64,000 nt of DNA. It comes from an uncultured virus (IMG/VR IMGVR_UViG_3300033143_005075) (taxonomy: Duplodnaviria > Heunggongvirae > Uroviricota > Caudoviricetes). Made by a program: the position numbers and the translations under genes. The notes under the pieces are model-generated. The model searched no databases, was not told the DNA's origin, and worked only from the letters and a program-made list of their open reading frames with translations. Shown piece by piece: positions 1-64,000 of this stretch. The number at the start of each line of letters is the position of its first letter. Position 1 is the stretch's first letter. The stretch is from positions 1 through 64,000 of the IMG/VR virus record IMGVR_UViG_3300033143_005075; one strand, 5' to 3'.

Positions 1-15
1 ACAGAGAAAGCATTC

Positions 16-396
16 TTGTCGCAGGTTACTGAGTTACGGAGAGAAAATGAACTCGATAGGAAACAAGCTCGAGCTTTGTATGACTATATCAAGGATAACA
101 TGCCCACGGAAACCAGCGGTGCACATTGGGTAGCTCATTGGATCATGGATAAACTTCGTGATTTCGCGGATAGCATAGGCAAACCGAACCTGTATGATGA
201 TTGGGAGTTCATCCTGATACAGAAGACTTGCGATAGCCACATACTTCATATATGGTATAAAGGTTGGCTACCGTTCATTCAAGAACTTTGCAAGGAGCTC
301 AAAATTGAATACAAAGAACCCTGGAGCCCAGAATGCTCCGAAATCTACAAAACCACTCCGGAAGACTTACATGTGCCTATTGAAGAAATACCGTGA
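16..396 (+). CDS. hypothetical protein (probably 5'-truncated by window edge)
   Basis: ORF track; co-oriented with downstream genes. Confidence 0.55.
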   Translation: MSQVTELRRENELDRKQARALYDYIKDNMPTETSGAHWVAHWIMDKLRDFADSIGKPNLYDDWEFILIQKTCDSHILHIWYKGWLPFIQELCKELKIEYKEPWSPECSEIYKTTPEDLHVPIEEIP

Positions 397-471
397 GGTT
401 GTCGCATCTTTTATGAACCTAAAGACCAAACTCCGTATGAAGTGGTTCTTAAAGAAGTATGACATCAAAGA

Positions 472-1089
472 TTGGTGGAAAGAGCTCTGGTGCAGACATC
501 ACTGGATAATCCAGATACACTGTATCACGAAAGGGAGTTACATATTCGTATGCAAAAAGTGCCAAAAACACAGTCCAAAGATATAAGGTTTACTGTCAGA
601 GGCATGTTCCGTGCCGCAAAGAAACATATGGATGCACTCCGTGCCCGAGAACACAAGATAATCCAGCAGAAACTAAAGATTGCATCGGTAGTCATCTTCT
701 CCAACGATGTCATGAGATACTTCACTTGGGAATATAGTCCTCATTTTCATAACTTCACTATCAGAACAAGACGAGCACTACCAAAGTATGTCATAGATGG
801 AATCAGACCACTTGTTAGAGACTCATTCGACTTTTCATGGTACAGCAAGAACGGAAAGGTTGAGGTAAGAGCCAGCGTTATGCCAGACACAGTAGATAAC
901 AAATGGCATCTCTTGATGCACTTCTATAAGGCTAAAGATATGCATGCATTTATAGAAGAACACAAGATCAAAGTTGTTTCAACAGAACTATTACTACAGG
1001 TCAGAAACGATCTTAAAGAGCAACTACAATTCGTCGAGGACAAAGTAAAGACAATGCGAGAACTCGAAAAACGTAAGAAAAAGACTTGA
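472..1089 (+). CDS. hypothetical protein (start uncertain)
   Basis: 205 aa ORF; N-terminus overlaps a small Cys-containing ORF ending at 586. Confidence 0.55.
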   Translation: MVERALVQTSLDNPDTLYHERELHIRMQKVPKTQSKDIRFTVRGMFRAAKKHMDALRAREHKIIQQKLKIASVVIFSNDVMRYFTWEYSPHFHNFTIRTRRALPKYVIDGIRPLVRDSFDFSWYSKNGKVEVRASVMPDTVDNKWHLLMHFYKAKDMHAFIEEHKIKVVSTELLLQVRNDLKEQLQFVEDKVKTMRELEKRKKKT

Positions 1090-1116
1090 CATGGTCAAGT
1101 ATCAGCTATATTACAT
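1086..1116 (+). promoter_or_regulatory. putative sigma70-like promoter
   Basis: TTGACA at 1086-1091 in the intergenic gap, AT-rich imperfect -10 (TATATT/TATTAC) downstream. Confidence 0.4.
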
Positions 1117-1137
1117 CACGATTAAAAGGAGAACACA

Positions 1138-1674
1138 ATGCCAGAAGAGAAGAAACCAGAAAAGATCATCGAGGGGCTGAAAAGACTCCGGGTCCTGGAG
1201 AAGCGCTGTCACGATACAGCTACTGACATTCAGGAGTATGCATCCGTGGTTTCTACCGAGATCCCTCGGTTCGAGACAAAAGAGAAACAGACCGCCAAAG
1301 TCGCTTCCCTTGTCCAATCTGTCGAAAGCATGGAACGTGAGATGCGCGGACTGAAGCTCCAGATTGATCGAACTAACATGTCCGTCAAAGTCACGATCCA
1401 AGGGAAAGAGTACTCTCTGGCTGATCTGCTGTACATCCGCAGGAAGACCAAGAACCTTGTATCGCTGGCGTACAACGCCCTGAACCTGCACGAAGCAGAA
1501 AGCCGCATGAGTCGTCTGAGCATGCGTGCTCGGGAGAACGAGAAAACACCCACTGCCATGGCGATGTTCAACGAGGACGACAAGCGCAAGAAACAGCGTG
1601 CGTGGCAGGACCTTCTGGACGAGATTGAATCGCGTTTGGAAGTGATAAATGCCACCACAAACATGGTCGACTAG
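1138..1674 (+). CDS. alpha-helical coiled-coil protein, DIP1984-like by recollection
   Basis: AAGGAG RBS; motifs KIIEGLKRL, LKLQIDRTN-x-V-x-V-x-I, SLADLL and IESRLEVINATT resemble DIP1984-type proteins. Confidence 0.6.
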   Translation: MPEEKKPEKIIEGLKRLRVLEKRCHDTATDIQEYASVVSTEIPRFETKEKQTAKVASLVQSVESMEREMRGLKLQIDRTNMSVKVTIQGKEYSLADLLYIRRKTKNLVSLAYNALNLHEAESRMSRLSMRARENEKTPTAMAMFNEDDKRKKQRAWQDLLDEIESRLEVINATTNMVD

Positions 1675-1683
1675 ACAAAAACT

Positions 1684-1999
1684 GCATCTTCTGTGATGTA
1701 AACAGAGGAAATAGAGAGCGTCCTTGACACGAACGATATCGTGATCAAACTCACTGAGGAATAGGCCTGAAACCTATATTCAGATTGGTATCGCATTAGC
1801 GATCCACGACTCAAATATAACGACTTATGACTCACGACATCACGACTCACACACTACCCAGGTGACTAAACTCGGGTTATCATGTGTCAGGACAAAAGAC
1901 TTACGACATGGTGTTCGGTGAATTCCGACACTGGAGAAATCCAGATCATGTGTAGCTACTCTCGGCATCCACACACAACTGGCTGTCATTAGAAGATGC
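1684..1999 (+). ncRNA. putative structured ncRNA (~315 nt) with internal heptamer repeats
   Basis: 1684-1698 pairs with 1984-1999 (15 bp with one bulge, including G-U pairs); 1720-1731 pairs with 1883-1893; several local hairpins; T-run at 2000-2008; no + strand ORF in the track. Confidence 0.65.
1806..1849 (+). repeat. tandem ~7-nt repeats, ACGACTC/ACGACTT-like
   Basis: ACGACTCA 1806, ACGACTTA 1820, ATGACTCA 1827, ACGACATCA 1834, ACGACTCA 1842; further AAGACTTACGACAT at 1896-1909. Confidence 0.8.
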
Positions 2000-2047
2000 T
2001 TTTTCTTTATGCTTTCAAGGAATATCACAAGTTAAAACAGAAACAAC

Positions 2048-2120
2048 AGCAGGGTGGAGCAGAGGTTAGCTTGAGTGGCTCATAACCACTAGGTCACTGG
2101 TTCGAATCCAGTCCCTGCTA
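2048..2120 (+). tRNA. tRNA-Met(CAT), initiator-like
   Basis: Full cloverleaf: acceptor AGCAGGG/CCCTGCT, D arm GAGC/GCTT, anticodon arm AGTGG-CTCATAA-CCACT, T arm ACTGG-TTCGAAT-CCAGT; no encoded CCA. Confidence 0.93.
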
Positions 2121-2121
2121 A

Positions 2122-2229
2122 ATGGAAAAATGCGAAGCACCATCAGCTAATATACTAGTTATTGCAGTAGTGGTTATAATCATCATGCCGTTCTGTCTAT
2201 TCTTAGCACTAAAGAAGGCAATAAAATGA
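2122..2229 (+). CDS. small membrane protein (35 aa)
   Basis: Read by eye: MEKCEAPSANILVIAVVVIIIMPFCLFLALKKAIK; one hydrophobic helix. Confidence 0.4.
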   Translation: MEKCEAPSANILVIAVVVIIIMPFCLFLALKKAIK

Positions 2230-2284
2230 GATCAAAAGTCCTGAAAAGTAACGATGACTTATTTGATCCATACAGAGGTGACAT

Positions 2285-2686
2285 ATGCCCGATATTGACA
2301 ACATCTTCGACCCCATCCCAGGAGAACCAATCAAAGAAGTTAAAGAAGAGAAGAAGACAGAGACGAAAGAGGAAGAAGACGCACAAGAATGGTGCAAAGA
2401 AAACCGCGCAAGAATTGAGTTCCTAGATAACGGAGTGAGAGTAACAACTAACACTTGTGGAATGGAACTCTGTAGTAGTGGCTTAAACCTTAAAATTGCT
2501 GTGTCAAACATCAGAGAAGTAATCGATCCATATAATAAAATTTGGTGTGAGATTATAGCTACACTTGAAAGATCTATGATTTCTAATGATGTAACAGCAC
2601 AAGGAGTTGATAAACTCCTCACAGCATTTAAGATAGCAGTAATGCCACGTATTCTAGAGTGGGAAAGGACAAAAAGAGATTCGTAA
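2285..2686 (+). CDS. hypothetical protein
   Basis: ORF with GAGGTG RBS; N-terminal DNIFDP motif. Confidence 0.65.
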   Translation: MPDIDNIFDPIPGEPIKEVKEEKKTETKEEEDAQEWCKENRARIEFLDNGVRVTTNTCGMELCSSGLNLKIAVSNIREVIDPYNKIWCEIIATLERSMISNDVTAQGVDKLLTAFKIAVMPRILEWERTKRDS

Positions 2687-2692
2687 CAAACT

Positions 2693-3088
2693 ATGAGAAT
2701 AAAACATGCACAAAATGATCCAAATGGCCAATTATTTGACCCCACAAGTGACAAGAAACTGAATATCAACCATCCCCACCGAAAACGAGAGAAACAAACA
2801 ACTCTCGCAGCAGTTATAAAATGGTGTGAAAATATGCAAGTACATATTAATACATCATTTAGTAGCATGGAAAGTATGAAAATTAGAATAAGTCTTAACT
2901 CAAGATCAGTAGTTGGGCCAAATATTCTTATAGCAGGACGAAGACTAATGAAAATATTCGATGATCTTCGCAAACTAAGAGAAGCATCTACTGCATTTAT
3001 AAAAACGCTACAAAACTACGGATTAGGCGACGAAGACATTATCAACGAACTAAAAACACAAATCGATCAGCTCAAAAAGGAGGATTAA
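2693..3088 (+). CDS. hypothetical protein
   Basis: ORF tiling the operon; N-terminal QLFDP motif. Confidence 0.6.
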   Translation: MRIKHAQNDPNGQLFDPTSDKKLNINHPHRKREKQTTLAAVIKWCENMQVHINTSFSSMESMKIRISLNSRSVVGPNILIAGRRLMKIFDDLRKLREASTAFIKTLQNYGLGDEDIINELKTQIDQLKKED

Positions 3089-3146
3089 TTACAATATCAG
3101 CAATGGCTCATCTGTAGCCAATATACCAAACTATGGGAGGAAACGA

Positions 3147-6100
3147 ATGACGAGTTTCAACGACCTGCACGTTGAATTCGCCACGGGAGCTTCTGCGCAA
3201 CTAAGTGTATTATTCGAAGATGGCGAAATGAAAATCGACATCACTGCGAACACCAAGCGCGGAGAGAAGAAGGCGAGAGTCGTGGCACGTGACTACGACC
3301 GAATGATCCCACCGTATTATGTAATGTTATCACCAGTATGCATCACACATGACCAAGAAGTATCCATTACACAATTTCTTAAGTACAACTGGGAAAAGAA
3401 GATGCTTCATATTCCACATGAGCATCATCGTGCTTCTACGTTCGATGGAACAGCTACCGAGAGAATACTGCAACGTGCGGTATTCAGTGATGCTGAATTA
3501 GCCAGGTTTAAACAAACCTTCGGATGGATACCAGAGAGCAGGTATCTGAACTTCAGTGAATTCAAGAAAGTTATCGCAACTACGTTACCATCGTGCTACA
3601 ATGCTGCCCGATGGCGCCTCGTAAGGAAGAATACCCTGATATACGAGAAAGTAGTCTCCAAGCTGTATCAGTTTGCATGTGAGAATATCAGTCAGGGTAT
3701 GCTTCAAAGAATAGTATCCAACGAAAACTCGCTCAGAATGGAGTATATTCCTAGCCGTCTAAAAGCTAGAGATGTAGCAGGCAAGGTTGTGCTTCCATTT
3801 GGAGCTCCAGAAAAGATTTACAATAACGAATATCTTGTCATGAGTGATACCCAACAGAGCGGAAAAGCAGGTGAGATAGTACACCTGAGTTTGGGAACCA
3901 AAATCACTAGCGATGGAGATGTCATTGCATATGGTAAGTACCCAGTAAGCTGGATCTTTGCTCACAACCCATTTCATCGACATATCTCGCCGAACAGACA
4001 AGTCGTGGCCAGATATACAACACAAGCATGTGAGTTACTCTACGATGAGCCTCCTCTCATGTTAAATCCAGAAGCAGACATGAATGATGAGCCAGAATTC
4101 CGACCCCATGGTCGAAATCTTCTGGCAGCAAGAATGGAGTATTATGGATATACTCATGAAGATGGCTGTGTCATTTCGAAAGAAGCATCTGAAGAATTCA
4201 TAACAATTGTCAAACACTATGATATCTTCAAAGCCAGAGATGCAGAATTGGCGGTACAACCTCTGCGAATCAATCCTGCAGAGATGATCCAGAAGTTCCG
4301 CTCCGCGGTGAACACTCTAGATGCATATGTAAACAGAGGACACCTCGGGAAATGCAAAGCCGGACCTATGCGATCATCTCTACAGAGAACAGCTATCGTG
4401 ACGGACATAAGAATCGAGAATGGAGACGACTCCGATGAAAACGTAAAGTATATACAAGTTGAATCGAGTTATCCCTTAAGATTATCAATCGGTGACAAAC
4501 TGGCAGATCATCATGGCAACAAGGTTATTGTGGCAAAAATCCTGCCAAGAAAAGATATGCCAAAGATAAATGATCAACCAGTAGATATCATCGTTCCACC
4601 ATATGTCGGAAAAAGGTGCTGTCCGAGTCGAATTCTTGAAGAAATGTATAGCATATATGCCCGAAAGACAACACAAGGCAAAATGCCCCTTTTGGCAAAT
4701 GACATTTCATTCAAAGATGCTACGAAGAAACTCAAAGAAGTTAAACTACCTCGAGAAGCACTAGTTGTAGACTGGACAAATGGTAGCTGGTATGAAAACG
4801 TGGGCTATGGTTGGGTTAGATACTTTCGACTTGAACAACATGCCGAATCAAAGGCTAAGGCCAGCAGGGATGTCCTAATGGACTATAGAGGAGTCGCTCC
4901 CCGCGGTAAAGGTATGTATACTCTTGCTGATGTTATGTTTAGCTTATACTCTGTTAATGCGGATGAGCTCATAAAAGAGATAGTCCTCGAAGTACGCAAA
5001 ACGCAAGCGGAAGAGGCGACAATCGATCATATGCAATGTTTCGGATTTACACTAGAAGGCGGATTTATTAAGAAATCCAGAAATGGCTTCTTGGTGCCGA
5101 AATCGCAAATGGATGGGATTGTGATCGATACAGCAATCGACCGAACAGCACTTACAGCTGAAACTGATATCGTGGAATCAGAACTACGTGAGAGAACAGT
5201 TCTAGATCCACGGCTTCTAAAGTCAAATGGCTATGTTCGAGTTCCAAAAGACATGAAGTTAATTTTAGGTGCATTCGCAAGATCGATAAATGTACCATCA
5301 TATGACCCAACCCAATTTGAGCGAAATGCACGAATGGGCCGAGATAAAGTGAAAACCGAAGATGTATATGTGTGCTCGGATGGCGAAATGTACATCAGAG
5401 TACCGAAAACGCTAAAAGCCCATATGCTCAATAATGGAAGTTTCACAGTTTCGGATGTTCAGAACGCATTGAACACATTGCTCGTATACTTCCAGAACTT
5501 CGAAAAGCACAAAGCTGGAGGATATGACAATCCATGGATAGAGCGAAGTATGATAACTCGCTCAAATCAAATGTTCAACATGGTAATGAATGGTATCGCA
5601 AAGCGTCTGTTCAGGAAGACAGGTATAATCCGAATGCTGGCATTTCCAAGAGTTATCAGAAGCTGCCATGCAGTAATATCGGGTAATCCACAACTAGACA
5701 TGACAACATGCGAGATTCCAATTCGGCTATTTAAGAAATGGTGTGCATCTGCCGATTTCCGAAAATCCTATATGATTCCGGAAGATGACTGGATGGACCT
5801 AACAACAGGATCCATTAATTCTATCCTGAAACGCCAAAAGGCAAGATGCCTAATCAGCCGAAATCCGGCACATCAGGTAAACAACGTAGCAGGCATGAGA
5901 ATGCTAGTATGGAAGGGAAACACAATTCGCTTCAATCCAGCATTAGTTACTGTTTTCGATGGTGACTTTGATGGCGATACAATGATTGCATATGCTCCAT
6001 TAGGAGCAAAGGCAAAAGCAGACTTGAGCAAAATCTGGATCGCCAAGTATTTCAACATGCTTTCTTGTTCCAAAGCCTTAAAGGGGCTCAAAATCTCTCC

Positions 6101-6773
6101 CCGCGAAAATCTCATGAAGCGGAAAGTAGACTTTCGGTTTTCAATGTCCACTGGTACCAGCGAAAACTGGAGAGATATCCGCGACAGATATAGCAAAGAG
6201 AAAAATGCTGACTTCAACAGGTATATGAAGGGAAGAGTCAGCATTGAGCACATAGTTAAAGGTCAGGCAGCTGCAGCAGCCGAGTTCAGATTTATGAAAG
6301 AAGGTGCTGCAAATGCCGGTAACATTGGTAATATCATGCGAAATATCATGGTGCAAGATCATGGTAGAGTAGGGATTACATATGCAAATGATCTCTACCA
6401 TTCACTCGCACAGCCTGCTCTAAACAGTAAGAATAGTGAAGGGCAAAAGGCTACTCTAGATATAGTAACAAATATGCTAAGGTCACTGGAAGCAGTCCCA
6501 AGACAGGAACTGCAGGACGAGCTCTCAAAGCTCGTGCGCCTGCCAGAGACCGCGCAGAAGGTGGTCGAAAGCATGTTTAAAGGTGGTAAGTGGCAGTCCG
6601 GCGTCAGCGTAATATGCGCAAGGACAACACCAGTTGCTCATTCCATAATGAGCGGAGGAGTTATAAGTCTCCATCGAGCAGCGGCTCAAGGTGATGACGG
6701 GAGCATTGTAAGTCTCTTCCTTCAAATGGCTTCAAGAAGCAACACAATGGTGATGTCGGATACGTCGAAGTAA
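3147..6773 (+). CDS. single-chain two-barrel DNA-directed RNA polymerase (beta-like + beta'-like fusion)
   Basis: beta-like motifs YGYTHEDGCVIS and GDKLADHHGNK; beta'-like motifs AVISGNP, LISRNPA and catalytic FDGDFDGD; GGGAGG RBS. Confidence 0.88.
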   Translation: MTSFNDLHVEFATGASAQLSVLFEDGEMKIDITANTKRGEKKARVVARDYDRMIPPYYVMLSPVCITHDQEVSITQFLKYNWEKKMLHIPHEHHRASTFDGTATERILQRAVFSDAELARFKQTFGWIPESRYLNFSEFKKVIATTLPSCYNAARWRLVRKNTLIYEKVVSKLYQFACENISQGMLQRIVSNENSLRMEYIPSRLKARDVAGKVVLPFGAPEKIYNNEYLVMSDTQQSGKAGEIVHLSLGTKITSDGDVIAYGKYPVSWIFAHNPFHRHISPNRQVVARYTTQACELLYDEPPLMLNPEADMNDEPEFRPHGRNLLAARMEYYGYTHEDGCVISKEASEEFITIVKHYDIFKARDAELAVQPLRINPAEMIQKFRSAVNTLDAYVNRGHLGKCKAGPMRSSLQRTAIVTDIRIENGDDSDENVKYIQVESSYPLRLSIGDKLADHHGNKVIVAKILPRKDMPKINDQPVDIIVPPYVGKRCCPSRILEEMYSIYARKTTQGKMPLLANDISFKDATKKLKEVKLPREALVVDWTNGSWYENVGYGWVRYFRLEQHAESKAKASRDVLMDYRGVAPRGKGMYTLADVMFSLYSVNADELIKEIVLEVRKTQAEEATIDHMQCFGFTLEGGFIKKSRNGFLVPKSQMDGIVIDTAIDRTALTAETDIVESELRERTVLDPRLLKSNGYVRVPKDMKLILGAFARSINVPSYDPTQFERNARMGRDKVKTEDVYVCSDGEMYIRVPKTLKAHMLNNGSFTVSDVQNALNTLLVYFQNFEKHKAGGYDNPWIERSMITRSNQMFNMVMNGIAKRLFRKTGIIRMLAFPRVIRSCHAVISGNPQLDMTTCEIPIRLFKKWCASADFRKSYMIPEDDWMDLTTGSINSILKRQKARCLISRNPAHQVNNVAGMRMLVWKGNTIRFNPALVTVFDGDFDGDTMIAYAPLGAKAKADLSKIWIAKYFNMLSCSKALKGLKISPRENLMKRKVDFRFSMSTGTSENWRDIRDRYSKEKNADFNRYMKGRVSIEHIVKGQAAAAAEFRFMKEGAANAGNIGNIMRNIMVQDHGRVGITYANDLYHSLAQPALNSKNSEGQKATLDIVTNMLRSLEAVPRQELQDELSKLVRLPETAQKVVESMFKGGKWQSGVSVICARTTPVAHSIMSGGVISLHRAAAQGDDGSIVSLFLQMASRSNTMVMSDTSK

Positions 6774-6783
6774 CTGACACAGT

Positions 6784-6826
6784 GGAGGACACGAATGGTC
6801 AATGTATCATTCGTGTCCCCCTTTTT
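6784..6826 (+). terminator. intrinsic terminator after the RNAP gene
   Basis: GGACACGAATG/CATTCGTGTCC stem followed by TTTTT. Confidence 0.7.
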
Positions 6827-6840
6827 ACAAAGGAGAAAAC

Positions 6841-9033
6841 ATGGAGAGCGTAAGTAGGCTTGCAAAAGCAATATTAAGAGAGTTTGACTCGTCCCCAAAG
6901 ACGATTAACTCACTAACAAGATGCATTTCGAATGCTATGACAAGAACCGAACAACTCGGAGATAATGATGTCATGCTTAAAGAAATCGCCACTAAGGCCG
7001 GCAACAAGAAGACCACCATGAATGAGGTGCTCTTAGTTGCTAGTTCGATATCCAGATCCCGATTATCCAATGAAATAGAGAGCACTGATATCGTATGTGC
7101 TGCTGCTAAGATAGCTAAATACACAAGCAACCACTTATACAGCTACATTCTATCAGAGAGTGGAACAAGGGTAGCATCAAAGGTAGAAATGCCAGGGAAC
7201 ATGTGCCTGGACTCCCTAGAAGAACCAATAGTAGGTCGCTTACATGAAATCACACAACTAGCAGCATGCATAGCTAGAAAGAACAGAGTTCCATTTGTTA
7301 TTGGTAAAACTGGTGTCGGTAAGACCTCTGTTGTAAAAGGACTCGCACGACTACTTGCATTCAATGCTATTCCTCAATTAAACGGAATGGTACTCCTTGA
7401 TACAAGTAAGTATCTTCAACCACCAGTTGAGTTAGCTCAGGGACAAATGCAAATGATCCAACCTAACATACCGACTAACACAATTCAAGGCCTACAACTG
7501 CCTGGATCTGCAGAACAGTCCAGAGCAATAGGTGTGTTTGATGGTGCTGGTAAGCAACATGCTCAACAGATTAATACAATGCGTAAGCACAACAGAGTCC
7601 TTGTTACATGTGACGAAAGTGAATATTCGGCTATTGTGGATACATCCAAAGAGCTAAAGAAGAGTGCGGTGGTGATCCGTGTGTCTGAACCTTCTGATGA
7701 AGAGACAAAGAAAATCATGCATATCAAGGCTAAGAAGTTTGAGTATGATTTTAACTGTAAGATCGCTGATGATGTACTCGATTATGCAGTTGACGTATCA
7801 ACTAAGTTCCATAGTGAAGCAAGCCAACCAACAAAAACATTAACTCTGATGGAAATCACATGTGCAACCAAGAGAGTAAAGATTACAAAGGACTCAAGCT
7901 TTCTTGAGACTGATATCGAGAAGGAAATCCGGGACGGAAATATTCCCCTTCTGAAGAAGCTGATTGAAGCAAGTGGAAACGAGAGCCTAGCAAAAGCAAT
8001 GCTAGTTGCTGATACTGCTGACATTAATAGAGAGGAAGTCAGTGATACATTAAGAATTGTTGCTGATATCTCTCCGAATGTCCCACTTGCAGCAATTACT
8101 GCAGACTCTGTTAAATTACTGCAAATGTTGGAACCTTATGTGAAAGAGAAAGTTTATGGTCAAGATGATGCTATATCATCGATCTGTAAAGCCATCAAAA
8201 GAAAGAGTCTTGGCTTAAGTGATCCCCAAAGACCTGCAAGTTTCCTATTTGTGGGACCAACTGGTGTTGGAAAAACATGGCTTGCCACTCAGATTGCAGA
8301 GCTAATGTTTGGCAGCGATAAGTCACTGGTCAGATTCGATATGTCTGAATACATGGAAAGACACAGTGTAAGCAAACTGATTGGAGCACCTCCCGGATAT
8401 ATTGGCTTCGATAAGGGAGGACAGCTCACTAATAAGGTATATAATAGACCTCATTGTGTCTTACTACTTGATGAGATCGAGAAGGCACATCCAGATATCC
8501 TGAACGCTTTACTTCAAGTACTTGAAGATGGAAGACTAACCGATAGCAGAGATAGAGAGGTAACATTCAGACACTGTATCATTATTATGACCAGTAATCT
8601 AGGCACAAAGCGAAGCATTAAATATGGAATGGGTTTTGGTAAAAGCAAGGACGAATCATCCAAAGAAAAGGTCAGTGATGAAATCAAGGGGTTTATGAGC
8701 CCAGAGTTTATTAACAGACTTAATATGATCGTATACTTCAAATCTCTATCTGATAAACCTCTCAAGAGAATCCTACAATATCAACTAAACCATCTCGGAG
8801 AGTTTTCCTCATATAAGATCAGCATCAAGGATGGAGTTATTGATCATATGATGAAAAGAGTTAAGGATAACGAAAAGGTCGAACTCTATGGTGCTCGAGA
8901 GGTCAAGAGGATTATCGAAACTGAGGTTACAGACCAAATCGCGAATGAGATCATAAAAGAAGGACTACCAACGGGAACAACAGTATTCCTCAAGATAGAG
9001 AATGACAAGCTAGTAGCTAAAAAGGAGAAGTAG
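6841..9033 (+). CDS. ClpA/ClpB-family AAA+ chaperone
   Basis: Walker A GKTGVGKT and GPTGVGKT; RFDMSEYMERHSVSKLIGAPPGYIG; LLLDEIEKAHPD; GAREVKR; start placed at the ATG behind AAGGAG. Confidence 0.92.
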   Translation: MESVSRLAKAILREFDSSPKTINSLTRCISNAMTRTEQLGDNDVMLKEIATKAGNKKTTMNEVLLVASSISRSRLSNEIESTDIVCAAAKIAKYTSNHLYSYILSESGTRVASKVEMPGNMCLDSLEEPIVGRLHEITQLAACIARKNRVPFVIGKTGVGKTSVVKGLARLLAFNAIPQLNGMVLLDTSKYLQPPVELAQGQMQMIQPNIPTNTIQGLQLPGSAEQSRAIGVFDGAGKQHAQQINTMRKHNRVLVTCDESEYSAIVDTSKELKKSAVVIRVSEPSDEETKKIMHIKAKKFEYDFNCKIADDVLDYAVDVSTKFHSEASQPTKTLTLMEITCATKRVKITKDSSFLETDIEKEIRDGNIPLLKKLIEASGNESLAKAMLVADTADINREEVSDTLRIVADISPNVPLAAITADSVKLLQMLEPYVKEKVYGQDDAISSICKAIKRKSLGLSDPQRPASFLFVGPTGVGKTWLATQIAELMFGSDKSLVRFDMSEYMERHSVSKLIGAPPGYIGFDKGGQLTNKVYNRPHCVLLLDEIEKAHPDILNALLQVLEDGRLTDSRDREVTFRHCIIIMTSNLGTKRSIKYGMGFGKSKDESSKEKVSDEIKGFMSPEFINRLNMIVYFKSLSDKPLKRILQYQLNHLGEFSSYKISIKDGVIDHMMKRVKDNEKVELYGAREVKRIIETEVTDQIANEIIKEGLPTGTTVFLKIENDKLVAKKEK

Positions 9034-9804
9034 ATGCCAGACGAAACAAAGAAAAACGATAGACATTCATTGGACAAAACGCTTGTTGACAATGTAGTAG
9101 AGGAAGCACATGCACTAGCAGAATGGATTGCTAACACTGTTTCACAATGGGTCGCAGATGAGAAGAGTATGACTGCTATTGTTTCTGATGGAATAAAGAA
9201 AGATTCCAAGCGGAAATCAAGTAACAATGAAGATGATATCGATAATGGTATCTTCTGTAAGATGGTAGGTAAGGTTATTAATGAGGAAGAGATGGAATGC
9301 AGGTTTTGTCCATTGTTTCTCAGAGGATTCCTCGCAAATAAAGACACAAAGAAAATTGCAACTATGGGAAACCACACTTCCCGCTTTCCCCGCAGTGGAC
9401 TATTAAGAGAGGGAAGAGCAGACATGTGTCTTGCAAACATGACGCTTCTATCGTATCTGTCAACAACACAAGAAACAACCGATAATGATGATGATGAATC
9501 AAAATCACCATCACCATCACGATCTGAGACGATACAGAATCAATTCTGGAAGTTGGTTTGTGTGATTAATCCATATCAATTATCGTTCCTCTTCGCTCTA
9601 AGAAACTACTTCGGCTTAGTTATTAAGAAAGATATGGAATCCAGACTAGAAGGAGAAATGTTTGATCCAAAAGGTGTTGATGAAGAAAGAAGGAAAGTTG
9701 GCCTCGATTCCCTGTTCGACCCAACTCCTGAGTGCTGTAAAGAAACAGCACCTAAGATATCTAAGGACATGCCTGCTCATCTTCCAGGGGACAGAAAAGA
9801 ATGA
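9034..9804 (+). CDS. hypothetical protein (Cys-containing)
   Basis: ORF abutting the clp gene; CxxCP; two FDP motifs near the C-terminus. Confidence 0.65.
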   Translation: MPDETKKNDRHSLDKTLVDNVVEEAHALAEWIANTVSQWVADEKSMTAIVSDGIKKDSKRKSSNNEDDIDNGIFCKMVGKVINEEEMECRFCPLFLRGFLANKDTKKIATMGNHTSRFPRSGLLREGRADMCLANMTLLSYLSTTQETTDNDDDESKSPSPSRSETIQNQFWKLVCVINPYQLSFLFALRNYFGLVIKKDMESRLEGEMFDPKGVDEERRKVGLDSLFDPTPECCKETAPKISKDMPAHLPGDRKE

Positions 9805-10058
9805 TTAGTGTATCCCTGGTCTTAACAGGTATTACTGCAGGACTATTATATGTCTTCCCGAAGGCAAAGTTCGAAATCCTTCCAAGAAAGGTCAATGTAG
9901 TTCTAGAAGGTGGAATACTTGTAAATGCAATCTGCAGAAGAAAATATGGATCACAAGATGGCAACGAGGATAACATTATGTTTGATATCCTAGGAGCAAT
10001 AACATCAGCAGCAAGCACATTCGTTGTTGGATATCAACAAACAAGGATAGTACCATGA
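9801..10058 (+). CDS. hypothetical protein
   Basis: ATGA-overlap coupling on both sides. Confidence 0.55.
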   Translation: MISVSLVLTGITAGLLYVFPKAKFEILPRKVNVVLEGGILVNAICRRKYGSQDGNEDNIMFDILGAITSAASTFVVGYQQTRIVP

Positions 10059-10858
10059 ACAAAGAAATCGATTGCCTAGTCCTAAATGTTCCAGGCAAGT
10101 GTGAAGCAAACTGTAGTTTCTGTTACCTTAAACGCAGATTCGGCGCAGACTGGGACAAGAATATAAGTATGGAAGATGAACTATCTTATACAGCAAACAT
10201 AATCCGAATGTACGTAAAAGAACATGGAACATTACTCTTATCTATTCCACATAACAGACAAGCAATAGACCTACTCGATCATCAGCTACAAATCCTAGAC
10301 AAACAGGTCGCAGATAAGCTTATAAAACTCGGAGTAATTGCACTATACAATACAGCAGCAGAATATGGAAACACATTAGCTACACTGATTAAGAACTGTG
10401 TGAACTTTGGCGACCTATTTCTATCAGTACAGTCTAGCGAAATGATAAGACTCCCAAAGATAACACTGGGCAAGATCTCGCCTACTGTTACTATAACTAT
10501 TAATCTAATTCTGGATGAACTAGTTACACTAGATATGATAACAGAAATGCAGAAAACACTAGAAAGCTCAGGCATTCAACTATCAGAGATTAATGTGACT
10601 ATTCCAATAGCTAAGGGAATAACAAATCCAGACACACTTGAAGCATCAATGGGTCTGCTTGGATCATCACTCGATACACTATGGAGAGTGAAGAATTTAC
10701 ATACATACGCATCACCCTGCATAAAAAGAGTACTCGCTCCCAAAGCAAGAGAGAGAAACATTCCTTGTTACGCAAAGCTCTGTAAGTATGCAGAAATAAC
10801 GCGCACAAAAGTACATAGAGAATGTCCATACGACATTGAACTGGAGTGTTCACAATAA
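10055..10858 (+). CDS. radical SAM-like protein
   Basis: N-terminal CxxxCxxC (CEANCSFC). Confidence 0.6.
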   Translation: MNKEIDCLVLNVPGKCEANCSFCYLKRRFGADWDKNISMEDELSYTANIIRMYVKEHGTLLLSIPHNRQAIDLLDHQLQILDKQVADKLIKLGVIALYNTAAEYGNTLATLIKNCVNFGDLFLSVQSSEMIRLPKITLGKISPTVTITINLILDELVTLDMITEMQKTLESSGIQLSEINVTIPIAKGITNPDTLEASMGLLGSSLDTLWRVKNLHTYASPCIKRVLAPKARERNIPCYAKLCKYAEITRTKVHRECPYDIELECSQ

Positions 10859-11127
10859 TGGTCAAGACCATTGCGATTATTATATCAGCATTTGCTGTAC
10901 TTATCATTATTGTATATCCAATAATGAGAAGCTTGTATGAAATATTCCGACTTGCATTCCCATTGCGAAAACTCATACCTAGGAAGAACGATAACGACAA
11001 GGAGAAAGCAAGGAAAGCATCAGAAACTAGGAGGATCCTCTCTAGGAAGGTAGGATCCACAAGCTGCTGCTGGGAGGATGATAATGTTAGGAATAAGAAA
11101 AGCGATCGTCGAAGGAAACAAAGTTAA
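10858..11127 (+). CDS. hypothetical membrane protein
   Basis: N-terminal hydrophobic helix; TAATG coupling. Confidence 0.5.
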   Translation: MVKTIAIIISAFAVLIIIVYPIMRSLYEIFRLAFPLRKLIPRKNDNDKEKARKASETRRILSRKVGSTSCCWEDDNVRNKKSDRRRKQS

Positions 11128-11278
11128 AATACTTGCCGGTGTTGGAATCAGAATGTCACTCGAGATCCACAACGGAAAGATTAAGCGTACACTGAAAGGA
11201 CAACAGGGTAGTCCCAAGCTAAGAATCACAAAGGAGTTCGCACGACAGATCGAAAAGAAACTAATGTCAAAGGACTAA
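11078..11278 (+). CDS. small basic protein
   Basis: GGGAGG RBS; possibly a degenerate HU/IHF-like fragment. Confidence 0.45.
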   Translation: MIMLGIRKAIVEGNKVKILAGVGIRMSLEIHNGKIKRTLKGQQGSPKLRITKEFARQIEKKLMSKD

Positions 11279-11279
11279 C

Positions 11280-11729
11280 ATGAAAGATCCAAAATATAAG
11301 ATCTGTCCATTATCATTCGTAAAGTCTAGACCAACTCCAAATGATCCATCGTATGATACTCCCGTATTTACAACCTGTCACGAGGAACAATGCCAATGGT
11401 GGGATGGACACAACTGTTGTATTGTATCACTAACAAGTAGACTAACAGCCTTACCATCGATAGCACATGTTGGAGGCCTCCTCAAAGGTGAACTAGAAAG
11501 AGATGAAGCAGACAAAGAATGGCATGAATTGTTTATCCAGGGCAAAAAAATCCAGGCCATCAAAAAACATAGAGAATTCTATAATACTGGTCTGAAAGAA
11601 GCAAAAGATGCTGTCGAAGAATGGGCATACTCATGTGGATGGAGAACATGTCAATTCTGCTATGAAACATATAATATAAATGCAGGTACGGCAGACCATA
11701 TCTGTAAAGAGAATAGCAATTATACATAA
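11280..11729 (+). CDS. protein with ribosomal L7/L12 C-terminal-like domain and Cys motifs
   Basis: KKIQAIKKHREFYNTGLKEAKDAVE matches the L7/L12 CTD pattern KIxAIKxxRxxxGLKEAKDxVE. Confidence 0.7.
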   Translation: MKDPKYKICPLSFVKSRPTPNDPSYDTPVFTTCHEEQCQWWDGHNCCIVSLTSRLTALPSIAHVGGLLKGELERDEADKEWHELFIQGKKIQAIKKHREFYNTGLKEAKDAVEEWAYSCGWRTCQFCYETYNINAGTADHICKENSNYT

Positions 11730-11743
11730 TACTAGGAGGAAAT

Positions 11744-11941
11744 ATGTTTAACTGTGGAAGATGTGGACGAACAACTGATTTAGGAGAGAAAGGTTCTCTG
11801 ATCGTCACCGAGAAACGAGATAAGGAATATCAGCCTAAAGACAGGCATGGCAATCTCATCACCGATAGAAATGGTGCTTCTATTACCACTAAAGGATGGG
11901 AGATCGTGAAGGAGATCAGAGTATGCGAAAAATGCGCATAG
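11744..11941 (+). CDS. small zinc-ribbon protein
   Basis: CxxC at both ends; AGGAGG RBS. Confidence 0.65.
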   Translation: MFNCGRCGRTTDLGEKGSLIVTEKRDKEYQPKDRHGNLITDRNGASITTKGWEIVKEIRVCEKCA

Positions 11942-12138
11942 CATTCTGGAAGTGGAGACTCAAGATCGCATACTTAAACTATGTAGATCTTCAAGATGAA
12001 TATGACTGCGGAAACAAACTCTTGCATCATGTGTCAGGTACGCTTGCAGCACTAGCACTCAAAATCAATGTATTAATACGTAAACTTAAGACACTCGATC
12101 ATACATGTAAGCTCAAAGAGATCATATTCGATGCTTAA
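11896..12138 (+). CDS. hypothetical protein (start uncertain)
   Basis: ORF track. Confidence 0.45.
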   Translation: MGDREGDQSMRKMRIAFWKWRLKIAYLNYVDLQDEYDCGNKLLHHVSGTLAALALKINVLIRKLKTLDHTCKLKEIIFDA

Positions 12139-12166
12139 AGGGGGTCAAAACCTGTCCCCGCTAAAA
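12134..12166 (+). promoter_or_regulatory. conserved 33-bp upstream motif, copy 1
   Basis: CTTAAAGGGGGTCAAAACCTGTCCCCGCTAAAA; near-identical copy at 23026. Confidence 0.5.
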
Positions 12167-12184
12167 AAGATTCGAGGAGAGACA

Positions 12185-12784
12185 ATGAACTGTTATTCAA
12201 GAGGCTCGATCCTAGCACCAATTATGATAGTCGGCGAAGGCCCTGGGAAAGATGAGATAGGTCATGTCCTAAAGAGTCCTGGCATGGAATCAGTATCAGT
12301 ACCAATACCATTTGCTGGCAAATCAGGACAGTTACTCCAGCAGATACTACAATGGGCTGGCATAGAGGAAGGCGATTATATCATGACAAATGTCGTGAAG
12401 TTCTTTCCCACTGATGACAGAGGAAGAACAAGACGTCCCACTGAGAAAGAAATCAGTGAGGATGCAGAAATCCTCATCCAAGAGATTCAGAAGATCAGAC
12501 CAAAGATGATTATATCTGTTGGTGCTACTGCTTACTGGGCACTAACCCAAAAGGAAAAGATTGGACTAGCCCAGGTCAGAATCGGAGAAGTCAATGGTAA
12601 AATTTCAACACTAACAGTTTCTGATGGATTTAATATTGATATCATGCCCATTTATCATCCAGCAGCAATACTAAGAGGTGATGCTGATCGCAAGAAGGAA
12701 TACAAGAAGGCAATAGCATCAGCATTTGTGAGAAATCTAGAATTGATAAGTAAAGCGGTCGAACGGCCGCTATTTATACGTTAG
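12185..12784 (+). CDS. uracil-DNA glycosylase, family 4
   Basis: IMIVGEGPG, PFAGKSG, TNVVK, RRP and YHPAAILR; start at the ATG after GAGGAG. Confidence 0.9.
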   Translation: MNCYSRGSILAPIMIVGEGPGKDEIGHVLKSPGMESVSVPIPFAGKSGQLLQQILQWAGIEEGDYIMTNVVKFFPTDDRGRTRRPTEKEISEDAEILIQEIQKIRPKMIISVGATAYWALTQKEKIGLAQVRIGEVNGKISTLTVSDGFNIDIMPIYHPAAILRGDADRKKEYKKAIASAFVRNLELISKAVERPLFIR

Positions 12785-12794
12785 GAGGATTACA

Positions 12795-13217
12795 ATGATT
12801 AAGGTAACAGCTGAAGGTTACGTTACTGACAACGTGAGGATCAACGAAGCCGGTGATACTGGTCGCTTCGTGAACTTTGGTTTGTCCGTGCGGAGCCAGA
12901 AGCCCAAAGCAGAACGGAAGGATCGACAGTTTATTAATGTCGAGATCTTCGTTCGCAAAGATGGAAAGCTCGCCGACTACATCAAAGGTGGGAAGCGCAT
13001 CATGTTTGTAAATGGTGGGCTGTACTATGACGACGTCGAGAAGGAAGGAAAATCTACTCGATACTGGAAAGTTCGTGTCAATGCTAATGACATCACCCTG
13101 TTGGGCGATGGTCCTGCAAAGGGCAGTGGCGAAGCCAAACCAGCATCCGATGGCGCGAAGACAGAGCAGGCTGCACCTGCAAGTGACGAAAAAGGTGGGA
13201 GTGACTGGGACGGATAG
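12795..13217 (+). CDS. ssb: single-stranded DNA-binding protein
   Basis: OB-fold-like N-terminus, flexible linker and acidic tail (SDWDG); AGGAGG RBS. Confidence 0.75.
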   Translation: MIKVTAEGYVTDNVRINEAGDTGRFVNFGLSVRSQKPKAERKDRQFINVEIFVRKDGKLADYIKGGKRIMFVNGGLYYDDVEKEGKSTRYWKVRVNANDITLLGDGPAKGSGEAKPASDGAKTEQAAPASDEKGGSDWDG

Positions 13218-13244
13218 TCCCAGTTCTCCTACTAGGAGGACACG

Positions 13245-14924
13245 ATGGCTCTAAAGAAAGTCGACGAATTCCTACGGTTACTTGACGTAGGAGCACCGCT
13301 AATACATATCTCAGACAGGGATGTTCCAACCCTGCTAGCAGTAGTGGCGGGGCATAAAGCAAGGGGAGGTAACTCCGGAGGAACTTATTTCTTTGTGAAC
13401 GGAGCAGGATTATTCCTGTACGATCTTCCTCTAAGTGGTGGAGCACCTACAGTATCACAGGTAACGATTAAGTTATCCATGGGAAATCAACCAATCACAG
13501 ATGCAGAAACTCTGCTATCTTTGGTGATTGGAGTATCACCTCATGCACAGATACTAAGACCAGGAAGCAATGTATTCCTGTGCCTAATGGAAAGAGATTC
13601 ATTTGATAGATCACCTCCATTGGTAAGTATGTGTAAGTCACTGTATGTTGGTGCCGATAAGCTGTTCAAGCTAGCACCGCCTCTAGGTGGAAAGAAGAAA
13701 CAAGGAACTTCGACACAGCACTCCGAAGCAATGCAGGAGTACAAACCGAAATCACAGGTACCGACGAGCAGTACAATAATTCTGCTTGGTGAAACACTAG
13801 AACCACCTCCGCAGATAGCTTCACATTGCTTTGTCTTTGGAGCCATGAAGACCGAACTTCCATCGTGGATTACATCGGAGAAGAAGGACAAGAAGGGTAA
13901 CCTAATCTATCCGAAACAACTATGGGAACACCTTGGTGGTCTAATCCAGAATGAGTGTACCATGGTAGCAGCTGCTGCTCACAAAGGTGCTGATGATCTA
14001 GCAGGAAAGAAACGGATTGACGCAATGGTCCAGGCAGCAACGTGGATCAGAAGCGGTATCTTTAGAAGCAATGCAGTTGTGAAAGAACTCAGCGAGACCA
14101 TTCGCATGGAAGATGTTGGTGGATACGAAGTAGTAAAGAAGTTCATCAACAGACGCAAATCCATCGTTGAGAAATGGGAGAAAGCCAAAGCAAAGAATGT
14201 TCAGATGAAAGGAATATTCTTGGTTGGTATCCCAGGATCTGGTAAGACTATCTTACTAGAAGCAATGGGTAAAGAATGGGGTTTGCCTTCATATGAACTG
14301 AACCTGAACCTGGCACTCGGTCGATATGTCGGCGAGAGTGAGAGCAGGTTACAGGCTGGGTTTGACACCTTGAGGAAACTAGCACCTTGTTTCTGTCTCA
14401 TTGATGAGGTAGACAAGGTTCTTGCCGGGGTCGGTGAGGGGCAGACCGCAGGAAGCGATGTTCCACTGAGGATCTTTGGAATGCTCCTACGCGCAATGAA
14501 CGAGAGCAATGACATCATCTTTGGTGTCAGTGCGAACCGCGTGAAATCTTTACCCGGAGAGTTCATGAGGAAAGGAAGATTCGATAAGATGTTCTTCATG
14601 GATGTTCCAGGTCCAACTGAGAGAGCAGAAATCTTCGCAATCCACATGAAGAAACGAGGTGAAGATGCGCTTAAGCTTCCCAAGGAAGACAAGGAAAAGA
14701 TCATCAGCGAAATGGAGGACTTTACCGGCGCGGAAATCGAATCTATTGTGAATGAAGCAGTCGCAACCAGCGTAATTGAGGACGAAGAACTGAATACCAG
14801 CATGATTATGGCACAAATTCGTGAGTGTAAAGGGATTGACTACGACAAGAAAGAGATCGTTGACCTACGAAACTGGGCGAAGAAACATGCTGAATTCGCA
14901 TCAATCACGCGACAGAAAAGTTAA
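13245..14924 (+). CDS. AAA+ ATPase, Ycf46/SpoVK-like
   Basis: GIPGSGKT, YVGESE, LIDEVDK, RKGRFD, FTGAEIE. Confidence 0.88.
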   Translation: MALKKVDEFLRLLDVGAPLIHISDRDVPTLLAVVAGHKARGGNSGGTYFFVNGAGLFLYDLPLSGGAPTVSQVTIKLSMGNQPITDAETLLSLVIGVSPHAQILRPGSNVFLCLMERDSFDRSPPLVSMCKSLYVGADKLFKLAPPLGGKKKQGTSTQHSEAMQEYKPKSQVPTSSTIILLGETLEPPPQIASHCFVFGAMKTELPSWITSEKKDKKGNLIYPKQLWEHLGGLIQNECTMVAAAAHKGADDLAGKKRIDAMVQAATWIRSGIFRSNAVVKELSETIRMEDVGGYEVVKKFINRRKSIVEKWEKAKAKNVQMKGIFLVGIPGSGKTILLEAMGKEWGLPSYELNLNLALGRYVGESESRLQAGFDTLRKLAPCFCLIDEVDKVLAGVGEGQTAGSDVPLRIFGMLLRAMNESNDIIFGVSANRVKSLPGEFMRKGRFDKMFFMDVPGPTERAEIFAIHMKKRGEDALKLPKEDKEKIISEMEDFTGAEIESIVNEAVATSVIEDEELNTSMIMAQIRECKGIDYDKKEIVDLRNWAKKHAEFASITRQKS

Positions 14925-14933
14925 ATAAAATGC

Positions 14934-14961
14934 TTGACAAAATCGATCAATAGTATATGTT
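14934..14961 (+). promoter_or_regulatory. putative sigma70-like promoter
   Basis: TTGACA-16 nt-TATGTT in the intergenic gap. Confidence 0.5.
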
Positions 14962-15044
14962 GGTACACATACAAACGATTGAGGAAAAGAGAGAAAGATA
15001 TCATCCCAGATGGAATGATAAAACTAAAGAGGAGGTATAATACA

Positions 15045-15386
15045 TTGAGTGGGATTCTAACAGTTAAGACCAAAGTATCTTGTGAGAGTCATATTGAGCA
15101 AGCTGCTAAAGAACGTGGTCACAAGGTGGAGAAAATCAAGGACACTCTGAAGGTTCACGTCAACGAAGGCTACTACGGTTCCGTCACGTTCAAAAAGAAC
15201 ACGAATGGAACGTTTGATGCCAAAGGTGACACCATGAACAAGCAGCATGTCAATCGTTTTCTCCAGGCTTGCAACGTCGTTGCAGTCCGTGAACTGTTCA
15301 TGGAACGTGGCTACAAGAACATTCAGGAACCAGGCCTGCGTAACCTGGAAAAGAACAGCAAGTACGTAATCCAGGCGAACGTCTAA
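15045..15386 (+). CDS. DUF1257-like protein
   Basis: TTG start after AGGAGG; SGILTVKTKV...AAKERG...F-K-x-x-x-G-T-F pattern; next to an AAA ATPase and a DUF2997-like gene. Confidence 0.6.
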   Translation: MSGILTVKTKVSCESHIEQAAKERGHKVEKIKDTLKVHVNEGYYGSVTFKKNTNGTFDAKGDTMNKQHVNRFLQACNVVAVRELFMERGYKNIQEPGLRNLEKNSKYVIQANV

Positions 15387-15421
15387 GAAACGTTCCCGAT
15401 ACGTTAACAAAGGAGAGGAAT

Positions 15422-15625
15422 ATGTCACAGAAAGGTGTAACCGCAACCATTGATATCGACGGAAAGATTGAAGTCGATGTCCATGGAGTAAAGGGCAGCT
15501 GTACAAAACATCTGAGTGAGATTGCCGAAAGTCTTTCGCATATCAGCGAACATAAAGACTTAACATTCAGAGAGGAGTCCAGAGACAAGGACTCCAAAGT
15601 TGTTGCCCAGAACAGCCAGTCGTAA
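15422..15625 (+). CDS. DUF2997-like protein
   Basis: TIDIDGKIEVDVHGVKGSC pattern. Confidence 0.7.
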   Translation: MSQKGVTATIDIDGKIEVDVHGVKGSCTKHLSEIAESLSHISEHKDLTFREESRDKDSKVVAQNSQS

Positions 15626-15637
15626 CGGAGTAAGAAG

Positions 15638-16051
15638 ATGGGTGAATCCATCATTACTTCACGTATCCTAGAATCTGCTGATGCCATTGGAACTAAGGCA
15701 CAGGAGTACATCTGTGAGAGAGAACCAGAGTTTTGGAACTGGCTCATGAAGAAAGCCACAGATGGATCCAAGGAAGTCTTAGTAGCTGCAAAGAATCATC
15801 GACAGCCTAGAGACGAGATAATCCGAGTCATTATCTCTACTGCTATGCAAGCGGTAATGGCAGAGGTTCTCGCCCGAGATACAATGGATGGCAAAGAAAA
15901 CAGGAAACTCAATTCTCTCATCAAGGCTGGATATGAAGATGTAAGTAAAGCCATGGAGAGAGCAGCTGGTGCACACCAGGACGAAGGGGTACCAACTCCG
16001 GAAGAGTCTAGCTTTGATCAAGCTATAAAGCAAGAGACTGAGAAGGAGTAG
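15638..16051 (+). CDS. hypothetical protein
   Basis: ORF with GGAG RBS. Confidence 0.6.
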   Translation: MGESIITSRILESADAIGTKAQEYICEREPEFWNWLMKKATDGSKEVLVAAKNHRQPRDEIIRVIISTAMQAVMAEVLARDTMDGKENRKLNSLIKAGYEDVSKAMERAAGAHQDEGVPTPEESSFDQAIKQETEKE

Positions 16052-16086
16052 GCGCCCCTTGGCCCTACTTTCTGAGCATAGAGAAT

Positions 16087-16926
16087 ATGGAAGACCCAAG
16101 AGAACAAAAGCTTATCGATATCGATAAACTCATTACCGATATAGGTATTGATAATCACCGAGTCAGGCACAAACTCCTGAACATGATCCATCTAGCATCT
16201 TCCACAGAGAAAAGGAAGATCTCCATCGGAGGTGATGTATGGAGTGGTGTTCTTCCATACGATTATGTAGCAGGACCACTCAATCCCTCAAGTAGAGTAC
16301 ACATTTGGGGCCCTCCCTCATCAGGTAAAACCGCACTCGCTCTTAATATTGCTAGTCAAACTGCATGTTGTGGCGGGAAAATCCTTCTCATTGACACTAC
16401 TTTTGCAGCAAACAAAAACTATATAACTAAACTGAGCGGAGACTTCAGCATTGTCCAAACTGCAGAGATTGCTCCAGTCATCCCCGCGGTCGGAGAATAC
16501 AACATCATAATTCTAGACGACTTTGCTTGTGTTACCGATCCTGGCTCTGTTATACAACTTATGTCATCATGTGGCATCACAGAAACCATCCTAATAGTAT
16601 GCAACCAAATCAGAGCTAACATGAAGGGTGGATACTATGCTCGACGACCTGGCCTTCAAGGCATGATGACTATGTCTATCTATATGAAGCGCGTAGAGAA
16701 ACGAGAGAAGTATTCCATCAGCCAACTTAAGCTGGAAAGATATCGCGGTAAGGGAACTAAGGAAGGCAGGATTGCAACGCTTCCTATGGACTATGATGGT
16801 AATATCCTGAACAACAAGATAGTAGAAACACTACTTCCCTTAGCAATGATGGATAATCCAGCAACAAACACAAAAGATATAGAAATCGTAGAGAAATGGA
16901 TAAAGAAACAGTGGCAAAAGGACTAG
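16087..16926 (+). CDS. RecA/RadB-family ATPase (divergent)
   Basis: WGPPSSGKT Walker A, LLIDT, IILDD, NQIR. Confidence 0.75.
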   Translation: MEDPREQKLIDIDKLITDIGIDNHRVRHKLLNMIHLASSTEKRKISIGGDVWSGVLPYDYVAGPLNPSSRVHIWGPPSSGKTALALNIASQTACCGGKILLIDTTFAANKNYITKLSGDFSIVQTAEIAPVIPAVGEYNIIILDDFACVTDPGSVIQLMSSCGITETILIVCNQIRANMKGGYYARRPGLQGMMTMSIYMKRVEKREKYSISQLKLERYRGKGTKEGRIATLPMDYDGNILNNKIVETLLPLAMMDNPATNTKDIEIVEKWIKKQWQKD

Positions 16927-17270
16927 ACACACGAGACATTGGTGATGAGTATGAGGATGAGATCCTTGAACTCATTCACAAATACGATGAAGGATTCATT
17001 AAGACAAAAGGATCTGGTGCTGTACATAACGATGGAGACATAGTTTCTCAGCATCATCCTGACAGACCACAGATTGCTATCGATGCCAAATGGAAGGGCA
17101 ACGCAAAAAGTGCTATCGCGACTGATAATGAACTAGAAAAGATAGCACTACAAGCAGCAATGAGAGGAAGAAAAGGAATTATCATTACACCATCAAAAAC
17201 TAACAAGATGGTAGCAATGCTACCACTAACAGCACTACTCGAGCTCATCTATGGAGGAAAGAATGGATAA
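16896..17270 (+). CDS. PD-(D/E)XK nuclease, Holliday junction resolvase-like
   Basis: G-x-x-Y-E, GSGA, GDI and IDAK motifs. Confidence 0.6.
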   Translation: MDKETVAKGLDTRDIGDEYEDEILELIHKYDEGFIKTKGSGAVHNDGDIVSQHHPDRPQIAIDAKWKGNAKSAIATDNELEKIALQAAMRGRKGIIITPSKTNKMVAMLPLTALLELIYGGKNG

Positions 17271-18129
17271 GCCAGAAGACATGAATACAGGACTCATGAT
17301 GGGACAGACAGAGAAACCACCCGAAGATGCTGTGCAAAAGATGCAGAAGAGTGTCTTCAAGGAAAAGGGGGGAAGTGATGTCCTGAAGATAAGACCTCGT
17401 GATCCACAAGAATTCATCGCTAATATAGATGCTGCAAGAGCTAAAGCATACCTCGCTGTTCAAGAAGATCTTGAAGGGCTTAAGAAACTTAAAGTTAACG
17501 GCAAAAAGAAGGCATACAAGACAGCATGCAAAGAAAAGTGCTGTCTTTGTTGTTATACATTAGTTCCTATCACTTATGGCGAAGAAGCTTTACTAATTGC
17601 ACAATCTATACAACAAGGAGACTATGCTGCCACAGTATCTATGGTTGATATGCTTGATGCTGCATACGAAGAAGCAGGTGTCTATGAACTTTGGGACAAG
17701 GGGAAACTCAAGGAGGCAGCACAAAAAGCATTCGAATTGAAGATGGCGTGCCCTTTCTTAGATAAGAGCACGAAGCTCTGTACTACGTACAGCAATAGAC
17801 CCATCTGTTGTTTTGCCAGGTTAGCAATTAGACAGACTAAAGGACTTGGTAAGAATACCTCTGGTGCAGCCACATGTAAGGAGAACATCAGATTATCCAA
17901 AGGATTAGTCATACATACTATGGCTACCAGAGTGTTGCGCGGCGCGGCAGACCTAGAAACCAGGAATGATGAAACCAAGAAGATATTCATGCCTCTTCCG
18001 CAGCTAGTGAATAGAACTATCGAAAAGCTAACTCCACTAAATGAAACAGAGAAGTTAGCTGCATTAGGAATTCCTCTGGAGGTATCAACAGAAGATGAAA
18101 AAGAGGAGGCGAAAAATGGACACACTTGA
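17263..18129 (+). CDS. YkgJ-like Zn/Fe-chelating cysteine cluster protein
   Basis: CKEKCCLCC ... CPFLD ... CTTYSNRPICC. Confidence 0.75.
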   Translation: MDKPEDMNTGLMMGQTEKPPEDAVQKMQKSVFKEKGGSDVLKIRPRDPQEFIANIDAARAKAYLAVQEDLEGLKKLKVNGKKKAYKTACKEKCCLCCYTLVPITYGEEALLIAQSIQQGDYAATVSMVDMLDAAYEEAGVYELWDKGKLKEAAQKAFELKMACPFLDKSTKLCTTYSNRPICCFARLAIRQTKGLGKNTSGAATCKENIRLSKGLVIHTMATRVLRGAADLETRNDETKKIFMPLPQLVNRTIEKLTPLNETEKLAALGIPLEVSTEDEKEEAKNGHT

Positions 18130-18454
18130 TGAACGTGCGCTTAGAATATCATCAATAATCGCAATATCTCTACTAATTGGTGCTTTCATTGGTGGTTGGT
18201 TTGTAGGACGATCACGTAGAGTTGGTGCTAATATCGGAGATTTCGGACCACATGCACGTATCCTGAAAAGCAAAAGCATACGTAAAGAAGTCAAACGAGC
18301 AACAACTGTTACCTGCAATAAGATTATTGCAAGGGAACTTAAAGAAGAAGCAACTATGGCTGAACAAGAAGCCAGAAACGTGGAGGAAGGAAAAGATGCC
18401 AAAAATCCTAACCGAAGAGGAGTGCGAAAGAGTACTACGTATTCCGTACAATGA
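18116..18454 (+). CDS. membrane-anchored hypothetical protein
   Basis: N-terminal TM helix; GGAGG RBS. Confidence 0.55.
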   Translation: MDTLDERALRISSIIAISLLIGAFIGGWFVGRSRRVGANIGDFGPHARILKSKSIRKEVKRATTVTCNKIIARELKEEATMAEQEARNVEEGKDAKNPNRRGVRKSTTYSVQ

Positions 18455-18941
18455 GTACCAAGAACTAATCATTACAGGTAAGCCACATGCAGAAACTGCA
18501 GCAGATACCAGAAAGTTCAACGAACGTTTGACACATACGATGATCGAGCTTCATCATATGGTGGTAAAAGCTAGATCTGATGCTGCTGTAGCCGAGAAGG
18601 AATTCAAAGAAGCTAAAGCTAATACACTAGCCAAACTGGCTGAAGCAAAGATCAGATCAAAGAACAGAAACTCTGATGAGATAGGTAATGCTGATCCCGA
18701 CCTAGCTGGTATTACTAACGTGGATCCTGCTGGTCTCACAGAGAATATGATGAAAGCTATTGCAGAGAGGGAAGCATACAAGCTCACTGCAGAGAGCAGA
18801 AAACAACTAAGAAAGCTAACTTTCCTTTCCGAGATGTGGGAAGGACAGATTCGTATCGGCAAGAGGATCGGAGACGAGCTGGTTGCATTCGGTATTGAAA
18901 ACAAGATGAGTAAGCAACTTGCGAGCGACCGAAACGTATAA
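18396..18941 (+). CDS. coiled-coil hypothetical protein
   Basis: Helical, Ala/Lys/Glu-rich ORF. Confidence 0.6.
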   Translation: MPKILTEEECERVLRIPYNEYQELIITGKPHAETAADTRKFNERLTHTMIELHHMVVKARSDAAVAEKEFKEAKANTLAKLAEAKIRSKNRNSDEIGNADPDLAGITNVDPAGLTENMMKAIAEREAYKLTAESRKQLRKLTFLSEMWEGQIRIGKRIGDELVAFGIENKMSKQLASDRNV

Positions 18942-19234
18942 TGTTGCCAGTTCAGGATGAAAGAAACTTAGCAGCACTAGCTGCCATAGTATACCAAGCA
19001 GGCGGAAGAATAGAAGTACCACTCAGTTTAGTTCAAGACTGCTATGGCGCAGGTAAGGGACTGATGATATATGTATCATCAGACCAGCAAAATCTAATTA
19101 CTGAACTCGTAGATGGAAAGGGCGAAGCAAGGGTTCTAGCTTCAGTGCGTGCCATCAAAGAGGAAAACATAAGACGAGAGAAGTTACCAACAGATCCTAA
19201 CTTCATCTTCGATCCAACACTCAAGGAAAAATAG
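18941..19234 (+). CDS. hypothetical protein
   Basis: Coupled ORF; C-terminal FIFDP. Confidence 0.6.
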   Translation: MLPVQDERNLAALAAIVYQAGGRIEVPLSLVQDCYGAGKGLMIYVSSDQQNLITELVDGKGEARVLASVRAIKEENIRREKLPTDPNFIFDPTLKEK

Positions 19235-19243
19235 GGAGGAATC

Positions 19244-20221
19244 ATGAAAGTCATTGCTAAAGTGACCGTTGGGTCGCATCTGTACGGTACCGCTTTGCCC
19301 ACATCAGATACAGACCTTAAGGAAGTATACATCCCTGATATCGATGACATTCTTCTTCAGAATGCAGACAAAATCACTCGTAACAATAACGTCGATGATC
19401 TAGACATCGAACGCCTTCCCTTGCACAGATATATACAGTTACTCATGGAAGGACAGACTTCCGCGCATGATATGCTATTTGCTCCTGATAATATGGTTCA
19501 TGATGCTACAGATGACTGGCATAAACTGGTTGAAGTAGGCAGGAAGCATTTCATCAGCAAGAATGTCACAAAAATGGTGGGATTCTGCAAAGCACAAGCC
19601 TATATGTATTGTGTCAAAGCTGAGAGAATGAAAGTAGCACAGACTATACATGATATCCTACTTCCATATTCCAAAAGAGACCCCGATTGCAAAGGATCTC
19701 CTCCCCTAAAGATCAAGGACTGCGAAATTGACATCACCAAATCTCCTAAAGAGCATATATCTTTCGAAGAGATTATACATAAAGATGGCACAGGCAGAAA
19801 GGAAAAATACCTTAAGGTATGTGGCAAAATGATCTCTGAGAATGATTCTATAGAACAAGCAGTCAAGATCATCAAAAACATTCTCAGCAAGTATGGTAAA
19901 CGCGTAAAGAAAGCAGCCAACATGGAGTACAACGACTGGAAAGCATTGATGCACGCCGTACGTGTAGCTGAAGAAGCACGTGAGCTCCTTAGGGATAAGA
20001 AAATCACATTCCCGCGGCCGAATGCAGACTTCCTATTGCAAATTAAGACAGGTAAGATCAAGTTCTATGTAATTGATACGATCATTACGACAACTATTAG
20101 TCAGATCGAAGGACTTATGAAGACATCAAATCTTCCTGACAAACCGATGTCAACACTAGCGCAGAAGTTTGTCACTGATATCTACAGAAGGGAGATTAAT
20201 AATGCAAAAGAAGAAAAGTAA
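19244..20221 (+). CDS. nucleotidyltransferase (DNA pol beta superfamily, phage type)
   Basis: GSHLYGT-x4-SDTD signature; DWKALMHAVR; FPRP. Confidence 0.85.
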   Translation: MKVIAKVTVGSHLYGTALPTSDTDLKEVYIPDIDDILLQNADKITRNNNVDDLDIERLPLHRYIQLLMEGQTSAHDMLFAPDNMVHDATDDWHKLVEVGRKHFISKNVTKMVGFCKAQAYMYCVKAERMKVAQTIHDILLPYSKRDPDCKGSPPLKIKDCEIDITKSPKEHISFEEIIHKDGTGRKEKYLKVCGKMISENDSIEQAVKIIKNILSKYGKRVKKAANMEYNDWKALMHAVRVAEEARELLRDKKITFPRPNADFLLQIKTGKIKFYVIDTIITTTISQIEGLMKTSNLPDKPMSTLAQKFVTDIYRREINNAKEEK

Positions 20222-20858
20222 AGAACAAGAGATCTTCAACCTACTCAACTCAATAGGAGAGAAGTTCAAAGATATCTGGGACATACTAAAGAAGATCGTA
20301 CAGTTACTATTAAACACGGTAAATGGAACATATGTTGTCGCTGGGGGACTAATCTTTCTCTTTCTTATTGCATCGGTTACAACTATAACATGTAATACTA
20401 ATCTCACACATGAGCCTAAGCTAGATCCTAAGACTTTAGTCGTGCCACCACAAGTAGAACATCCAAAGTTTGAAAATGATGATCTTCACTGGAAGGTTGA
20501 GAAAATGTTGGCAATCAACGATCGTGACGACATCAGCGGGAAGGGATACTTTAACTCAAGCCATGAGAGCATATGGGTTAAAGATCCAGATGAAAACTGG
20601 GGCGATAGTGCCGATCGGGTCCGCGGGAGGTCACTCATCGACGGCATTCAGATCCGAATCTGGGATCCTGTTACGAAGAAACAAAACACGTTCATATTTA
20701 GTGAGAAAGATGCTATGGAACTCTCATCCAGTACTAACAGGAATGACCTAAGAGCTGCAGGATTCATACTTAGGAAACTACGCCGCTCAATACCAGAGAG
20801 CATCAAAAAGAGATTCCCCAAAACATATGGGGATGAGGAGGAAGAGGATGACGATTAA
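20202..20858 (+). CDS. membrane-anchored hypothetical protein
   Basis: Single TM segment; acidic tail. Confidence 0.55.
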   Translation: MQKKKSKEQEIFNLLNSIGEKFKDIWDILKKIVQLLLNTVNGTYVVAGGLIFLFLIASVTTITCNTNLTHEPKLDPKTLVVPPQVEHPKFENDDLHWKVEKMLAINDRDDISGKGYFNSSHESIWVKDPDENWGDSADRVRGRSLIDGIQIRIWDPVTKKQNTFIFSEKDAMELSSSTNRNDLRAAGFILRKLRRSIPESIKKRFPKTYGDEEEEDDD

Positions 20859-20888
20859 AGATGGACTTAAGCAGGCAGGAGAGAATCG

Positions 20889-22757
20889 GTGAAACTAAAA
20901 CGACTAACAATTAAGGACTTCAGAAACCACGAGAACACTGACATAAAGATTCCACACGCGCTCATCATTACCGGACCAGAAGGGTCCGGGAAGAGCACTA
21001 TCAGGTACGCTCTTGAGGTAGCACTTAGGGGCAACGCCAGCTTCCCAGACTCTAGACCCCTCGTAAGAAGAGGACAGAAGGAAGCCAGAGTCAAGGCCGA
21101 GTTTGCTATGGGTGAATCTACGCGTATCATTGAGAAGATCATCCCAGTGGATCCCTCCAAACCACAACGTACCAACCTCATGAATCATCAAGCACTTCTC
21201 GATTTCGTGGGCGTCGACAAAGATGTTGCCCAGGTCCTTTGTAGTACCCACCGCTTCGAGAACATGACCAAGGACGAACGTGTACGAATGTTCTCCAAGC
21301 TAGTCCTTGGTCAGATCACACTTAAGACCATTAAGGATGAAGTCATCGCCGGTATTCGTGAAGAACATAAGGAAGCAACCAAAGCATTGCTCAATGCTGA
21401 TGACATGGATGCTGGTGGAAACGATGCTCTTGCTATATACAAACAGCTCGGCGCCGCGGTGAGGACAAAGAGATCCAAGCTTGACGTTAGTCTAGAACTC
21501 CAGCAAGAAGCGAGAGACAAACTTACTGTCAACCTCGAAGAGGCAAAGAAAGAACACAAGGAACCTACAAATAATACTGACGAGATCGCACAATGGTGGG
21601 AGGACAATGCAAATCTCAACGTCATAAAACCTGATCTTGAAGGAAAGAAAGAGAATCTTATAGAAATAAAGAAACGCATCGAGACCATAACAAATAGTAT
21701 TACATCCAAAGAAGAGTTCGATAAGAAGAAGGAACCGCACACGAAAGCTATAACTGAAGCACATATGAGACAGGAAGCTCTCAATTCGGATGAACTTGAC
21801 AAAGAATGGACAAGACTCTTCTCTCTTGTTGAAAGTCTGAAGAAAGCTGATCCTTCTAAAGTGCCTTGTCCGCACTTCGGAGGATGCCAACTATCAGAAA
21901 CCAAACTCTCCGCATTAATCTCTGATAACTTGGAGAAGACACAAGAAGAACTAAAGAAAGCAAATGCAGCTAGCGAAATTGCTCTTGAAGCATATGATAC
22001 ATTCCAGGGGAAATGTGACATCGCAACTGAAGCCTTGCTCGAAATCAAAAAAGAAGAGGAAGCATCACAAGCCTTGGAGAAGACATTAGCCCTTCTGAAA
22101 TCATCACAGGAAAGAACAGAGAAGACAATCGAAAGTATCGAAGCATCTGTTACTAGCCTTGAGGAAGCAGTTAAGGGAAAGGACTTCTCTAGTATTCAAC
22201 AAGTCAGTGAGACTACGTCTCCTGCTAGTATTGAGAAACAGATAACAGATGCGGACAGAGTAATCAATAAGGGATCGAAAGAGTTAACTCTCTGGGAGAT
22301 GCTACAGAAGGAGCTTAGACCTACGGCAGCATGGAGAAGAATGGTCATGTCCAGAATGAAGCCTCTCGCTAATGAAATCAAAGTATGGGGAAAACATCTT
22401 GCTAATACAGATGATATTACACTATCTCCTGATGAGGTTGACCTAGTTGTTCATGATCTACCATTTGATTATCTATCTGAGAGCGAACGCTACAAAATAT
22501 GTGTTGCAGTACAACAAGCTATCTCTAAAGTATCTAAAGCGGGCATCGTAATTATCGATGACATCAGAAGAGTCATAGATATTAGTCCAATTACATCTAT
22601 GGCTAAAGAAATCGCAAAGGATACAGAGTGCACCATTATCGTAATCTCTCCAGAGGATCTCGATATCGAAGGCTTCGAGAAAATCAACATCAAAGAAGGG
22701 AAGGTAGGAAATGGAACTGACATCAACACTAAAAGCAATGCTGAAGGGGAGAATTGA
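20889..22757 (+). CDS. Rad50/SbcC-like SMC ATPase
   Basis: IKDFRNH, GPEGSGKS Walker A, long coiled coil with central CPHFGGC hook, LSESE signature, IIIDD Walker B. Confidence 0.85.
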   Translation: MKLKRLTIKDFRNHENTDIKIPHALIITGPEGSGKSTIRYALEVALRGNASFPDSRPLVRRGQKEARVKAEFAMGESTRIIEKIIPVDPSKPQRTNLMNHQALLDFVGVDKDVAQVLCSTHRFENMTKDERVRMFSKLVLGQITLKTIKDEVIAGIREEHKEATKALLNADDMDAGGNDALAIYKQLGAAVRTKRSKLDVSLELQQEARDKLTVNLEEAKKEHKEPTNNTDEIAQWWEDNANLNVIKPDLEGKKENLIEIKKRIETITNSITSKEEFDKKKEPHTKAITEAHMRQEALNSDELDKEWTRLFSLVESLKKADPSKVPCPHFGGCQLSETKLSALISDNLEKTQEELKKANAASEIALEAYDTFQGKCDIATEALLEIKKEEEASQALEKTLALLKSSQERTEKTIESIEASVTSLEEAVKGKDFSSIQQVSETTSPASIEKQITDADRVINKGSKELTLWEMLQKELRPTAAWRRMVMSRMKPLANEIKVWGKHLANTDDITLSPDEVDLVVHDLPFDYLSESERYKICVAVQQAISKVSKAGIVIIDDIRRVIDISPITSMAKEIAKDTECTIIVISPEDLDIEGFEKINIKEGKVGNGTDINTKSNAEGEN

Positions 22758-23040
22758 TGATCTTCAGGAAATTCTAAACAGATACAAGAAAACTCTTAAT
22801 GAAATTGGATGTGAGGAAGAAGACATCATCACGCATGCAAAATCCCTCTATAAAGAGGGAGATGATTATCATGGTGAAGATTATATCAGCCAAATGAATT
22901 ATGTTCTAGATCCTCTAGTCCAGAGAATCAGACATACTGATGATGATTGGAGTATCGTTCTTATCCTTCAACATCTAGAAGATAAGCTAAAACGCACCAG
23001 ATCCAAGCTGGAGAAGGAAGTGTCCCTTAAAGGGGACTAA
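22711..23040 (+). CDS. hypothetical protein
   Basis: ORF track. Confidence 0.55.
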   Translation: MELTSTLKAMLKGRIDDLQEILNRYKKTLNEIGCEEEDIITHAKSLYKEGDDYHGEDYISQMNYVLDPLVQRIRHTDDDWSIVLILQHLEDKLKRTRSKLEKEVSLKGD

Positions 23041-23058
23041 AACCGTTCCCCGCAATAA
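23026..23058 (+). promoter_or_regulatory. conserved 33-bp upstream motif, copy 2
   Basis: CTTAAAGGGGACTAAAACCGTTCCCCGCAATAA. Confidence 0.5.
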
Positions 23059-23078
23059 TTTTTCCGAAGGAGCTTGAC

Positions 23079-23390
23079 ATGGAGATAAAGATCACAGACA
23101 AAGAAGGACATGAAAAAGTTGACAGATTCATTCGTGCAGCACCATTCGAACATGCATTTGCAGAAGCAAGTGCACGTATGCGCAAACATGAGATCATAAA
23201 GATCAACGCTAGCTATAACGGATTCGTATTCTCACTGAGTGCAGGAGACGGTCACATTACACTCAATGGTACAGTCCCAAAAGAGTTGATTCCAATGACG
23301 GGTCACGGATCAATCACACTGTCAGATTCAGGTGTCATGGCAGTAGACTTCGAAGTCCCGGAGGCATGGCTCTATGGCAAGAAAGATTAA
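23079..23390 (+). CDS. hypothetical protein
   Basis: AAGGAG RBS. Confidence 0.6.
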   Translation: MEIKITDKEGHEKVDRFIRAAPFEHAFAEASARMRKHEIIKINASYNGFVFSLSAGDGHITLNGTVPKELIPMTGHGSITLSDSGVMAVDFEVPEAWLYGKKD

Positions 23391-23646
23391 GGAGGCAGAG
23401 GGTATGAGCAATACTATCAAGAACATTATACTAACATTGATGATCGTAGCTGTCGGTTTCTTTGCTGGCATTACTACTAAAAACAATTCGATGCATAAAA
23501 AGTACGTATGTATTGAGCGTGTAGAATTCCCCAGTCATATTGACGGGGAAGAACTCACAGATGAGAAGATTAAGCAAACCATTACTTTAGCATTTCGAAT
23601 GATCCAGATTAATAAAGAAGCAAGGAGAAATAATGAATCACACTGA
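23374..23646 (+). CDS. small membrane protein
   Basis: Hydrophobic helix near the N-terminus. Confidence 0.5.
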   Translation: MARKIKEAEGMSNTIKNIILTLMIVAVGFFAGITTKNNSMHKKYVCIERVEFPSHIDGEELTDEKIKQTITLAFRMIQINKEARRNNESH

Positions 23647-24649
23647 AACTAAGAGCAAACACATTAAAGCAATACACGATGGCATAATCATCTGGGATAA
23701 ATTTGAATATGGAGAATTCAGGAAGAGAGTTCTCGAGGAAGAGGGAGAGAAACGTGAAGGTGTTGCTTATGTATCACCGAGCAGTGCTAGTGTCATGATT
23801 CCCGGTCCTGGTGAATTCTCCAGACTAGAAGGATCATGTCGAAGATCTGTCTGGTTAAAGAAAATGGGCTTCGAAGTTACCGACCCACCTAATGCCGCAG
23901 GGAGAAGAAAGATGGCAATGGGAAAAGCTATTGAAGCACAAGAGCACGAATATTCTCATCATGCTGGTATTCTAGTGAACAAAAACGTACGGTTAACACA
24001 TATGCTTACTCCCACATGTATTCTCAAGATGGAAGTCGACTCAGTTCTTAAGGACGGAGATGATAAATACATCAACGAAATCAAGAGTTTCTATGGATAC
24101 TGGGCAAAGAAACAAGTCTTTGGAACAAAGACAAATCCAGGTGGTCGACCAAAGATCGGGCATCTCATGCAGGCACTAATATATCTCCAAGTTCTCAGAG
24201 AGAAAGATACCACTATAAAATATGCATTGCTCCATTACATAGATAGGAGTGACGCTGAAGAGGGAACATTTATCATTGAGCTCGAAGAAGTAAAGGATGA
24301 CGACGGCAAAGTAATTAATGGTTATCCTATCATCGACGGACAAACCTATAAAGATGTCTCGTTAAGAGATATCTACTCAAGATATCTTGAGCTAGGTGAA
24401 CATATGGTCAATAAGACTATTCCACCTCGAGATGCAGATCCATGTTGGAGTGAAGCTAAGATTCAAGCAATGAGAAACGCCGAATTCATGACCAAGAAAG
24501 CATTTACAGACTGGCAAAACAATAAGCTATCTCCCAAAGACTGGCAATGTGGATATTGTGATCATAAAGCTCTCTGTCTAGGCAGATCTGGCAAAGAACC
24601 ATATCCCTCTGATGAGGAAATTATGAAGACATTTCCTCGAAAAAAGTAG
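23633..24649 (+). CDS. Cas4-like / PD-(D/E)XK exonuclease
   Basis: SPSSA...C-R, GKAIE, EVD...EIKS, Q-x-x-x-Y and C-terminal WQCGYC-x5-C. Confidence 0.8.
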   Translation: MNHTETKSKHIKAIHDGIIIWDKFEYGEFRKRVLEEEGEKREGVAYVSPSSASVMIPGPGEFSRLEGSCRRSVWLKKMGFEVTDPPNAAGRRKMAMGKAIEAQEHEYSHHAGILVNKNVRLTHMLTPTCILKMEVDSVLKDGDDKYINEIKSFYGYWAKKQVFGTKTNPGGRPKIGHLMQALIYLQVLREKDTTIKYALLHYIDRSDAEEGTFIIELEEVKDDDGKVINGYPIIDGQTYKDVSLRDIYSRYLELGEHMVNKTIPPRDADPCWSEAKIQAMRNAEFMTKKAFTDWQNNKLSPKDWQCGYCDHKALCLGRSGKEPYPSDEEIMKTFPRKK

Positions 24650-24678
24650 TTGACATATTACAGATGATCATTTACAAT
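24650..24678 (+). promoter_or_regulatory. sigma70-type promoter
   Basis: TTGACA-17 nt-TACAAT, near consensus, in the intergenic gap. Confidence 0.7.
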
Positions 24679-24800
24679 TGCTTCAACGTGTTAAACATAA
24701 TAGCATATGTACGATGCACTGCTTCCTCCCTTGGGTTTCTGGCGCTCTTTCTCCCTGCCGAAGCAGCTTTAAAAAGAGCGCTACTATTAACCTTTAACAT

Positions 24801-25019
24801 ATGAATACATACGAAATAATAAACAAGCTAGATACAGCGTTAGTCAGAACGCATGCTATCATTATTGAACACAAAGAAGTGGAAGAAGCTAAGGGGAAAG
24901 AGGTCTTATGGAAAGCACTCCGAGCATCTATCCTCGAAGCTGACAATCTTATGTATGAATTAATGAAAGACATTAAACACCCAGACTTGAAGGGCTGGGA
25001 AACACGAAGAGGATACTAG
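24801..25019 (+). CDS. hypothetical protein
   Basis: ORF track. Confidence 0.55.
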   Translation: MNTYEIINKLDTALVRTHAIIIEHKEVEEAKGKEVLWKALRASILEADNLMYELMKDIKHPDLKGWETRRGY

Positions 25020-25028
25020 GAGACTAAG

Positions 25029-25337
25029 ATGCCAGATCAGCCAGTAAGTACAAATCCATTTGATATTCCAGCCGGAAAAGAACCAACAATAGCTCAACTG
25101 AAAGCCATGCTTTCAGCGATCGTTACTGTACAAGAAGCAACGATCCGAGTCTTGGAAAAGAAAGGTGTTCTAACTAAAGATGAAATCTCGACAGAGTCTG
25201 CAAACATGTTAAAGAGCTTCACCGAAGCATTTCAGAAACAAGCAGCTCAAAAAGCAGAGAAGAAAGAATCAACAAACGATGAAGCAGTTGATCCGACACC
25301 AGGAGATCCAAATGCGAATAACGGAGAAAATAGCTAG
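25029..25337 (+). CDS. hypothetical protein
   Basis: AGGAG RBS. Confidence 0.6.
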   Translation: MPDQPVSTNPFDIPAGKEPTIAQLKAMLSAIVTVQEATIRVLEKKGVLTKDEISTESANMLKSFTEAFQKQAAQKAEKKESTNDEAVDPTPGDPNANNGENS

Positions 25338-25785
25338 CACCTGTTATGATATTCTTGATGGAGATATGACTGGCTCAGATGTAACGAGCTTTATGAAGGT
25401 TCGTCTTTATGGTGGAGAAGAGTATGCTCGCTTAATGGTAGTAAGTGATGGAACTCAAGTCCTCTTATACTATAGGAAATCTCCAGAAGGAAATGACATT
25501 AGTATAAACTTCCTTCCTGTACAGATGAATGAAAACAATGATACAGTGTCTGTGTACTTCAGGAAGGATAAGGAAACACTCAGAATGATGATGAAGATGG
25601 GAGACAAAGTTATTCCATTCAAATCTGTTACTCTTAGGAATCTTAAGAATATTCTTGGTACAGCATGTAATATTTCTCCAGATGATGGTATTATTAATGT
25701 TCGGGATATCATCATGGATCCAGAGTATATCATACAGACTACAGATACAATTATACTGGAGAAGGATGATGAAAGTACCTCTTAA
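25279..25785 (+). CDS. hypothetical protein (start possibly 25312)
   Basis: ORF track. Confidence 0.55.
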   Translation: MKQLIRHQEIQMRITEKIASTCYDILDGDMTGSDVTSFMKVRLYGGEEYARLMVVSDGTQVLLYYRKSPEGNDISINFLPVQMNENNDTVSVYFRKDKETLRMMMKMGDKVIPFKSVTLRNLKNILGTACNISPDDGIINVRDIIMDPEYIIQTTDTIILEKDDESTS

Positions 25786-28216
25786 CATCTTTCCATTCCA
25801 AGATCTCTTACATATTGTCCAAGAAGATGGTACTATTGCTATCACTCATCCCCCCAAAGTACCAAAGTATGACATCGTAGAAGTAGGAGACAAGAGTGCG
25901 TTTGTCGTTGGTCGCGGATGGAAACAAGTCAATGAACGAATGCTCTCACTAAGAGATTGGTCTAAACAATGTGCATCCTATCCATTTGGATATATGGCTC
26001 ACCTATATGTCACAAATCCTGACTTTGTAAAGAAAGCTACATGGGAGAGAGAACCCAGGATCATGCGCTTAGATATTGAGGTAGCATCCGACGGCTCTGG
26101 TATGTTCCCGCGGGCAGAGCGCAATGCTGCAGCCATGATAGGATACAAGATGTCTGGAGACAAGGATGTTACTATTCTTGACAGCTTTGATATGAGAGCC
26201 AAAGGCATGGAGGATACTCAGTTACTACGAGACTTCATGAGTAAGATCAATGAACTAGACCCAGACATTATTGTCACATATAACGGATGGAAGTTTGATA
26301 TTCCATATCTTAGAACAAGAATGGAAATCTGCAAGGTTCCACATAATGAACTTTTCATCCGAAAGGGATTCAAACCTGATGAAGGAATTACAATACCAGG
26401 AGATCACCTCACTAAGATACTAGCTATGACTGAGGGAAAGAACGCTCGATCTAATATGGCTGGCCGACTAAGCTATGATATATATGCAGTTGATGTTATG
26501 AAAGACCAGAAGCTGATGGGTCTCGAAAACAAGAAGATGAAGACACTAGCCAAGTACTTTCTTACTGACAAAGAGAGTGACTCCATCATTGAACTTGAGA
26601 CAGGTATCAAAAACATCATGGATATGATGAAGACTGAATCCGGCAGAAGCGAACTCAGAGAGTATCTCACATCAGATGTTAACATCACAGAACGACTTGA
26701 ACAAGTCTACATAGGACAGAACATAGAGTTCGCTGAGAAACTAAATGTTCCCTTGGGACAAATTATGAGCCGCACTAGTGGTGGTATTGCGACACTTCAT
26801 ATGATGAAAGAGATGCTAAAGAGCGATATCATTGCGGTTGATAATAATTACTCCAGATATTATGATGAGTTCTATAAACTCTCACTAGAAAACGGATTCA
26901 GTAAAGACTTCCAAGGAGCTCTCGTAGGTATTTATCGAACAGGTAAGATCAAGAACATGAAGAAGTATGATTTTAGATCACTGTATCCCTCCTTGATCCA
27001 AACGTTTAACCTTAGCTACGAAACAGTAAGGTTCGATTCCATCAATGATATTCTTTCTTATCAAGAAGACTTTATAATAAACAAAGACGAACAGAATAAT
27101 GAGTTAATCCTAGGTATTCCAGATGAAATCCTAAAGAGAACCATCGTAGTTCACATTGATCTATCAGAGAGAGGCATGGTTCCAAAGATGCTTGATAGCT
27201 TACTTGATGAAAGAAGCAAGCTTAAGGAAGAGATCAAGGGACTTGAGAAAGGTGACATCAAGTTCCAGAAGCTAGATTCACAGCAGTGGTATATAAAGGT
27301 GTGTGCCAATTCAGCATATGGTATTCTTGCAAACAGATACACCATTGGATACCTTCCTATAGGTATTACAATTACTGGCATGGGTAGATACTTTCTTAAG
27401 GAGGTTATGCAATTCCTCCGAGATAAATCCGGACCAGAATGTGTAATAGAAGTAGATACTGATGGTGTTATCACGACAGCAGATTTGCCGGTTAAGGAAA
27501 TCAACACATATATACAAGAGATAGTTAAAACAAAGTTTGGTATCACAGATAACAAACTTGAGCTCGAAGAAGAAGAGTTTGATGCTGGATACTTCTACAA
27601 GATGAAGAACTACATTGTCAGAGAAAAAGGTGGTAAGATCATTAAGCATGGTGCAGCATTTAAATCATCAAAGGCAGCTGCTGTACACAGACGAGCAGTA
27701 AATTTCTTAACAGATTATGCTATTAATGAAACTCTTACAGCTGAACAATGCAAAACTCAGTCTCTAGACTTTGCTAACCTACCAGTTGAAGACTATATGC
27801 TTTCGATGAGAATGTCAAAGAACGTCGAAGATTATGGTATGACAGGAGGAAAGATCAAGGCACTCTCGGATGATGATAACTTCAATATGCATGCTACATC
27901 AACATTTGCTGATAGAGTAGCAACATCATCATCAAGTTTAGTAGTAAGCTTGGTAAACCAGTACCAAACATTATTCGGATTCACTCCCAGTGGAGGCGAT
28001 GTACTAGAGTACATCGTCGTGAAGAGCCCACTTACTGGGAAGAAAGAATATGAACCACTTAATGTCCACGATTCTACTCAGTTAGGTAGAATCGATAACG
28101 AATATTACTTCGAGATGGTAGAGCGTATACTTGGAGACTTGATCCACATGACAAATGAGGATCAAGAAGCAATAGAGCTGGTAGATATCTTTGATGTCTC
28201 CGGCAACATACTATAA
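25766..28216 (+). CDS. family B DNA polymerase with 3'-5' exonuclease
   Basis: ExoI LDIE, ExoII TYNGWKFD, motif A YDFRSLYPS, motif B KVCANSAYG, motif C VDTDG; start moved to the ATG after GGAGAAGG. Confidence 0.95.
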   Translation: MMKVPLNIFPFQDLLHIVQEDGTIAITHPPKVPKYDIVEVGDKSAFVVGRGWKQVNERMLSLRDWSKQCASYPFGYMAHLYVTNPDFVKKATWEREPRIMRLDIEVASDGSGMFPRAERNAAAMIGYKMSGDKDVTILDSFDMRAKGMEDTQLLRDFMSKINELDPDIIVTYNGWKFDIPYLRTRMEICKVPHNELFIRKGFKPDEGITIPGDHLTKILAMTEGKNARSNMAGRLSYDIYAVDVMKDQKLMGLENKKMKTLAKYFLTDKESDSIIELETGIKNIMDMMKTESGRSELREYLTSDVNITERLEQVYIGQNIEFAEKLNVPLGQIMSRTSGGIATLHMMKEMLKSDIIAVDNNYSRYYDEFYKLSLENGFSKDFQGALVGIYRTGKIKNMKKYDFRSLYPSLIQTFNLSYETVRFDSINDILSYQEDFIINKDEQNNELILGIPDEILKRTIVVHIDLSERGMVPKMLDSLLDERSKLKEEIKGLEKGDIKFQKLDSQQWYIKVCANSAYGILANRYTIGYLPIGITITGMGRYFLKEVMQFLRDKSGPECVIEVDTDGVITTADLPVKEINTYIQEIVKTKFGITDNKLELEEEEFDAGYFYKMKNYIVREKGGKIIKHGAAFKSSKAAAVHRRAVNFLTDYAINETLTAEQCKTQSLDFANLPVEDYMLSMRMSKNVEDYGMTGGKIKALSDDDNFNMHATSTFADRVATSSSSLVVSLVNQYQTLFGFTPSGGDVLEYIVVKSPLTGKKEYEPLNVHDSTQLGRIDNEYYFEMVERILGDLIHMTNEDQEAIELVDIFDVSGNIL

Positions 28217-28227
28217 AGGAGATCAAA

Positions 28228-28977
28228 ATGAGCGACGCAGAACTGTTCGACCCGCAGGCTAATATGAGTAATGACAAGAAGGATGGTGTTACTGATATCA
28301 CAGTAATTCTAGATAGATCAGGTTCGATGAATACAGTACTCGAGCCTACTATCACTGGTTTCAACAAGTTCATTGATGAACAGAAGGCAGTGAAAGGTAA
28401 GGCCAGAATGACTCTGGTTCAATTCGACAACCAGTATGAAGTTGTCTATAAAGACAAGGACATTCAGGACGTCCCCGAACTGACTGCAAAAACGTTCATA
28501 CCACGTGGTGGAACTGCTCTTCTAGATGCTATCGGGATGGCCGTAGCCAGCAAGAAGGAATCCATCATAAATATCGAGGAGAAACCAACCAATGTTGTTA
28601 TAGTTGTCATCACTGACGGTGAAGAGAACATGAGTATGGAATACAAACACAACCAGGTTCAAGATACCATTAACAAGCTTAAGGAACACTGGCAATTTGT
28701 ATTCCTTGGCGCCGGACAGGATGCCATCCAACAGGCAACATCCATGGGCTTTAATGCAAACATGGCTGCACACTATTCACATGACTCCGCTGGAGTACAT
28801 AAGTCATATGGTATCACATCTCGTAACGTATCTATGATGCGTTCTAACACTAATACAGACATAAACAATGCACAGATTATGTCATTCTCGACTCAAGATC
28901 GTACAGCTATGGTAGACAGTAACGATCATAACCATATCATTAGTACTACAAAAGAAGAGGACATCGAGGACAAATAG
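28228..28977 (+). CDS. von Willebrand factor A domain protein
   Basis: MIDAS DRSGSM, TALLDAIG, ITDGEEN. Confidence 0.9.
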   Translation: MSDAELFDPQANMSNDKKDGVTDITVILDRSGSMNTVLEPTITGFNKFIDEQKAVKGKARMTLVQFDNQYEVVYKDKDIQDVPELTAKTFIPRGGTALLDAIGMAVASKKESIINIEEKPTNVVIVVITDGEENMSMEYKHNQVQDTINKLKEHWQFVFLGAGQDAIQQATSMGFNANMAAHYSHDSAGVHKSYGITSRNVSMMRSNTNTDINNAQIMSFSTQDRTAMVDSNDHNHIISTTKEEDIEDK

Positions 28978-29030
28978 TGTCAATCGAGAAAATATGGGCG
29001 GGAATAAAATACCGTCTCAGGAGGAAAAAG

Positions 29031-29654
29031 ATGAGCGATAACTTTAATACTGCATATGAGCATACACTTAAGCTCGAAGGTGACTATGTAAATCATCCAG
29101 ATGATCCAGGCGGAGAGACATACCGCGGGTGTGCTCGCCGGATCTTTCCGAACTGGAAAGGCTGGATAATTATCGATAACTACAAAGTAGATATGCTTGA
29201 AATCGATCTGAAATCAAAGGCCGGAAAGAAACGGCTAGAAACTCATCTGCATGAGGATATACAACTTCAAGTAGAGGTCAAAGACTTCTACCTGACTGAG
29301 TTCTGGAAGCCACTCAAGGCAGACAAGATTGAGTCCAAGCTCATCGCCATGGAGTACTTCGATACCGCAGTTAACTGCGGACATGGAACATCAAAGAAGT
29401 TCCTTCAGAGAACCTTAAACTTCCTGAACCTGAAAGAAAAGAGATGGGACGATCTTGTCGTAGATGGCAAGGTCGGTCCCAAGACAATATCAGCATGTAA
29501 CATAGCTACTAAGAGACAAGACATCGAAGAAGCTCTTGAGTTATATCTGAACTGCCTGCAAGGAGCCAGATATGTAGAGCTCGGAGAAAAGAACGAACGA
29601 TTCGAGTCATTCGCCATAGGTTGGGCGATTAGAGCTCGATCAAATAAGGGATAG
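29031..29654 (+). CDS. glycoside hydrolase family 108 lysozyme with peptidoglycan-binding domain (endolysin)
   Basis: EGDYVNHPDDPGGET, FDTAVNCG, DGKVGPKT; AGGAGG RBS. Confidence 0.9.
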   Translation: MSDNFNTAYEHTLKLEGDYVNHPDDPGGETYRGCARRIFPNWKGWIIIDNYKVDMLEIDLKSKAGKKRLETHLHEDIQLQVEVKDFYLTEFWKPLKADKIESKLIAMEYFDTAVNCGHGTSKKFLQRTLNFLNLKEKRWDDLVVDGKVGPKTISACNIATKRQDIEEALELYLNCLQGARYVELGEKNERFESFAIGWAIRARSNKG

Positions 29655-29684
29655 CAATAACATCCCACAAGTGAGGTGTACACT

Positions 29685-30404
29685 ATGCGTAAGCGAATCA
29701 AGTATACTCTGATTGCTCTTGTCGCCCTGACCTTCGTGCTCATTACCGAGAGCAACCTCCATAGCGGTAGCGACAGTTTTATGAGTATGATCAGAAATGA
29801 GATGAAGATGTATTCTCCCAAGACACTTAAGCTCGAGGGAAGAATCATGAAATCGATAGCAAGTGCTACAAGGAAGCAAATCATTGAGCCTCCACTAGTC
29901 ACTGCTATCATGTCAAATGAAAGTGCTTACAAGCAATATGCATACAGTCCAAAGAAAGCCAGGGGACTGATGCAGCTCGTAAGACTCGGAGCCAAGCAGG
30001 CTGAATGGGAAACTGGAAGAAGCTACTTTGACCCAGTAAAGAATACCAATGGTAAAATCATTGGCTGGGAGCTCAACAAATGGAAAGTATATAACATAGA
30101 GAATAACATTCATGGTGGGGTTGGCCTTCTTGAATGGCTAGCTAAAAAGTATCCCATGTACTACGAAGATGGTACAATGGACGAAGACAACCTTAAGGTA
30201 GTCATCGAACTATACAATGTAGGATGGGGAAACTACCACTATTATAATGTAAGAAACGCTAAGTATGTTCGTGATGTTATGCGTATCTATAAGAGACATA
30301 GGAAAGCATTCTATGATTCATATGGTACCGATGAAGGATTCAACAAGTACTGTAAGAACCAATACAAGAAGAAAAGAATCAGCAAAAGACGCAGTAGAAA
30401 GTAA
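29685..30404 (+). CDS. lytic transglycosylase (SLT) with N-terminal signal/TM
   Basis: AIMSNES, ARGLMQL, YNVG. Confidence 0.85.
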   Translation: MRKRIKYTLIALVALTFVLITESNLHSGSDSFMSMIRNEMKMYSPKTLKLEGRIMKSIASATRKQIIEPPLVTAIMSNESAYKQYAYSPKKARGLMQLVRLGAKQAEWETGRSYFDPVKNTNGKIIGWELNKWKVYNIENNIHGGVGLLEWLAKKYPMYYEDGTMDEDNLKVVIELYNVGWGNYHYYNVRNAKYVRDVMRIYKRHRKAFYDSYGTDEGFNKYCKNQYKKKRISKRRSRK

Positions 30405-30420
30405 CTGCTGCACAAAATAT

Positions 30421-30772
30421 GGAGTAGTATCTCAGCGGAAGAGAACTTTTCCTCCCGCCTCGATGGTGTATGACAAGGAAGGTCAGGAATATCCCACTTC
30501 CACGGAATTATAGTGGCTTCGGCCCGTGTTTGGTCTATGACCTGCGCCCGTATAAGGAAGATGGCGAAAGCCGAGGGATCTCCGTGATCGTCCTAGATCC
30601 AAGCGATTCTGAGAAGGATTAGAGGACTGTCTGGCTTACAGTCGGACGGCGCTCTCTATGGGGTCTCAGGGGTAGCTATTGGGTTAGGCGCCACTCAGGG
30701 TGAGTACGCTTAGAGTACCCTTGCGGGAACCAGCGAAAAGTCGCCGTGGGTTCGAGTCCCACCTACTCCACC
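30421..30772 (+). ncRNA. tRNA-framed large structured RNA (interrupted tRNA or tmRNA-like)
   Basis: Acceptor GGAGTAG (30421) / CTACTCC-A-CC (30763-30772), D arm TCTC/GAGA, stem ACTTTTC/GAAAAGT, T arm GTGGG-TTCGAGT-CCCAC; ~280 nt hairpin-rich insert replaces the anticodon loop. Confidence 0.75.
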
Positions 30773-30800
30773 TAAAACAAACCCTAATAAGGAGATAAAT

Positions 30801-31970
30801 ATGAAGATTAACGGAGGAGAACTTGTTGAGCATTTCTCCAGGCTAAGATCTCTTACAGCACCATCCATTGATTCAAAACGGGTGGTGTTGTTTTCTAAAG
30901 GAGCAAGCCTGGTATCTGTTGTCTCATCAGCATCCGCACGCGCGATTACAGTGATGCAAATGCCAGTCGAAGAGGGAAAGGATCCAGATACATTTGGTCC
31001 TATTGCTATTGACTTCCAAAGATTCCTGAATGTCCTTATGACATGTAGGGAAGGCAATGTTGAAATGCGAATTGGCAAAAACATACAGATTAGAGGACCA
31101 GGTGGACGGTTCAGCCTGTCAGCAAATGAGTTAGACATGGAACAAATGAAACCCATGTTAGTTGACGCAGCGAAGGACACCTATGAAGATATCTTGGTTA
31201 TGAGTCCTAACACGCTCTCTGTATTCACAGAGATAATCTCCAGCTTATCTATCGGAGACGTCAAGGGTGCTACCTTCAAAGTGATTATTCATACAGAACC
31301 TGGGCAAGCCAATATTGCTATTGGTTGTAACTCTGTGATCGCAACCCTTGATATCAAGAACAAGGGCATAACAAGTACTATGGATGTAGAGACAAACTCT
31401 AAATCTCTAATGCAAGCAGTCAGAGCCATAGGACAAAGCACGAAGAAAGCACCACTTAAGATCAGCATCGGAGACAAGATCGTCAGACTCGAGAACGACT
31501 CATGTAAAATAATCATGTCATACTCAAAGACAGAGGGCGGCACTGGTATTGCGCAGATCCGTAAGCTACATGGTCTTATGAAAACTGTCGCTAGTACCAT
31601 GGAGGTTCCAGTCAAGAAACTCAGAGATGCACTCTCTACAGCTACCATGATGGCTGGTCCTGGACTACAACTCCCAATGGCATTTAAATCTTCGGGCGTG
31701 CACCTTGGAGTTCAAACATCATCTGGTAGCTTCAGTACAACAGTGAACGGTTCTTCATATAAACTTACGGGTAAAGAGACAGATGTTAAGTGTGTAGCAG
31801 GAATGTTCTCGAGGATGCTAAAATGTGTCGGTGATGCAGCCGAAGAAGACAAGGTCGGTATCCGAGTCTACCAAGTAAACCAGAAGAACTTCTATGTTAA
31901 CATGGCTGGTGGAGTAAAGGGAGAAGACTCCAGGATCTCATACGCCTTCAAGATGGTAAAGAATAAATGA
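30801..31970 (+). CDS. DNA polymerase sliding clamp, DnaN (beta)-like
   Basis: 389 aa with repeated beta-alpha-beta pattern typical of the three-domain clamp; replication context; no diagnostic catalytic motif exists. Confidence 0.55.
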   Translation: MKINGGELVEHFSRLRSLTAPSIDSKRVVLFSKGASLVSVVSSASARAITVMQMPVEEGKDPDTFGPIAIDFQRFLNVLMTCREGNVEMRIGKNIQIRGPGGRFSLSANELDMEQMKPMLVDAAKDTYEDILVMSPNTLSVFTEIISSLSIGDVKGATFKVIIHTEPGQANIAIGCNSVIATLDIKNKGITSTMDVETNSKSLMQAVRAIGQSTKKAPLKISIGDKIVRLENDSCKIIMSYSKTEGGTGIAQIRKLHGLMKTVASTMEVPVKKLRDALSTATMMAGPGLQLPMAFKSSGVHLGVQTSSGSFSTTVNGSSYKLTGKETDVKCVAGMFSRMLKCVGDAAEEDKVGIRVYQVNQKNFYVNMAGGVKGEDSRISYAFKMVKNK

Positions 31971-32389
31971 ATGGCTTTCATGTAAATACACAGCTCGGCA
32001 GGACTACTGCATCCCTTCGCCGAGCTTTAATAAGTAACGGCTGGGCAGTTGGTAGTCCCATACCACATGAAACTCTCTTACCAACGGGAACTGATGAAGT
32101 TCCCAGAGTATATCTCTACTCTGAAGGAGAGAGTACTACGTATGTCATACTCCCAGATAAAATAACTCCACCTGAGAACTATTCACCAGATGATTATATC
32201 ATAAGAACACTAGAAAATCATGGACACTCCGCCAAATCATCTACTGCAAATGACTTCAAGAATCTACTTACATCTGCACGCATTAATAATCCAAATATTA
32301 CAAACTCATTAGATGAAGCAGATAAGTCTGCTCGTATTCTCAGAAACTATAAGTGCATCATGATGGCACTAGCAAGGAAAGAACAATGA
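31967..32389 (+). CDS. hypothetical protein
   Basis: Coupled ORF. Confidence 0.55.
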   Translation: MNGFHVNTQLGRTTASLRRALISNGWAVGSPIPHETLLPTGTDEVPRVYLYSEGESTTYVILPDKITPPENYSPDDYIIRTLENHGHSAKSSTANDFKNLLTSARINNPNITNSLDEADKSARILRNYKCIMMALARKEQ

Positions 32390-32679
32390 AAAAGAGCACC
32401 GCAAAGCTGAAAGCAGATGTCCAATGGGTAATATCAGACAGACTAGCTCAAAAAGTTGTTCTCATCATGAAAGAATACGATACGAAGACTCACCAGTCCA
32501 GAACATCTGTGCTCTTCTTCGAGAGTACTCCTAAAGCAAAAGTATACGCAAGAAAACTAGCTAGATGCAGACAGGATATAGATTATGATTTCTGCACTGG
32601 TATGATTTCTTATACCTCTAAGCCATTGAATATTGGCTCAATCGAGAGAAAAGAAAGAGAGGTACGTAACAGACCATGA
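32386..32679 (+). CDS. hypothetical protein
   Basis: ATGA coupling. Confidence 0.55.
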   Translation: MKKSTAKLKADVQWVISDRLAQKVVLIMKEYDTKTHQSRTSVLFFESTPKAKVYARKLARCRQDIDYDFCTGMISYTSKPLNIGSIERKEREVRNRP

Positions 32680-33221
32680 CGCACACTATAGATACAGAAT
32701 GCTCAGCGGATGATCTCCAGACTTTCTTAGACACCTTCGAGAAAGTCGCAATTGCAGATGCAGGAATGGGTCAACACCATCCGCACCTCCAAGTACTCTC
32801 CGAAGATGAGTGTAAGAAGATCGCACCAAAGAACATTCGCGCAATCAATATGATCAAAGAGATTATCAAGATGAAGAAAAAGGACGAGGAAGAGCTCAAA
32901 GAGATAGACGAAAGGCTAAGTACTATAACCATCTGTCCGCACTGCTTTTGCATGACTCATACTATTGACAAAAAATGTGGCAAATGCAAGAAGGTAAAGT
33001 ATCCTGAAGCACAAAGAATGCAATGCACTCGGTGCAATCAGACATGGACGGAAGAACTGAGAGGGGGAGAATCTGTTGAATATAAACGTACAACTAGTGA
33101 CCAATATGATCTTAATGCATTCTATAAAATTCTCTCTCTGCCTTACGAACATGAAGTATCTTTGATTACATGCCCGAAGTGTTGCAGACATGATAAGGTT
33201 AAGAAGCATGAAGATAAATAG
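32676..33221 (+). CDS. zinc-finger protein
   Basis: Four CxxC pairs. Confidence 0.6.
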   Translation: MTHTIDTECSADDLQTFLDTFEKVAIADAGMGQHHPHLQVLSEDECKKIAPKNIRAINMIKEIIKMKKKDEEELKEIDERLSTITICPHCFCMTHTIDKKCGKCKKVKYPEAQRMQCTRCNQTWTEELRGGESVEYKRTTSDQYDLNAFYKILSLPYEHEVSLITCPKCCRHDKVKKHEDK

Positions 33222-34704
33222 ATATTGTATCATCGAACCAAACGATACTATCGAACGAGATGCATTAAGGAAATCATTGACGATCGCAAACCCACTTCAT
33301 AAAAGCCAGTCCAAATTTGCAGGAAAGACTGATGTACCAGAAACAATCTTCCTCTACTCGGAAGACGAACTAGGAAGCATCCTTATTCCGAGACACTTCC
33401 TAGCTGACAACAAGAACGCCTACTGGTCCATAATTACAGAAAACATGGAGCAGCTGTATTCAACTGATGATCTACCTGATAAGCCAATCAAGATCAGTTG
33501 GACCAAGAAGAAGACCTGCCAGCTAAGAAGAGACCAACAAGCCGCGGTCGAAGCATTAGCTACATCATGTGATCTCTTACATGCAGATTGTGGATCAGGA
33601 AAGACTGTAGTCTGTGTCGGACTCATCAACAAACTCAAGGTCAGAACCGCGGTATTGGTTAACCAGGAATTCCTCGCTAATCAATGGAAGGACTCTCTCC
33701 TGAAGTTCACTAACCTCACAGAGGATGACATTAAGATCAATGCTGGTGGAAAACTGGATCACTCAGGCAAAGTAAATATCTGCCTAGTCCAAACTCTAAT
33801 TCGTCGTGACTATGAAGACAACCAGGAGTTCTATGATGCACACAGCTTAGTCATAGCAGATGAAGTCCATACTTCAGTAGGATCTTTCAAGTTCAGAGAA
33901 GCCATCGAGAAATTTCCCTGCGCCAGGAAGGGCGTTACTGCCACCATCCAGAGGACAGATAAGCTTCGAGTATTCATGTGGGTCATCGGTAACAGAATCC
34001 ATAGGATGGAAACAAACATGCTTATTCCCGACATCCGATTCCTGGATACCAGGATGGCTGTCCCCGACAACAAGTACGCCATGTGGCGCAGAGAGAATGG
34101 ACAATGGATTAACAAAGGTGATAACATGCCTAAATTAATAAACATTCTTGTATCAGACAAGGAGAGAAATAAACGTATCGCCGAGCTCATAATGAAGAAG
34201 TATGCTGGCGGACGAAATGTAATTATCTTAACACATCGAAGAGACCACACTAAGGTTCTGTACGAACTGTGCGATAAGATCCCAGACAAAGAAAAGCTGA
34301 TTATGGTCGGGGGTAAGGGATTCAAAGACCACCCAGGATGCGAGGAGAAAAATGAGCCACACATCACATTCGCTACCTTCCAATACGTTAGACAAGCATT
34401 GGACATACCGAGACTGGATCTCATCGTCTTCACTACCCCATTCGCTGCTAAGAATGATGTGCAACAGGCTATCGGCCGGGTACTCAGACAGTACCCCGGG
34501 AAGCCAAAGCCGGAAGCATATTATATATACGATAGCGAAACGACAGGAGCAATGAGAAGAGCGAGGGCGGTTCAGAAACATTGCAACGCTCTTGGTTATA
34601 CTGTAGTAAAGGAAGCAGTGTATCCTCTCCAAGGTACAGGAAGAGGCATGATCAACAACAAATCTGGATTAATAGCTAAGTCCTTACAGGACGCGGGGTT
34701 ATAG
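33208..34704 (+). CDS. superfamily 2 helicase (UvsW/XPB-like)
   Basis: LRRDQ, CGSGKT, DEVH, TAT, QAIGRVLR. Confidence 0.9.
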   Translation: MKINRYCIIEPNDTIERDALRKSLTIANPLHKSQSKFAGKTDVPETIFLYSEDELGSILIPRHFLADNKNAYWSIITENMEQLYSTDDLPDKPIKISWTKKKTCQLRRDQQAAVEALATSCDLLHADCGSGKTVVCVGLINKLKVRTAVLVNQEFLANQWKDSLLKFTNLTEDDIKINAGGKLDHSGKVNICLVQTLIRRDYEDNQEFYDAHSLVIADEVHTSVGSFKFREAIEKFPCARKGVTATIQRTDKLRVFMWVIGNRIHRMETNMLIPDIRFLDTRMAVPDNKYAMWRRENGQWINKGDNMPKLINILVSDKERNKRIAELIMKKYAGGRNVIILTHRRDHTKVLYELCDKIPDKEKLIMVGGKGFKDHPGCEEKNEPHITFATFQYVRQALDIPRLDLIVFTTPFAAKNDVQQAIGRVLRQYPGKPKPEAYYIYDSETTGAMRRARAVQKHCNALGYTVVKEAVYPLQGTGRGMINNKSGLIAKSLQDAGL

Positions 34705-34752
34705 TATCGAAGCCAAAAACGCGCTCATAGGAGCATTCTAAGGGGTATCTAA

Positions 34753-35079
34753 ATGGCTGACACACATGATCTATCTTCAATAAGGATAAATAGCTTTGAG
34801 GAGTCCGTACGTGCATCTGAGAGGCCTTCTACAACTCTTCCAGAGGGATGGTTCGAGTGTGGCAAATGTCGCACTATATATAATGCATCTATGGTTCTCG
34901 GTGTTAAGTTTCAGTTTAGTGATAAATTCTATTGTGAAGGCTGCTCCGATAAAGTACTGTTAGAACATCTTGGAGAGAAGGAGTTCAAGAAGTTTCGGAT
35001 AGGAGTTCTTGGACCATCAATGGATGACATATTCGATCCACACAAAGAGGAGAAACAAAATGAACTGGAAGAACTTTGA
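34753..35079 (+). CDS. zinc-finger protein
   Basis: CGKC...CEGC; C-terminal DDIFDP. Confidence 0.6.
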   Translation: MADTHDLSSIRINSFEESVRASERPSTTLPEGWFECGKCRTIYNASMVLGVKFQFSDKFYCEGCSDKVLLEHLGEKEFKKFRIGVLGPSMDDIFDPHKEEKQNELEEL

Positions 35080-35563
35080 TGGAATGGACCTTACATTAAT
35101 GATTATTACTGTAACATTATCTATAATATTCGGAGGAATCATTGGAGGATGCAATGATAATGCCCAGATACGTGAAGCAGTTTACACAGCAAGACAAGAA
35201 GACAGAATGAAGATGCTAAAAGATCGAGAAGGATCAGAGACTAAGCATGAGAAGAAGGAAACAAACCTCATGAATGTAGCCAAAGAGCTTACAGCATCCA
35301 ATGACTTCAATCCTGGAATCAACTTCTACGTCAGTAAGGTAACTGCTAGAGACGGAAGAAAGATTCATTGGTGTGATAACGTTGGGATCAACGCTGCGGA
35401 CGCTAGCAAAGGAAAAGTCGTGAGCTACCGACTCACGAAGGATCAGGTCAGAGTCCTGTCCCTCCACACAAACGAAAGCTACAGGAAACTAGGTGAATAT
35501 GTACTAGCTAAGATCGAGCAATACAACGCGGAGGTACTGGAAGCCAATGAAGCAGAGTATTAG
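35060..35563 (+). CDS. membrane-anchored / lipoprotein-like protein
   Basis: TM helix ending IIGGC; GAGGAG RBS. Confidence 0.55.
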   Translation: MNWKNFDGMDLTLMIITVTLSIIFGGIIGGCNDNAQIREAVYTARQEDRMKMLKDREGSETKHEKKETNLMNVAKELTASNDFNPGINFYVSKVTARDGRKIHWCDNVGINAADASKGKVVSYRLTKDQVRVLSLHTNESYRKLGEYVLAKIEQYNAEVLEANEAEY

Positions 35564-35993
35564 CAGGAATGGTGAGATGCATACTAATAAAGAAATACAA
35601 GCAGCCATCCAAGTTCTCATGGAAACTCTTGTTGAGGGCAGTAACGAAGCCACTGACAGTCCATACTGGTTGATCATTGATCCCTGCACATTAGAGAGAA
35701 ATAGAGACGATGATGAAGCAGAAGATCCAGATATTTACAGAGTTGCACACTGTATATCTGGAATCTTCTTCTCTAGAAAAGATGCGGAAGACTTCCTAGA
35801 GGCTACTCGTTATAACTATTCAGATAAGGCGAGGGTATACTGCCATTCTGGGTGGAGATCACGAAAGTACAAAGCATTCTGCAAGGCACTTCGGATTGGC
35901 TACGGAGATCCGATTGAGAAATTCGAGATAGCGCATCGTCAAGGAAAAGAAGATCATGAGGCAATCATAAAAGATGCCAAGGAGAACCCATAA
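35547..35993 (+). CDS. hypothetical phage protein
   Basis: ORF with NEATDSPYWLIIDP and FFSRKDAE. Confidence 0.6.
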   Translation: MKQSISRNGEMHTNKEIQAAIQVLMETLVEGSNEATDSPYWLIIDPCTLERNRDDDEAEDPDIYRVAHCISGIFFSRKDAEDFLEATRYNYSDKARVYCHSGWRSRKYKAFCKALRIGYGDPIEKFEIAHRQGKEDHEAIIKDAKENP

Positions 35994-36991
35994 TGGACCA
36001 AAATATATACAACGCAATAAGACCCAAGCGTCTCAGCGAGATGTTTCCGACATCTAATTCCCTAAAGCACGTGAAGGAACTCATGGAGACAGGGAAGATG
36101 GGCAGAAGCGTCTTTCTATATGGTGAGTCTGGCTGCGGCAAGACCACTCTCGCCAGGATTATTGCTAGGTTCCTGAACTGTGAATCTAAAGATGAGAAAC
36201 CATGTGGTGTCTGTGCACAATGTACGAATGCTGATATGTGGTCTATCATAGAGACCAACGCCGCGGACCAACGTGGCATTGACGATATGAGATCATTAAT
36301 AGATGAGGTGGCAGTCCCACCCCTGAACTCAGAAATCAAGACAGTTATCCTAGACGAATGTCACCAATTATCTAAGGACGCCCAAAATGTAATTCTGAAA
36401 GTGCTAGAGGAGTGTCCAGACCACCTCTGTATGATCATGTGTACGACTGAACCCATGAAGGTACTTCCAACCATCCGAAACAGATGTTACCAAATCGGAT
36501 TCGATAGTCTAGCATACTCACAGTCTAAAGAGTTCATGGAATATATCACCAAGAGAATGCTCGATGGTGGTTATATTGATGAGGTCCGTACGATGATGGA
36601 ACCCACTAGAGATACCATTATAGGCATGGCTCGGGGATCTGCTAGACAGCTTACTGTCCTAACTTATATCTTTCAGAGAACTGGTGCCGTTTCCGAAATG
36701 CATGAGGAACGAGAGATTCTAATGAGAGACTTTGCCAGGGTGATTCTAGGTAGCTGCAGATGGCGAGAAATGGTTGACCTTATTAAGGGAGTCAAAACTG
36801 ATCACGAAGCAGTTAGAATCCATATGGTGAACTACTTCGCTGCAATTGCCATGAGAGAGCGAAAGACTAAGCTTCAGAGATGTCACGAGCTTCTAATGTG
36901 CATGAGGGCTCCTCTGGAGATGACAAACCAGAAAGCTGACTTTATTGCAAGAATGCTGGACATTGCAAGAATTTGTGCAGCAATTCAATAA
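35993..36991 (+). CDS. dnaX: DNA polymerase III gamma/tau-like clamp loader
   Basis: RPKRL, GESGCGKTT, Zn module NC...PCGVCAQC, LDECH, TIRNRC, GSAR. Confidence 0.9.
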   Translation: MDQNIYNAIRPKRLSEMFPTSNSLKHVKELMETGKMGRSVFLYGESGCGKTTLARIIARFLNCESKDEKPCGVCAQCTNADMWSIIETNAADQRGIDDMRSLIDEVAVPPLNSEIKTVILDECHQLSKDAQNVILKVLEECPDHLCMIMCTTEPMKVLPTIRNRCYQIGFDSLAYSQSKEFMEYITKRMLDGGYIDEVRTMMEPTRDTIIGMARGSARQLTVLTYIFQRTGAVSEMHEEREILMRDFARVILGSCRWREMVDLIKGVKTDHEAVRIHMVNYFAAIAMRERKTKLQRCHELLMCMRAPLEMTNQKADFIARMLDIARICAAIQ

Positions 36992-36997
36992 AAGTAC

Positions 36998-37026
36998 TTG
37001 ACAAGATTAAGATAATGAGTTACATA
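36998..37026 (+). promoter_or_regulatory. putative sigma70-like promoter
   Basis: TTGACA at 36998 in the intergenic gap; imperfect -10 (TTACAT/TACATA). Confidence 0.4.
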
Positions 37027-37057
37027 TTTCGTATCGCATAACAACCAAGGGAGAACA

Positions 37058-37534
37058 ATGAAGGTAAGCGATCATTTAGTAAACGTATTGCGTCAGATAA
37101 TCAAGTTTGGATTGTCTGAAGCAGAGGGCTCACGATACTTTGATGAGCATATTCGTTCCAACAAAAAGACACTGGAAGAACTGATCAAGCTAGACTGGGC
37201 TCCTCCATCATTCAAGTTCTTCTTAAAACTTCATAGTACTGATGCACCTAGATGTCCTGACTGTGGTACACGCATGAACGTTGACTGTCCAGCCGCTAAA
37301 TGCCCAAGACGAGACTGTAATGAAGCCATCTATCTAAATTATCCTGAATCAGAAGAAATGTGTAAAGCTTGTGTATCATATAAGATGAGATCTTGTCCGT
37401 TCCCCTTTGGAGGGAATGGCAGAACAAAAGGAGAGAAAAATGCCAAAAGGAAAGAAGAACAAGGCGCAAGAATTACTCGAAGTAACAACGAGAGCAATGA
37501 CAGCCAAAGCAAAAGACAAACGATTAAACATTGA
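37058..37534 (+). CDS. Cys-rich zinc-binding protein
   Basis: CPDC, CPAAKC, CKAC. Confidence 0.55.
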   Translation: MKVSDHLVNVLRQIIKFGLSEAEGSRYFDEHIRSNKKTLEELIKLDWAPPSFKFFLKLHSTDAPRCPDCGTRMNVDCPAAKCPRRDCNEAIYLNYPESEEMCKACVSYKMRSCPFPFGGNGRTKGEKNAKRKEEQGARITRSNNESNDSQSKRQTIKH

Positions 37535-38609
37535 GATCATAAAAGCATCCGAGCTAAGAAGTCAGGAGTATATACCAACAGGTAACCCAGCATTTGATTT
37601 AGTATTCGGAGGCTGGCCACGTGGTATGTTCTCATGTATCTATGGCGGACCCGGATGTGGAAAGACAAGTCTTATTATGCAGGCTATTGCACATGAACAA
37701 AGTTTGAACATGGGAATATTCATAGCTGAATCTGAACAAAGCTTCTCAAAGAAATGGGCAGTAACACACGGAGTTGACCTCGAGAACCTAGTTATGACAC
37801 AAAGCACAGATCTTGGTAGTGTCCTAGATGCTGTCGTCAGGATCGCAGCGACTGGCAAATGTGATGTCATCTACGTTGACTCTCTCGCTACTCTAAGTCC
37901 TAAAGAGATGAGAAAGAAGGGAGTCGATGAAGATGACATGGCAATCGTAGCTAGAAGACTCGGTCGATTCTTCCAGATTGCTCCTGAGACCATTAAGAAA
38001 TCAAATACTGCTATTGTATTTGTTACCCAGAAAAGAGATTCATTAGATCTATTCTCTGGTGGTCTGGAACAATATCCTGGAGGCAACGCTCTCAAACATC
38101 AATTGGCAATGGCTATCAATGTACGAAGGTCTGGAAAGTCCGCTCAAAGAGACGGCGGAGCCAAGTTCATACAAGACAGACACAAAATTGGCTTTGCCAG
38201 TATGTGGAAAGCAATAAAATCCAAGGTTGATGTTACTGAGAATACAGGTGTCCTCCTCGACTTCTTCTTTGGAAGCGGATTTGATAATAAGAGTACTGTA
38301 TTCGAACTAGCACTTGGACATGGCATTCTGGAGAAGAATGGTCCAGGAGGATATAAGTTCATGGCGAACGATGGTAGCACATATGATCAACATGGATCAG
38401 AGAATGTTCTTCGTGACATCAGAACCAATGATGGATTATACAATCAAATGATAGAATCAATCAAGACAAGATGTAAACCAGGTAACTTCACGAACCCACC
38501 TTCTGATGTGGATACGGAGTACGAACAAGAAGCCATCCAAGATGAGAAAGCAAGAATGGAATCAAAACCAGAGGACAAAAAGACCGAGGAGAAACCAGCT
38601 AAGAAATGA
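37440..38609 (+). CDS. recA: RecA/UvsX recombinase
   Basis: IPTG, GGWPRG, GGPGCGKT, VDSLATL, PGGNALKH. Confidence 0.9.
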   Translation: MPKGKKNKAQELLEVTTRAMTAKAKDKRLNIEIIKASELRSQEYIPTGNPAFDLVFGGWPRGMFSCIYGGPGCGKTSLIMQAIAHEQSLNMGIFIAESEQSFSKKWAVTHGVDLENLVMTQSTDLGSVLDAVVRIAATGKCDVIYVDSLATLSPKEMRKKGVDEDDMAIVARRLGRFFQIAPETIKKSNTAIVFVTQKRDSLDLFSGGLEQYPGGNALKHQLAMAINVRRSGKSAQRDGGAKFIQDRHKIGFASMWKAIKSKVDVTENTGVLLDFFFGSGFDNKSTVFELALGHGILEKNGPGGYKFMANDGSTYDQHGSENVLRDIRTNDGLYNQMIESIKTRCKPGNFTNPPSDVDTEYEQEAIQDEKARMESKPEDKKTEEKPAKK

Positions 38610-38845
38610 GTGCATATTGCCCAAAAAGTTGTCAGTATATCAAGCAAGATATACTTAGCTCACATAAGATACCACGATATGATTGTTCCAAGTTTGGTGG
38701 ACATCTAGACATAAAGTATATGGAAAGCAAGAGATTCAGATTCATTCGTGTACCAACATGTAGGAACAGAGAATTCGACGACATCGATGAAGACATATAC
38801 CATGAAAGAAAGGAAAGCAATGGACAAGAAGAACCCGCTGCTTGA
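38606..38845 (+). CDS. small Cys-containing protein
   Basis: ATGA coupling. Confidence 0.45.
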   Translation: MSAYCPKSCQYIKQDILSSHKIPRYDCSKFGGHLDIKYMESKRFRFIRVPTCRNREFDDIDEDIYHERKESNGQEEPAA

Positions 38846-39188
38846 TACAACATATGCAACGATTATTGGCAAAGAAAAGATACGACTTCTCTCGAAGAAG
38901 CAAGCAAAACAGGTAATCTCACAAGTAGAAAAGAACTGCTCAGATATAGAGATAGCCAAGAAGATTAGAGAAATCGCTTGGTTATATGGTGCTAGTGTCT
39001 TCGGAGTTGCTACGTGCATACTTGGTACACCTAAAGAAACATCAGAGATGATTCTACAAGCAGAATGGAGTCTCAAGGGAAGCATCTTACCATGTAAGGT
39101 AAAGCTCACAGTGGCAATGAAGGGCTTACTCCATTTCCTAGATATGATCAATAAGAATGTTGGTATACCTCAAGGGGGAAGATATTGA
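38748..39188 (+). CDS. hypothetical protein (start probably 38802 or 38820)
   Basis: ORF track. Confidence 0.5.
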   Translation: MYQHVGTENSTTSMKTYTMKERKAMDKKNPLLDTTYATIIGKEKIRLLSKKQAKQVISQVEKNCSDIEIAKKIREIAWLYGASVFGVATCILGTPKETSEMILQAEWSLKGSILPCKVKLTVAMKGLLHFLDMINKNVGIPQGGRY

Positions 39189-40267
39189 GACGACGTAAGG
39201 GCCCAACAGAATTCAAGCTTATTAGAATTCCAGAGAAACACATTAATATTGACACTGTAAAAGAAGCTGTAATCAGTGCGATAAATGCTGAAGTACATAT
39301 TAAACGAGTTTCATATGATGAGTTCAGAGGAAGAACCACTCAAGACAATGTTAAAAGATACATTATGGCTATTAGAACTGAGTTCCGCCAGTATCTTAAA
39401 GACATGAAAAAAGATCTAGAACAAGGAAAGACACCTGCATTCCAACAAAATCTTAACGATGGAAAGATTACAAGCATTGAGATGCCAAAACTAGGTCGTC
39501 CAGATGAGGATCCATCCAAAGCTGACAAGAGATATGGCATACTAGACATTCATAAAATCGATATCACATATGATCAATCTGGTAAAGACACATCCAGAAA
39601 GAAACCGTTTCTAGAAAGAATAGAAGATCATAGTGAAGAAGTTAAGCGTCTTGATCATGACATGAAACAACAAGTCATCCATGACAAATCATGGATTATC
39701 AATCTATGCTTGAACCCACTTATTCCAGTCATATCATTTGAACTTCTTGATGCAATCGCTATGAGAATATCCAGGATTACCGACACAGAAGTACTAGCAT
39801 TGGAGATGATACCATCAAATGGCAACCAAATCTTCTGGGAACATTATGCATCGTACAAAGCCAATGTAGCCACTCGAACACTTACTGTACCATATGGAAA
39901 ACATTTATTCACAGAATACAAGAAACATTCCGGAATAGAGATCCGCAAGATTCTCGCATGTATGGACAAGAACGTAGACGTAGTAATGGCACCAAAAGAT
40001 CTTGAAGAAATATCACGATGGGGAAGAGAGTTCTCACTCGCAAAAGAATTCATGAAGAAATCAGGTCTTCATGAAACAGAAAAAGCAGAATATATAAAAC
40101 TTGAAGAAGATATTACATTGCTCGAAAGTGAAAGGGCACAAACAGAGAAGATGCTTTTCCAAGATGCAGATGTAGAAAGCATCTACTTCAAGATAAGAGA
40201 CCCAAGAGAACTCGCCAAGTTCAAATGGCGAAGCCTACATAGGCAAGACGAAACCAAACTCAACTAA
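39185..40267 (+). CDS. hypothetical protein
   Basis: 360 aa ORF, TTG start. Confidence 0.65.
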   Translation: MRRRKGPTEFKLIRIPEKHINIDTVKEAVISAINAEVHIKRVSYDEFRGRTTQDNVKRYIMAIRTEFRQYLKDMKKDLEQGKTPAFQQNLNDGKITSIEMPKLGRPDEDPSKADKRYGILDIHKIDITYDQSGKDTSRKKPFLERIEDHSEEVKRLDHDMKQQVIHDKSWIINLCLNPLIPVISFELLDAIAMRISRITDTEVLALEMIPSNGNQIFWEHYASYKANVATRTLTVPYGKHLFTEYKKHSGIEIRKILACMDKNVDVVMAPKDLEEISRWGREFSLAKEFMKKSGLHETEKAEYIKLEEDITLLESERAQTEKMLFQDADVESIYFKIRDPRELAKFKWRSLHRQDETKLN

Positions 40268-40287
40268 CCTACTCTGGAGGAACTGAT

Positions 40288-42408
40288 ATGAGCGCACAGC
40301 AAACTAAGAAGGACTATGCCCCAAGACGAGTGAGACTACATAGCGGTAAGATCGCCAAGTATAAAGAAGACCATATCAGAAACAAGATTCTAAAACTTGC
40401 TGCATCCTGCAAGGTAAAGGGACCAAAGACATTCTCGAAAAATATAGCTGGTTTAGTAACACAAACACTCACAAAAGACAAGAAGGAAACACCCAGTGGT
40501 AATCAGATAAGCGATACCATTGAAGAAGTTCTGTTAAATTCAGAACACAAGAACGTAGCAAAGAAATTCATTCTCGAGAGAGCAGAAGAGAAGAGACTGA
40601 AGAAGATCGACAATCTGTTCTCTGAAACTATGCAAGTCATGGATGATTATCTAGGCGCAAAGGACTGGCGCGTCAAAGAGAATTCAAACATGACGTATTC
40701 ACTTCAAGGATTAAACAACCATCTATCGAGCAGCACTACTGCTAAATACTGGTTGGATAGAATTTATCCTTCTGAGATAGCAGATGCACATAAGTTTGGG
40801 TATATACATATTCATGATCTTGGATCACTTGCGTGTTATTGTTGCGGTTGGGACTTGGAAGATCTTCTAATGACTGGTATCACAGGTGTTCCACAGAAGA
40901 CAATTTCTGGACCAGCAACTCATTTCTCATCTATCCTTGGTCAAATAATGAATTTCCTATACATGCTCCAAGGAGAAATTGCAGGAGCTGTTGCGCTTTC
41001 GAACTTTGATACACTATTAGCTCCATTCATCAAGAAGGATGGACTAAACCAGAAGCAAGTAAAGCAAGGCATTCAAGAGTTCGTATACAATATGAACTCG
41101 CCACTGAGAACTGGGTTTCAACAAACGTTCTCGAACATCACGATGGACATGGTGCCATCATCACTGTATGCCGATCGACCATGTATCATTGGTGGCAAAC
41201 AGATGGATTTCACATATAAAGAATGTGCGAAAGAGATGGAGATGATCAATATCGCTTTCGCAGAAACAATGATGGAGGGTGACTCAAGGGGTGCTATTCA
41301 CTCCTTCCCGATCCCAACTTATAATATTACAGATGAATTCATCTGGGATTCTCCCGCGGCAAAAAAGGTATGGGAAATGACAGCAAAACTAGGCGTACCA
41401 TACTTTGCTAATATGGTAAACTCAGGTATAAAACCTGAAGATATTCGCAGCATGTGTTGTCGAATTTCTATCGATAATCGTGAACTCAGGAAGAGACTTG
41501 GTGGTATCTTTGCATCTGCTCCATTAACAGGAAGTGTCGGAGTATGCACACTTAACCTACCAAGACTCGCTTATATATCAAGTGATAAAGAAGAGTTCTT
41601 TGAAAACGTTGAAGCATATATGGAAGTTGCAAGAGATAGTCTAGAGATTAAACGCAAGATCTTAGAAGATCTAATGGATAGAGAACTCTATCCATATTCT
41701 AAGTTCTATCTCAGATCAATTAAACAACGGAGTGGTGCATATTATACAAACCATTTCTCAACAGTTGGTCTAGTAGGTATGCATGAAGCATGTCTCAATC
41801 TCCTGGGAGATGGGATACAAACCAAAGCCGGAAAGGCATTAGCTATAGAGACACTCACGTTCATGAAGAAAATCACACAAGAATTCCAAGTCACTACCGG
41901 AAATCTATATAATCTAGAAGCAACACCAGCAGAAGGCGCATGTTACAGACTAGCAAAAGCAGATCAGAAATCGTTTGGTGCCGAAGCTGCTCATGCAGGA
42001 GACAAGATTGTATATTATACTAATTCAACACATCTACCTGTAGGACACACAGATGATCTGTTTAAGGCACTAGATCATCAAGATGAGTTACAGTGTCTTT
42101 ACACCGGTGGTACTGTGCTTCATTCATTCCTAGGTGAAAGTGCGCCAGACCCAGAAGCATTAGCAGGTCTCATCAAGAAGATCACTTCGAAGTACAAGTT
42201 ACCATATATTTCAATCACACCAACGTTTACGATCTGCGAAGAACATGGATATCTAAAAGGCGAACATCATAAATGTCCACACGAAGGATGTATCGCTATA
42301 GTGAATGTCTATTCAAGAGTGGTTGGTTATTACAGACCGGTCAGTAGCTGGAATGACGGAAAGAAAAGCGAGTATGGAGACAGAAGAACATACTGCCTAC
42401 CAGCATAA
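40288..42408 (+). CDS. nrdD: anaerobic (class III) ribonucleoside-triphosphate reductase with ATP-cone
   Basis: HIHDL, YCCG, SMCCR, EATPAEG, YYTNS, YTGGT, C-terminal Zn site and glycyl-radical motif RVVGY. Confidence 0.96.
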   Translation: MSAQQTKKDYAPRRVRLHSGKIAKYKEDHIRNKILKLAASCKVKGPKTFSKNIAGLVTQTLTKDKKETPSGNQISDTIEEVLLNSEHKNVAKKFILERAEEKRLKKIDNLFSETMQVMDDYLGAKDWRVKENSNMTYSLQGLNNHLSSSTTAKYWLDRIYPSEIADAHKFGYIHIHDLGSLACYCCGWDLEDLLMTGITGVPQKTISGPATHFSSILGQIMNFLYMLQGEIAGAVALSNFDTLLAPFIKKDGLNQKQVKQGIQEFVYNMNSPLRTGFQQTFSNITMDMVPSSLYADRPCIIGGKQMDFTYKECAKEMEMINIAFAETMMEGDSRGAIHSFPIPTYNITDEFIWDSPAAKKVWEMTAKLGVPYFANMVNSGIKPEDIRSMCCRISIDNRELRKRLGGIFASAPLTGSVGVCTLNLPRLAYISSDKEEFFENVEAYMEVARDSLEIKRKILEDLMDRELYPYSKFYLRSIKQRSGAYYTNHFSTVGLVGMHEACLNLLGDGIQTKAGKALAIETLTFMKKITQEFQVTTGNLYNLEATPAEGACYRLAKADQKSFGAEAAHAGDKIVYYTNSTHLPVGHTDDLFKALDHQDELQCLYTGGTVLHSFLGESAPDPEALAGLIKKITSKYKLPYISITPTFTICEEHGYLKGEHHKCPHEGCIAIVNVYSRVVGYYRPVSSWNDGKKSEYGDRRTYCLPA

Positions 42409-42423
42409 TTGAAGGAGTAATCC

Positions 42424-43137
42424 ATGGTAGGAGCAATAACAAACCTCTCTCTTGTTGATTACCCTAGCTTACCAGCTATGGTGATCTTCATGAAGGGATG
42501 CAACCTAAAATGTACATACTGTCACAACATGGCACTCGCAAGAATGCCACAAGTTGTGGAATCAATAGAAATGAGAAGAGTAATACACCGGATGAGAAAG
42601 AGCAAAGATCTTATCGATGCAGTTGTGATAACCGGGGGTGAACCATTACACGGTGAACCCCCATGCTCATCATTCAATGAGATTCAAACCATTGCATTGG
42701 AGGCACACAAACTTGGCTTAATGGTTAAGCTAGATACAAATGGTACATATGCTGACAGATTATCATATGTGATAACCAGACTTCACATCGATTATGTCGC
42801 AATGGATATCAAGACATATCCACAAGCAGGACAAAATCGAAAAGGATATGAAGCCAAACACTGGAAGCAAATCATATCTAGCTTAGATGTAATGGAAAAC
42901 TATCGTACATCGTTAGATTTCCAGTACGAGATCAGAACAACATGTCATCCTCTTTATGTGAACGAGAGGATCATCAGAGCAATTGCAAGACTAATACCAG
43001 ACGAAGTCCCTTACTATCTACAGCCATATCAGCAAGTAGAGGGCGATAATATTCAATCAACACCAGAGGGTGCACTGCTCCCATTTCTGGAGATAGCAAG
43101 TAGTGTTCATGCGGACACTCATATTAGAGGAGGATAA
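42424..43137 (+). CDS. nrdG: anaerobic RNR activase (radical SAM)
   Basis: GCNLKCTYCHN, TGGEP, KLDTNG; adjacent to nrdD. Confidence 0.93.
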   Translation: MVGAITNLSLVDYPSLPAMVIFMKGCNLKCTYCHNMALARMPQVVESIEMRRVIHRMRKSKDLIDAVVITGGEPLHGEPPCSSFNEIQTIALEAHKLGLMVKLDTNGTYADRLSYVITRLHIDYVAMDIKTYPQAGQNRKGYEAKHWKQIISSLDVMENYRTSLDFQYEIRTTCHPLYVNERIIRAIARLIPDEVPYYLQPYQQVEGDNIQSTPEGALLPFLEIASSVHADTHIRGG

Positions 43138-43138
43138 G

Positions 43139-43978
43139 ATGGAGAATAAATCAATGAATCGAGAACAAATCATGGATGCAGTTGCTGGACTGTCAGATCC
43201 GCTTCCAAAGGAGAGAACGCAATCCAGGAAGGTTAAGCAATACAACAAAGACACCAGGAAGATGGAAGATATAGAGCTCACATATATCCCAATCTGGGTC
43301 ACGATTGAAGAATTCGATAAACGTTTCGGCACTCATTGGTCTGTCGAAAACTTAGAACAGACCATGAAAGACGTATCCTTCTCATACATGCAGGAAGTTA
43401 GACTTGAGAATGGAAAGCTGGACTGGATGAAACTTGAGCAGCAGAATGGCAAAGTAAAGAACTTTCCGAGGAAGGAAAGAATTCATGTCACAGAAAGTGC
43501 AGCATTTGTATCTCTTGACTTAGTTCTTAGAGACAATGAAGGTACTGAGATTTGCCGACGCCCAGGTACTGGTAGCGGAACAAATAGCGGTCAAAGGAAT
43601 TTGGACTCTGATAAGATGACCAAGACAGCTCTTGCTAATGCCATACGGAAAGCATCGAACAATTATGGCTTTGGTATTTATCTATGGCATGGTCCAGATG
43701 ATACTTTGCCTCAAAATGATCCCGAACCTATTGATGAATCAGCACCAGCAAAGACAGGTCCATCCATGTCTGAAATCAACTCTGAGAAAATCAAGCTTTT
43801 AAGAGAGAAGCATGGTCTTGGTAAGGATGACTTAAGTGATTACCTAAAAACCTGTTTCCCTGCTTCCAAAGGTCAATATGCATTCATGAAAGTTGATGAT
43901 GAAAATGGAACACAAGATGAAAAAGTAACGAAGTTCGCTAAGTTCATCAATGATTCCGTTGCAAGAAAGAAACAGTAG
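43139..43978 (+). CDS. Rad52/Sak-like single-strand annealing protein
   Basis: LTYIP, FG-x-x-W, G-x-G, KTALANAIRKA-x3-GFG-x-YLW. Confidence 0.7.
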   Translation: MENKSMNREQIMDAVAGLSDPLPKERTQSRKVKQYNKDTRKMEDIELTYIPIWVTIEEFDKRFGTHWSVENLEQTMKDVSFSYMQEVRLENGKLDWMKLEQQNGKVKNFPRKERIHVTESAAFVSLDLVLRDNEGTEICRRPGTGSGTNSGQRNLDSDKMTKTALANAIRKASNNYGFGIYLWHGPDDTLPQNDPEPIDESAPAKTGPSMSEINSEKIKLLREKHGLGKDDLSDYLKTCFPASKGQYAFMKVDDENGTQDEKVTKFAKFINDSVARKKQ

Positions 43979-44010
43979 TATTCGGTCAGGATACCACAAG
44001 AGGAGATAAA

Positions 44011-47000
44011 ATGCCAGATGATCTAGATCTTATATCTGTAGACGATCTGTTAGCGTCTGTAGATAGTGACATTAAAGAGTTTGATGATAACCTTGAACAT
44101 CTCAAAGCTAAACGAGAAGAGGATACTCTTACAAGCTATCTAACTGATCTTGGATTTACACGAAAAGCTAAGGGTCCCGCATCAAGAAAATATCATCTAG
44201 TCCTTGTGGGAAAATCGGCAGATGGAATCGACATGATTCTCAGTAAGCATATTAATTTCGAGAGAGTCAATGCGATTAACCTACTTGACCAGAAGATACG
44301 GGTCAATAACGCTATCATCATTATCGATAACGAAGATGATTTCAAAGCTGCTAAGAAGGGCATAAAGACGAAGACTAAGTGTCCGCAGCTTTTTAATAGC
44401 GTAGTTGTCCTGGTCAAGAACAGAAAGATTATCGACTATTTATATTTCACAAAGAAACCTGCTATAGATGCTGAATCTAAGATAGTCTCTATCGTCTCTG
44501 GACGAACACTTCGTATCAGATTCCCATTTAATCTACATCTACATCCTGGGCTACCCAGAGAACATGCACAGATAACATCTCTGCCAATGGATCTTATATC
44601 ATCAATTGTTCTCTTGGTTCAGAACAGAATCTTTCCAATTGAGGGTCGACAAGGAAGATATATTGGAAACGTATATAGATACCAATTCCAACAAAGAAAC
44701 GAGGGATTGAGTCAAGCACTAGACGGATCCACCAATTATGGTCTTCCTGCGGTCGTAAATGATCATATCCTATCAGATATTGATCCAGTAAATATTCAAG
44801 GTACAACAGAGGAAGATGATCCTGAATCTAATAGTGCTCGAAACACTCGCAAAAGACTAGATGCATGTGATGTGAACATTGTTGCATATGAATTCGAAAT
44901 AGAGCTAGCAAAGTTTGAGGGCTCCGTTCTGAGAATTGAGCTATTACTAGGAATCTTGGAAAAAGAAGGCTTCGACGTTGACGATAGCACTAAGACTACT
45001 ATTATTAAAGCAGTAAGGAACATCAAGAAATGGATGTCCCCTCCACCTGCTCAAGTAGAGAAAGATGACTTGTTCAGAACACACATGGGACAGATCGAAA
45101 AGATCAACAAGATACACAAGCTAGAGCTGCAGTGGCATCAGAAGTATTCAATTGCTATGGCCATGAGAAAGAAGGCTTCAGTACTACAATGTGATGTAGG
45201 CCTAGGCAAAACTCGGATCGCAATCGGACTCCATCTTGCACTCGGTGTGAAGAGGACACTAGTATGCGTAGAACCCGGTGCTCTCAATGAATTCATAAGA
45301 GAGATGGATAAACTGAAGATGGAGAAACCTTTCATCATCAAGAAGCTGACAGACATCCCACTCGCCAAGGAAAATGCCACACCCATAACCTTAATCGGGT
45401 ACTCGATCTTAGGTGCTGAGACAAAGATAAAGAGTCGACGGTCCAATGAAGATAAGAAACAGAAGAGCCTATACAAGATACATACTACAGGTGATGATCT
45501 ACGAGGACTATTTGATCTGGTAATCTTTGATGAGTGTTTCACATATGACACTGAAATTATGACAAACAAAGGGCTAAGAAAGATTGGAGACATTGTCACG
45601 AACAGAGAAGATGTACTCGCATTATCAAAGAACTTAGAAACTAACAACTGGGAATACAAACCCGTAGTACATTATTTTCATAAGCCATATGTTGACAACC
45701 TCGTCAAAGTAGAATATAATAATGGACATAGCATCATATGTACTCCAGACCATAAAATCTGGACAAAGGAGAAAGGCTATGTCAAGGCAAAGGAACTACG
45801 AAACGAGACAGTGTGCTTCATGTGGAACAACGTTCACATATTACAGACCAAAATCAACAAGACAACAAAAATGCTGCAGTACGAAGTGTGCAGGAATTCT
45901 TCGCCGTGTAAAGATGATAACAAAAACCTGCAAGTGGTGTGGGAAAGACTTCAGCCTAGGTACCGGACTAACGAGAAAGAGCAAGAACACACGATTCTGC
46001 GGAAAGCAATGTTCTGCAAAATGGCGATGCAGTCAACCAAAACAACAAAAGAGATTCCACATTATACAAAAGAAATACAAGAAGAAAGCAACTGCTGCTC
46101 TACGAAAGACTGGATTCAAAGCACAATCAGAACGAATGAAACGAATGAACGCAGACCCAGAATTTCAGAGGAAAGCTATTGCTGGCACAAAGAAGAGATG
46201 GAAAAAGAACCCCACGTTTCTCTCCAGAGGAGGAAACGGGAAGTTAACTGTGCCACAACTGAAGCTTCACAAAGCAACAGGATACCCAATGGAATTTCAG
46301 ATCGGTCTAAAGAATCTCAGAAGGAAGAGACCAGATCTCTGTCTTCCGACAAAGTATGCAGTCGACCTAGCAATTCCCGACAAGAAGATAGCAATCGAAG
46401 TAGACGGAGAATCTCACAAGACAAAGAAATGGAAGTATCTCGACAAAAGGAAAGAATCCGTATTGCTTATGCTAGGGTGGAAAATGTTACGATTCTGGAA
46501 CAAAGAAGTAATGGAAAATCTGGATACAGTCCTCAGCAAGATCAAAGAGTGTTCAACATCGACGTAGGAGATAATCACAACTATGTAGCTAACGGATTAC
46601 TCGTCAAAAATTGTCAAAACGTTAAATCTCCTACATCTTTGAAGTCAAAGTCAGCGATCAGACTAAGACCAGCTCGCTCCATGTTCATGAGTGGTACAGT
46701 CATTACTAATAAGATGGCTGAGCTAGCTACATATGCAGTGATCGGATATGGTAGCAAGAGCTGTGTATCCAAGGTCGATGCCACTCCGATATCCCACATA
46801 GGAACAGAGATCAGACGGAAAAATAAGAAGGTAGTAGCCAGGCTCGGAGAGGACAAAAAGGGAGAACCAACATACAAGATTGTTCATAATATATCAACAA
46901 CAAATATGAGGCTTGCAAAAATCAATGATAAGATGAGCTCAGATCCTGAATTCACAAAGGACTATGTCCGAAACTTGGTTGTCAAGGTCGCCAGAGAGAA

Positions 47001-47763
47001 TGAAGGATTGGTAAAGAACGATATGTTTCGTTTCAATGTGAAAGAGATGAAAGTTGTCGCGGAACCAAACAATACACAGTTCGAACAATATCTGTCTATT
47101 CTAGATGGCTCAAGAGAATTCGTCAGAGATGAAAGCAAAAGCTTAGCACGACTAATCGCCATGATGAAAATCTCTGAGTGTCCAAAACTTCTTGATCCAA
47201 CATGGCAGAACACACCAACAGCTAAGCAATTAGTAACAAGAGACCTGGTCATTGACAAACTCAGTGAGGGAAGAAGTGTACTAGTCTTTACAGGATTCAC
47301 AGAAGCCAGTATAGATCTTAGTAATCTATTCAAGAACAGTGGAGCGAGTACTTTCTTGCTTTCAAATAAGATGACACCTTCAGCAAGATATAAAGTCATC
47401 GAGAACTTCAGAAAGACTCCAAATAGTGTAGCTGTTGGTAACATAGGAATCCTTGGAAAGAGCTTCAATTTGGAACAAGCTGATGTTGTTATCATGTCAG
47501 ATATTCCATGGTCACCAGCGTTCTATGAACAAGCTATCGGAAGAATCCTGAGGCCCGATCAGACAGGTAACCCAGAGGTCTATGTAATATTCAACAGGTT
47601 TATGATTGATCAATATAAATTCGAAGTTATCTCCTCAAAGAGAAAGACGATCGACAAATATCTGAAAGACAAAGACGTATCAGTCGAGGAGACAAAACAC
47701 ATATCATACAGAGACTTCCTACAGTTGGTTATCAGGAAGGCAGATGAGAGAGGTTCTACATGA
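44011..47763 (+). CDS. SNF2-family helicase/ATPase containing an intein
   Basis: DVGLGKT, motif II IFDE|CQ split by the insertion, MSGT, FNLEQA, QAIGRILR. Confidence 0.9.
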   Translation: MPDDLDLISVDDLLASVDSDIKEFDDNLEHLKAKREEDTLTSYLTDLGFTRKAKGPASRKYHLVLVGKSADGIDMILSKHINFERVNAINLLDQKIRVNNAIIIIDNEDDFKAAKKGIKTKTKCPQLFNSVVVLVKNRKIIDYLYFTKKPAIDAESKIVSIVSGRTLRIRFPFNLHLHPGLPREHAQITSLPMDLISSIVLLVQNRIFPIEGRQGRYIGNVYRYQFQQRNEGLSQALDGSTNYGLPAVVNDHILSDIDPVNIQGTTEEDDPESNSARNTRKRLDACDVNIVAYEFEIELAKFEGSVLRIELLLGILEKEGFDVDDSTKTTIIKAVRNIKKWMSPPPAQVEKDDLFRTHMGQIEKINKIHKLELQWHQKYSIAMAMRKKASVLQCDVGLGKTRIAIGLHLALGVKRTLVCVEPGALNEFIREMDKLKMEKPFIIKKLTDIPLAKENATPITLIGYSILGAETKIKSRRSNEDKKQKSLYKIHTTGDDLRGLFDLVIFDECFTYDTEIMTNKGLRKIGDIVTNREDVLALSKNLETNNWEYKPVVHYFHKPYVDNLVKVEYNNGHSIICTPDHKIWTKEKGYVKAKELRNETVCFMWNNVHILQTKINKTTKMLQYEVCRNSSPCKDDNKNLQVVWERLQPRYRTNEKEQEHTILRKAMFCKMAMQSTKTTKEIPHYTKEIQEESNCCSTKDWIQSTIRTNETNERRPRISEESYCWHKEEMEKEPHVSLQRRKREVNCATTEASQSNRIPNGISDRSKESQKEETRSLSSDKVCSRPSNSRQEDSNRSRRRISQDKEMEVSRQKERIRIAYARVENVTILEQRSNGKSGYSPQQDQRVFNIDVGDNHNYVANGLLVKNCQNVKSPTSLKSKSAIRLRPARSMFMSGTVITNKMAELATYAVIGYGSKSCVSKVDATPISHIGTEIRRKNKKVVARLGEDKKGEPTYKIVHNISTTNMRLAKINDKMSSDPEFTKDYVRNLVVKVARENEGLVKNDMFRFNVKEMKVVAEPNNTQFEQYLSILDGSREFVRDESKSLARLIAMMKISECPKLLDPTWQNTPTAKQLVTRDLVIDKLSEGRSVLVFTGFTEASIDLSNLFKNSGASTFLLSNKMTPSARYKVIENFRKTPNSVAVGNIGILGKSFNLEQADVVIMSDIPWSPAFYEQAIGRILRPDQTGNPEVYVIFNRFMIDQYKFEVISSKRKTIDKYLKDKDVSVEETKHISYRDFLQLVIRKADERGST
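45535..46611 (+). mobile_element. intein (359 aa) inserted in the helicase Walker B motif
   Basis: Block A CFTYDTEIMT, block B CTPDHKIWT, block F VFNIDVGDNHNYVANG, end VKN followed by +1 Cys; removal restores IFDECQNVKS. Confidence 0.93.
45779..46567 (+). CDS. nested +1-frame endonuclease (Zn-finger repeats + Vsr/DUF559-like nuclease), putative homing endonuclease
   Basis: AAGGAG 7 nt before ATG 45779; CASC...CSTKC and CKWC...CGKQC; YAVDLA...IAIEVDGESH...D-x-R-x4-L-x-x-LGWKMLRFWN. Confidence 0.85.
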   Translation: MSRQRNYETRQCASCGTTFTYYRPKSTRQQKCCSTKCAGILRRVKMITKTCKWCGKDFSLGTGLTRKSKNTRFCGKQCSAKWRCSQPKQQKRFHIIQKKYKKKATAALRKTGFKAQSERMKRMNADPEFQRKAIAGTKKRWKKNPTFLSRGGNGKLTVPQLKLHKATGYPMEFQIGLKNLRRKRPDLCLPTKYAVDLAIPDKKIAIEVDGESHKTKKWKYLDKRKESVLLMLGWKMLRFWNKEVMENLDTVLSKIKECSTST

Positions 47764-49226
47764 AGATAAAAACAGTTTCTATACCACTTCTTGCTACTCC
47801 AAGAGAAGAACACACGACGGAGGATGTACGAGTTCTTGAGTTAGCAACGTATAATCAATCAAGATGTAATATAGAATCTACACTTCGATCATATCTATAT
47901 CATGGATATAATACATTTCGATCTATCGCTCCCATAGAAGCAAATGATTTCGGCACTGTAGATCGACAAAGACTCTGTGAATTCGCTGCAAATAATACAG
48001 AAGAAATGAATAACTTGGCAGATAGCTCCAGAATCATACCCATTATGAGACCAATGAGAACTCATGTATCAGATAGTGTTCACCAAGTATCATCACAATA
48101 CACACAAGATCACCTACATGGAATAATGATGTCATCTCAGTCTTTGTCAATCCAGTACCCCGTGAGACAAGGTAATCGAGGCATAAGATACAGACGATTT
48201 ACTACAGGAGATAGCAGCTTTATCGATACACACGAGGAGAATATTGCATCTTCATACTTACCAAGCAGGTTACAAAGCGACTGGAGGCCTAACTTTAAGA
48301 AATGTCTTTCTGGATTCTTCATTGCACACGAAAAGAAACATATGCAAGAAGCTTTAATAACATCACTGCTAGATCCAACACGATATAATAGAAAGATTAG
48401 CACAGTATGTGAAGCAATGGTCACTAGTGCAGGTCAAGCAATTGTAACTGCAGTAAACAAAGGATTCTTTCCCAAGGTCGATTTTGTATGTCAACCTAAC
48501 AGCAGTCGGAACTCGATTCTTCTATCAAATCTGGACACATTGCAACACACACTCTCAAACAAGGAGATAGACCATCAAACCATACCATCATGGATATATA
48601 AAGTTCCATACTGTAAGCATATTGCTAGAGACACAAGACAGATAATCGATAGACCTCCAAAGCCTGACAGTGGGTATAGATCATCAGATGAGGCAGAGAT
48701 GTTCTCACGCAGAATGTTAGCAATGGGTTCAATTTTACCAAGACCATTCTTTCCAATTGTTATCCTACCAACTGGGATATTTGGTGCTGCTTTACCATCA
48801 ATGGAAAGATTAGTTAAAGAATATGCGAGTAATGATGTATCATTTCTCCATGACTCAAAGGAAGCCAAAAAACAGGCGAAGTGCAGCCATTGTGTTGGTT
48901 TCATATGTCCAGATACCAGATACTTTAACTATGCAGACAATGTATACATGATGGCTTTAATCGGTTCGATTATAGAATCAGCTGTGATGTTAAGAGAAAC
49001 CAAGGTGGTAGGATGTGAAACAAATAATACAGTTAATAATATCGACAAGATAAAACAAGAAATGAACATAATTTACAAGCTAAGAATCGGAAAGAAGTTC
49101 CTTCCCGGATATCTCAGACATATCTATGATAAGTGCAGAAGTCTGGAGTATAAGTGGCACAAGAAGAGGATGGAGATATCAGAATGGCGCTCACCATATT
49201 ACTATGAAAGAGGATATGCAGGATGA
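47760..49226 (+). CDS. hypothetical protein
   Basis: 488 aa ORF coupled on both sides. Confidence 0.65.
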   Translation: MKIKTVSIPLLATPREEHTTEDVRVLELATYNQSRCNIESTLRSYLYHGYNTFRSIAPIEANDFGTVDRQRLCEFAANNTEEMNNLADSSRIIPIMRPMRTHVSDSVHQVSSQYTQDHLHGIMMSSQSLSIQYPVRQGNRGIRYRRFTTGDSSFIDTHEENIASSYLPSRLQSDWRPNFKKCLSGFFIAHEKKHMQEALITSLLDPTRYNRKISTVCEAMVTSAGQAIVTAVNKGFFPKVDFVCQPNSSRNSILLSNLDTLQHTLSNKEIDHQTIPSWIYKVPYCKHIARDTRQIIDRPPKPDSGYRSSDEAEMFSRRMLAMGSILPRPFFPIVILPTGIFGAALPSMERLVKEYASNDVSFLHDSKEAKKQAKCSHCVGFICPDTRYFNYADNVYMMALIGSIIESAVMLRETKVVGCETNNTVNNIDKIKQEMNIIYKLRIGKKFLPGYLRHIYDKCRSLEYKWHKKRMEISEWRSPYYYERGYAG

Positions 49227-51718
49227 CTGAGATAGAAAGACTGAAAACAGAACTTAAATCTAAGCTCCTTGAATACATGGAGCTTAAAGGGGTCAAAAGA
49301 TCAACCGGTCAAAATTTCCGCTGCCCAAATAGTAATGCTCATAAACATGGTGACAGAGCGGCTTCGGCATCGTTTTGGAGAGACGGACCTGAGTATAGAT
49401 TTCTATGTCATGGTTGTGGACTAGGATATGACATCTTTAATATGGCTAACGTCGTAGATGGACTACCAATTAGGGGTAGCGCATTCGTTACTAAGACGAT
49501 TCCCATACTATGTAAGGACCTGGGAATTCACTTCGATGATACAATGTTGGATGATCGCTTCAAGAAGAAGATAGCTGCAGTAAAAGTCAACGAAGCTATT
49601 GTCCAGTATATGATCAAGAAGACAGAGAGACTTGAGAGATATCTAGGACAGAGGAACATGACTCTAGAAGACTCCAAGCTATATCTGATAGGCAACGTTA
49701 ACTATGGAGAACTATATACTCATCTCAGGAAGACACATAGCGAAGAACAGATTGAAGCCGCGGGTGCCGGATACGGTCCCAACGATGCGAGATCCAGCCT
49801 TGCTAAACAGCTCTTTCATCAAGATAGACTACTGTTCGGAGTATGTGATGAAGCCGGGGCTCCGATTGGATTTGCTGGTCGAGATATGTTATTCGAGGAG
49901 AAGAAAGCAAACAAAAACATTACTGGAAACATAGCTCCGAAGTATCTGAATACTAATAACACCAAAGCATACAAGAAGTCCGCAGCTATGTACCTACTGG
50001 ACAGAGCCTTAGAATATACTAGAACTAACGGAGAACTATACATCTTCGAAGGATACACAGATGCAATAACTGCACACAAGCACGGACTGAAAAACTCCGC
50101 AGCACTAGGTGGTGTATCATTCAGTGATGACCATCTAACTGTTATGATCTCTAATGAAGTCAGAAAGATCATCTTATGTCTGGACAGTGATGAGACAGGA
50201 CAGAACAAGATGCTAGGTACAGTCGAAAAGATCTTCAAGAATAACAGGGCTATATCCCTTGACTTGATCATCCTCCCTCCAGGAGAAGATGATCCTGATT
50301 CCATGATTCGGACAAAGGGTATCGAAGCATTCAAGAAACTGGATAGATACTCTCTACCAGAGTATATTATTCATAATACATTCGTTGCCAACAAAGATCC
50401 ACTGGGTGACGAAGACGAAAAGATCAATAATTTCATGAGATGGCTCACAGGTTACACGAAGCAACCTATGCTAAGACGTCGAGCTATCCAACAATTATCA
50501 GATGTACTGGAAAAACCCTTTGCTGAGATGTGGGATCAATTCGAATGGATCCGAACAGTCGAAGATGATAATATTGCAGGGAAGGCAGACAGTTGCTGGA
50601 GCCAAATGATCTCCGATGGCAAACGAATGAAGCTCAACGACAGAATCCTTTTGCTAGAGAAAGCACAAAGTCAACTCTTTACATTCACGAAGCATAGTAT
50701 TACTGGAGATGACAGAGATTATACACAGCAGCTTGAGGAACTGGAGAAGGCTACTGTTAATGCCCGCTTCCAGATGTTGAAGACAGGGATGGCTAGATTT
50801 GATAAGTATATTCAAATTCCAAAGGGAGCCGCTCTGATAGGTATGGCAGGATATCCAAATCATGGAAAGAGCGCATTCACCAGGAATTTAGCAATAGGAA
50901 TCGCAGCCAACAATCCAGACACGTTCATTATATACTGTAGTCTTGATGATCCAAGTACAGCAACTATTCCTGCTATTATAGCTAACATGATGAGCATGCC
51001 GATTAACAACGTAAAGTATCCAGGAAGCATAACCATACCTGAAATCAGGGAGGAATCACTGAAGAAGGTTGCACAAGGCTTCGACAACATGAGAAGGATG
51101 GCACTTGGTGAGCTTCAATGGAAGAACAAGATGTATGGAAGAGTCATTGTAAAAGACTCTAGTGAGGTTGTCTCTATCGTAGATATCAAGAGGCTTGTTG
51201 AAGTCTTCCATAACAAGAAGGAACTCTCCGGTAGGCAAATGGTGCTGTTCGTAGATAGTCTGCATAGCTTCATGGATGTTACATCGTACGGAGGAGACGC
51301 ACGCGCTAACGTTATGGATACTGCTCAACAGCTGAAGAGACTGGCTACCAAGTATGATATGCCCGTCTTTAGTGTGCTAGAGATGAACAAATCTGAGAGA
51401 ACTGGCAATCGGAAGCCCACTCTGAACAGTATTTCAGAGACAATAAGAATAGAATATTTGCTTGACTTAGGTGTGGTTATATGGAATGATCTACAAGCCA
51501 AGGGAGAAAAGGGCACTAAGTACTCCTGGAATGATGGTTCATCAGGAAGGACATATCCTTACCTTGATGCAGACATTCAGAAGAACAAGCTGGGGTATTT
51601 CAAGGGTAGTATACTCCAGAAGTTCAACCCTGTGATGAACCAGATGACAGAACTGTCCCTGGATGAACAGAAAGAGATCAGAACCAGGGAACAACAGAGT
51701 AACGGAGACTGGTCTTAA
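49223..51718 (+). CDS. fused DnaG primase - DnaB-like helicase
   Basis: Zn-binding CP...H...CHGC, GFAGR, PKYLN, TOPRIM EGYTD and DSDETG, DPD; C-terminal GYPNHGKS, FVDSLH, KNKLG. Confidence 0.9.
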   Translation: MTEIERLKTELKSKLLEYMELKGVKRSTGQNFRCPNSNAHKHGDRAASASFWRDGPEYRFLCHGCGLGYDIFNMANVVDGLPIRGSAFVTKTIPILCKDLGIHFDDTMLDDRFKKKIAAVKVNEAIVQYMIKKTERLERYLGQRNMTLEDSKLYLIGNVNYGELYTHLRKTHSEEQIEAAGAGYGPNDARSSLAKQLFHQDRLLFGVCDEAGAPIGFAGRDMLFEEKKANKNITGNIAPKYLNTNNTKAYKKSAAMYLLDRALEYTRTNGELYIFEGYTDAITAHKHGLKNSAALGGVSFSDDHLTVMISNEVRKIILCLDSDETGQNKMLGTVEKIFKNNRAISLDLIILPPGEDDPDSMIRTKGIEAFKKLDRYSLPEYIIHNTFVANKDPLGDEDEKINNFMRWLTGYTKQPMLRRRAIQQLSDVLEKPFAEMWDQFEWIRTVEDDNIAGKADSCWSQMISDGKRMKLNDRILLLEKAQSQLFTFTKHSITGDDRDYTQQLEELEKATVNARFQMLKTGMARFDKYIQIPKGAALIGMAGYPNHGKSAFTRNLAIGIAANNPDTFIIYCSLDDPSTATIPAIIANMMSMPINNVKYPGSITIPEIREESLKKVAQGFDNMRRMALGELQWKNKMYGRVIVKDSSEVVSIVDIKRLVEVFHNKKELSGRQMVLFVDSLHSFMDVTSYGGDARANVMDTAQQLKRLATKYDMPVFSVLEMNKSERTGNRKPTLNSISETIRIEYLLDLGVVIWNDLQAKGEKGTKYSWNDGSSGRTYPYLDADIQKNKLGYFKGSILQKFNPVMNQMTELSLDEQKEIRTREQQSNGDWS

Positions 51719-51757
51719 TAAGCCTCCTTGTGAGGTGCTCCTGACCGAGCATTTGGA

Positions 51758-51800
51758 CAACACGATGCGGATACCCTCTCAGTCTGCATCGTGGCTGTCC
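51758..51800 (+). other. strong intergenic hairpin
   Basis: GGACA-A-CACGATGCGGA pairs with TCTGCATCGTG-GC-TGTCC; no T-tract. Confidence 0.5.
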
Positions 51801-51814
51801 TCTTAGGAAGTGGA

Positions 51815-52342
51815 ATGATGAAGAAGATTGAAGTAGACTATAGAGAAGCAGCTATTGAAAATCTCCCATATCGCCTAGCGATAGATGATGTTGGTATATA
51901 TGCAGCAGCTGTAACTGGCGGAAAGAATCCGTACGAAAAACGGACAGAAAGAATGGAAGGACATAACGAAGCAATAATGGGGATTGCGAAGAAGGCGAGT
52001 CAGATAGCAGACTTTATCAGGAAGCATCAATATCGAACTGAAATCGAGGACGCTCTTTTAAAGGATTGGATACACATTGACGCAGATGAAACCATCAAGC
52101 TATACGTAAATTGCAACGATGTATTTTGGTGGGCATGTGCAGACTCGGAAGAGATCAAGCCGGAAGAGATAAAAGGTCTACAAGAGTGCGTTGAATTATC
52201 TAAGGCTTATGGTACTATACTCTGGGCTTGCAGGAAGAGGGGCATGAGACCACAAAGCCCATGGTTCGAAGATCTCTCCAAGGAAGAGTTAAAGCTCTTT
52301 AAGGCATGTGGTCCAAAGAGAGACAAGAAGGATGAAGGATAG
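51815..52342 (+). CDS. hypothetical phage protein
   Basis: VNCNDVFWWACADSEEI...WACRKRGMRPQ motif. Confidence 0.65.
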   Translation: MMKKIEVDYREAAIENLPYRLAIDDVGIYAAAVTGGKNPYEKRTERMEGHNEAIMGIAKKASQIADFIRKHQYRTEIEDALLKDWIHIDADETIKLYVNCNDVFWWACADSEEIKPEEIKGLQECVELSKAYGTILWACRKRGMRPQSPWFEDLSKEELKLFKACGPKRDKKDEG

Positions 52343-52359
52343 AAGGAGAAATAGATTTT

Positions 52360-52517
52360 CTAGGTACGGTAGCAGAAAGGGCAGATGCGGGACACAAGTA
52401 GACGTACTTGTGAGCACGGTACCCTATAACGGGGTGCGTCAGTGCGCTTCAGAATGCATGTTACATGTTTTACATGTCATGCGATGTCCAGGGTTCGAAT
52501 CCCTGGTTGTGCCTAGC
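52360..52517 (+). ncRNA. tRNA-like RNA with expanded middle region
   Basis: CTAGGTACGG pairs with TTGTGCCTAG; D-like arm GCA...TGC; T arm CCAGGG-TTCGAAT-CCCTGG; three hairpins in place of the anticodon arm. Confidence 0.6.
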
Positions 52518-52684
52518 GGAGGGTCCATGCTGGAAAAGCAGCTCGGTAATAGAGTCAGTTGTCCTCCGATAATTAAGTAAATCAACTGGCATTCCCGGAT
52601 CTCCGTAAATAGGGGCGGAACTGGTTCGAGCATGATATCTACTAGGGCGACGCAGGTAGCCACTCCCTTGACCTGCTTTTTATA

Positions 52685-53515
52685 ATGGATATACAGTCAA
52701 CAAGATATGCACAGTGGTTTATGCTGTGCCCTACCTACGCTGATATCGCTGAGAACGGTGATACAAGAGTTGCTGAAGTAGTGTATGAACGTTCGGTCGT
52801 TTTCGCTATGGCTAGGTACATGACCCTCCAAGTTAAACGTAGAGAATACTCTTTACCCCTCCTCAAAAAGCTTCTCAGAGCGCTCTTAAAGCGCTTTGAT
52901 GAGCAACTCATCAATAAGGCCTACCGTGCCGTCGATAACCTTTCATTTTGTGTAGGGAAAGCTATTCATACTGGTGGAATATCCAGAAAAAGAGTAGCTG
53001 GTTTTAATCTCCCTGTACTATACGTAGGTGACGGGAACCCAATCAATCTCAATATTGACCTTATGTTGTCTGAGGTTAAGACTAGTGAGACCTCGAGTTC
53101 CAGTCCAAAGTTTGGCCTTCGCTTAATAATTTACCATTTAGATCCTGACAGGGAACCAAGCAAGGTATGGTTACTGTATAACCCACGAGTAATGGGGACA
53201 GTCTGCCTCGCATCCGATCTCATGTCGACGAATCCAGTCTTAGTAGACGTTATTTCTGCTTTCAGGAAAACTGTATATAGGCTGGATCTCACGCCAGAGT
53301 ACATAGACGAATGCAAACAAAACATCCACAGATTAGGGAGGCAGATGACCTATGGGATATTGGGGAAGAATGCAACGAGACGCTGCAGGAATTGTCCTTG
53401 CAGAGGAGAATGTGAACGAAGAGGAACAACGGGAAAGAACGATGTTCGAAAGATATCAGAAATATCCACAAGAGTTGATGGACCTCTTCTCAGAGGCATT
53501 GGTGGAGCTTCATAA
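52685..53515 (+). CDS. degenerate PD-(D/E)XK / Cas4-like protein
   Basis: N-terminal CP and C-terminal CRNCPCRGEC; catalytic residues not evident. Confidence 0.45.
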   Translation: MDIQSTRYAQWFMLCPTYADIAENGDTRVAEVVYERSVVFAMARYMTLQVKRREYSLPLLKKLLRALLKRFDEQLINKAYRAVDNLSFCVGKAIHTGGISRKRVAGFNLPVLYVGDGNPINLNIDLMLSEVKTSETSSSSPKFGLRLIIYHLDPDREPSKVWLLYNPRVMGTVCLASDLMSTNPVLVDVISAFRKTVYRLDLTPEYIDECKQNIHRLGRQMTYGILGKNATRRCRNCPCRGECERRGTTGKNDVRKISEISTRVDGPLLRGIGGAS

Positions 53516-53810
53516 AGAAGGGCGAGTTAGTGACATAGATTTCCTCTTTGTCTATTCCTATATGATGACAAGGATGAATCTGAAAGACCTCGCTAGAAGG
53601 TATGTAGTTGGCTTCGATACTCCGGCGCCAACATATGCATCCAGACAGTATATCCACTTTGGGGTGGTACGTAAGGTCTGGAAGCTCATTGATGAGAGAG
53701 TCCGGGAAGAACATAATATACATAATATCATGCATGAAATGGAACAGAGAGAAGTGGCTTCTCAGATTCATCCAAAGGTAGATGAGCCGTTAGCAAAGAA
53801 TCTATTATAA
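53442..53810 (+). CDS. HTH protein, sigma region 4-like
   Basis: MNLKDLARRY...SRQYIH pattern. Confidence 0.4.
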   Translation: MFERYQKYPQELMDLFSEALVELHKEGRVSDIDFLFVYSYMMTRMNLKDLARRYVVGFDTPAPTYASRQYIHFGVVRKVWKLIDERVREEHNIHNIMHEMEQREVASQIHPKVDEPLAKNLL

Positions 53811-53811
53811 A

Positions 53812-53839
53812 TTGCTTGACACGTTTGGTGATTTATGAT
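53812..53839 (+). promoter_or_regulatory. putative sigma70-like promoter
   Basis: TTGCTTGACA followed by TATGAT in the intergenic gap; spacing ambiguous. Confidence 0.35.
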
Positions 53840-53852
53840 ACAGGAGACATAG

Positions 53853-54356
53853 ATGAGACTTATAACAGGTATTGACCCAGGACTCACAGGTGGTATTGTC
53901 ACTATTGCGGACAATGGTACTCTCTACAGTAAAGATGTAATGCCTCTCTGTAAGATTAAGGAGAAAGTACAATTAGATCTCGATGAACTGGGTAAGATTC
54001 TAAGTGCTGTTCAGGGGCTGAATCGTTACTTTGTGCTCGAGAAGGTGGCATCCATGCCTAAGCAGGGGGTCGCGAGTTCCTTTAAATTTGGTCGTATCTT
54101 TGGTATGATAGAAGGTATTCTGTCCGGGATCTCTGCTGCATATATTCTTGTACCACCACAGAGATGGACCAGAGAAATGACACGTAAATACACCGGTAAA
54201 GATCCAAAGATCAGAGCTAAACAAGCAGTTGTTGATCTATTTCCAGAAATAGATCTTCTAGCAACATCAAGATCAAAAGTACCTCATAGCGGTTTAGTTG
54301 ACGCCCTCCTTCTTGCAGAATACGGGCGTCGTAATATCACTCAACTGCTAAAATAA
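53853..54356 (+). CDS. RuvC-like Holliday junction resolvase
   Basis: GIDPG, LEKV, FKFG, P-x-x-W, DALLLA. Confidence 0.85.
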   Translation: MRLITGIDPGLTGGIVTIADNGTLYSKDVMPLCKIKEKVQLDLDELGKILSAVQGLNRYFVLEKVASMPKQGVASSFKFGRIFGMIEGILSGISAAYILVPPQRWTREMTRKYTGKDPKIRAKQAVVDLFPEIDLLATSRSKVPHSGLVDALLLAEYGRRNITQLLK

Positions 54357-54367
54357 AAGGAGATAAA

Positions 54368-57109
54368 ATGAGACTATTTATCTGCGGCGAACACCCAATT
54401 AATCATTCAGGATTCTCTCAACTTACACATCATATCAGTCAGATCATTGATAACGAAATGAAATACGATGGTTGTCCTATCAGTGATGTCACAACTATTG
54501 GGTACAGCAGGGGCACCAACGAGGAATTCCCTACGAAATATAGGCTCATTAATGCAGCGACACCGTCCATTGTAGGTAGCATGCAAGGGACCATGATGGC
54601 TGAAGATGGTAAGTGTGGCATGCATACCCTACGCACTATGCTTAGAAATACCAATGAGAAATGCATAGTCCTGACCATCGGTGATCCATGGACATTCTGG
54701 TACATGAAGACAACAAAGCTCATGTTCCCTAAGATGAAATGGATCAGCTACCTTCCAGTAGAATCTACTGAACTAGTGGACGTCGCGAAGTTCTCCTTTC
54801 CTGGAAGGAATATTGAGTGTAACATCGGCCGGCTCTATTCATATGCAGATAAGATCATTGGATATACAAAGAATGGTATGAACGTTGTTCAGAAACTAGT
54901 CGGTAAAGACATCTGTAACTCATTCATCTATCATGGTATCGACAACAAGAGGTTGCGAAGCATAGAGCCCAGAGAGTTTAGACGTCTTAAGGATAAGTTC
55001 GTTGTTGGTACAGTCTGCCGAAACGGCTGGCGTAAAGCTCTCGATGTCCTTTTGATAGGCTTCGCCAATTTCATTAAGAAGTGGGAAGCACTCAAGAAGA
55101 AGGGACCAGAACCAGTCTTACTTCTTCATACACCCAGACATGATGTTGCAGGATGGGATCTACCTTCACTAGCTAGGAAGCTAGGCATTGAGAAGTATAT
55201 ACTGATATCTGATATGCTAGTAGACTCGTTCAAGAAAACCAGGGACCCCCGGACCGGAAGAATCAATTCAGGAGTGAAGAAGGGTGCATCACTAGAAGAC
55301 TTAGTCTCTCTGTATAAAGCCATGGATGTTTATATCAATGTGAGCAGAGGTGAGGGGTTTGGTATCCCCGTAATCGAGGCAATGAGTTTGGGTGTTCCTG
55401 TAGCATACATCGATCATGCAAATCTTGGTGAGATCTGTGAGTGCAAAGGCATCCCAATTGAAGTGGGTGGATATGAATACAAGGAGAACTATGAGATTCA
55501 GGCAGCAATAGCTAATCCCGAATCTATTGGCTTCGAGTTGGCTGAGATGTATAAGTATGCTCAGAAACAGGATGCTGCAACCATTACTGTTCCAGCTGGT
55601 ATCAAGTTCACTAATGAGTTGGACTGGAATGGTGCATCGATGATTAAACAATGGAAGGATGCAATCAAATCTACCGCGGAAGATTATGAGAAGGAAGAAG
55701 ACAAGACATATTCGAACCAGAGGGTTATTGCTCTCTCCACTTATAATGTGGAGTGTGGGATTGCTACATATACAGAGAACCTGATTAATAATCTTCAGCG
55801 CATCGACAAAAGAAGAGACTATTTAGTTCTCGACGATACCTCAGATCCAGAGAAGTATCTGGACCTCATCCTCGATTCAGATAAGGCTACGATCATACAC
55901 ATTCAGTATGAGCCCAACCTATTCTCACCAGAGAAGCTTATGCCGTTTATGGCTAAGCTAAAGTCCTTATCGGGTGGCAAGATTAAGACTGTCCTCACCA
56001 TGCATCAGGAAAATGAGCGCAGTATCAGAGGACTGGATGGCATCGCCGATAGCATTATCCTTCATTCGGATATGTTTAATATTGGAAACAGCCTTAAGTA
56101 TACTAATATTATCAAGGCGCAACATCCATTCTATACTGGGATTGAAATTATGAGAAAGGATGCTAGAGATAAAGTACGTGCTGATCTGGGATTCAAAGAA
56201 GATGACTTTGTTATTGGAACCACTGGTTTCCTCTTATCATACAAGATGATCCTTCAGATCTCAAAACAGATCATAGATATGATGAAAGACCGGCCGAAGT
56301 ATGCTCTGCTTCTCCCGGTCTCGCGACATAGGAATGATAGCGCAGGCTTTGCTAATAATGTTGTCGAAGAGATCATGTCATATGCTAAAGAGAACGGGGT
56401 AGGAGACCGTGTCGTGATCAAGCTTGGATTCCATGAACAATCCAAGCTGGTAGAATATCTGCAGTGTCTTGATATTGGTTGGATGTTTGTTAATAACCAG
56501 GCAGTCGGAGCCAATTCGGGCTCCGTACGCATGCTTATTAGTAGTGGAGTTCCATGTATCGTTGCTGGTAAGGGCAAGATGCATCATGAACTCTATAAGC
56601 TTAGGTGTACACTAAGTGTTGCTACCACAAATGACCCTGTCGAGTTTATCAAATCTGGATTAGAGTTTGCTGATGGGCAACCAGATCTCATCAAATCAAT
56701 GCGAACAAATTGTATCCAAGCAGCAGCTAGGTTTAGCTTTACAGCATTTGCTGCCATGCATAAGACGCAGATTTACGATCGTCTGTTTACACAGATACAG
56801 ATCGCAACATACACTACACAGGAGGTTGACAATGAGCAACGATGTAATGGAAAGATTCAAGGGCAAGATAGTATCGCTGGAACTTCCAATGATGGGCGGG
56901 AGAGCAGCAGGAATGGAGGGGAAACTCCTGGACTTCGATGCGAAGGACATGGTAGTGGAGACCAAAATCCCAGATCCGAGCGACTCAGCAATGGGATTCA
57001 TGGCAACAGTGCTCATCAGCAGACAGCTGGTAACAACAATAATCATGAAAGGAGACGTCAGCGTGCCTATGGTGGAGGGGAGCAGCCTCCTAGACAGCCA
57101 GGGAGATAA
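54368..57109 (+). CDS. tandem GT-B glycosyltransferase (GT4-like)
   Basis: SGFS, RN-x-x-RK, SRGEGFGIPVIEAM; second GT-B unit begins STYNVECGIATYT. Confidence 0.85.
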   Translation: MRLFICGEHPINHSGFSQLTHHISQIIDNEMKYDGCPISDVTTIGYSRGTNEEFPTKYRLINAATPSIVGSMQGTMMAEDGKCGMHTLRTMLRNTNEKCIVLTIGDPWTFWYMKTTKLMFPKMKWISYLPVESTELVDVAKFSFPGRNIECNIGRLYSYADKIIGYTKNGMNVVQKLVGKDICNSFIYHGIDNKRLRSIEPREFRRLKDKFVVGTVCRNGWRKALDVLLIGFANFIKKWEALKKKGPEPVLLLHTPRHDVAGWDLPSLARKLGIEKYILISDMLVDSFKKTRDPRTGRINSGVKKGASLEDLVSLYKAMDVYINVSRGEGFGIPVIEAMSLGVPVAYIDHANLGEICECKGIPIEVGGYEYKENYEIQAAIANPESIGFELAEMYKYAQKQDAATITVPAGIKFTNELDWNGASMIKQWKDAIKSTAEDYEKEEDKTYSNQRVIALSTYNVECGIATYTENLINNLQRIDKRRDYLVLDDTSDPEKYLDLILDSDKATIIHIQYEPNLFSPEKLMPFMAKLKSLSGGKIKTVLTMHQENERSIRGLDGIADSIILHSDMFNIGNSLKYTNIIKAQHPFYTGIEIMRKDARDKVRADLGFKEDDFVIGTTGFLLSYKMILQISKQIIDMMKDRPKYALLLPVSRHRNDSAGFANNVVEEIMSYAKENGVGDRVVIKLGFHEQSKLVEYLQCLDIGWMFVNNQAVGANSGSVRMLISSGVPCIVAGKGKMHHELYKLRCTLSVATTNDPVEFIKSGLEFADGQPDLIKSMRTNCIQAAARFSFTAFAAMHKTQIYDRLFTQIQIATYTTQEVDNEQRCNGKIQGQDSIAGTSNDGRESSRNGGETPGLRCEGHGSGDQNPRSERLSNGIHGNSAHQQTAGNNNNHERRRQRAYGGGEQPPRQPGR

Positions 57110-57119
57110 AGCTAAATAA
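56832..57119 (+). CDS. Sm/Hfq-like fold protein, nested in the 3' end of the GT ORF
   Basis: GGAGG RBS; FKGKIVSLEL..G...EGKLLDFD...VLISRQLVTTI resembles Sm1/Sm2 motifs. Confidence 0.55.
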   Translation: MSNDVMERFKGKIVSLELPMMGGRAAGMEGKLLDFDAKDMVVETKIPDPSDSAMGFMATVLISRQLVTTIIMKGDVSVPMVEGSSLLDSQGDKAK

Positions 57120-57121
57120 CA

Positions 57122-57478
57122 ATGAAACTGATCAATACAGATGTGAAAAAGATTCCAAAGTCTAAGTCACTATATAGTATTGGGATGGCAATCGATTCCA
57201 GCATCTATTATGTGGCTATGGTCGACATCAATAGTCAGAAGAACTTCGTAGAAGAAGTATCACTCTCGCCAAGTAGGGAAAAGTTTACAGGGGTCTTCCG
57301 AGAGATACAAGACGAAGAAACCTGGAAGAAGGTCAGCGCATTCTTTAATGCGGCTGGACTTTTCGAACAGTTCTGGAAGGGCAAGAACTGGAGGTGGCAT
57401 AGAGAGAATGGCAAAGAAGTCGTACCAGACTGGTTCCAACGGAAATATAACGATCCGGCACCAGACAAGAAATCGTAG
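57122..57478 (+). CDS. hypothetical protein
   Basis: ORF track. Confidence 0.6.
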   Translation: MKLINTDVKKIPKSKSLYSIGMAIDSSIYYVAMVDINSQKNFVEEVSLSPSREKFTGVFREIQDEETWKKVSAFFNAAGLFEQFWKGKNWRWHRENGKEVVPDWFQRKYNDPAPDKKS

Positions 57479-58169
57479 TCTTACGTACACAGTAGACATT
57501 AACCACGTAGCACCAGCGATCATGTACCTACTCGACTTCCTTAAGTCGAGTAGGTATCTTGTTCTAAGTAGTAGTATCGCGAAGAGGTGTGGGTTTCATG
57601 AGTATATCCATCGTCATGAGAAGCTATGCTGGACGGTGGTGCGACTCTGTACAAAGACTTATCCTATCATCGCAGCACAAGATGCCTTCCGACAGATGTT
57701 CCATAAGCCCTTAAGTATCTATGGGTGGGATACCTTGTGGTCAGATCTTTGGTATGATTCATTCTATGTTATGCCTCAACGCTTTCGACCAGTTAACAAA
57801 ACAAAAATATATACAGAGTATCTTCCTTACTTCCTCAGGATGCTTCCTTTGTATACATCAAAAGCATTACTTAAGATACATAAGACATATAAGAGACACC
57901 TTCGCTCATCTATTCATCCTGTTATAGAGCTTAACGATGATTATATAGATAATAAGAAGAAAGCACTAACCAGATTAGATCTTATTAAGCGCCTTGTTTC
58001 TATGGAACAGGCGCCAAATAGTACCATCCAGAATATGTATTATTATCTTAAGGATGTTGGAAATGTTAAAGACTCTGGCTATGTGGGATTCGGAAAGCTA
58101 TTAGGATATAAGGACTTAGATGCTGCAGGACTTAGACGCATCGGATTCTCGGTTTTGAACTCACATTAG
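57348..58169 (+). CDS. hypothetical protein (true start probably downstream of the hairpin)
   Basis: Long ORF; aromatic-rich. Confidence 0.4.
   Translation: MRLDFSNSSGRARTGGGIERMAKKSYQTGSNGNITIRHQTRNRSLTYTVDINHVAPAIMYLLDFLKSSRYLVLSSSIAKRCGFHEYIHRHEKLCWTVVRLCTKTYPIIAAQDAFRQMFHKPLSIYGWDTLWSDLWYDSFYVMPQRFRPVNKTKIYTEYLPYFLRMLPLYTSKALLKIHKTYKRHLRSSIHPVIELNDDYIDNKKKALTRLDLIKRLVSMEQAPNSTIQNMYYYLKDVGNVKDSGYVGFGKLLGYKDLDAAGLRRIGFSVLNSH
57525..57556. terminator. perfect 14-bp inverted repeat, probable terminator or regulatory hairpin
   Basis: TACCTACTCGACTT-CCTT-AAGTCGAGTAGGTA. Confidence 0.55.
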
Positions 58170-60078
58170 ATTTAAATATTAGATTGCCAAACCAGTTAAA
58201 CCACCAAACACGAAACCAATTTCTTCCTTTACTTTCAACATGAATTGTCTCTCTTGTTGTATTAGCTATTGCTTTTGGTGCATCCGTTACTGTATCAACA
58301 GCTACTCCTGTTATAGTAGCAGCTGCACCGGCTACAGCGGTTTGTACCTGCTGTCGAGTTAAGGGTTGGTTAGGGCCGTTACCTTCAGCTTCTGTCATGA
58401 ATGTATGCAAAGCTGTTACACCTGTTACATTCATGACACTTGGTGTGTGTCCTCTTTGTCCTATTTCTATTGTGACACCAGCTGCTGCTGGATTTGTTGT
58501 TGACCTCTTATGTTGTGAGTAATAATCTGTGAGAGTAATGGTCTTAAGTAATGTCTCAAGACACTCTCGGAATTTCTCATCTAGATAATAGTATTCATCA
58601 TCAATCTTATAGAGCCGTCGATGAGGCGTTTCAACGCCATCATCGGCTTCACTTAATGAAGGAACAGTAGGAACTGTGGGTCTATCTCCTGTCTTTTGTA
58701 GAATTGCATTACCACTTGATCCGTATCTTGTGGATACATCATTCTCTAGAATAGATACATCTTCGTTTGCTTTAGCAAATCGTAGATGGAGTTGGTGATT
58801 ATTCTTAGTGAAATGTTCACTACTAAATATATGTTTGCGGCTACTACCACTTACTCCGAAATCAACTGTCTTACCTGGTATACGATCAGCTGATACGAAT
58901 ACATGCGAATCAAATATATTAAGAGCTTGCAGAAATTCATTGATAGAGTTTACATTGAGACAATTTCTAAACATATCAACGCGATCTGGCGCAGTCATTG
59001 CTGCCATTGCTTGAACCATTTTTAAATCATTATTTCCTGAGTTGCACTTCGTATAGTAATATTTTAGTGCTGCTACTGAAATCATGATTTGATCAAATTG
59101 TGAAAGCTGAGTAAGTATAACTTTCTCCAGAAACGCATTTGCAACTGTTGGTGTGCTTGCTTCATTTGCTATAGCTATAGCTTCTTCTTTCTCGTTTGAA
59201 TCATTCTTATCTAATCCTAGTCCTGGTGGATCCGAAGTAGTACTATCACTCACTGCATTGTTATATATGTCTTCCCATCGTGTAACCTGACTCTTTATTA
59301 GATGTTCTCTAGCTGATTGATATGTTGAATCTCCATAAGTGAATTGTGGGCCAAATGATAAATGCGGACTCTGAGAATCAATTGCTCTTGCAACAAATCC
59401 TTTGATCTCGAACAATAGAGGATTACCTGTTATTCCGAGGGTTAGTCTTCTGCTATCTCCTGGCCTATATAGATAAGGTGCAAATCTACTATTACTATTT
59501 TCAGAAAAGAACCTTTTGTTATATCTATCAATTAAAATACTAAGGCCATTAAAGAAATCATCGAAACTGAGCTGACAAATACCAAATCTAGAACTTATAG
59601 TAGAGATTGAGGGAACGCGAGATGCTTTCGTCATATCTAGTAACGATCTGGTAGCAAAGAATGCTTTAATAAATCTCCAGTCTGGAATTTCCCGTTCAGA
59701 ACCAATGGAGCTTCCACCACCAACCGACATACTAAAATTATCCGGGTTCTCAGAATGAAAGTGGTTCTTAAATAGAGCTAGTGTTGCATACTTAAATACC
59801 CAATCGTATTTGTCTGCTTCTGTACCAGTTAGTTTATCTAGGTTTGTTAGCACCCAGTTGCCCGCGGTTGAGTTTTTATCTGTGGTTTCTCCTGCTTCTG
59901 AAGCAGACTTCGGTTTCAGTTTTCTATATTCAGCATTCACCACTCCTGGATCGATTTCAGAGTTTGCCCAAGTTGGTATGCCGAATAGAGAGCCATTCAG
60001 ATATATTCCATTACGAGGATTTAGTGATTTGATACTAAAGAGATGATGATATGAGTCCCGTATTGTTGATATTGCCAT
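58132..60078 (-). CDS. hypothetical protein, possibly virion-associated
   Basis: 648 aa ORF, last gene of the - strand run. Confidence 0.6.
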   Translation of the reverse strand: MAISTIRDSYHHLFSIKSLNPRNGIYLNGSLFGIPTWANSEIDPGVVNAEYRKLKPKSASEAGETTDKNSTAGNWVLTNLDKLTGTEADKYDWVFKYATLALFKNHFHSENPDNFSMSVGGGSSIGSEREIPDWRFIKAFFATRSLLDMTKASRVPSISTISSRFGICQLSFDDFFNGLSILIDRYNKRFFSENSNSRFAPYLYRPGDSRRLTLGITGNPLLFEIKGFVARAIDSQSPHLSFGPQFTYGDSTYQSAREHLIKSQVTRWEDIYNNAVSDSTTSDPPGLGLDKNDSNEKEEAIAIANEASTPTVANAFLEKVILTQLSQFDQIMISVAALKYYYTKCNSGNNDLKMVQAMAAMTAPDRVDMFRNCLNVNSINEFLQALNIFDSHVFVSADRIPGKTVDFGVSGSSRKHIFSSEHFTKNNHQLHLRFAKANEDVSILENDVSTRYGSSGNAILQKTGDRPTVPTVPSLSEADDGVETPHRRLYKIDDEYYYLDEKFRECLETLLKTITLTDYYSQHKRSTTNPAAAGVTIEIGQRGHTPSVMNVTGVTALHTFMTEAEGNGPNQPLTRQQVQTAVAGAAATITGVAVDTVTDAPKAIANTTRETIHVESKGRNWFRVWWFNWFGNLIFKSNVSSKPRIRCV

Positions 60079-61040
60079 TATATCACCATGATTTCCTTGA
60101 TCTTTGCCGCGGTGTTGGCCGGGCTGGTCTCTTCAGTATACTCTATAACCTTTCGTATGTCAATTGAGTTAATTACCTTCTGAGGGTCTTCTATGACCTC
60201 TCTGATGCTGTCTCTATAGTTGTCCTTCATACGATAGACAACACCTTCTGGAAGACCATCAAATTGAGGATAGCTTGGCACCACAACAGGCCGCCCGCTT
60301 GCTAATGCAACGCGGGCAGTGCCGCTTGCATTGTACGTATCACCACCATCAGCCTGAACGAGAAGGATCATGTCACACTTCTTGTTCAGTGCTTTAATGA
60401 TGTCGGATTTGTCTTTGTAATAATTAAAATCGAATGTAACTCTATCTTCGAAACCCTGACGCCGGCAAACACTCCTGCACCTATCCAGATATGATTTAGA
60501 GATCTGGAAGTGTTTCAGAGTTACGTCATTAATAGTGCTTACGATATGAAGATGCATATCTAGATTATATCCCAGCTCCATGATGCCTCTGATAAGACAT
60601 GTTCTGGGGACAGCAAAGCCATGCATCCCAATAGTGAAAATGTTCTCTGCTTTTGTCTCGTCTGGAGAGTCTGTGATAGGTTCAGAGTAGTGCTGTATTA
60701 CATAGATAGGAATAGTAATAACCTGAGCGAGTTTTGATTTCATGATCTCAGTGGAGACAAACACACCCTCACATAACTCGTTGATCTTTCTGTGAGTGAT
60801 CTGGTTGTTCGGATTGGTAAGATTTACAGAGTGCATGTAAATAAAGGTTTTAGGACGCAGCACTTCTATTTGTTCCCAACAATCACCATCATATGCGTAC
60901 TCATGTTCTAGTAAGATAACATCTGGAGAAATAATGACTGAATCATTTATCTCCATGTTAAGATAAGAGTTCAGTCCTTTGGCAAACTCGGCTATTCCGC
61001 ACTTCTTCTTAAGAGTTGGAACTAGGTGCAGATTCATCAT
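60078..61040 (-). CDS. GT-B glycosyltransferase
   Basis: CGIAEF, HEY, SGTARVALASGRPVVV. Confidence 0.7.
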   Translation of the reverse strand: MMNLHLVPTLKKKCGIAEFAKGLNSYLNMEINDSVIISPDVILLEHEYAYDGDCWEQIEVLRPKTFIYMHSVNLTNPNNQITHRKINELCEGVFVSTEIMKSKLAQVITIPIYVIQHYSEPITDSPDETKAENIFTIGMHGFAVPRTCLIRGIMELGYNLDMHLHIVSTINDVTLKHFQISKSYLDRCRSVCRRQGFEDRVTFDFNYYKDKSDIIKALNKKCDMILLVQADGGDTYNASGTARVALASGRPVVVPSYPQFDGLPEGVVYRMKDNYRDSIREVIEDPQKVINSIDIRKVIEYTEETSPANTAAKIKEIMVI

Positions 61041-61336
61041 ATACTCTCCTCATCTAAGTCATGGACCTCACAGACATCTGGTATGATCATAACTGATCCC
61101 TTGATGTCCTTATCCTTCATCCATTGTATGATCGGCTCGGCTCTCTTAAGCACATTTTCCTTTCTGATCCGAGTGTCCCTAATAAGGATCAAAATGGGCG
61201 TCCCAGGATTTTCTTTACGTTTTTGGTTGATGATCTCAATATCATCTGTAGGAAATGGCTCCCAATTACTCACAAATGCTATGTGAGGTTCCTGCATGTC
61301 TACGTTAGTCCAATACGGCACTAGTGTATTCTTCAT
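61037..61336 (-). CDS. small protein, degenerate cytidylyltransferase-like
   Basis: FVSNWEPF, ILIRDT, IIPDV pattern. Confidence 0.4.
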   Translation of the reverse strand: MKNTLVPYWTNVDMQEPHIAFVSNWEPFPTDDIEIINQKRKENPGTPILILIRDTRIRKENVLKRAEPIIQWMKDKDIKGSVMIIPDVCEVHDLDEESI

Positions 61337-61339
61337 TGC

Positions 61340-62131
61340 TTATCCTTTGAAAGGCTTGAGAGCCTTATAGTATTCTTTATTTGTCATGGTATCGGGCAAC
61401 CATTTGGTTGCAAGAGCATGCATTTTGATCTCTTCGGTGCTGTTTCCTGGGCTTCTGATCCTAGCTTCTGTTCCAACTGGATCATTGCTCCCATAGTGGT
61501 TATATCGTGCAATCGCCTGTTCCACGGTAGCGAGGCAGTGATAGTGGTCCACTCTTAGAGTCTTACTATTTGCATGTATCTTATTGTTACCACGTTGTAC
61601 CTCGGATCCATCCTCGTATACTATCCATTCAAAGATCGAGTCTTTTGTCTTGAAGTTCAAACCTTTATGCATGCGATATACACGCATTTGGTTGGTGTCT
61701 ATCCTATCAAGATTGTTTGCTATGAAGAACTTTCCATCTATAAATCGTTCGATGTTCATTAGCTTTACAATGATGCCATTGTATTTATCAGATCGAATAG
61801 CTTCACTGACTGCCTTCGCATTAGCCTCAGAATATATCTCATCCGAGTCTATCTGCCATGTCCATAAGTTGGAGTCATGGTTACCAGTTACATCCACATG
61901 TTCATTGTGCTTATTGAAGAGAGACCCCATCTGAGAAGCCACTATGTGCAGTGGCTTCTTGGAAGATGCCTTCAGTTTCTGTAGATACTCCCAGGTACCA
62001 TCAGTGCTCCTCTTTCCTTTAAAGGATCCATCTACTATGACTAGCTCATCTATTAGGTCATAGACAGCATCTATACTGTAGGGCAGTGTCACAATGTTGT
62101 TGTAACAAATCCAGCATGCAACAATCTTCAT
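61340..62131 (-). CDS. GT2-family glycosyltransferase
   Basis: ICYN, VIVDGS, STDGT, IDSDE. Confidence 0.8.
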   Translation of the reverse strand: MKIVACWICYNNIVTLPYSIDAVYDLIDELVIVDGSFKGKRSTDGTWEYLQKLKASSKKPLHIVASQMGSLFNKHNEHVDVTGNHDSNLWTWQIDSDEIYSEANAKAVSEAIRSDKYNGIIVKLMNIERFIDGKFFIANNLDRIDTNQMRVYRMHKGLNFKTKDSIFEWIVYEDGSEVQRGNNKIHANSKTLRVDHYHCLATVEQAIARYNHYGSNDPVGTEARIRSPGNSTEEIKMHALATKWLPDTMTNKEYYKALKPFKG

Positions 62132-62142
62132 ATTATTCTCCT

Positions 62143-62886
62143 TTAATCTTCTGTTCCAAATAGACTTCTTATAGGTGCAAATCGACAGTTGTGTTCTGAT
62201 GGAAATGTTAACAATGGCTTTGTTGCCCGATCCTTGCTCTTGTAGTGCTTGTATAGCTGTTTCTTATCAAACATCATTTTGTAGTGCCACATACTATATG
62301 CACCAACCATGTCCTTGATATCTGCCAGTCGTTTGTTATACTTGTTACTAAAGAGACAACAATCAATTCCATTCAGGTTACGTATATCTTTGAAGACTAT
62401 ATCTGGAGTGTTTTTAATAAGTCTTGGTACACTATGATGGCCATTGATTCGTATATGAGGCAAGAACTTATTTCCTGGCACTACTTCATATTGTAGCTGA
62501 CTAAAGGATAGAAATGCAGGATTCTTCTCTATCAGATTGTGGAAATCCGTGTGTTCGTGATACAATTCATCTACATCTTTCATTAATATATGCGTGCCCG
62601 AACACTTAGATATAGCATATGTTCTACGTTCCATTTCATTAAAGCCATCGGCAGTTCTTTCACGACCAGATACAGTTCTCTTTCTGCCATATCTCTGTCG
62701 CATTGGATATAGTTTGATCTTACTAAATCTATTAGCCATTCTATCTAGAAGCTCTGCTGTGCCGTCGGTACTCTCTCCATCGGTAATGATTAACTCATCA
62801 ACGAACTGTAGTAAGTTCATGATGGATAACTTTATAATGGGTTTCTCATTATAACTGATCATATATCCGGAGAGCTTTATCTTCAT
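62143..62886 (-). CDS. GT2-family glycosyltransferase
   Basis: ISYNE, DGESTDGT, KDVDE. Confidence 0.82.
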   Translation of the reverse strand: MKIKLSGYMISYNEKPIIKLSIMNLLQFVDELIITDGESTDGTAELLDRMANRFSKIKLYPMRQRYGRKRTVSGRERTADGFNEMERRTYAISKCSGTHILMKDVDELYHEHTDFHNLIEKNPAFLSFSQLQYEVVPGNKFLPHIRINGHHSVPRLIKNTPDIVFKDIRNLNGIDCCLFSNKYNKRLADIKDMVGAYSMWHYKMMFDKKQLYKHYKSKDRATKPLLTFPSEHNCRFAPIRSLFGTED

Positions 62887-63437
62887 TTGATTATCTCCAG
62901 TATGATTCCATATGATCTCGAACTAAATCTCTCAATGAACCTCATAGTATCGCTATTCATAATCTGTGGTTTTATGTGTGCCATATTCTTGAGGTGGTCT
63001 TTGTATTTAGGATACATATGGACACTGAAATCATATCGATTGAAGAGATCCAGGAAGATAGATAGACTTGGAACGACACAGTCATGTTTATGATTATATC
63101 CTTTAAGAAGATCTTCTATCCGTTGACCATCAGGTCCAAATGGGAACCAGTGTACGGAAGCAATCCTTGCTGTTCTGATTGATTCCGACATGAATTTCGC
63201 TTGGTTGTTCACATGTTCTAACGTAGCAATCGATGTCGTGACATCGAAGCTGTTATCTTTATATGGGAGGTTCGTGCCATCGATTCCATTATTGATATTA
63301 GCATCAGTTACTTTGGCTGTCAGAAACTGTTGCAGTCTTCTGAATCCTCCAATATCCAACACAGTAGAAGGATCATATTTCTTGACATATGAAGCGACAG
63401 CATTATGGATTACTTTAGATACTTCAGGGATATGCAC
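62883..63437 (-). CDS. class I SAM-dependent methyltransferase
   Basis: VLDIGG, LPYKDNSFDV, TLEHV. Confidence 0.82.
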   Translation of the reverse strand: MHIPEVSKVIHNAVASYVKKYDPSTVLDIGGFRRLQQFLTAKVTDANINNGIDGTNLPYKDNSFDVTTSIATLEHVNNQAKFMSESIRTARIASVHWFPFGPDGQRIEDLLKGYNHKHDCVVPSLSIFLDLFNRYDFSVHMYPKYKDHLKNMAHIKPQIMNSDTMRFIERFSSRSYGIILEIIK

Positions 63438-64000
63438 CTAGTCTCCTTCGTGTTTCTTGACAAACTGTAGTATCCCGTCCACCCTGAAATTGATATTGTG
63501 TTGTCTCTTACATCGTTCGTGTGCCCTCTTGCCAATCTCTGCTAGCTGCTCTGGATGTTTCATATAGTGGTTTAACTTGGACAAGATGTCGCTGTATGTG
63601 GTATATGTAATAATTTCCTTGTCATTGAACACCATAGCAATTTCTGGTCGTGCTCTGGTGATAACAGGTACCCCACATGCTGCATACTCGAACATGCGGT
63701 GCGCCAGTGGGCTCCAGTCGTCTTGCACATCCAGTCCTATCTGGCTCTTACCGATAATGCGCAGAAACTTCTCTCCAGTAATAAATCCATGGTTCTCGGG
63801 ATGAGAATTCCATTGGGCACCAAATGCTAGTATTCTATAGGATGTCTCTGATCGTAATTTGTTAACGAATTTGATCCTTGTTTGCTTGTCGTGAAACCAT
63901 GGATGGGTACCCAGTCCGATGACTGATACATCTATATTCTTGGGTGTATCCATTACCTTATGATACCTGAAATCACATGCTGTCTGGTTATAATGCATAG
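63438..64000 (-). CDS. CgeB-like glycosyltransferase (5'-truncated by window edge)
   Basis: RMFEYAACG, EIGKRAHER...H. Confidence 0.8.
   Translation of the reverse strand, partial: MHYNQTACDFRYHKVMDTPKNIDVSVIGLGTHPWFHDKQTRIKFVNKLRSETSYRILAFGAQWNSHPENHGFITGEKFLRIIGKSQIGLDVQDDWSPLAHRMFEYAACGVPVITRARPEIAMVFNDKEIITYTTYSDILSKLNHYMKHPEQLAEIGKRAHERCKRQHNINFRVDGILQFVKKHEGD

What the first reader, a model, noticed from the sequence alone, without database searches (positions are those of the whole stretch)
1086..2010. Coiled-coil protein gene followed by a ~315 nt closed ncRNA with 7-nt tandem repeats: candidate ribonucleoprotein system
Seen: a TTGACA element, one helical 178 aa gene, then an RNA starting 9 nt after the stop codon. 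Its ends pair (1684-1698 with 1984-1999) and a T-run follows. Inside are a long-range stem (1720-1731 with 1883-1893) and hairpins at ATAGG/CCTAT, ATCGC/GCGAT, GTGTTCGG/CCGACAC and CCAG...CTGG. An apparently unpaired A/C-rich tract carries five ACGACT(C/T)-like units at ~7-nt period, with two more at 1896-1909. Inference: protein and RNA are co-transcribed, and the periodic units are binding sites for multiple copies of the protein, as in an RNA-scaffolded oligomer or a type III toxin-antitoxin-like or sponge pair. It matches no RNA class I can name. The DIP1984-like resemblance of the protein is from memory.
Basis: partly seen in the sequence, partly recalled or inferred. Interest (0 to 1): 0.85.

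Follow-up and report, generated by a model that had tools for sequence, protein, structure and literature searches.

The report
Widespread phage protein–RNA module, undescribed
A small helical phage protein is almost always encoded next to a roughly 300-base, intricately folded RNA with evenly spaced three-letter repeats, a pairing found in many phages that carry their own tRNA genes (apparently including the classic phage T5) and seemingly never described.

Summary
Window 1684-1999 is one member of a conserved family of structured RNAs that lies beside homologues of the 178-aa gene (1138-1674). It was found in 76 of 80 viral-contig loci and 21 of 31 metagenome or genome loci, always on the gene's strand.

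- **Structure:** Covariation supports a closing helix P1, a central pseudoknot and a 3' stem-loop domain. A 5' pseudoknot is seen by eye and by script.
- **Repeats:** A-N-G triplets recur every 7-8 nt (AAG spacing of 7 nt: 171 observed against about 10 expected).
- **Not a known RNA:** No Rfam 15 family matches.
- **Protein:** It has the fold of DIP1984 (PDB 3kdq, Z 12.6), function unknown, and is modelled to self-associate.
- **Reach:** The wider protein family (phrog_1491, mislabelled "tail fiber protein") occurs in 749 cultured-phage records including T5. All 12 phages I inspected have an unannotated gap of 257-504 nt after the gene.

Best reading: a new phage ribonucleoprotein in which protein copies bind the triplet arrays, much as HutP or TRAP do. 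Binding, transcription and function are untested.

The parts
1084..1100 (+). Palindrome ACTTGAC-ATG-GTCAAGT containing TTGACA (1086-1091). TATATT lies 15 nt downstream (1107-1112). Possible promoter or operator; not tested.
   Evidence: Sequence. The sigma-70 consensus scan did not list it (spacer of 15).
1138..1674 (+). Gene for a 178-aa helical protein with a DIP1984/DUF6847-like fold, part of the wider family phrog_1491. AAGGAG lies 6 nt upstream of the ATG.
   Evidence: ORF. 292 representatives at E<=1e-3. AF2 pLDDT 96.7. 3kdq Z 12.6. phrog_1491 E 1.5e-7.
1684..1698 (+). P1, 5' strand of the closing helix.
   Evidence: In every MFE fold of 21 relatives. 11 of 13 pairs show compensatory changes and 90.5% of cells are paired.
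1698..1704 (+). Conserved junction GUAAACA (type A GUAAA[A/C]A; type B GAGAUAAAAAC).
   Evidence: Nearly invariant columns in alignments A3, A4 and A5.
1719..1743 (+). Pseudoknot PK-A. Stem CGU (1719-1721) pairs with ACG (1733-1735). Loop CACGA (1728-1732) pairs with UCGUG (1739-1743).
   Evidence: Read from the sequence. The same arrangement, with different sequences, appears in most type A and many type B relatives. Support is moderate because MAFFT misaligns this stretch (helices 2-3).
1761..1777 (+). Hairpin P3 (AUAGG / CCUAU).
   Evidence: An equivalent hairpin occurs in several relatives. This is the variable region, replaced by a whole tRNA in many type B RNAs.
1787..1805 (+). Hairpin P4 (AUCGC-AUUA-GCGAU). 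Variable and not conserved.
1806..1848 (+). Repeat array I: A-N-G units starting at 1806 (ACG), 1820 (ACG), 1827 (AUG), 1834 (ACG) and 1842 (ACG). Spacings are 14, 7, 7 and 8 nt.
   Evidence: Aligned with the AAG units of relatives. Family-wide periodicity.
1850..1877 (+). Hairpin P5 (1850-1852 with 1862-1864) and pseudoknot PK-B (ACCC 1856-1859 with GGGU 1874-1877).
   Evidence: P5: 4 of 4 pairs compensatory, 94% paired. PK-B: 4 of 4 compensatory, 87.8% paired. In the near-identical contig L001 base 1853 is C, which adds a C-G pair.
1882..1909 (+). Repeat array II: A-N-G units at 1882 (AUG), 1889 (AGG), 1896 (AAG) and 1903 (ACG). Spacings are 7, 7 and 7 nt.
1911..1931 (+). Hairpin P6 (GUGU-CGG / CCG-ACAC).
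   Evidence: A hairpin sits at this position in most relatives with differing sequences (helix 8: 5 of 5 pairs with compensatory changes but only 64% paired in the MAFFT alignment).
1933..1985 (+). 3' domain: GGAGAAAUCC, P7 (CCAG 1941-1944 with CUGG 1979-1982), inner helices P8 and P9, then GCUG.
   Evidence: P7 is 97.6% paired with A-U/G-C/U-A exchange at its third pair. Conserved AAAUCC and GGCUG columns.
1987..1999 (+). P1, 3' strand.
2000..2010 (+). U-rich tail (TTTTTCTTTAT) after P1. Possible transcript end.
   Evidence: A U-run after P1 is seen in several relatives but not all. The terminator scan does not cover stems with a 300-nt loop.
2048..2120 (+). tRNA-Met (CAU), the only tRNA in the window. 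It gives the context: the module sits among phage tRNA genes in most loci.
   Evidence: ARAGORN. Rfam 64.9 bits. tRNA-rich neighbourhoods.

Best explanation
The 178-aa gene (1138-1674) and the roughly 316-nt RNA (1684-1999) are the two parts of a conserved phage ribonucleoprotein module that sits among phage tRNA genes.

Shown:
- The RNA is a real structured family. It has a closing helix P1, an A-rich junction, a central pseudoknot and a conserved 3' stem-loop domain. A 5' pseudoknot is seen by eye and by script.
- It carries single-stranded arrays of A-N-G triplets every 7-8 nt: 5+4 in the window, about 4+4 in type A relatives, and about 10 in a row in type B.
- It is syntenic with the gene across very divergent phages.

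Inferred:
- The DIP1984-fold protein self-associates.
- Several copies bind the evenly spaced triplets, in the way the unrelated oligomers HutP and TRAP read repeated triplets.
- The pseudoknotted scaffold holds the two arrays in a fixed geometry.
- The particle acts in trans.

The target is unknown. From its context I favour a role in RNA- or tRNA-centred host takeover or counter-defence. The context is tRNA, tmRNA and RNase P RNA islands, whole tRNAs embedded in many family members, occasional RNA-repair neighbours, and the T5-type tRNA region being an anti-defence island.
For: RNA is real:
- z -3.46 for the fold.
- RNAalifold on 13 sequences: 16 of 22 pairs with compensatory changes.
- 21 type A sequences: covariation score 0.384 against 0.160 in shuffles (0 of 500 reach it) and at most 0.123 when partners are slid. 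P1 has 11 of 13 pairs compensatory, P5 4 of 4, PK-B 4 of 4.
- 37 type B sequences: score 0.400 against 0.170 (0 of 500); P1 has 10 of 12 pairs compensatory.

Repeats:
- In 61 distinct RNAs, AAG-AAG spacing of 7 nt occurs 171 times and of 8 nt 107 times, against about 10 each in shuffles.
- Unit consensus is CAAGAYU for type A and YAAGGYU for type B.
- The window and its closest relatives mix ACG, AUG, AGG and AAG.

Pairing with the gene:
- 76 of 80 viral loci, 53 of them within 60 nt of the stop, and never on the opposite strand.
- 21 of 31 metagenome or genome loci; 5 of the other 10 are cut by a contig end.
- 12 of 12 RNA-positive loci from motif-first scans carry the gene.
- The RNA lies upstream in 6 loci and is separated from the gene by an ORF or by more than 300 nt in 4. 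It therefore behaves as its own gene, not as a 3' UTR.

Protein:
- pLDDT 96.7.
- Four-copy model ipSAE 0.65 against 0.00 for the best of 3 controls. That mark was reached by 20 of 30 proteins solved as pairs of one chain and 1 of 23 solved as single chains. The runs share at least 80% of contacts and the partner's pLDDT is at least 81.

Precedent:
- Hexameric HutP reads three XAG motifs on each of two surfaces, at two XAG-rich sites (PMC2425495, passages read).

Context:
- tRNAs, tmRNA and RNase P RNA in the loci.
- tRNA embedded inside many type B RNAs.
- An ~8-kb region of T5 and SP15 that holds a tRNA-Tyr gene is an anti-defence island (bioRxiv 10.1101/2023.03.15.532788, passages read).
Against: - No direct evidence that the RNA is transcribed or that the protein touches it.
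- The complex model covers protein alone. It used four copies, unlike the calibration, and may echo the solved relative 3kdq.
- The protein family's invariant residues are mostly polar or acidic (E12, Q51, Q60, D64, N80, E146, E168, N171), not the basic patch expected of an RNA binder.
- 4 of 80 viral loci, and 5 of 26 uncut metagenome or genome loci, have the gene without a detectable RNA. Two of these have a tmRNA in its place, and three have arrays of tRNA cassettes.
- No neighbouring protein gene is conserved that could point to a pathway.
- The anti-defence paper does not mention T5.085 or ORF83.
Confidence: 0.5

Rival explanations
1. The RNA works without the neighbouring protein as its ligand. 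The triplet arrays would titrate or recruit a host factor, such as a global RNA-binding protein, a ribonuclease or the ribosome. The phage protein would be a chaperone, a processing factor or simply a linked gene.
For: - Multi-site decoy RNAs are an established kind (CsrB/RsmZ; recalled).
- The units are A/U-rich and single-stranded.
- The protein lacks an obvious basic signature among its invariant residues.
- Some loci have the gene without the RNA.
Against: - Gene and RNA stay adjacent and co-oriented across protein identities down to about 23%.
- All 12 motif-first RNA loci have the gene.
- The middle base of the triplet drifts (AAG to ACG, AUG, AGG) in one clade of the protein tree. That is easier to explain with a co-evolving phage partner than with a conserved host factor.
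Confidence: 0.2
2. The RNA is mainly a carrier or precursor scaffold for phage tRNA expression and maturation. The closing helix and leader/trailer domains would control release or stability of an embedded tRNA, with the protein as a cofactor. Members without a tRNA, like the window's, would be relics.
For: - A tRNA or tRNA-like module lies inside the RNA, between the 5' pseudoknot and the repeats, in more than 20 type B loci.
- The loci sit in tRNA clusters.
- Three RNA-less loci carry tRNAs wrapped by other conserved inverted arms.
Against: - All 21 type A RNAs, and several type B RNAs (for example L031, L036, L032), have no tRNA yet keep every other element under covariation.
- The anticodons of the inserts are heterogeneous.
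- The repeats and the 3' domain have no obvious role in tRNA processing.
Confidence: 0.12
3. A toxin-antitoxin-like pair of type III flavour: the protein is toxic and the repeat RNA neutralises it.
For: - A small protein gene beside a repeat-bearing RNA.
Against: - The gene comes first and the RNA second in 70 of 76 paired loci, the reverse of ToxIN (recalled).
- Units are 7-8 nt within a complex fold, not tandem units of about 36 nt.
- There is no match to ToxN/AbiQ-type models or to any PADLOC model for the window's protein.
- Occurrence is in lytic phage tRNA islands.
Confidence: 0.04
4. It is not an RNA gene. The region would be a DNA-level element (iterons, an origin, a promoter array) or only the 3' UTR and terminator of the protein gene.
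For: - Direct repeats at a fixed period.
- A U-run after P1.
- T5's record annotates a promoter at the end of the gap.
Against: - The compensatory changes follow RNA pairing rules, including G-U, and include two pseudoknots.
- The element keeps one strand relative to the gene and can sit upstream or apart from it.
Confidence: 0.03

Closest known systems
HutP-hut leader and TRAP-trp leader (oligomeric proteins that read repeated RNA triplets)
   Same: - Evenly spaced triplets with a conserved G (XAG for HutP; A-N-G or AAG here), in single-stranded RNA and in two separate arrays.
- HutP reads three XAG on each of two surfaces (PMC2425495, passages).
- The protein here is modelled as self-associating.
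   Different: - The protein folds are unrelated (DIP1984-type helical bundle).
- HutP and TRAP act in cis on leader terminators of cellular operons. Here the arrays are embedded in a closed, double-pseudoknotted RNA of about 300 nt, encoded as its own gene in phages.
- Binding has not been tested.
- The 4-nt spacer of HutP sites is recalled, not seen in the passages I read.
CsrB/RsmZ-type multi-site protein-titrating RNAs
   Same: One RNA with many short repeated motifs that could hold several copies of a small dimeric protein.
   Different: - CsrB sites are GGA in hairpin loops and the partner gene is elsewhere (recalled).
- Here the units are single-stranded, the scaffold is conserved, and the candidate partner gene is adjacent.
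- There is no Rfam match.
Type III toxin-antitoxin systems (ToxIN, CptIN, TenpIN)
   Same: A protein gene next to a repeat-bearing RNA, on mobile or phage-related DNA.
   Different: - Opposite gene order.
- Repeat unit of 7-8 nt rather than about 36 nt.
- A complex tertiary fold.
- No toxin-family match.
tmRNA-SmpB
   Same: - RNA ends paired, pseudoknots flanking a single-stranded stretch, and a small dedicated protein.
- Found in the same phage RNA islands. A true tmRNA takes the RNA's place after the gene in L044 and L057 and lies just upstream in L040.
   Different: - No T-arm or CCA end formed by the termini, and no tag reading frame.
- ARAGORN and Rfam do not call it a tmRNA.
- The protein is helical, not the SmpB barrel (recalled).
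- L040 has both RNAs.
GOLLD / ROOL large phage-associated RNAs
   Same: Ornate structured RNAs of unknown function, often near tRNA genes in phages (PMC12286853: abstract seen in the listing; the tRNA association is recalled).
   Different: - Those are 600-800 nt, form RNA-only homo-oligomers and are Rfam families.
- This one is about 300 nt, has a dedicated neighbouring protein gene and matches neither.
DIP1984 / DUF6847 ('septicolysin') proteins, PDB 3kdq
   Same: Same fold (Z 12.6, rmsd 4.4 A, 150 of 152 residues aligned). PF20935 matches 33 of 83 family members.
   Different: - The window's protein is below both curated cut-offs (19.5 against 27 bits; 17 against 70 bits).
- No function is known for the family, so the likeness explains nothing yet.
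- Whether bacterial members have an RNA partner was not tested.

Membership tests
DIP1984 / DUF6847 (PF20935, NF038048) | Score above the curated profile cut-off | tested here: not met
   Pfam 19.5 bits against a cut-off of 27. NCBIfam 17 bits against 70. 33 of 83 relatives match PF20935 at E<=0.01.
DIP1984 / DUF6847 (PF20935, NF038048) | Same three-dimensional fold as the solved member 3kdq | tested here: met
   VIA-align Z 12.6, rmsd 4.4 A, 150 residues aligned; next unrelated row 8.9. Foldseek E 5e-3, TM 0.53/0.61.
phrog_1491 (annotated 'tail fiber protein') | Profile match | tested here: met
   E 1.5e-7 for the window's protein. 81 of 83 relatives match.
phrog_1491 (annotated 'tail fiber protein') | Being a tail fibre (virion location, fibre-like fold) | tested here: not met
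   The model is a compact helical bundle of 178 aa. The genes sit in tRNA islands, not tail modules. Virion presence was not testable.
Type III toxin-antitoxin (ToxIN-like) | RNA repeats upstream of the toxin gene; tandem units of about 36 nt that the toxin cuts | tested here: not met
   The RNA is downstream in 70 of 76 paired loci. Units are 7-8 nt inside a folded scaffold. Defining features are recalled.
Type III toxin-antitoxin (ToxIN-like) | Toxin of the ToxN/AbiQ endoribonuclease family | tested here: not met
   No PADLOC model matches the window's protein at E<=0.01. The fold is that of 3kdq.
tmRNA (RF00023) | tRNA-like domain from the paired ends, tag reading frame, covariance-model match | tested here: not met
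   ARAGORN finds no tmRNA in the window. There is no RF00023 match at E<=10 in 1-5000. True phage tmRNAs in L040, L044 and L057 score 116-144 bits.
Any Rfam 15 family (including GOLLD, ROOL, raiA, CsrB/Rsm) | Covariance-model match | tested here: not met
   Nothing in 1675-2010 at E<=10. Only tRNA, tmRNA and RNase P in 20 + 10 + 5 + 6 related loci.
HutP/TRAP-type triplet-repeat recognition (works-like, not membership) | Periodic triplets in single-stranded RNA | tested here: met
   Spacing of 7 or 8 nt is 171 and 107 against about 10 expected.
HutP/TRAP-type triplet-repeat recognition (works-like, not membership) | Oligomeric protein that binds the triplets | not testable with these tools
   Only self-association of the protein could be modelled. 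RNA binding needs EMSA or a structure.
HutP or TRAP protein families | Sequence or fold homology | tested here: inconclusive
   No Pfam match to either, and neither is listed among the fold matches. Absence from a list does not exclude.

The most novel reading that the evidence does not exclude
The module is a previously unrecognised class of phage ribonucleoprotein that is common in tRNA-bearing phages, model phage T5 included. Its RNA would be the active part: either a catalytic or guide-like scaffold that acts on tRNAs or on host defence RNAs, or a decoy that captures host tRNA-targeting nucleases. The protein oligomer would load onto the A-N-G arrays. If so, a long-overlooked component of phage translational takeover or counter-defence would become directly testable in T5.
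Probability: 0.15. Interest if true: 0.95.

Novelty: categorically new. Interest (0 to 1): 0.86.

Why it matters
- **Scale:** A structured RNA of about 300 nt with two pseudoknots, a periodic triplet array and a dedicated partner gene has apparently gone unannotated in hundreds of sequenced phages. The equivalent gap is conserved in 440 T5-like records, and none of the 60 rows listed carries an RNA feature. The partner gene is widely mislabelled "tail fiber protein".
- **New handles:** It gives the DIP1984/DUF6847 fold its first candidate ligand. It also adds a new RNA class to the tRNA, tmRNA and RNase P islands of large phages.
- **Testability:** Relatives appear to exist in T5, SP15, PVP-SE1 and Acinetobacter T4-like phages. 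Transcription, binding, structure and phenotype can therefore be tested in ordinary laboratory systems.
- **Possible payoff:** That includes testing against libraries of defence systems, since the T5 tRNA region is already known to hold anti-defence genes.

Tried and rejected
Searches that found nothing or too little:
- Public sequencing runs for window 1100-2130: none was listed, and no RNA holder was listed. Expression therefore stays untested.
- Earlier findings of this scan: nothing to show, by sequence or by words.
- Close DNA relatives in cultured phages: only tRNA matches.
- tblastn against cultured phages with P0002, the L031 protein and the L024 protein: no match. Only the more distant P0089 bridged to cultured phages.
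- nhmmer profiles of types A and B do not detect the RNAs of Acj9 or vB_CsaP_009. Their membership rests on reading the sequence and on folds.
- An uninterrupted closing helix longer than in every shuffle was found for only 3 of 12 cultured-phage gaps (T5, PVP-SE1, My1). The other 9 equal or fall below the shuffle maxima in that crude test.
- A conserved protein neighbour: Pfam scan of 98 of the 156 neighbouring ORFs picked in 27 loci gave no recurrent family. There were scattered RNA ligase, RlaP, metallophosphatase and macro domains.
- PADLOC: no match for the window's protein; two marginal hits (E about 3e-3) for relatives.

Ideas considered and dropped:
- Anti-Shine-Dalgarno pairing, T-loop mimicry, tRNA-Lys anticodon pairing and RNase E site mimicry by the repeats. 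All were considered from the unit consensus and dropped because none fits both AAG and ACG/AUG units.
- A link between T5.085 and the anti-retron genes of SP15. The preprint names ORF71-73 and ORF75, whereas the homologue is locus tag 083, and the text has no "ORF83".
- The resemblance of ACGACTCAC to the T7 promoter core (recalled), set aside as coincidence.

Technical limits:
- A full-length covariance model was not attempted. The alignment exceeds 400 columns and the model would exceed the calibration limit.
- Alignment A2 was too diverse for the metagenome and genome scans.

Literature searches for a prior description: no listed paper holds DUF6847, DIP1984, T5.085 or phrog_1491. Only the top-ranked rows of each search were shown. 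Older T5 papers outside the library, and preprint supplements, could not be seen.
Full report
**What the window is**

All long ORFs near the finding lie on the + strand. They encode phage functions:
- a 1208-aa protein with both Rpb2 and Rpb1 RNA-polymerase domains
- a ClpB-like ATPase
- a DNA polymerase
- an anaerobic ribonucleotide reductase
- helicases

The same sequence lies on a 234-kb IMG/VR contig. The window's own record is a 120-kb virus fragment. The window is therefore part of a large phage of unknown host.

**Checking the observation**

- TTGACA (1086-1091) sits in a palindrome.
- The 178-aa ORF runs 1138-1674.
- Nine bases after its stop, 1684-1698 pairs with 1987-1999, followed by TTTTT.
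- The 336-nt stretch folds to -92.8 kcal/mol, against -75.4 +/- 5.0 for dinucleotide shuffles (z -3.46; 0 of 100 as stable).
- The four named hairpins are present.

Two details do not hold up.
- The exact word ACGACTY is not enriched in the window as a whole (13 found, 10.0 +/- 3.0 expected). Three copies do cluster within 43 nt.
- The long-range stem 1720-1731/1883-1893 is not kept in relatives: 44.5% of cells paired against 45.3% in shuffles, and 201 of 500 shuffles reach its covariation score.

**The RNA is a conserved family**

The protein has 292 cluster representatives at E<=1e-3 in a library of 1.8 billion. A profile-guided scan of viral contigs gave 104 relatives, of which 80 loci were kept. 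Reading the DNA after the stop codons showed the same architecture again and again, in very different sequences.

Two nhmmer profiles recover it:
- "type A", seeded from 13 sequences including the window
- "type B", seeded from 12 more distant ones

The tally, at E<=1e-5 and at least 100 profile positions:

| Set | Loci | With RNA on the gene's strand | Details |
|---|---|---|---|
| Viral contigs | 80 | 76 | 70 downstream (53 within 60 nt of the stop, 13 within 61-300 nt, 4 further); 6 directly upstream |
| Metagenome and genome | 31 | 21 | all downstream; 5 loci cut by a contig end; 5 lack the RNA despite at least 350 nt of room |

- No hit is on the opposite strand.
- The four viral loci without the RNA are L023 (a partial hit only), L044, L045 and L057.
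- Some loci are duplicates; there are 61 distinct RNAs.

Searching the other way round, with two RNA motifs and no protein information, gave 38 and 36 exact-match loci. Of these, 7 and 5 were confirmed as the RNA by the profiles, and all 12 have the gene beside them. Ten of the 12 were contigs already in the first set, and the rest of the matches look like chance hits.

**Structure**

| Test | Sequences | Result |
|---|---|---|
| RNAalifold | 13 | closing helix, central hairpin and CCNG/CNGG helix; 16 of 22 pairs with compensatory changes |
| My annotation on a plain MAFFT alignment | 21 type A | 78.4% of cells paired against 62.8% in shuffles; covariation 0.384 against 0.160 (0 of 500 shuffles reach it) and at most 0.123 with partners slid by 1-3 columns |
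| Same approach | 37 type B | P1 has 10 of 12 pairs compensatory and is 90% paired; overall 0.400 against 0.170 (0 of 500) |

By helix in type A:
- P1: 11 of 13 pairs compensatory, 90.5% paired
- P5: 4 of 4 compensatory, 94% paired
- PK-B, the pseudoknot between the P5 loop and a downstream G-run: 4 of 4 compensatory, 87.8% paired
- P7: 97.6% paired

A second pseudoknot, PK-A, sits near the 5' end. It is a short GC stem whose loop pairs just downstream. It is visible by eye in nearly all type A sequences and in many type B sequences, each with a different sequence. A scripted search recovers it above shuffles on average (12.3 against 9.6; 22 of 61 sequences beaten by at most 1 of 30 shuffles). 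In the MAFFT alignment it is misaligned and scores poorly (helices 2-3). I rate it probable, not proven.

In the window, PK-A is CGU/ACG (1719-1721/1733-1735) plus CACGA/UCGUG (1728-1732/1739-1743).

The only difference between the window and contig L001 within the RNA is A1853 against C, which creates one more C-G pair in P5.

**The repeats**
- Across 61 distinct RNAs, AAG occurs 11.7 times per RNA against 7.4 in shuffles.
- Successive AAGs are 7 nt apart 171 times and 8 nt apart 107 times, against about 10 each by chance.
- The unit is CAAGAYU in type A (125 units) and YAAGGYU in type B (285 units).
- Type A has two arrays of about four units either side of PK-B. Type B has about ten in a row.
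- The window is the extreme case of a clade in which the middle base drifts. Its units are ACG, ACG, AUG, ACG, ACG and then AUG, AGG, AAG, ACG. Its closest relatives (45-47% protein identity) mix ACG, AUG and AAG.
- The conserved word is therefore A-N-G with a 4-5-nt spacer.

**tRNA inside the RNA**

In more than 20 type B loci, ARAGORN or Rfam calls a tRNA inside the RNA's boundaries. It lies between PK-A and the repeats, where type A has variable hairpins P3 and P4. The anticodons are diverse. The loci also carry many free tRNAs, a phage RNase P RNA (L041/L042, 112 bits) and true tmRNAs (L040, L044, L057).

**Not a known RNA**
- At E<=10, no Rfam 15 model touches 1675-2010.
- In 41 related loci, only tRNA, tmRNA and RNase P appear.

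**The protein**
- AlphaFold2 with 83 relatives gives pLDDT 96.7. The model has five helices and one beta-hairpin.
- The only solved structure that stands out is 3kdq, an uncharacterised Corynebacterium diphtheriae protein: Z 12.6, 150 residues aligned, next row 8.9; Foldseek E 5e-3.
- PF20935 (DUF6847) matches 33 of 83 relatives, but the window's protein is under both curated cut-offs.
- A four-copy model passed. The score is 0.65 against 0.00 for the best of 3 controls. That mark was reached by 20 of 30 proteins solved as pairs of one chain and 1 of 23 solved as single chains. The runs agree in at least 80% of contacts, and the partner's pLDDT is at least 81.
- The job differs from the calibration, and a solved relative exists, so the pass may be from memory.

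**Reach into cultured phages**
- 81 of 83 relatives match phrog_1491, which is annotated "tail fiber protein".
- A distant representative links by tblastn to Acinetobacter phage Acj9 and Cronobacter phage vB_CsaP_009.
- Acj9p146 finds 117 phage records.
- PVP-SE1 gp082 finds 749 records, including T5-like phages.
- hhalign of the 83-sequence profile against T5.085 gives 74.6% probability, E 2.6e-5, over 93 columns. This is moderate support for homology.

In all 12 distinct cultured phages I opened, the gene is followed by an unannotated gap of 257-504 nt, mostly among tRNA genes. The phages are Acj9, vB_CsaP_009, PVP-SE1, Lactococcus 949, Bacillus BCP8-2, T5 (also seen in T5_ev212 and SP15), My1, Jenst, phiPsa347, Vibrio Bennett, SA002 and Akh-2.

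- The T5 gap is conserved in 440 records. No RNA feature appears in any of the 60 rows listed.
- No Rfam family matches the six gaps tested.
- In T5 the gap shows the family's hallmarks when read directly: a 21-bp closing helix, a stem whose loop pairs downstream, about ten AAAG units, and a 3' hairpin followed by GGCU.
- Closing helices of 21, 19 and 22 bp in T5, PVP-SE1 and My1 exceed all 20 shuffles and share no sequence. For the other nine gaps this crude test is not decisive.
- The type A and B profiles do not reach these RNAs. I therefore treat the cultured-phage RNAs as probable members, not proven ones.

**What it most likely is**

Shown:
- a conserved, structured RNA gene
- a conserved partner gene
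- periodic single-stranded triplets

Inferred:
- The protein, as an oligomer, binds the triplet arrays.

The nearest mechanistic precedent is HutP, a hexamer that reads three XAG motifs on each of two faces at two separate sites (PMC2425495, passages read). TRAP is similar (recalled). The drift of the middle base within one protein clade fits a co-evolving phage partner better than a fixed host factor.

Function is open. The module's home among tRNA, tmRNA and RNase P genes, the embedded tRNAs, and scattered RNA-repair neighbours point to RNA-centred takeover or counter-defence. So does the report that an ~8-kb region of T5 and SP15 holding a tRNA-Tyr gene is an anti-defence island (bioRxiv 10.1101/2023.03.15.532788, passages read). 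That paper does not mention this gene.

**What counts against this reading**
- There are no expression data, as no run could be listed.
- RNA binding has not been tested.
- The invariant residues are polar or acidic rather than basic.
- Nine loci have the gene but no detectable RNA.
- No conserved third gene exists.

**Novelty**

Eight literature searches turned up no description of the RNA, of T5.085, of phrog_1491 or of DUF6847/DIP1984 function. The library lacks most older T5 papers, and only top-ranked rows were shown. On present evidence this is a new RNA class with a dedicated protein, unlike any named ribonucleoprotein.

Noticed in passing
L090 560-2007; L103 2005-3501; L107 1966-3497: In three metagenome loci the gene's homologue is followed not by the RNA but by an array of cassettes. 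Each cassette is bounded by conserved imperfect inverted arms that wrap either a tRNA or a short hairpin. This may be another structured-RNA family tied to the same protein.
   Followed up: partly
L044 3656-4084; L057 3634-4105; L040 2321-2676: True phage tmRNA genes (Rfam 116-144 bits). They lie directly after the gene where the RNA is missing (L044, L057), or just upstream of the gene where the RNA is present (L040).
   Followed up: partly
L041 3606-3868 (= L042 5876-6138): A short (263-nt) bacterial-type RNase P RNA encoded by a phage contig inside a tRNA cluster, 112 bits against a gathering score of 100.
   Followed up: no
Type B RNAs, e.g. L033 3585-3658, L058 3605-3677, L066 3813-3888, L075 1497-1572, L071 3814-3887: Many of the tRNAs embedded in the RNA are called with A at the first anticodon position (AUU, AAU, ACU, AGG). 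L034 is called with UCA (opal-reading). These are unusual for bacteria (the usual anticodon rules are recalled).
   Followed up: no
L043, about 3590-3680: The tRNA-like part seems circularly permuted: T-arm, acceptor 3' strand, GCCA, a UUUU loop, then acceptor 5' strand, D-arm and an anticodon-like arm. Read by eye; not folded or tested.
   Followed up: no
window 3147-6773: A single 1208-aa protein carries both an Rpb2 domain 6 (beta-like, E 1.6e-19) and an Rpb1 domain 2 with DFDGD (beta-prime-like, E 8.4e-11). This is a fused minimal multisubunit-type RNA polymerase.
   Followed up: no
window 1101-1700 against its flanks: The gene is richer in G+C (0.47-0.55) than the DNA on either side (0.33-0.42). 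This hints at separate ancestry for the module.
   Followed up: no
window 1853: The only difference from the 234-kb contig L001 within the RNA (A here, C there) lies in hairpin P5. In L001 it creates an extra C-G pair.
   Followed up: partly
AY543070 40848-41566 (L195 3439 onwards): The T5 record annotates 'rnaX, stable RNA with unknown functions' about 1.5 kb beyond the gap discussed here. It is a different, already noted T5 RNA.
   Followed up: no
Cultured-phage records under: RefSeq and many GenBank records name this helical protein of about 190-215 aa in tRNA islands 'tail fiber protein'. The name looks like a propagated error.
   Followed up: partly

Follow-up and report, generated by a model that had tools for sequence, protein, structure and literature searches.

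A candidate single-chain two-barrel RNA polymerase encoded in the replication arm of a large uncultured phage

Introduction

The joining of the β and β′ subunits of RNA polymerase into one chain is a known design. Orf6 of pGKL2, a linear plasmid of the yeast Kluyveromyces lactis (982 aa), and NCgl1702 (2,169 aa) are β::β′ fusions (PMC2919709), and gp206 of Salmonella phage Arash contains both barrels in 1,525 aa. Arash also encodes a separate β′ protein, gp216, and a sigma factor; the part of PMC10585845 that lists gp206 and gp216 does not remark on the fusion. Other phage enzymes have been sorted by their subunit composition and motifs. The mReC polymerases are defined by separate β and β′ subunits, each at least 800 aa long, and the sequence NADxDGD, whereas gp66 of crAss-like phages is described as a giant protein of the virion that no cellular HMM matches (PMC7481178). 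The flap (SBHM) insert is reported to be absent from YonO and NCgl1702-like enzymes (PMC7824862). Chaban et al. assigned fused derivatives to the cellular clade and reported that two polymerases occur in many viruses; the entries of their Supplementary Data 4 covered here have two polymerases per genome (PMC10770324). One further publication on three RNA polymerases concerns an N4-like phage.

Here, we describe a gene from a 64,000-nucleotide stretch of DNA, referred to as the window, of an uncultured virus (IMG/VR record IMGVR_UViG_3300033143_005075). The window corresponds to that arm of a large phage in which genes of replication and metabolism are located, and encodes PolB, primase-helicase, clamp loader, RecA, SSB, NrdD, and endolysin. 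The gene at positions 3147..6773 of the plus strand, on which the features at 6802..9033 and 53442..53810 are also located, encodes a protein of 1,208 aa (P0001), whose sequence predicts a self-contained enzyme for transcription.

Results and discussion

Organization of the 1,208-residue protein

As judged from motifs and domain matches, P0001 is formed by a β-type barrel followed by a β′-type barrel within one chain. All the motifs named in a first-pass annotation of the window were located, with GYTHEDG starting at residue 334, GDKLADHHGNK at 449, AVISGNP at 842, RNP at 905, and DFDGD at 940. The Pfam families RNA_pol_Rpb2_6 (residues 286–569, E 1.6e-19) and RNA_pol_Rpb1_2 (residues 900–964, E 8.4e-11) match above their cut-offs, and comparison with PDB chains gives the same order, with β at residues 414–569 and β′ at 818–974. 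A β′ profile aligns with residues 811–973, including switch 2 (E 4e-19). The β barrel is matched by PDB chain 7s00_C (E 2e-7), which we take to be the AR9 enzyme. G001, a complete second assembly that comprises 234,008 bases and has terminal repeats, contains the same open reading frame, and a relative with 31% identity is likewise encoded by one single open reading frame. Therefore, the fusion is not an assembly artefact.

The length of P0001 corresponds to 44% of that of Escherichia coli β (1,342 aa, from the PDB match) and β′ (1,407 aa) together, and to approximately 50% of that of the Bacillus subtilis subunits (1,193 and 1,199 aa). Whether P0001 is less than half the size of the bacterial enzyme, as previously stated, thus varies with the species chosen for comparison. 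The term "minimal" is not appropriate, because the two-barrel enzymes YonO (839 aa) and P23-45 gp64 (616 aa) are shorter. An AlphaFold model of P0001 calculated from four sequences was unusable (pLDDT 35, pTM 0.26).

Eight residues are listed as invariant in two-barrel polymerases: those of the DxDxD and RxP motifs, an aspartate of β, and two lysines (PMC2919709). All of them are present in P0001 as D339, K451, K459, R905, P907, D940, D942, and D944. The β-type acidic pair E338/D339, equivalent to E836/D837 of yeast Rpb2, is part of GYTHEDG (4146..4166), and the aspartate is conserved in 43 of 50 aligned rows. The catalytic lysines K451 and K459 belong to GDKLADHHGNK (4491..4523) and are found in 44 of 46 and 43 of 45 rows, respectively. 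According to the motifs and Pfam, RNP and DFDGD constitute the magnesium-binding site (5859..5978).

The acidic pair and the first lysine are separated by 108 residues (4164..4490), compared with 147–254 in three cellular β subunits, 132–133 in two larger fused phage enzymes, and 17–25 in three members of a flapless 1,800-aa family with the signature GDKxxDxHGNK. The position and length of this insert in the β-type barrel suggest that it is a shortened flap.

The β′-like clamp part starts at DPRL (5205..5216; D687 in 49 of 51 rows), and β′-only relatives begin at profile positions 588–615. Inspection by eye revealed no zinc-finger cysteines after DPRL. A switch-2-like segment, K824 to R829, leads into the first β′-type barrel strand, AVISGNP (5616..5690; K824 in 49 of 52 rows). 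The 264 residues after DFDGD include two conserved motifs, K..G.A...G and Q..L..K, represented in P0001 by KEGAANAGNIGN and LAQPALNSKN (6297..6434). In this region, K1051 is conserved in 56 of 56 rows, G1058 in 55 of 55, Q1089 in 51 of 56, and K1095 in 53 of 55, and the spacing between the motifs is 28–33 residues in all 29 full-length family members described below. Their likeness to the motifs of cellular enzymes, YonO, and gp64 indicates that the two segments may be the bridge helix and the trigger loop. The approximately 230 residues preceding the first recognisable β motif match nothing in Pfam or the PDB.

Family of related proteins

Word-based homologue searches with P0001 alone returned only cellular subunits and other fused types. 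A motif scan identified a full-length relative (P0108) of 1,162 aa, with 31% identity over 1,131 columns (E 9e-165), and a genome scan identified a third family member in G003, which, like G002, is a syntenic fragment of a related phage. A profile search of 1.84 billion representatives yielded 30 proteins with E values up to 1e-30, and 401 with E values up to 1e-10. Seventy alignment rows were chosen by length and coverage from the best 150 of the profile matches. Thirty-two rows were taken as full length, and three were removed: the two halves of the interrupted gene from G003, and P0341, which branches elsewhere. Among the best 150 profile matches there are, in this way, at least 29 full-length single-chain relatives with lengths of 1,075–1,271 aa. 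All eight invariant residues are kept in 27 of the 29, at identities of about 17–31%, and the remaining two have glycine in place of R905. Independently, the Atlas contains unnamed clusters of 59–135 members and 1,006–1,221 aa, in which the two Pfam families occur at shares of 27–100%.

The family also has half-size relatives: about ten β′-only proteins of 527–572 aa, with the start positions given above, and about six β-only proteins of 630–700 aa, which end at profile positions 533–577. For one β-only and one β′-only protein, the longest contig is 6,117 in both cases, which hints at, but does not prove, a natural form with two genes.

Scans of metagenome contigs for relatives of P0001 gave none. 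In tblastn searches, four family members matched no cultured phage over 80% of the query, nor was there any such match in plasmids. Five cultured phages that are closest in their capsid protein all lacked a match to the four-row family profile, in a comparison run without a positive control. A DNA pattern of the bridge helix occurred at 68 loci, none with a family match, while the positive controls of the profile passed. No cultured source of a full-length relative emerged from these searches, and the open-access texts covered contain no description of the family or of a phage with three two-barrel enzymes. The family is apparently unnamed so far. The reading of the first-pass annotation is weakened by the one-chain architecture, which is already described for Orf6, NCgl1702, and Arash gp206.

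Relationship to described polymerases

A quick tree was calculated from the β′ barrel region (99 rows, 197 columns) after rows with atypical DxDGD had been filtered out. One group, with a support of 85, contains 39 of the 41 family rows and two long-branch rows. A second group (support 96) is made up of the cellular, Arash-type, and 2,000-aa fused enzymes. The tree provides moderate evidence that the P0001 family is separate from the cellular and Arash-type fused enzymes. Together with the profile family, it favours the earlier view of a reduced single-chain lineage that is distinct and whose cellular-like motifs follow the β-then-β′ order.

In profile comparisons, the four-row family profile matched the 2,000-aa fused group at 99.8% (residues 302–962), the Arash-type group at 99.4%, and the GDKxxDxHGNK family at 99.0% over 608 columns (residues 218–1079). 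The last is the only match that extends into the bridge and trigger region. When YonO and P23-45 gp64 were compared with the profile as single sequences in hhalign, the probabilities were 0.2 and 0.4. The profile matches suggest that the P0001 family combines a cellular-type β barrel with a short C-terminus of the single-chain type.

The GDKxxDxHGNK family of IMG/VR phages, which we presume to be "NCgl1702-like", shares with P0001 the GDKxxDxHGNK and GDFDGD signatures and the short link between bridge and trigger. In contrast to P0001, its members lack the flap insert, have a large unrelated N-terminal region, and lie outside the P0001 family in the quick tree. The NCgl1702-like absence of a flap insert and very large chain are not found in P0001, a comparison for which six sequences of the GDKxxDxHGNK family served as a proxy for NCgl1702. 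YonO of SPβ and P23-45 gp64 resemble P0001 in being single-chain, non-virion phage two-barrel enzymes with a short bridge-to-trigger link; however, they have no flap insert, and in YonO, DGCG at residue 249 is followed by LPWVKG at 267. P0001 thus shares neither the flapless barrel of the YonO-like enzymes nor profile similarity to YonO.

The Arash and Vibrio phage D69 fusions (1,525 and 1,527 aa) are phage-encoded like P0001, have both barrels in one chain and a flap-sized insert (132), and are its best tblastn matches among cultured phages (24–26% identity over 15–24%). However, they end about 90 residues after DYDGD, whereas P0001 continues for 264 residues with bridge- and trigger-like motifs, and they branch with the cellular enzymes. 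Their division, with β and the N-terminal half of β′ in one chain and the C-terminal half on a separate gene, is not that of P0001. By its description, pGKL2 Orf6 is similar to P0001 in its single chain, the β-then-β′ order, the loss of about half of each subunit, and the cellular-like motifs. It differs in its origin from a yeast plasmid and is reported without trigger, lid, and rudder (PMC2919709), whereas P0001 has a conserved trigger-like motif. The mReC and phiKZ/AR9 polymerases are phage-encoded and have alignable cellular-like motifs, but their subunits are separate, and P0001 is a single chain with VFDGDFDGD. The crAss-like gp66 is set apart by description, since P0001 has 1,208 aa, Pfam matches above the cut-off, and a gene outside the virion block.

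P0001 would unite traits of both clades of Chaban et al., a cellular-type β barrel and a YonO-type short bridge-to-trigger link. This mixture makes it informative on the origin of single-chain enzymes.

Genome context and further polymerase-like genes

The P0001 gene heads a block of replication genes (PolB, primase-helicase, RecA, SSB, NrdD), the order of which is kept in G003. The virion genes are on the other strand, elsewhere in G001 and away from P0001. Terminase, capsid, and tail-sheath families identify a contractile-tailed phage, the capsid protein of which shares about 25% identity with its counterparts in 0305phi8-36, KLEB27-3, MTATph1, ME3, Edson, and WH1 (8 records).

Outside the window, G001 encodes two more proteins with DFDGD, P0230 (912 aa) and P0231 (2,274 aa). 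When the family profile was compared with 204 open reading frames of G001, only P0001 (3e-261), P0230 (3.4e-9), and P0231 (0.019) were below E 0.2, and the profile also matched G001 at 58.2–58.4 kb, in the P0230 gene. P0230 contains DGC at residue 233, MKIAVDTMK at 246, RHP at 429, DFDGD at 463, IGRATQ at 537, and QSFLDGIKH at 575, a flapless spacing like that of YonO and P23-45 gp64. Its gene is positioned at a switch of strand bias, at the start of the early arm that contains the window. The positional orthologue in G002 is 20% identical (E 1.6e-4) and keeps RSP and DCDGD; one of two candidate barrel lysines aligns in this pair. P0230 is probably an RNA polymerase.

In P0231, the motifs are RKP at residue 1547, DFDGD at 1602, GTGPVYNF at 1838, and QQANISMKH at 1876. 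Its gene is located in the tail block between two other giant genes, homologues of which flank gp034 of KLEB27-3, an annotated structural protein with NRYP..DYDGD. P0231 and gp034 match at the catalytic motif only (E 0.003). The Pfam, PHROG, PDB, phage, and Atlas libraries gave no support for P0231, its β-barrel lysines were not located, and the proteins in its slot in 0305phi8-36 and MTATph1 have no DxDGD. On balance, the motifs and gene position lean towards P0231 being an RNA polymerase.

Candidate specificity factors and promoters were also sought. The helix-turn-helix protein at 53442..53810, which had been put forward as a specificity factor, is not supported in this role: it has no Pfam family up to E 1, and tblastn against the two related phage fragments gave nothing better than E 1.5. 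A sigma-like candidate at 57348–58169 has no Pfam match and does not resemble the gene at the corresponding position in G003. A gene matching Sigma70_r2 (E 2.7e-7) marks the upstream end of the virion block in G002; no sigma-like gene was found in G001, where the best tblastn match of the G002 gene has an E of 2.3. The 12-mer TATAACAAGAGA, chosen as the top of all 12-mers, occurs five times against 0.11 expected; however, its flanks read as coding or occur on both strands, and no motif was accepted as a promoter in the phage genome.

Proposed function

We propose that P0001 is a one-chain, non-virion DNA-dependent RNA polymerase that transcribes late genes at the end of a likely cascade encoded by the phage, with a probability of about 0.6. 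Two magnesium ions at the barrel interface catalyse the reaction of two-barrel enzymes, as the conserved residues imply. P0001 would use the same two-metal catalysis as cellular enzymes, with K451, K459, and R905 around the nucleotide. The DNA would be held by a shortened clamp, the bridge helix and trigger loop would be connected by a short link, and the alpha and omega subunits would be dispensable. With its catalytic residues complete, P0001 is very probably an active DNA-dependent RNA polymerase, switch 2 being counted in favour of a DNA template because this element has been tied to DNA templates (PMC2919709). The position of the gene outside the virion block suggests that the protein is made during infection, and P0001 is likely to be a non-virion enzyme. 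Since it is preceded in the programme by what appear to be a virion enzyme and an early enzyme, the role left for P0001 is middle-to-late transcription; its assignment to the late (virion) genes, an argument by analogy, has about even odds.

The main rival is that P0001 is an active non-virion polymerase dedicated to its own middle (replication) block, while the late genes fall to the host polymerase, either alone or together with a sigma factor of the phage. The location of the gene, which heads the conserved replication block, would agree with this, as would the late genes of P23-45, which are left to the host enzyme (PMC10770324), and the location of the sigma gene in G002. That sigma gene is, however, without a homologue in G001, and a separate polymerase-like gene, P0230, is situated upstream, where the early arm begins. 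We regard the middle-gene role as rather unlikely.

It is improbable that P0001 is only a core that needs separate phage or host subunits, such as an N-terminal β part or alpha-like and sigma-like proteins, on double-stranded DNA. The unmatched N-terminal residues and the multi-chain enzymes of phiKZ-like phages and Arash (PMC7824862; PMC10585845) would be in line with a core, but no other RNA polymerase subunit family was found by Pfam and PHROGs among the 72 proteins of the window and 18 others, and the 29 relatives have a narrow length range. Two-barrel folds serve PolD and RNA-dependent enzymes too, and the gene lies among replication genes, which might point to a primase-like or RNA-templated polymerase acting in replication instead of transcription. 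This is very improbable, because the phage already encodes its own DnaG-DnaB fusion, and P0001 has switch 2 and a flap-sized insert, both of which RNA-dependent enzymes are described as lacking (PMC2919709; PMC7824862).

With P0001 taken as a late polymerase, the three proteins can be arranged in a scheme, more tentative than the assignments above. The virion-packaged P0231 would transcribe the first genes, P0230 would transcribe the block with the P0001 gene from the start of the early arm, and P0001 would later replace it, perhaps together with an accessory factor at its retained flap. We give somewhat less than an even chance to the complete proposal that three single-chain two-barrel polymerases carry out the whole transcription programme: P0231 as an injected virion enzyme, P0230 as a flapless early enzyme, and P0001 as a flap-bearing late enzyme of an undescribed family that occurs fused and split at the β/β′ junction and bridges the cellular and YonO types. 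If true, three two-barrel polymerases per phage would go beyond the schemes of phiKZ, AR9, and P23-45, in which there are two enzymes. A chain of soluble size that keeps cellular-type motifs and a flap-sized insert would also test which parts of the ~400-kDa core, alpha and omega included, are dispensable.

A gene for a ClpB/ClpA-like AAA+ protein (6802..9033) is positioned directly downstream of P0001 and is near the polymerase gene in G003 too.

Further DFDGD proteins and related or candidate polymerases of phages

The complete 234-kb genome of the window phage (G001) encodes two further proteins with the DFDGD motif. One of them, 912 aa long and with flapless motif spacing, is located on the minus strand (L101:10922-13660), and its orthologue is present in the syntenic fragment G002 of a related phage (L107:2688-5354). 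The other, of 2,274 aa, is encoded on the plus strand (L104:8949-15773) between two genes for giant proteins: a 2,570-aa protein with an intein on one side, and a protein with an N-terminal PD-(D/E)XK nuclease domain on the other.

In addition to the beta barrel, the beta' catalytic barrel is carried by gp206 of phage Arash, annotated as 'subunit beta' (L003:4087-8664), and by a hypothetical protein of Vibrio phage D69 (L002:4093-8676). The gene of gp206 is adjoined by that of the portal protein. About 25 related phage contigs (L063-L092), 105-128 kb long or partial, encode an 1,800-aa single-chain two-barrel protein, which has no match among cultured phages. Gp034 of the cultured Bacillus phage KLEB27-3, a 2,434-aa protein annotated as 'structural protein' (L122:5004-12308), contains the motif RYP..DYDGD and has a weak match to Rpb1_2 (E 0.015). 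Judged from its sequence, gp034 is a candidate virion polymerase.

Within the family of the window polymerase, the beta'-only protein P0243 and the fused protein P0235 share 27% identity, and the longest contig is 6,273 for both. It is possible that they are paralogues encoded on one contig.

Interruption of the polymerase gene in a relative

In the related fragment G003, a 426-base insert (L095:8362-8787) splits the catalytic motif of the polymerase orthologue exactly, between VFD and GDFDGD. The last base of the exon is U and that of the insert is G, as in group I introns. The insert has no match in Rfam at the gathering level.

Sigma-70-type gene of G002 and further genes in the window

A sigma-70-type gene is positioned on the minus strand at the upstream end of the G002 virion block (L106:10133-11089); no counterpart was detected in the genome of the window phage. 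A tRNA-Met gene (window 2048-2120) precedes the polymerase gene by approximately 1 kb. The window also encodes an intein-containing helicase (44011-47763) and two RecA-like proteins (16087-16926 and 37407-38609), both of which are retained in G003. Where the two arms meet, genes for glycosyltransferases and methyltransferases, encoded on either strand, form a cluster (54368-63998 and beyond) that may serve the glycosylation of DNA or of the virion.

Follow-up and report, generated by a model that had tools for sequence, protein, structure and literature searches.

Positions 30421-30772 hold a genuine tRNA-derived RNA gene of a 234-kb phage, which carries a large insert of no known family. The layout of this element is that of tmRNA, with a tRNA-like top, a prolonged anticodon stem and a large domain, and it comes without the features that define tmRNA. 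The best explanation, which I put forward tentatively, is that the product is one stable, unspliced RNA of ~350 nt on a tRNA scaffold, with a tmRNA-like architecture and no role as a decoding tRNA; its processing, its stability and the lack of splicing I infer. The window analysed here is a stretch of 64,000 nucleotides from an uncultured virus; coordinates are those of the window unless another record is named, and all features described lie on the + strand.

The tRNA frame is contained in a 396-nt gap (30405-30800) that separates two + strand genes. Upstream of the gap lies a gene for an SLT lytic transglycosylase (29676-30404; Pfam SLT, E 1.9e-13), and downstream of it a 389-aa gene (30801-31970) whose product was found to be beta sliding clamp-like in a structure search of the ESM Atlas (TM 0.80). 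Genes for a family B DNA polymerase, a VWA protein, a GH108 lysozyme and a helicase are found in the same neighbourhood. The setting is a replication module, distant from the tRNA arrays of the phage, and the neighbouring genes for peptidoglycan hydrolases indicate a bacterial host. No sigma-70-like promoter and no terminator-like site were found in the + strand flanks of the element, which makes co-transcription with the neighbours plausible.

The window was taken from a 120-kb IMG/VR record, and the sequence of the locus is also present in a 234,008-bp record that has direct terminal repeats and is rated 100% complete; the 441 window bases that were compared (30380-30820) are identical. On this complete genome the element stands alone at 210.5 kb. 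The 31 ordinary tRNA genes, which cover all 20 amino acids, form an array at 64-71 kb, with others scattered at 5-33 kb. Pfam scanning took in 192 of the 232 ORFs of at least 90 aa (the 40 omitted ones make up the structural region) and showed that the phage encodes RtcB (E 1.5e-66), an RNA ligase (PF09414) and an RlaP nucleotidyltransferase. No match in the complete phage genome was obtained for SmpB (PF01668), which is normally supplied by the host, or for the splicing endonuclease EndA (Pfam tRNA_int_endo, PF01974), and the genome has no CCA-adding enzyme. For jumbo phages, the usual interpretation of RtcB, Rnl and RlaP in the accessible part of PMC7824862 is that they mend tRNAs which nucleases have cut; given this usual role they are not specific evidence for splicing and do no more than allow the sealing of exons. 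Two ideas about the locus itself were discarded. A Ro/Y-RNA system had been suggested by the upstream VWA gene, and no TROVE domain was found in the genome, nor did YrlA give a usable Rfam match; a replication origin at the locus (~210.5 kb) was dismissed, as the extremes of the cumulative GC skew lie at ~58 and 180 kb instead.

The frame (30421-30772) is a canonical tRNA body with a 7-bp acceptor, a D arm, a T arm and A73. Its 5' acceptor strand GGAGTAG (30421-30427; positions 1-7, with A3) shows 7/7 Watson-Crick pairing with 30763-30769 in the ARAGORN cloverleaf. It is followed by T8 and A9, by a 4-bp D arm, TCTC/AGCGGAA/GAGA (30430-30444), with A14, G18 G19 and A21 in a 7-nt loop, and by a single A. 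The 5' strand of the anticodon stem, CTTTTC (30446-30451), forms 6 bp with GAAAAG (30735-30740), which is one pair above the standard length; in the ARAGORN drawing the stem has 5 bp, with one C and one G in excess. Behind GAAAAG come a 5-nt variable loop, TCGCC (the two together spanning 30735-30745), the T arm GTGGG/TTCGAGT/CCCAC (30746-30762), and then the 3' acceptor strand CTACTCC, A73 (30770) and CC (together 30763-30772). The base after A73-CC is T, and CCA is therefore not fully encoded.

All stem pairs (7+4+6+5) are Watson-Crick, including A3-U70 in the acceptor, and the elbow nucleotides, read by standard numbering, are present: U8, A14, G15/C48, G18 G19, A21, G53-C61, U54 U55 C56 and A58. 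The acceptor, a D arm with G18 G19, a TTCRANY T loop and the discriminator are those of a canonical tRNA; in place of a contiguous 5-bp anticodon stem with a 7-nt loop, the element has 6 bp enclosing 283 nt (30452-30734). The sequence-only reading of this DNA had described perfect acceptor, D and T arms ~350 nt apart, and an anticodon stem continued by TCCCGC/GCGGGA. Each of these lies in the sequence where it was placed, with the anticodon stem counted as the six pairs of CTTTTC/GAAAAG and the continuation as a 6-bp helix. Two metagenome contigs contain an intact tRNA-Tyr(GUA) whose acceptor and T arm are those of the element and whose 5' half resembles its own, a hint that the frame goes back to a tRNA-Tyr-like gene.

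ARAGORN at default settings called nothing at 30421-30772. With introns allowed at default stringency, a check that had been proposed beforehand, it called a tRNA-Gly(CCC) over exactly this interval, with a 276-nt intron at 37/38. When 10 copies of the 234-kb genome were block-shuffled (2.34 Mb), the intron-permitting mode made no call in them, and among 88 loci it gave 1 unrelated intron call, six further calls being copies of the 30421-30772 locus. ARAGORN is permissive once a real T arm and a 3' acceptor strand are supplied: when the upstream 400 nt were shuffled and the real 3' part was kept, a tRNA was still called in 155 of 3000 constructs, and the ARAGORN call alone is consequently weak evidence. 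A strict test demanded that the acceptor pair at 7/7 positions, that the D stem have 4 bp and GG within a loop of 7-11 nt, and that the anticodon stem have 5 bp, with the three elements in register. This was passed by only 2 of 200,000 shuffles, from which it follows that the frame is real and not a chance match.

As bounded by ARAGORN, the insert comprises 276 nt (30458-30733) and has a G+C content of 54.3%, compared with 41.5% for the genome. The enclosed 283 nt open with C 30452, and then comes a 6-bp helix in register with the anticodon stem: TCCCGC (30453-30458) pairs with GCGGGA (30723-30728) and prolongs the anticodon stem, and this helix appears in the helix list and is kept in the constrained fold. 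Between this continuation helix and the anticodon stem, the 6-nt bulge ACCAGC (30729-30734) lies opposite C 30452. Further inside are a UUCG hairpin, GGCTTCGGCC (30515-30524), a GAAA hairpin, GGCGAAAGCC (30563-30572), and hairpins formed by GGATCT/AGATCC (30576-30600) and GACTGT/ACAGTC (30625-30643); the UUCG, GNRA and other hairpins that had been named from the sequence are all present in the insert.

The + strand of the insert folds at -97.3 kcal/mol (z -1.75; 12 of 200 shuffles were as good), which is 26 kcal/mol better than the - strand (-71.5 kcal/mol, z -0.24), and the whole element reached a folding z of -2.47, with 2 of 100 shuffles as good. These z-scores of element and insert are modest and are not strong evidence alone; together, the G+C excess and the strand asymmetry of folding fit an insert that is read as RNA on the + strand. 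For the full-length RNA, the ensemble free energy was -140.2 kcal/mol without constraint and -136.8 kcal/mol with the outer tRNA frame enforced (3.4 apart), and -127.9 kcal/mol when the inner frame discussed below was enforced. A small protein encoded by the insert (50-aa ORF, 30470-30622) was discarded, as no ribosome-binding site was seen.

Searches for known RNA families gave a consistent picture. Rfam at its gathering thresholds found no match at the locus, and the insert matched no Rfam family at E<=10 in a 501-nt search (30350-30850); RF00028, the group I model, had no match in the 120-kb record, in agreement with the earlier claim that group I core motifs and group II ends are missing. 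The Rfam tmRNA model (RF00023) at E<=10 gave a local match at 30669-30773 with 33.3 bits, against a cut-off of 47. Only an inner GGGGTAG, the T arm and the acceptor's 3' strand are aligned in this match, which jumps 328 of the model's 374 positions over 57 nt. The sequence-only reading had made novelty depend on there being no strong match to tmRNA or to group I introns, and there was none, the one relevant match at E<=10 being the 33.3-bit match to tmRNA. It had also regarded A3-U70 and a D stem as untypical of tmRNA, and both were confirmed in the outer frame. In its tmRNA mode ARAGORN found the element at a lowered threshold only, with the remark 'Tag not identified', and a three-frame translation of the element contained no tag-like frame. 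A standard tmRNA was hence set aside on account of A3-U70, the D stem, the missing tag frame, the unaligned interior and a score below cut-off, and a permuted tmRNA because its 19-bit match extends into the next gene and its ribosome-binding site.

Relatives of the insert were sought in several collections. In GenBank phages, blastn at E 1e-5 found nothing, and at E 10 the last 35-45 nt alone matched other tRNA genes. Contig collections were probed with exact words. On viral contigs, a 25-mer from the 3' end was found at 4 loci, 1 of which is the element's own phage, and a 5' 20-mer and an 18-mer and a 19-mer from the insert were found in the own phage only; a degenerate pattern of the 5' half gave 8 loci, namely the own phage, one ordinary tRNA and 6 coding matches. 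A 3' 22-mer occurred at 12 loci in metagenome contigs and at 1 locus in genome contigs, none of them with the insert. Synteny via the clamp gene led to no relatives. The best PolB relative, 62% identical, sits on a 3.9-kb contig, and PolB on viral contigs reached at most 27%; no related genome was found via PolB, the relatives being too distant or the contig too short. Within the genome, self-BLAST showed no second copy of the insert and no repeat signature. As no homologue was found, covariation supports none of the insert's base pairs. Apart from group I introns and tmRNA, the literature searched contained no phage tRNA body with so large an insert, which does not prove absence from print.

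Several other tRNA look-alikes, which had escaped the sequence-only reading, are present in the phage. A 112-nt Rfam tRNA match (34.1 bits) has 49 nt in place of the anticodon region. Two RNAs of ~85 and ~120 nt that consist of an acceptor plus a T arm adjoin a 284-nt element (64289-64572 in the 234-kb record), which ARAGORN reads as a tRNA-Thr(GGU) with a 199-nt intron and a poor cloverleaf, and several orphan T-arm/acceptor minihelices lie between phage genes. The look-alikes have no Rfam family match other than tRNA. The 284-nt element showed no significant similarity to 30421-30772, the local alignment score of 22 comparing with 18.3 +/- 2.2 (max 26) for shuffles. The phage evidently uses the tRNA shape repeatedly outside decoding, and this shifts the odds towards a non-decoding role for 30421-30772 as well.

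Where a bacterial or phage tRNA is interrupted in its anticodon loop by 200-350 nt, the insert is a priori mostly a group I intron, and it is possible, although doubtful, that the locus is an intron-containing tRNA gene, in which excision of the 276-nt insert and ligation of the exons would yield a loop CUCCCGC (anticodon CCC) or CUCCAGC (CCA). Removal would proceed via a divergent group I intron missed by Rfam, via an unrecognised class of ribozyme, or via an endonuclease and subsequent action of RtcB or the RNA ligase. The tRNA-Gly(CCC) call with its intron at 37/38 and the canonical tRNA body speak for an intron, as do the loop of regular 7-nt size that removal restores, with C32 U33 in place and a purine as base 37, a size matching that of bacterial tRNA group I introns, the RlaP of the phage, and its RtcB and RNA ligase, which could seal exons. 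In addition, the tRNA set of the phage has Gly GCC and UCC and no CCC, and CCC would add the missing C34 isoacceptor; for Lys, Gln, Thr, Leu and Arg the phage has a U34 as well as a C34 tRNA. Introns described as 'enigmatic' are reported for tRNA genes of huge phages in the accessible text of PMC6784885. According to the accessible part of another source, the group I model of Rfam is incomplete, as a bacterial-seeded model found 20.2% more tRNA introns (10.1101/2020.01.27.920355), and a slim probability is therefore retained for a divergent group I intron that Rfam, being not fully sensitive, misses. On the other hand, the 501-nt search at E<=10 returned no group I, group II or small self-cleaving ribozyme. 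By hand, eight excisions that restore a 7-nt loop were enumerated from the sequence, with C/C (insert directly after the stem), C/A, U/A, C/C, C/C, C/A, G/G and C/C at -1/omega: the sole excision with omega-G has G at -1, and the one with U(-1) has A at omega. A bulge-helix-bulge intron was rejected too, since the 3-nt/4-bp/3-nt arrangement and EndA are lacking and the junction shows a 6-bp helix and a 6-nt bulge on the 3' strand with 1 nt opposite, and in the constrained fold the irregularities are confined to one strand, as the earlier statement that no canonical bulge-helix-bulge exists would have it. With no ribozyme or intron match at E<=10 and no tRNA_int_endo match, no known splicing route fits. 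The anticodon stem of 6 bp and the acceptor also count against an intron. Under the acceptor identity rules of GlyRS and TrpRS the acceptor would be wrong for a bacterial Gly or Trp tRNA: the tRNA-Gly(GCC) and tRNA-Gly(UCC) genes of the phage have the acceptors GCGGGAG or GCGGATA and U73, whereas the element has GGAGTAG and A73, and a spliced tRNA-Gly(CCC) would accordingly carry the wrong acceptor identity. Spliced Gly(CCC) and Trp(CCA) products, both proposed from the sequence, are in this way formally possible, but fit the acceptor poorly (A73 and G1-C72/G2-C71/A3-U70 against G1-C2-G3 and U73). A decoding role is unsupported: the anticodon stem runs into a second 6-bp helix and no splice sites are presented; neither spliced loop, CUCCCGC or CUCCAGC, matches the acceptor identity; among the Gly codons of 175 ORFs (63,453 codons in all), GGG is used least, at 9.8%; and the 31 ordinary tRNAs of the phage already cover 20 amino acids.

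A dead gene and a shorter product have to be weighed as well. It is unlikely that the locus is a dead tRNA gene, that is, the remains of a tRNA that resembled phage tRNA-Tyr in acceptor and T arm and was split by an insertion of foreign DNA, so that no functional product arises. That the element is a singleton, with no relative of its insert in the collections searched, would agree with this, and so would the deviating G+C content of the insert, its folding z of just -1.75, the position within the replication module far from the tRNA arrays, and the two metagenome contigs with the intact tRNA-Tyr(GUA). However, both tRNA halves are perfect and have retained all elbow nucleotides, another helix of 6 bp, in register with the anticodon stem, closes the insert, the strand asymmetry of folding is strong, and the genome contains neither a further copy of the insert nor a repeat signature. 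In general, phage genomes would seldom be expected to retain 400 nt of junk between co-directional genes. An inner 5' strand of alanine type at 30669 was not noticed in the sequence-only reading: the heptamer GGGGTAG (30669-30675) could pair with the 3' acceptor strand, giving G3-U70, and together with 30676-30773 it makes a formal 105-nt tRNA-like domain. It is improbable that this inner RNA (30669-30773), an alanine-type tRNA-like domain without a tag frame, is the working product; the 248 nt before it, with the 5' half of the tRNA among them, would then be a leader or a switch for alternative pairing. This is nevertheless the 5' strand that the Rfam tmRNA model selects with its 33.3 bits, and G1-C72, G2-C71, G3-U70, G4-C69 and A73, the alanine identity set, are all found in it. 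Moreover, a 73-nt RNA that shares GGGGTAG and the 25 nt of the 3' end lies inside tRNA arrays of other phage contigs, at 3 viral loci and at 9 of the 12 metagenome loci, with an Rfam tmRNA score of 29 bits. Against the inner domain, shuffling of the upstream 400 nt yields a heptamer with 7/7 pairing to CTACTCC by chance in 15% of cases (30,437 of 200,000), nothing else is in register with it and a D-arm partner is missing, and in the full-length RNA its pairing costs ~9 kcal/mol compared with the outer frame. The UCGAC after GG that is typical of the tmRNA consensus is absent in the Rfam alignment, and the heptamer can also pair inside the insert (30667-30674 with 30716-30723). Furthermore, the phage is without SmpB, and the statistically solid outer 5' half is left unexplained. 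By analogy, the inner domain would resemble the 'TLD only' tmRNA relative of mycobacteriophage DS6A, for which titration of SmpB or AlaRS may be the mode of action; such TLD-only relatives are on record in that phage in the accessible parts of PMC4131195 and PMC11915505.

The preferred reading, a single unspliced RNA of ~350 nt on the outer tRNA frame, can be laid out as a sequence of events. The element (30421-30772) would be transcribed together with its + strand neighbours, RNase P would cut at 30421, 3' processing would take place after A73, and host enzymes would complete the CCA end. The tRNA body would hold the RNA in shape, and the inserted module of about 265-280 nt would be the working part. 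An unusual intron, a divergent tmRNA-like RNA and a new ncRNA had all been offered as options by the sequence-only reading; the missing match to any known class agrees with them, and none is singled out. It is conceivable, but with some doubt attached, that the insert is a functional RNA of an undescribed class on a complete tRNA body, either as a novel tRNA intron or as a tmRNA-like RNA free of alanine identity.

Removal of tRNA introns in bacteria and their viruses is attributed to self-splicing alone, and tmRNA is the sole known large RNA built on a tRNA body. A clean tRNA frame with a 276-nt module fits neither self-splicing introns nor tmRNA. Were it a novel intron, its excision would have to do without both a group I core and a splicing endonuclease; an unrecognised ribozyme, say, might cut it out and RtcB or the RNA ligase seal the exons. 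Were it tmRNA-like, it would gain access to the tRNA-handling machinery by tRNA mimicry, and the other look-alikes without an anticodon would share this strategy. The weight of the case is that of a single sequence. The element is a clonable test case for the use of the tRNA shape in huge phages, be it for processing, stability, decoys or a new splicing route.

Among known systems, tmRNA, which is present in some large phages in the accessible parts of PMC7162821 and PMC4131195, shares with the element a length of ~350 nt, a tRNA-like top that is formed from the 5' and 3' ends and has a T arm, and a long helix that stands in for the anticodon stem and opens into a large structured domain. It differs in having G3-U70 where the outer frame has A3-U70, and the element has a full D stem, no usual tag frame and an interior that does not align with the model, in a phage without an SmpB gene. 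Group I introns resemble the insert in their site, the anticodon loop, in their size range and in G+C-rich hairpins with stable tetraloops. In contrast to them, the element gave no match to RF00028 at E<=10, no boundary with U or C at -1 plus omega-G restores a 7-nt loop, and the helix list shows no P3/P7 pseudoknot arrangement. The inner domain (30669-30773), if it were the product, would be like the TLD-only form of DS6A in having an alanine-type acceptor and a T arm without a coding part, in a phage. It would differ in measuring 105 nt instead of about 65-75 nt, in being embedded in a larger tRNA frame and in its statistically insecure 5' strand, and it is likened to the DS6A form by description, not by sequence.

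The 'enigmatic' introns of Lak megaphages, as far as the accessible text of PMC6784885 describes them, likewise belong to very large phages, sit in the anticodon loop, are left unclassified by Rfam, are found only when a tRNA finder is allowed introns, and have no known bacterial mechanism of removal. They are described as conserved between related genomes and one of them may encode a tRNA, whereas the 276-nt insert has no relatives and the exon identity mismatches the anticodon here. What the element does have in common with the Lak type is that a tRNA gene of a huge phage has its anticodon loop interrupted by an insert of no assigned class. Judged by analogy, and within the accessible text of PMC6784885 for the latter, the closest described systems are tmRNA, in architecture only, and these Lak introns.

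Outside the window, G001, the complete 234-kb record of this phage, carries further RNAs with an acceptor and a T arm. A 112-nt tRNA look-alike on the plus strand (G001 70306-70417, corresponding to 6306-6417 of the G001 stretch L101) exceeded the Rfam cut-off of 29 bits with a score of 34.1 against the tRNA model and kept its acceptor and T arm intact, with 49 nt taking the place of the anticodon arm; ARAGORN made no call at default settings. Three acceptor-plus-T-arm RNAs of 284 nt, ~85 nt, and ~120 nt lie in tandem within a single 500-nt gap where the tRNA array begins (G001 64289-64790, L101:290-790, plus strand). The 284-nt RNA was called by ARAGORN as tRNA-Thr(GGU) with a 199-nt intron and a poor cloverleaf, and an Rfam search of the three at E ≤ 10 matched no family. 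The sole standard tRNA of the window is an ordinary tRNA-Met(CAT) at 2048-2120 on the plus strand (64.9 bits).

Orphan minihelices consisting of a T arm and an acceptor (~45-100 nt) were found between genes on the minus strand of G001, with T arms at 59962, 31008, 188715, and 16964, all lying outside the window or lacking a mapped position in it. The one at 59962 is 59 nt long and has a perfect 7-bp acceptor. These minihelices may be RNase P/Z processing marks. The phage also encodes an RNA repair set, likewise outside the window or without a mapped position in it, and entirely on the minus strand: RtcB (G001 12872-14023, flanked by tRNA-Gln and tRNA-Arg genes), an RNA ligase (41512-42609; PF09414 with a PHA02142 OB domain), and the nucleotidyltransferase RlaP (221057-222031).

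The 389-aa protein encoded at window 30801-31970 (plus strand) had no sequence relatives in a search of 5.8 billion proteins and no Pfam or PHROG family, and its predicted structure, an Atlas model, resembles beta sliding clamps (TM 0.80). A 1250-aa helicase-like ORF (G001 193444-197193, or 13444-17193 of the stretch L113, minus strand) contains an intein splicing domain (PF14890, E 8.5e-11).

RNAs sharing parts of the main element (window 30421-30772) were found on other contigs. Diverged tRNA-Tyr(GUA) genes on the metagenome contigs L092 (450-545, minus) and L093 (375-473, plus) have its acceptor and T arm, and in both the heptamer GGAGTAG of the 5' acceptor strand occurs a second time, 4-11 nt 5' of the genuine one. 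On L117, a contig of an uncultured Dokdonia MAG, a minus-strand tRNA frame (about 450-569) with the same T arm and a G3-U70 acceptor was called by ARAGORN only with introns allowed, as a tRNA-Ile(UAU) whose anticodon loop carries a 40-nt insert. Finally, a 73-nt RNA within phage tRNA arrays (viral contigs L002, L003, and L005; metagenome contigs L089, L090, and L094-L100) shares a 25-nt 3' end with the main element. Its acceptor is GGGGTAG (G3-U70) and its loop TTTGCAA; it was missed by ARAGORN and scored 29 bits in Rfam, as tmRNA. It resembles either a reduced tRNA-Ala(UGC) or a tmRNA relative of the type that has only the tRNA-like domain.
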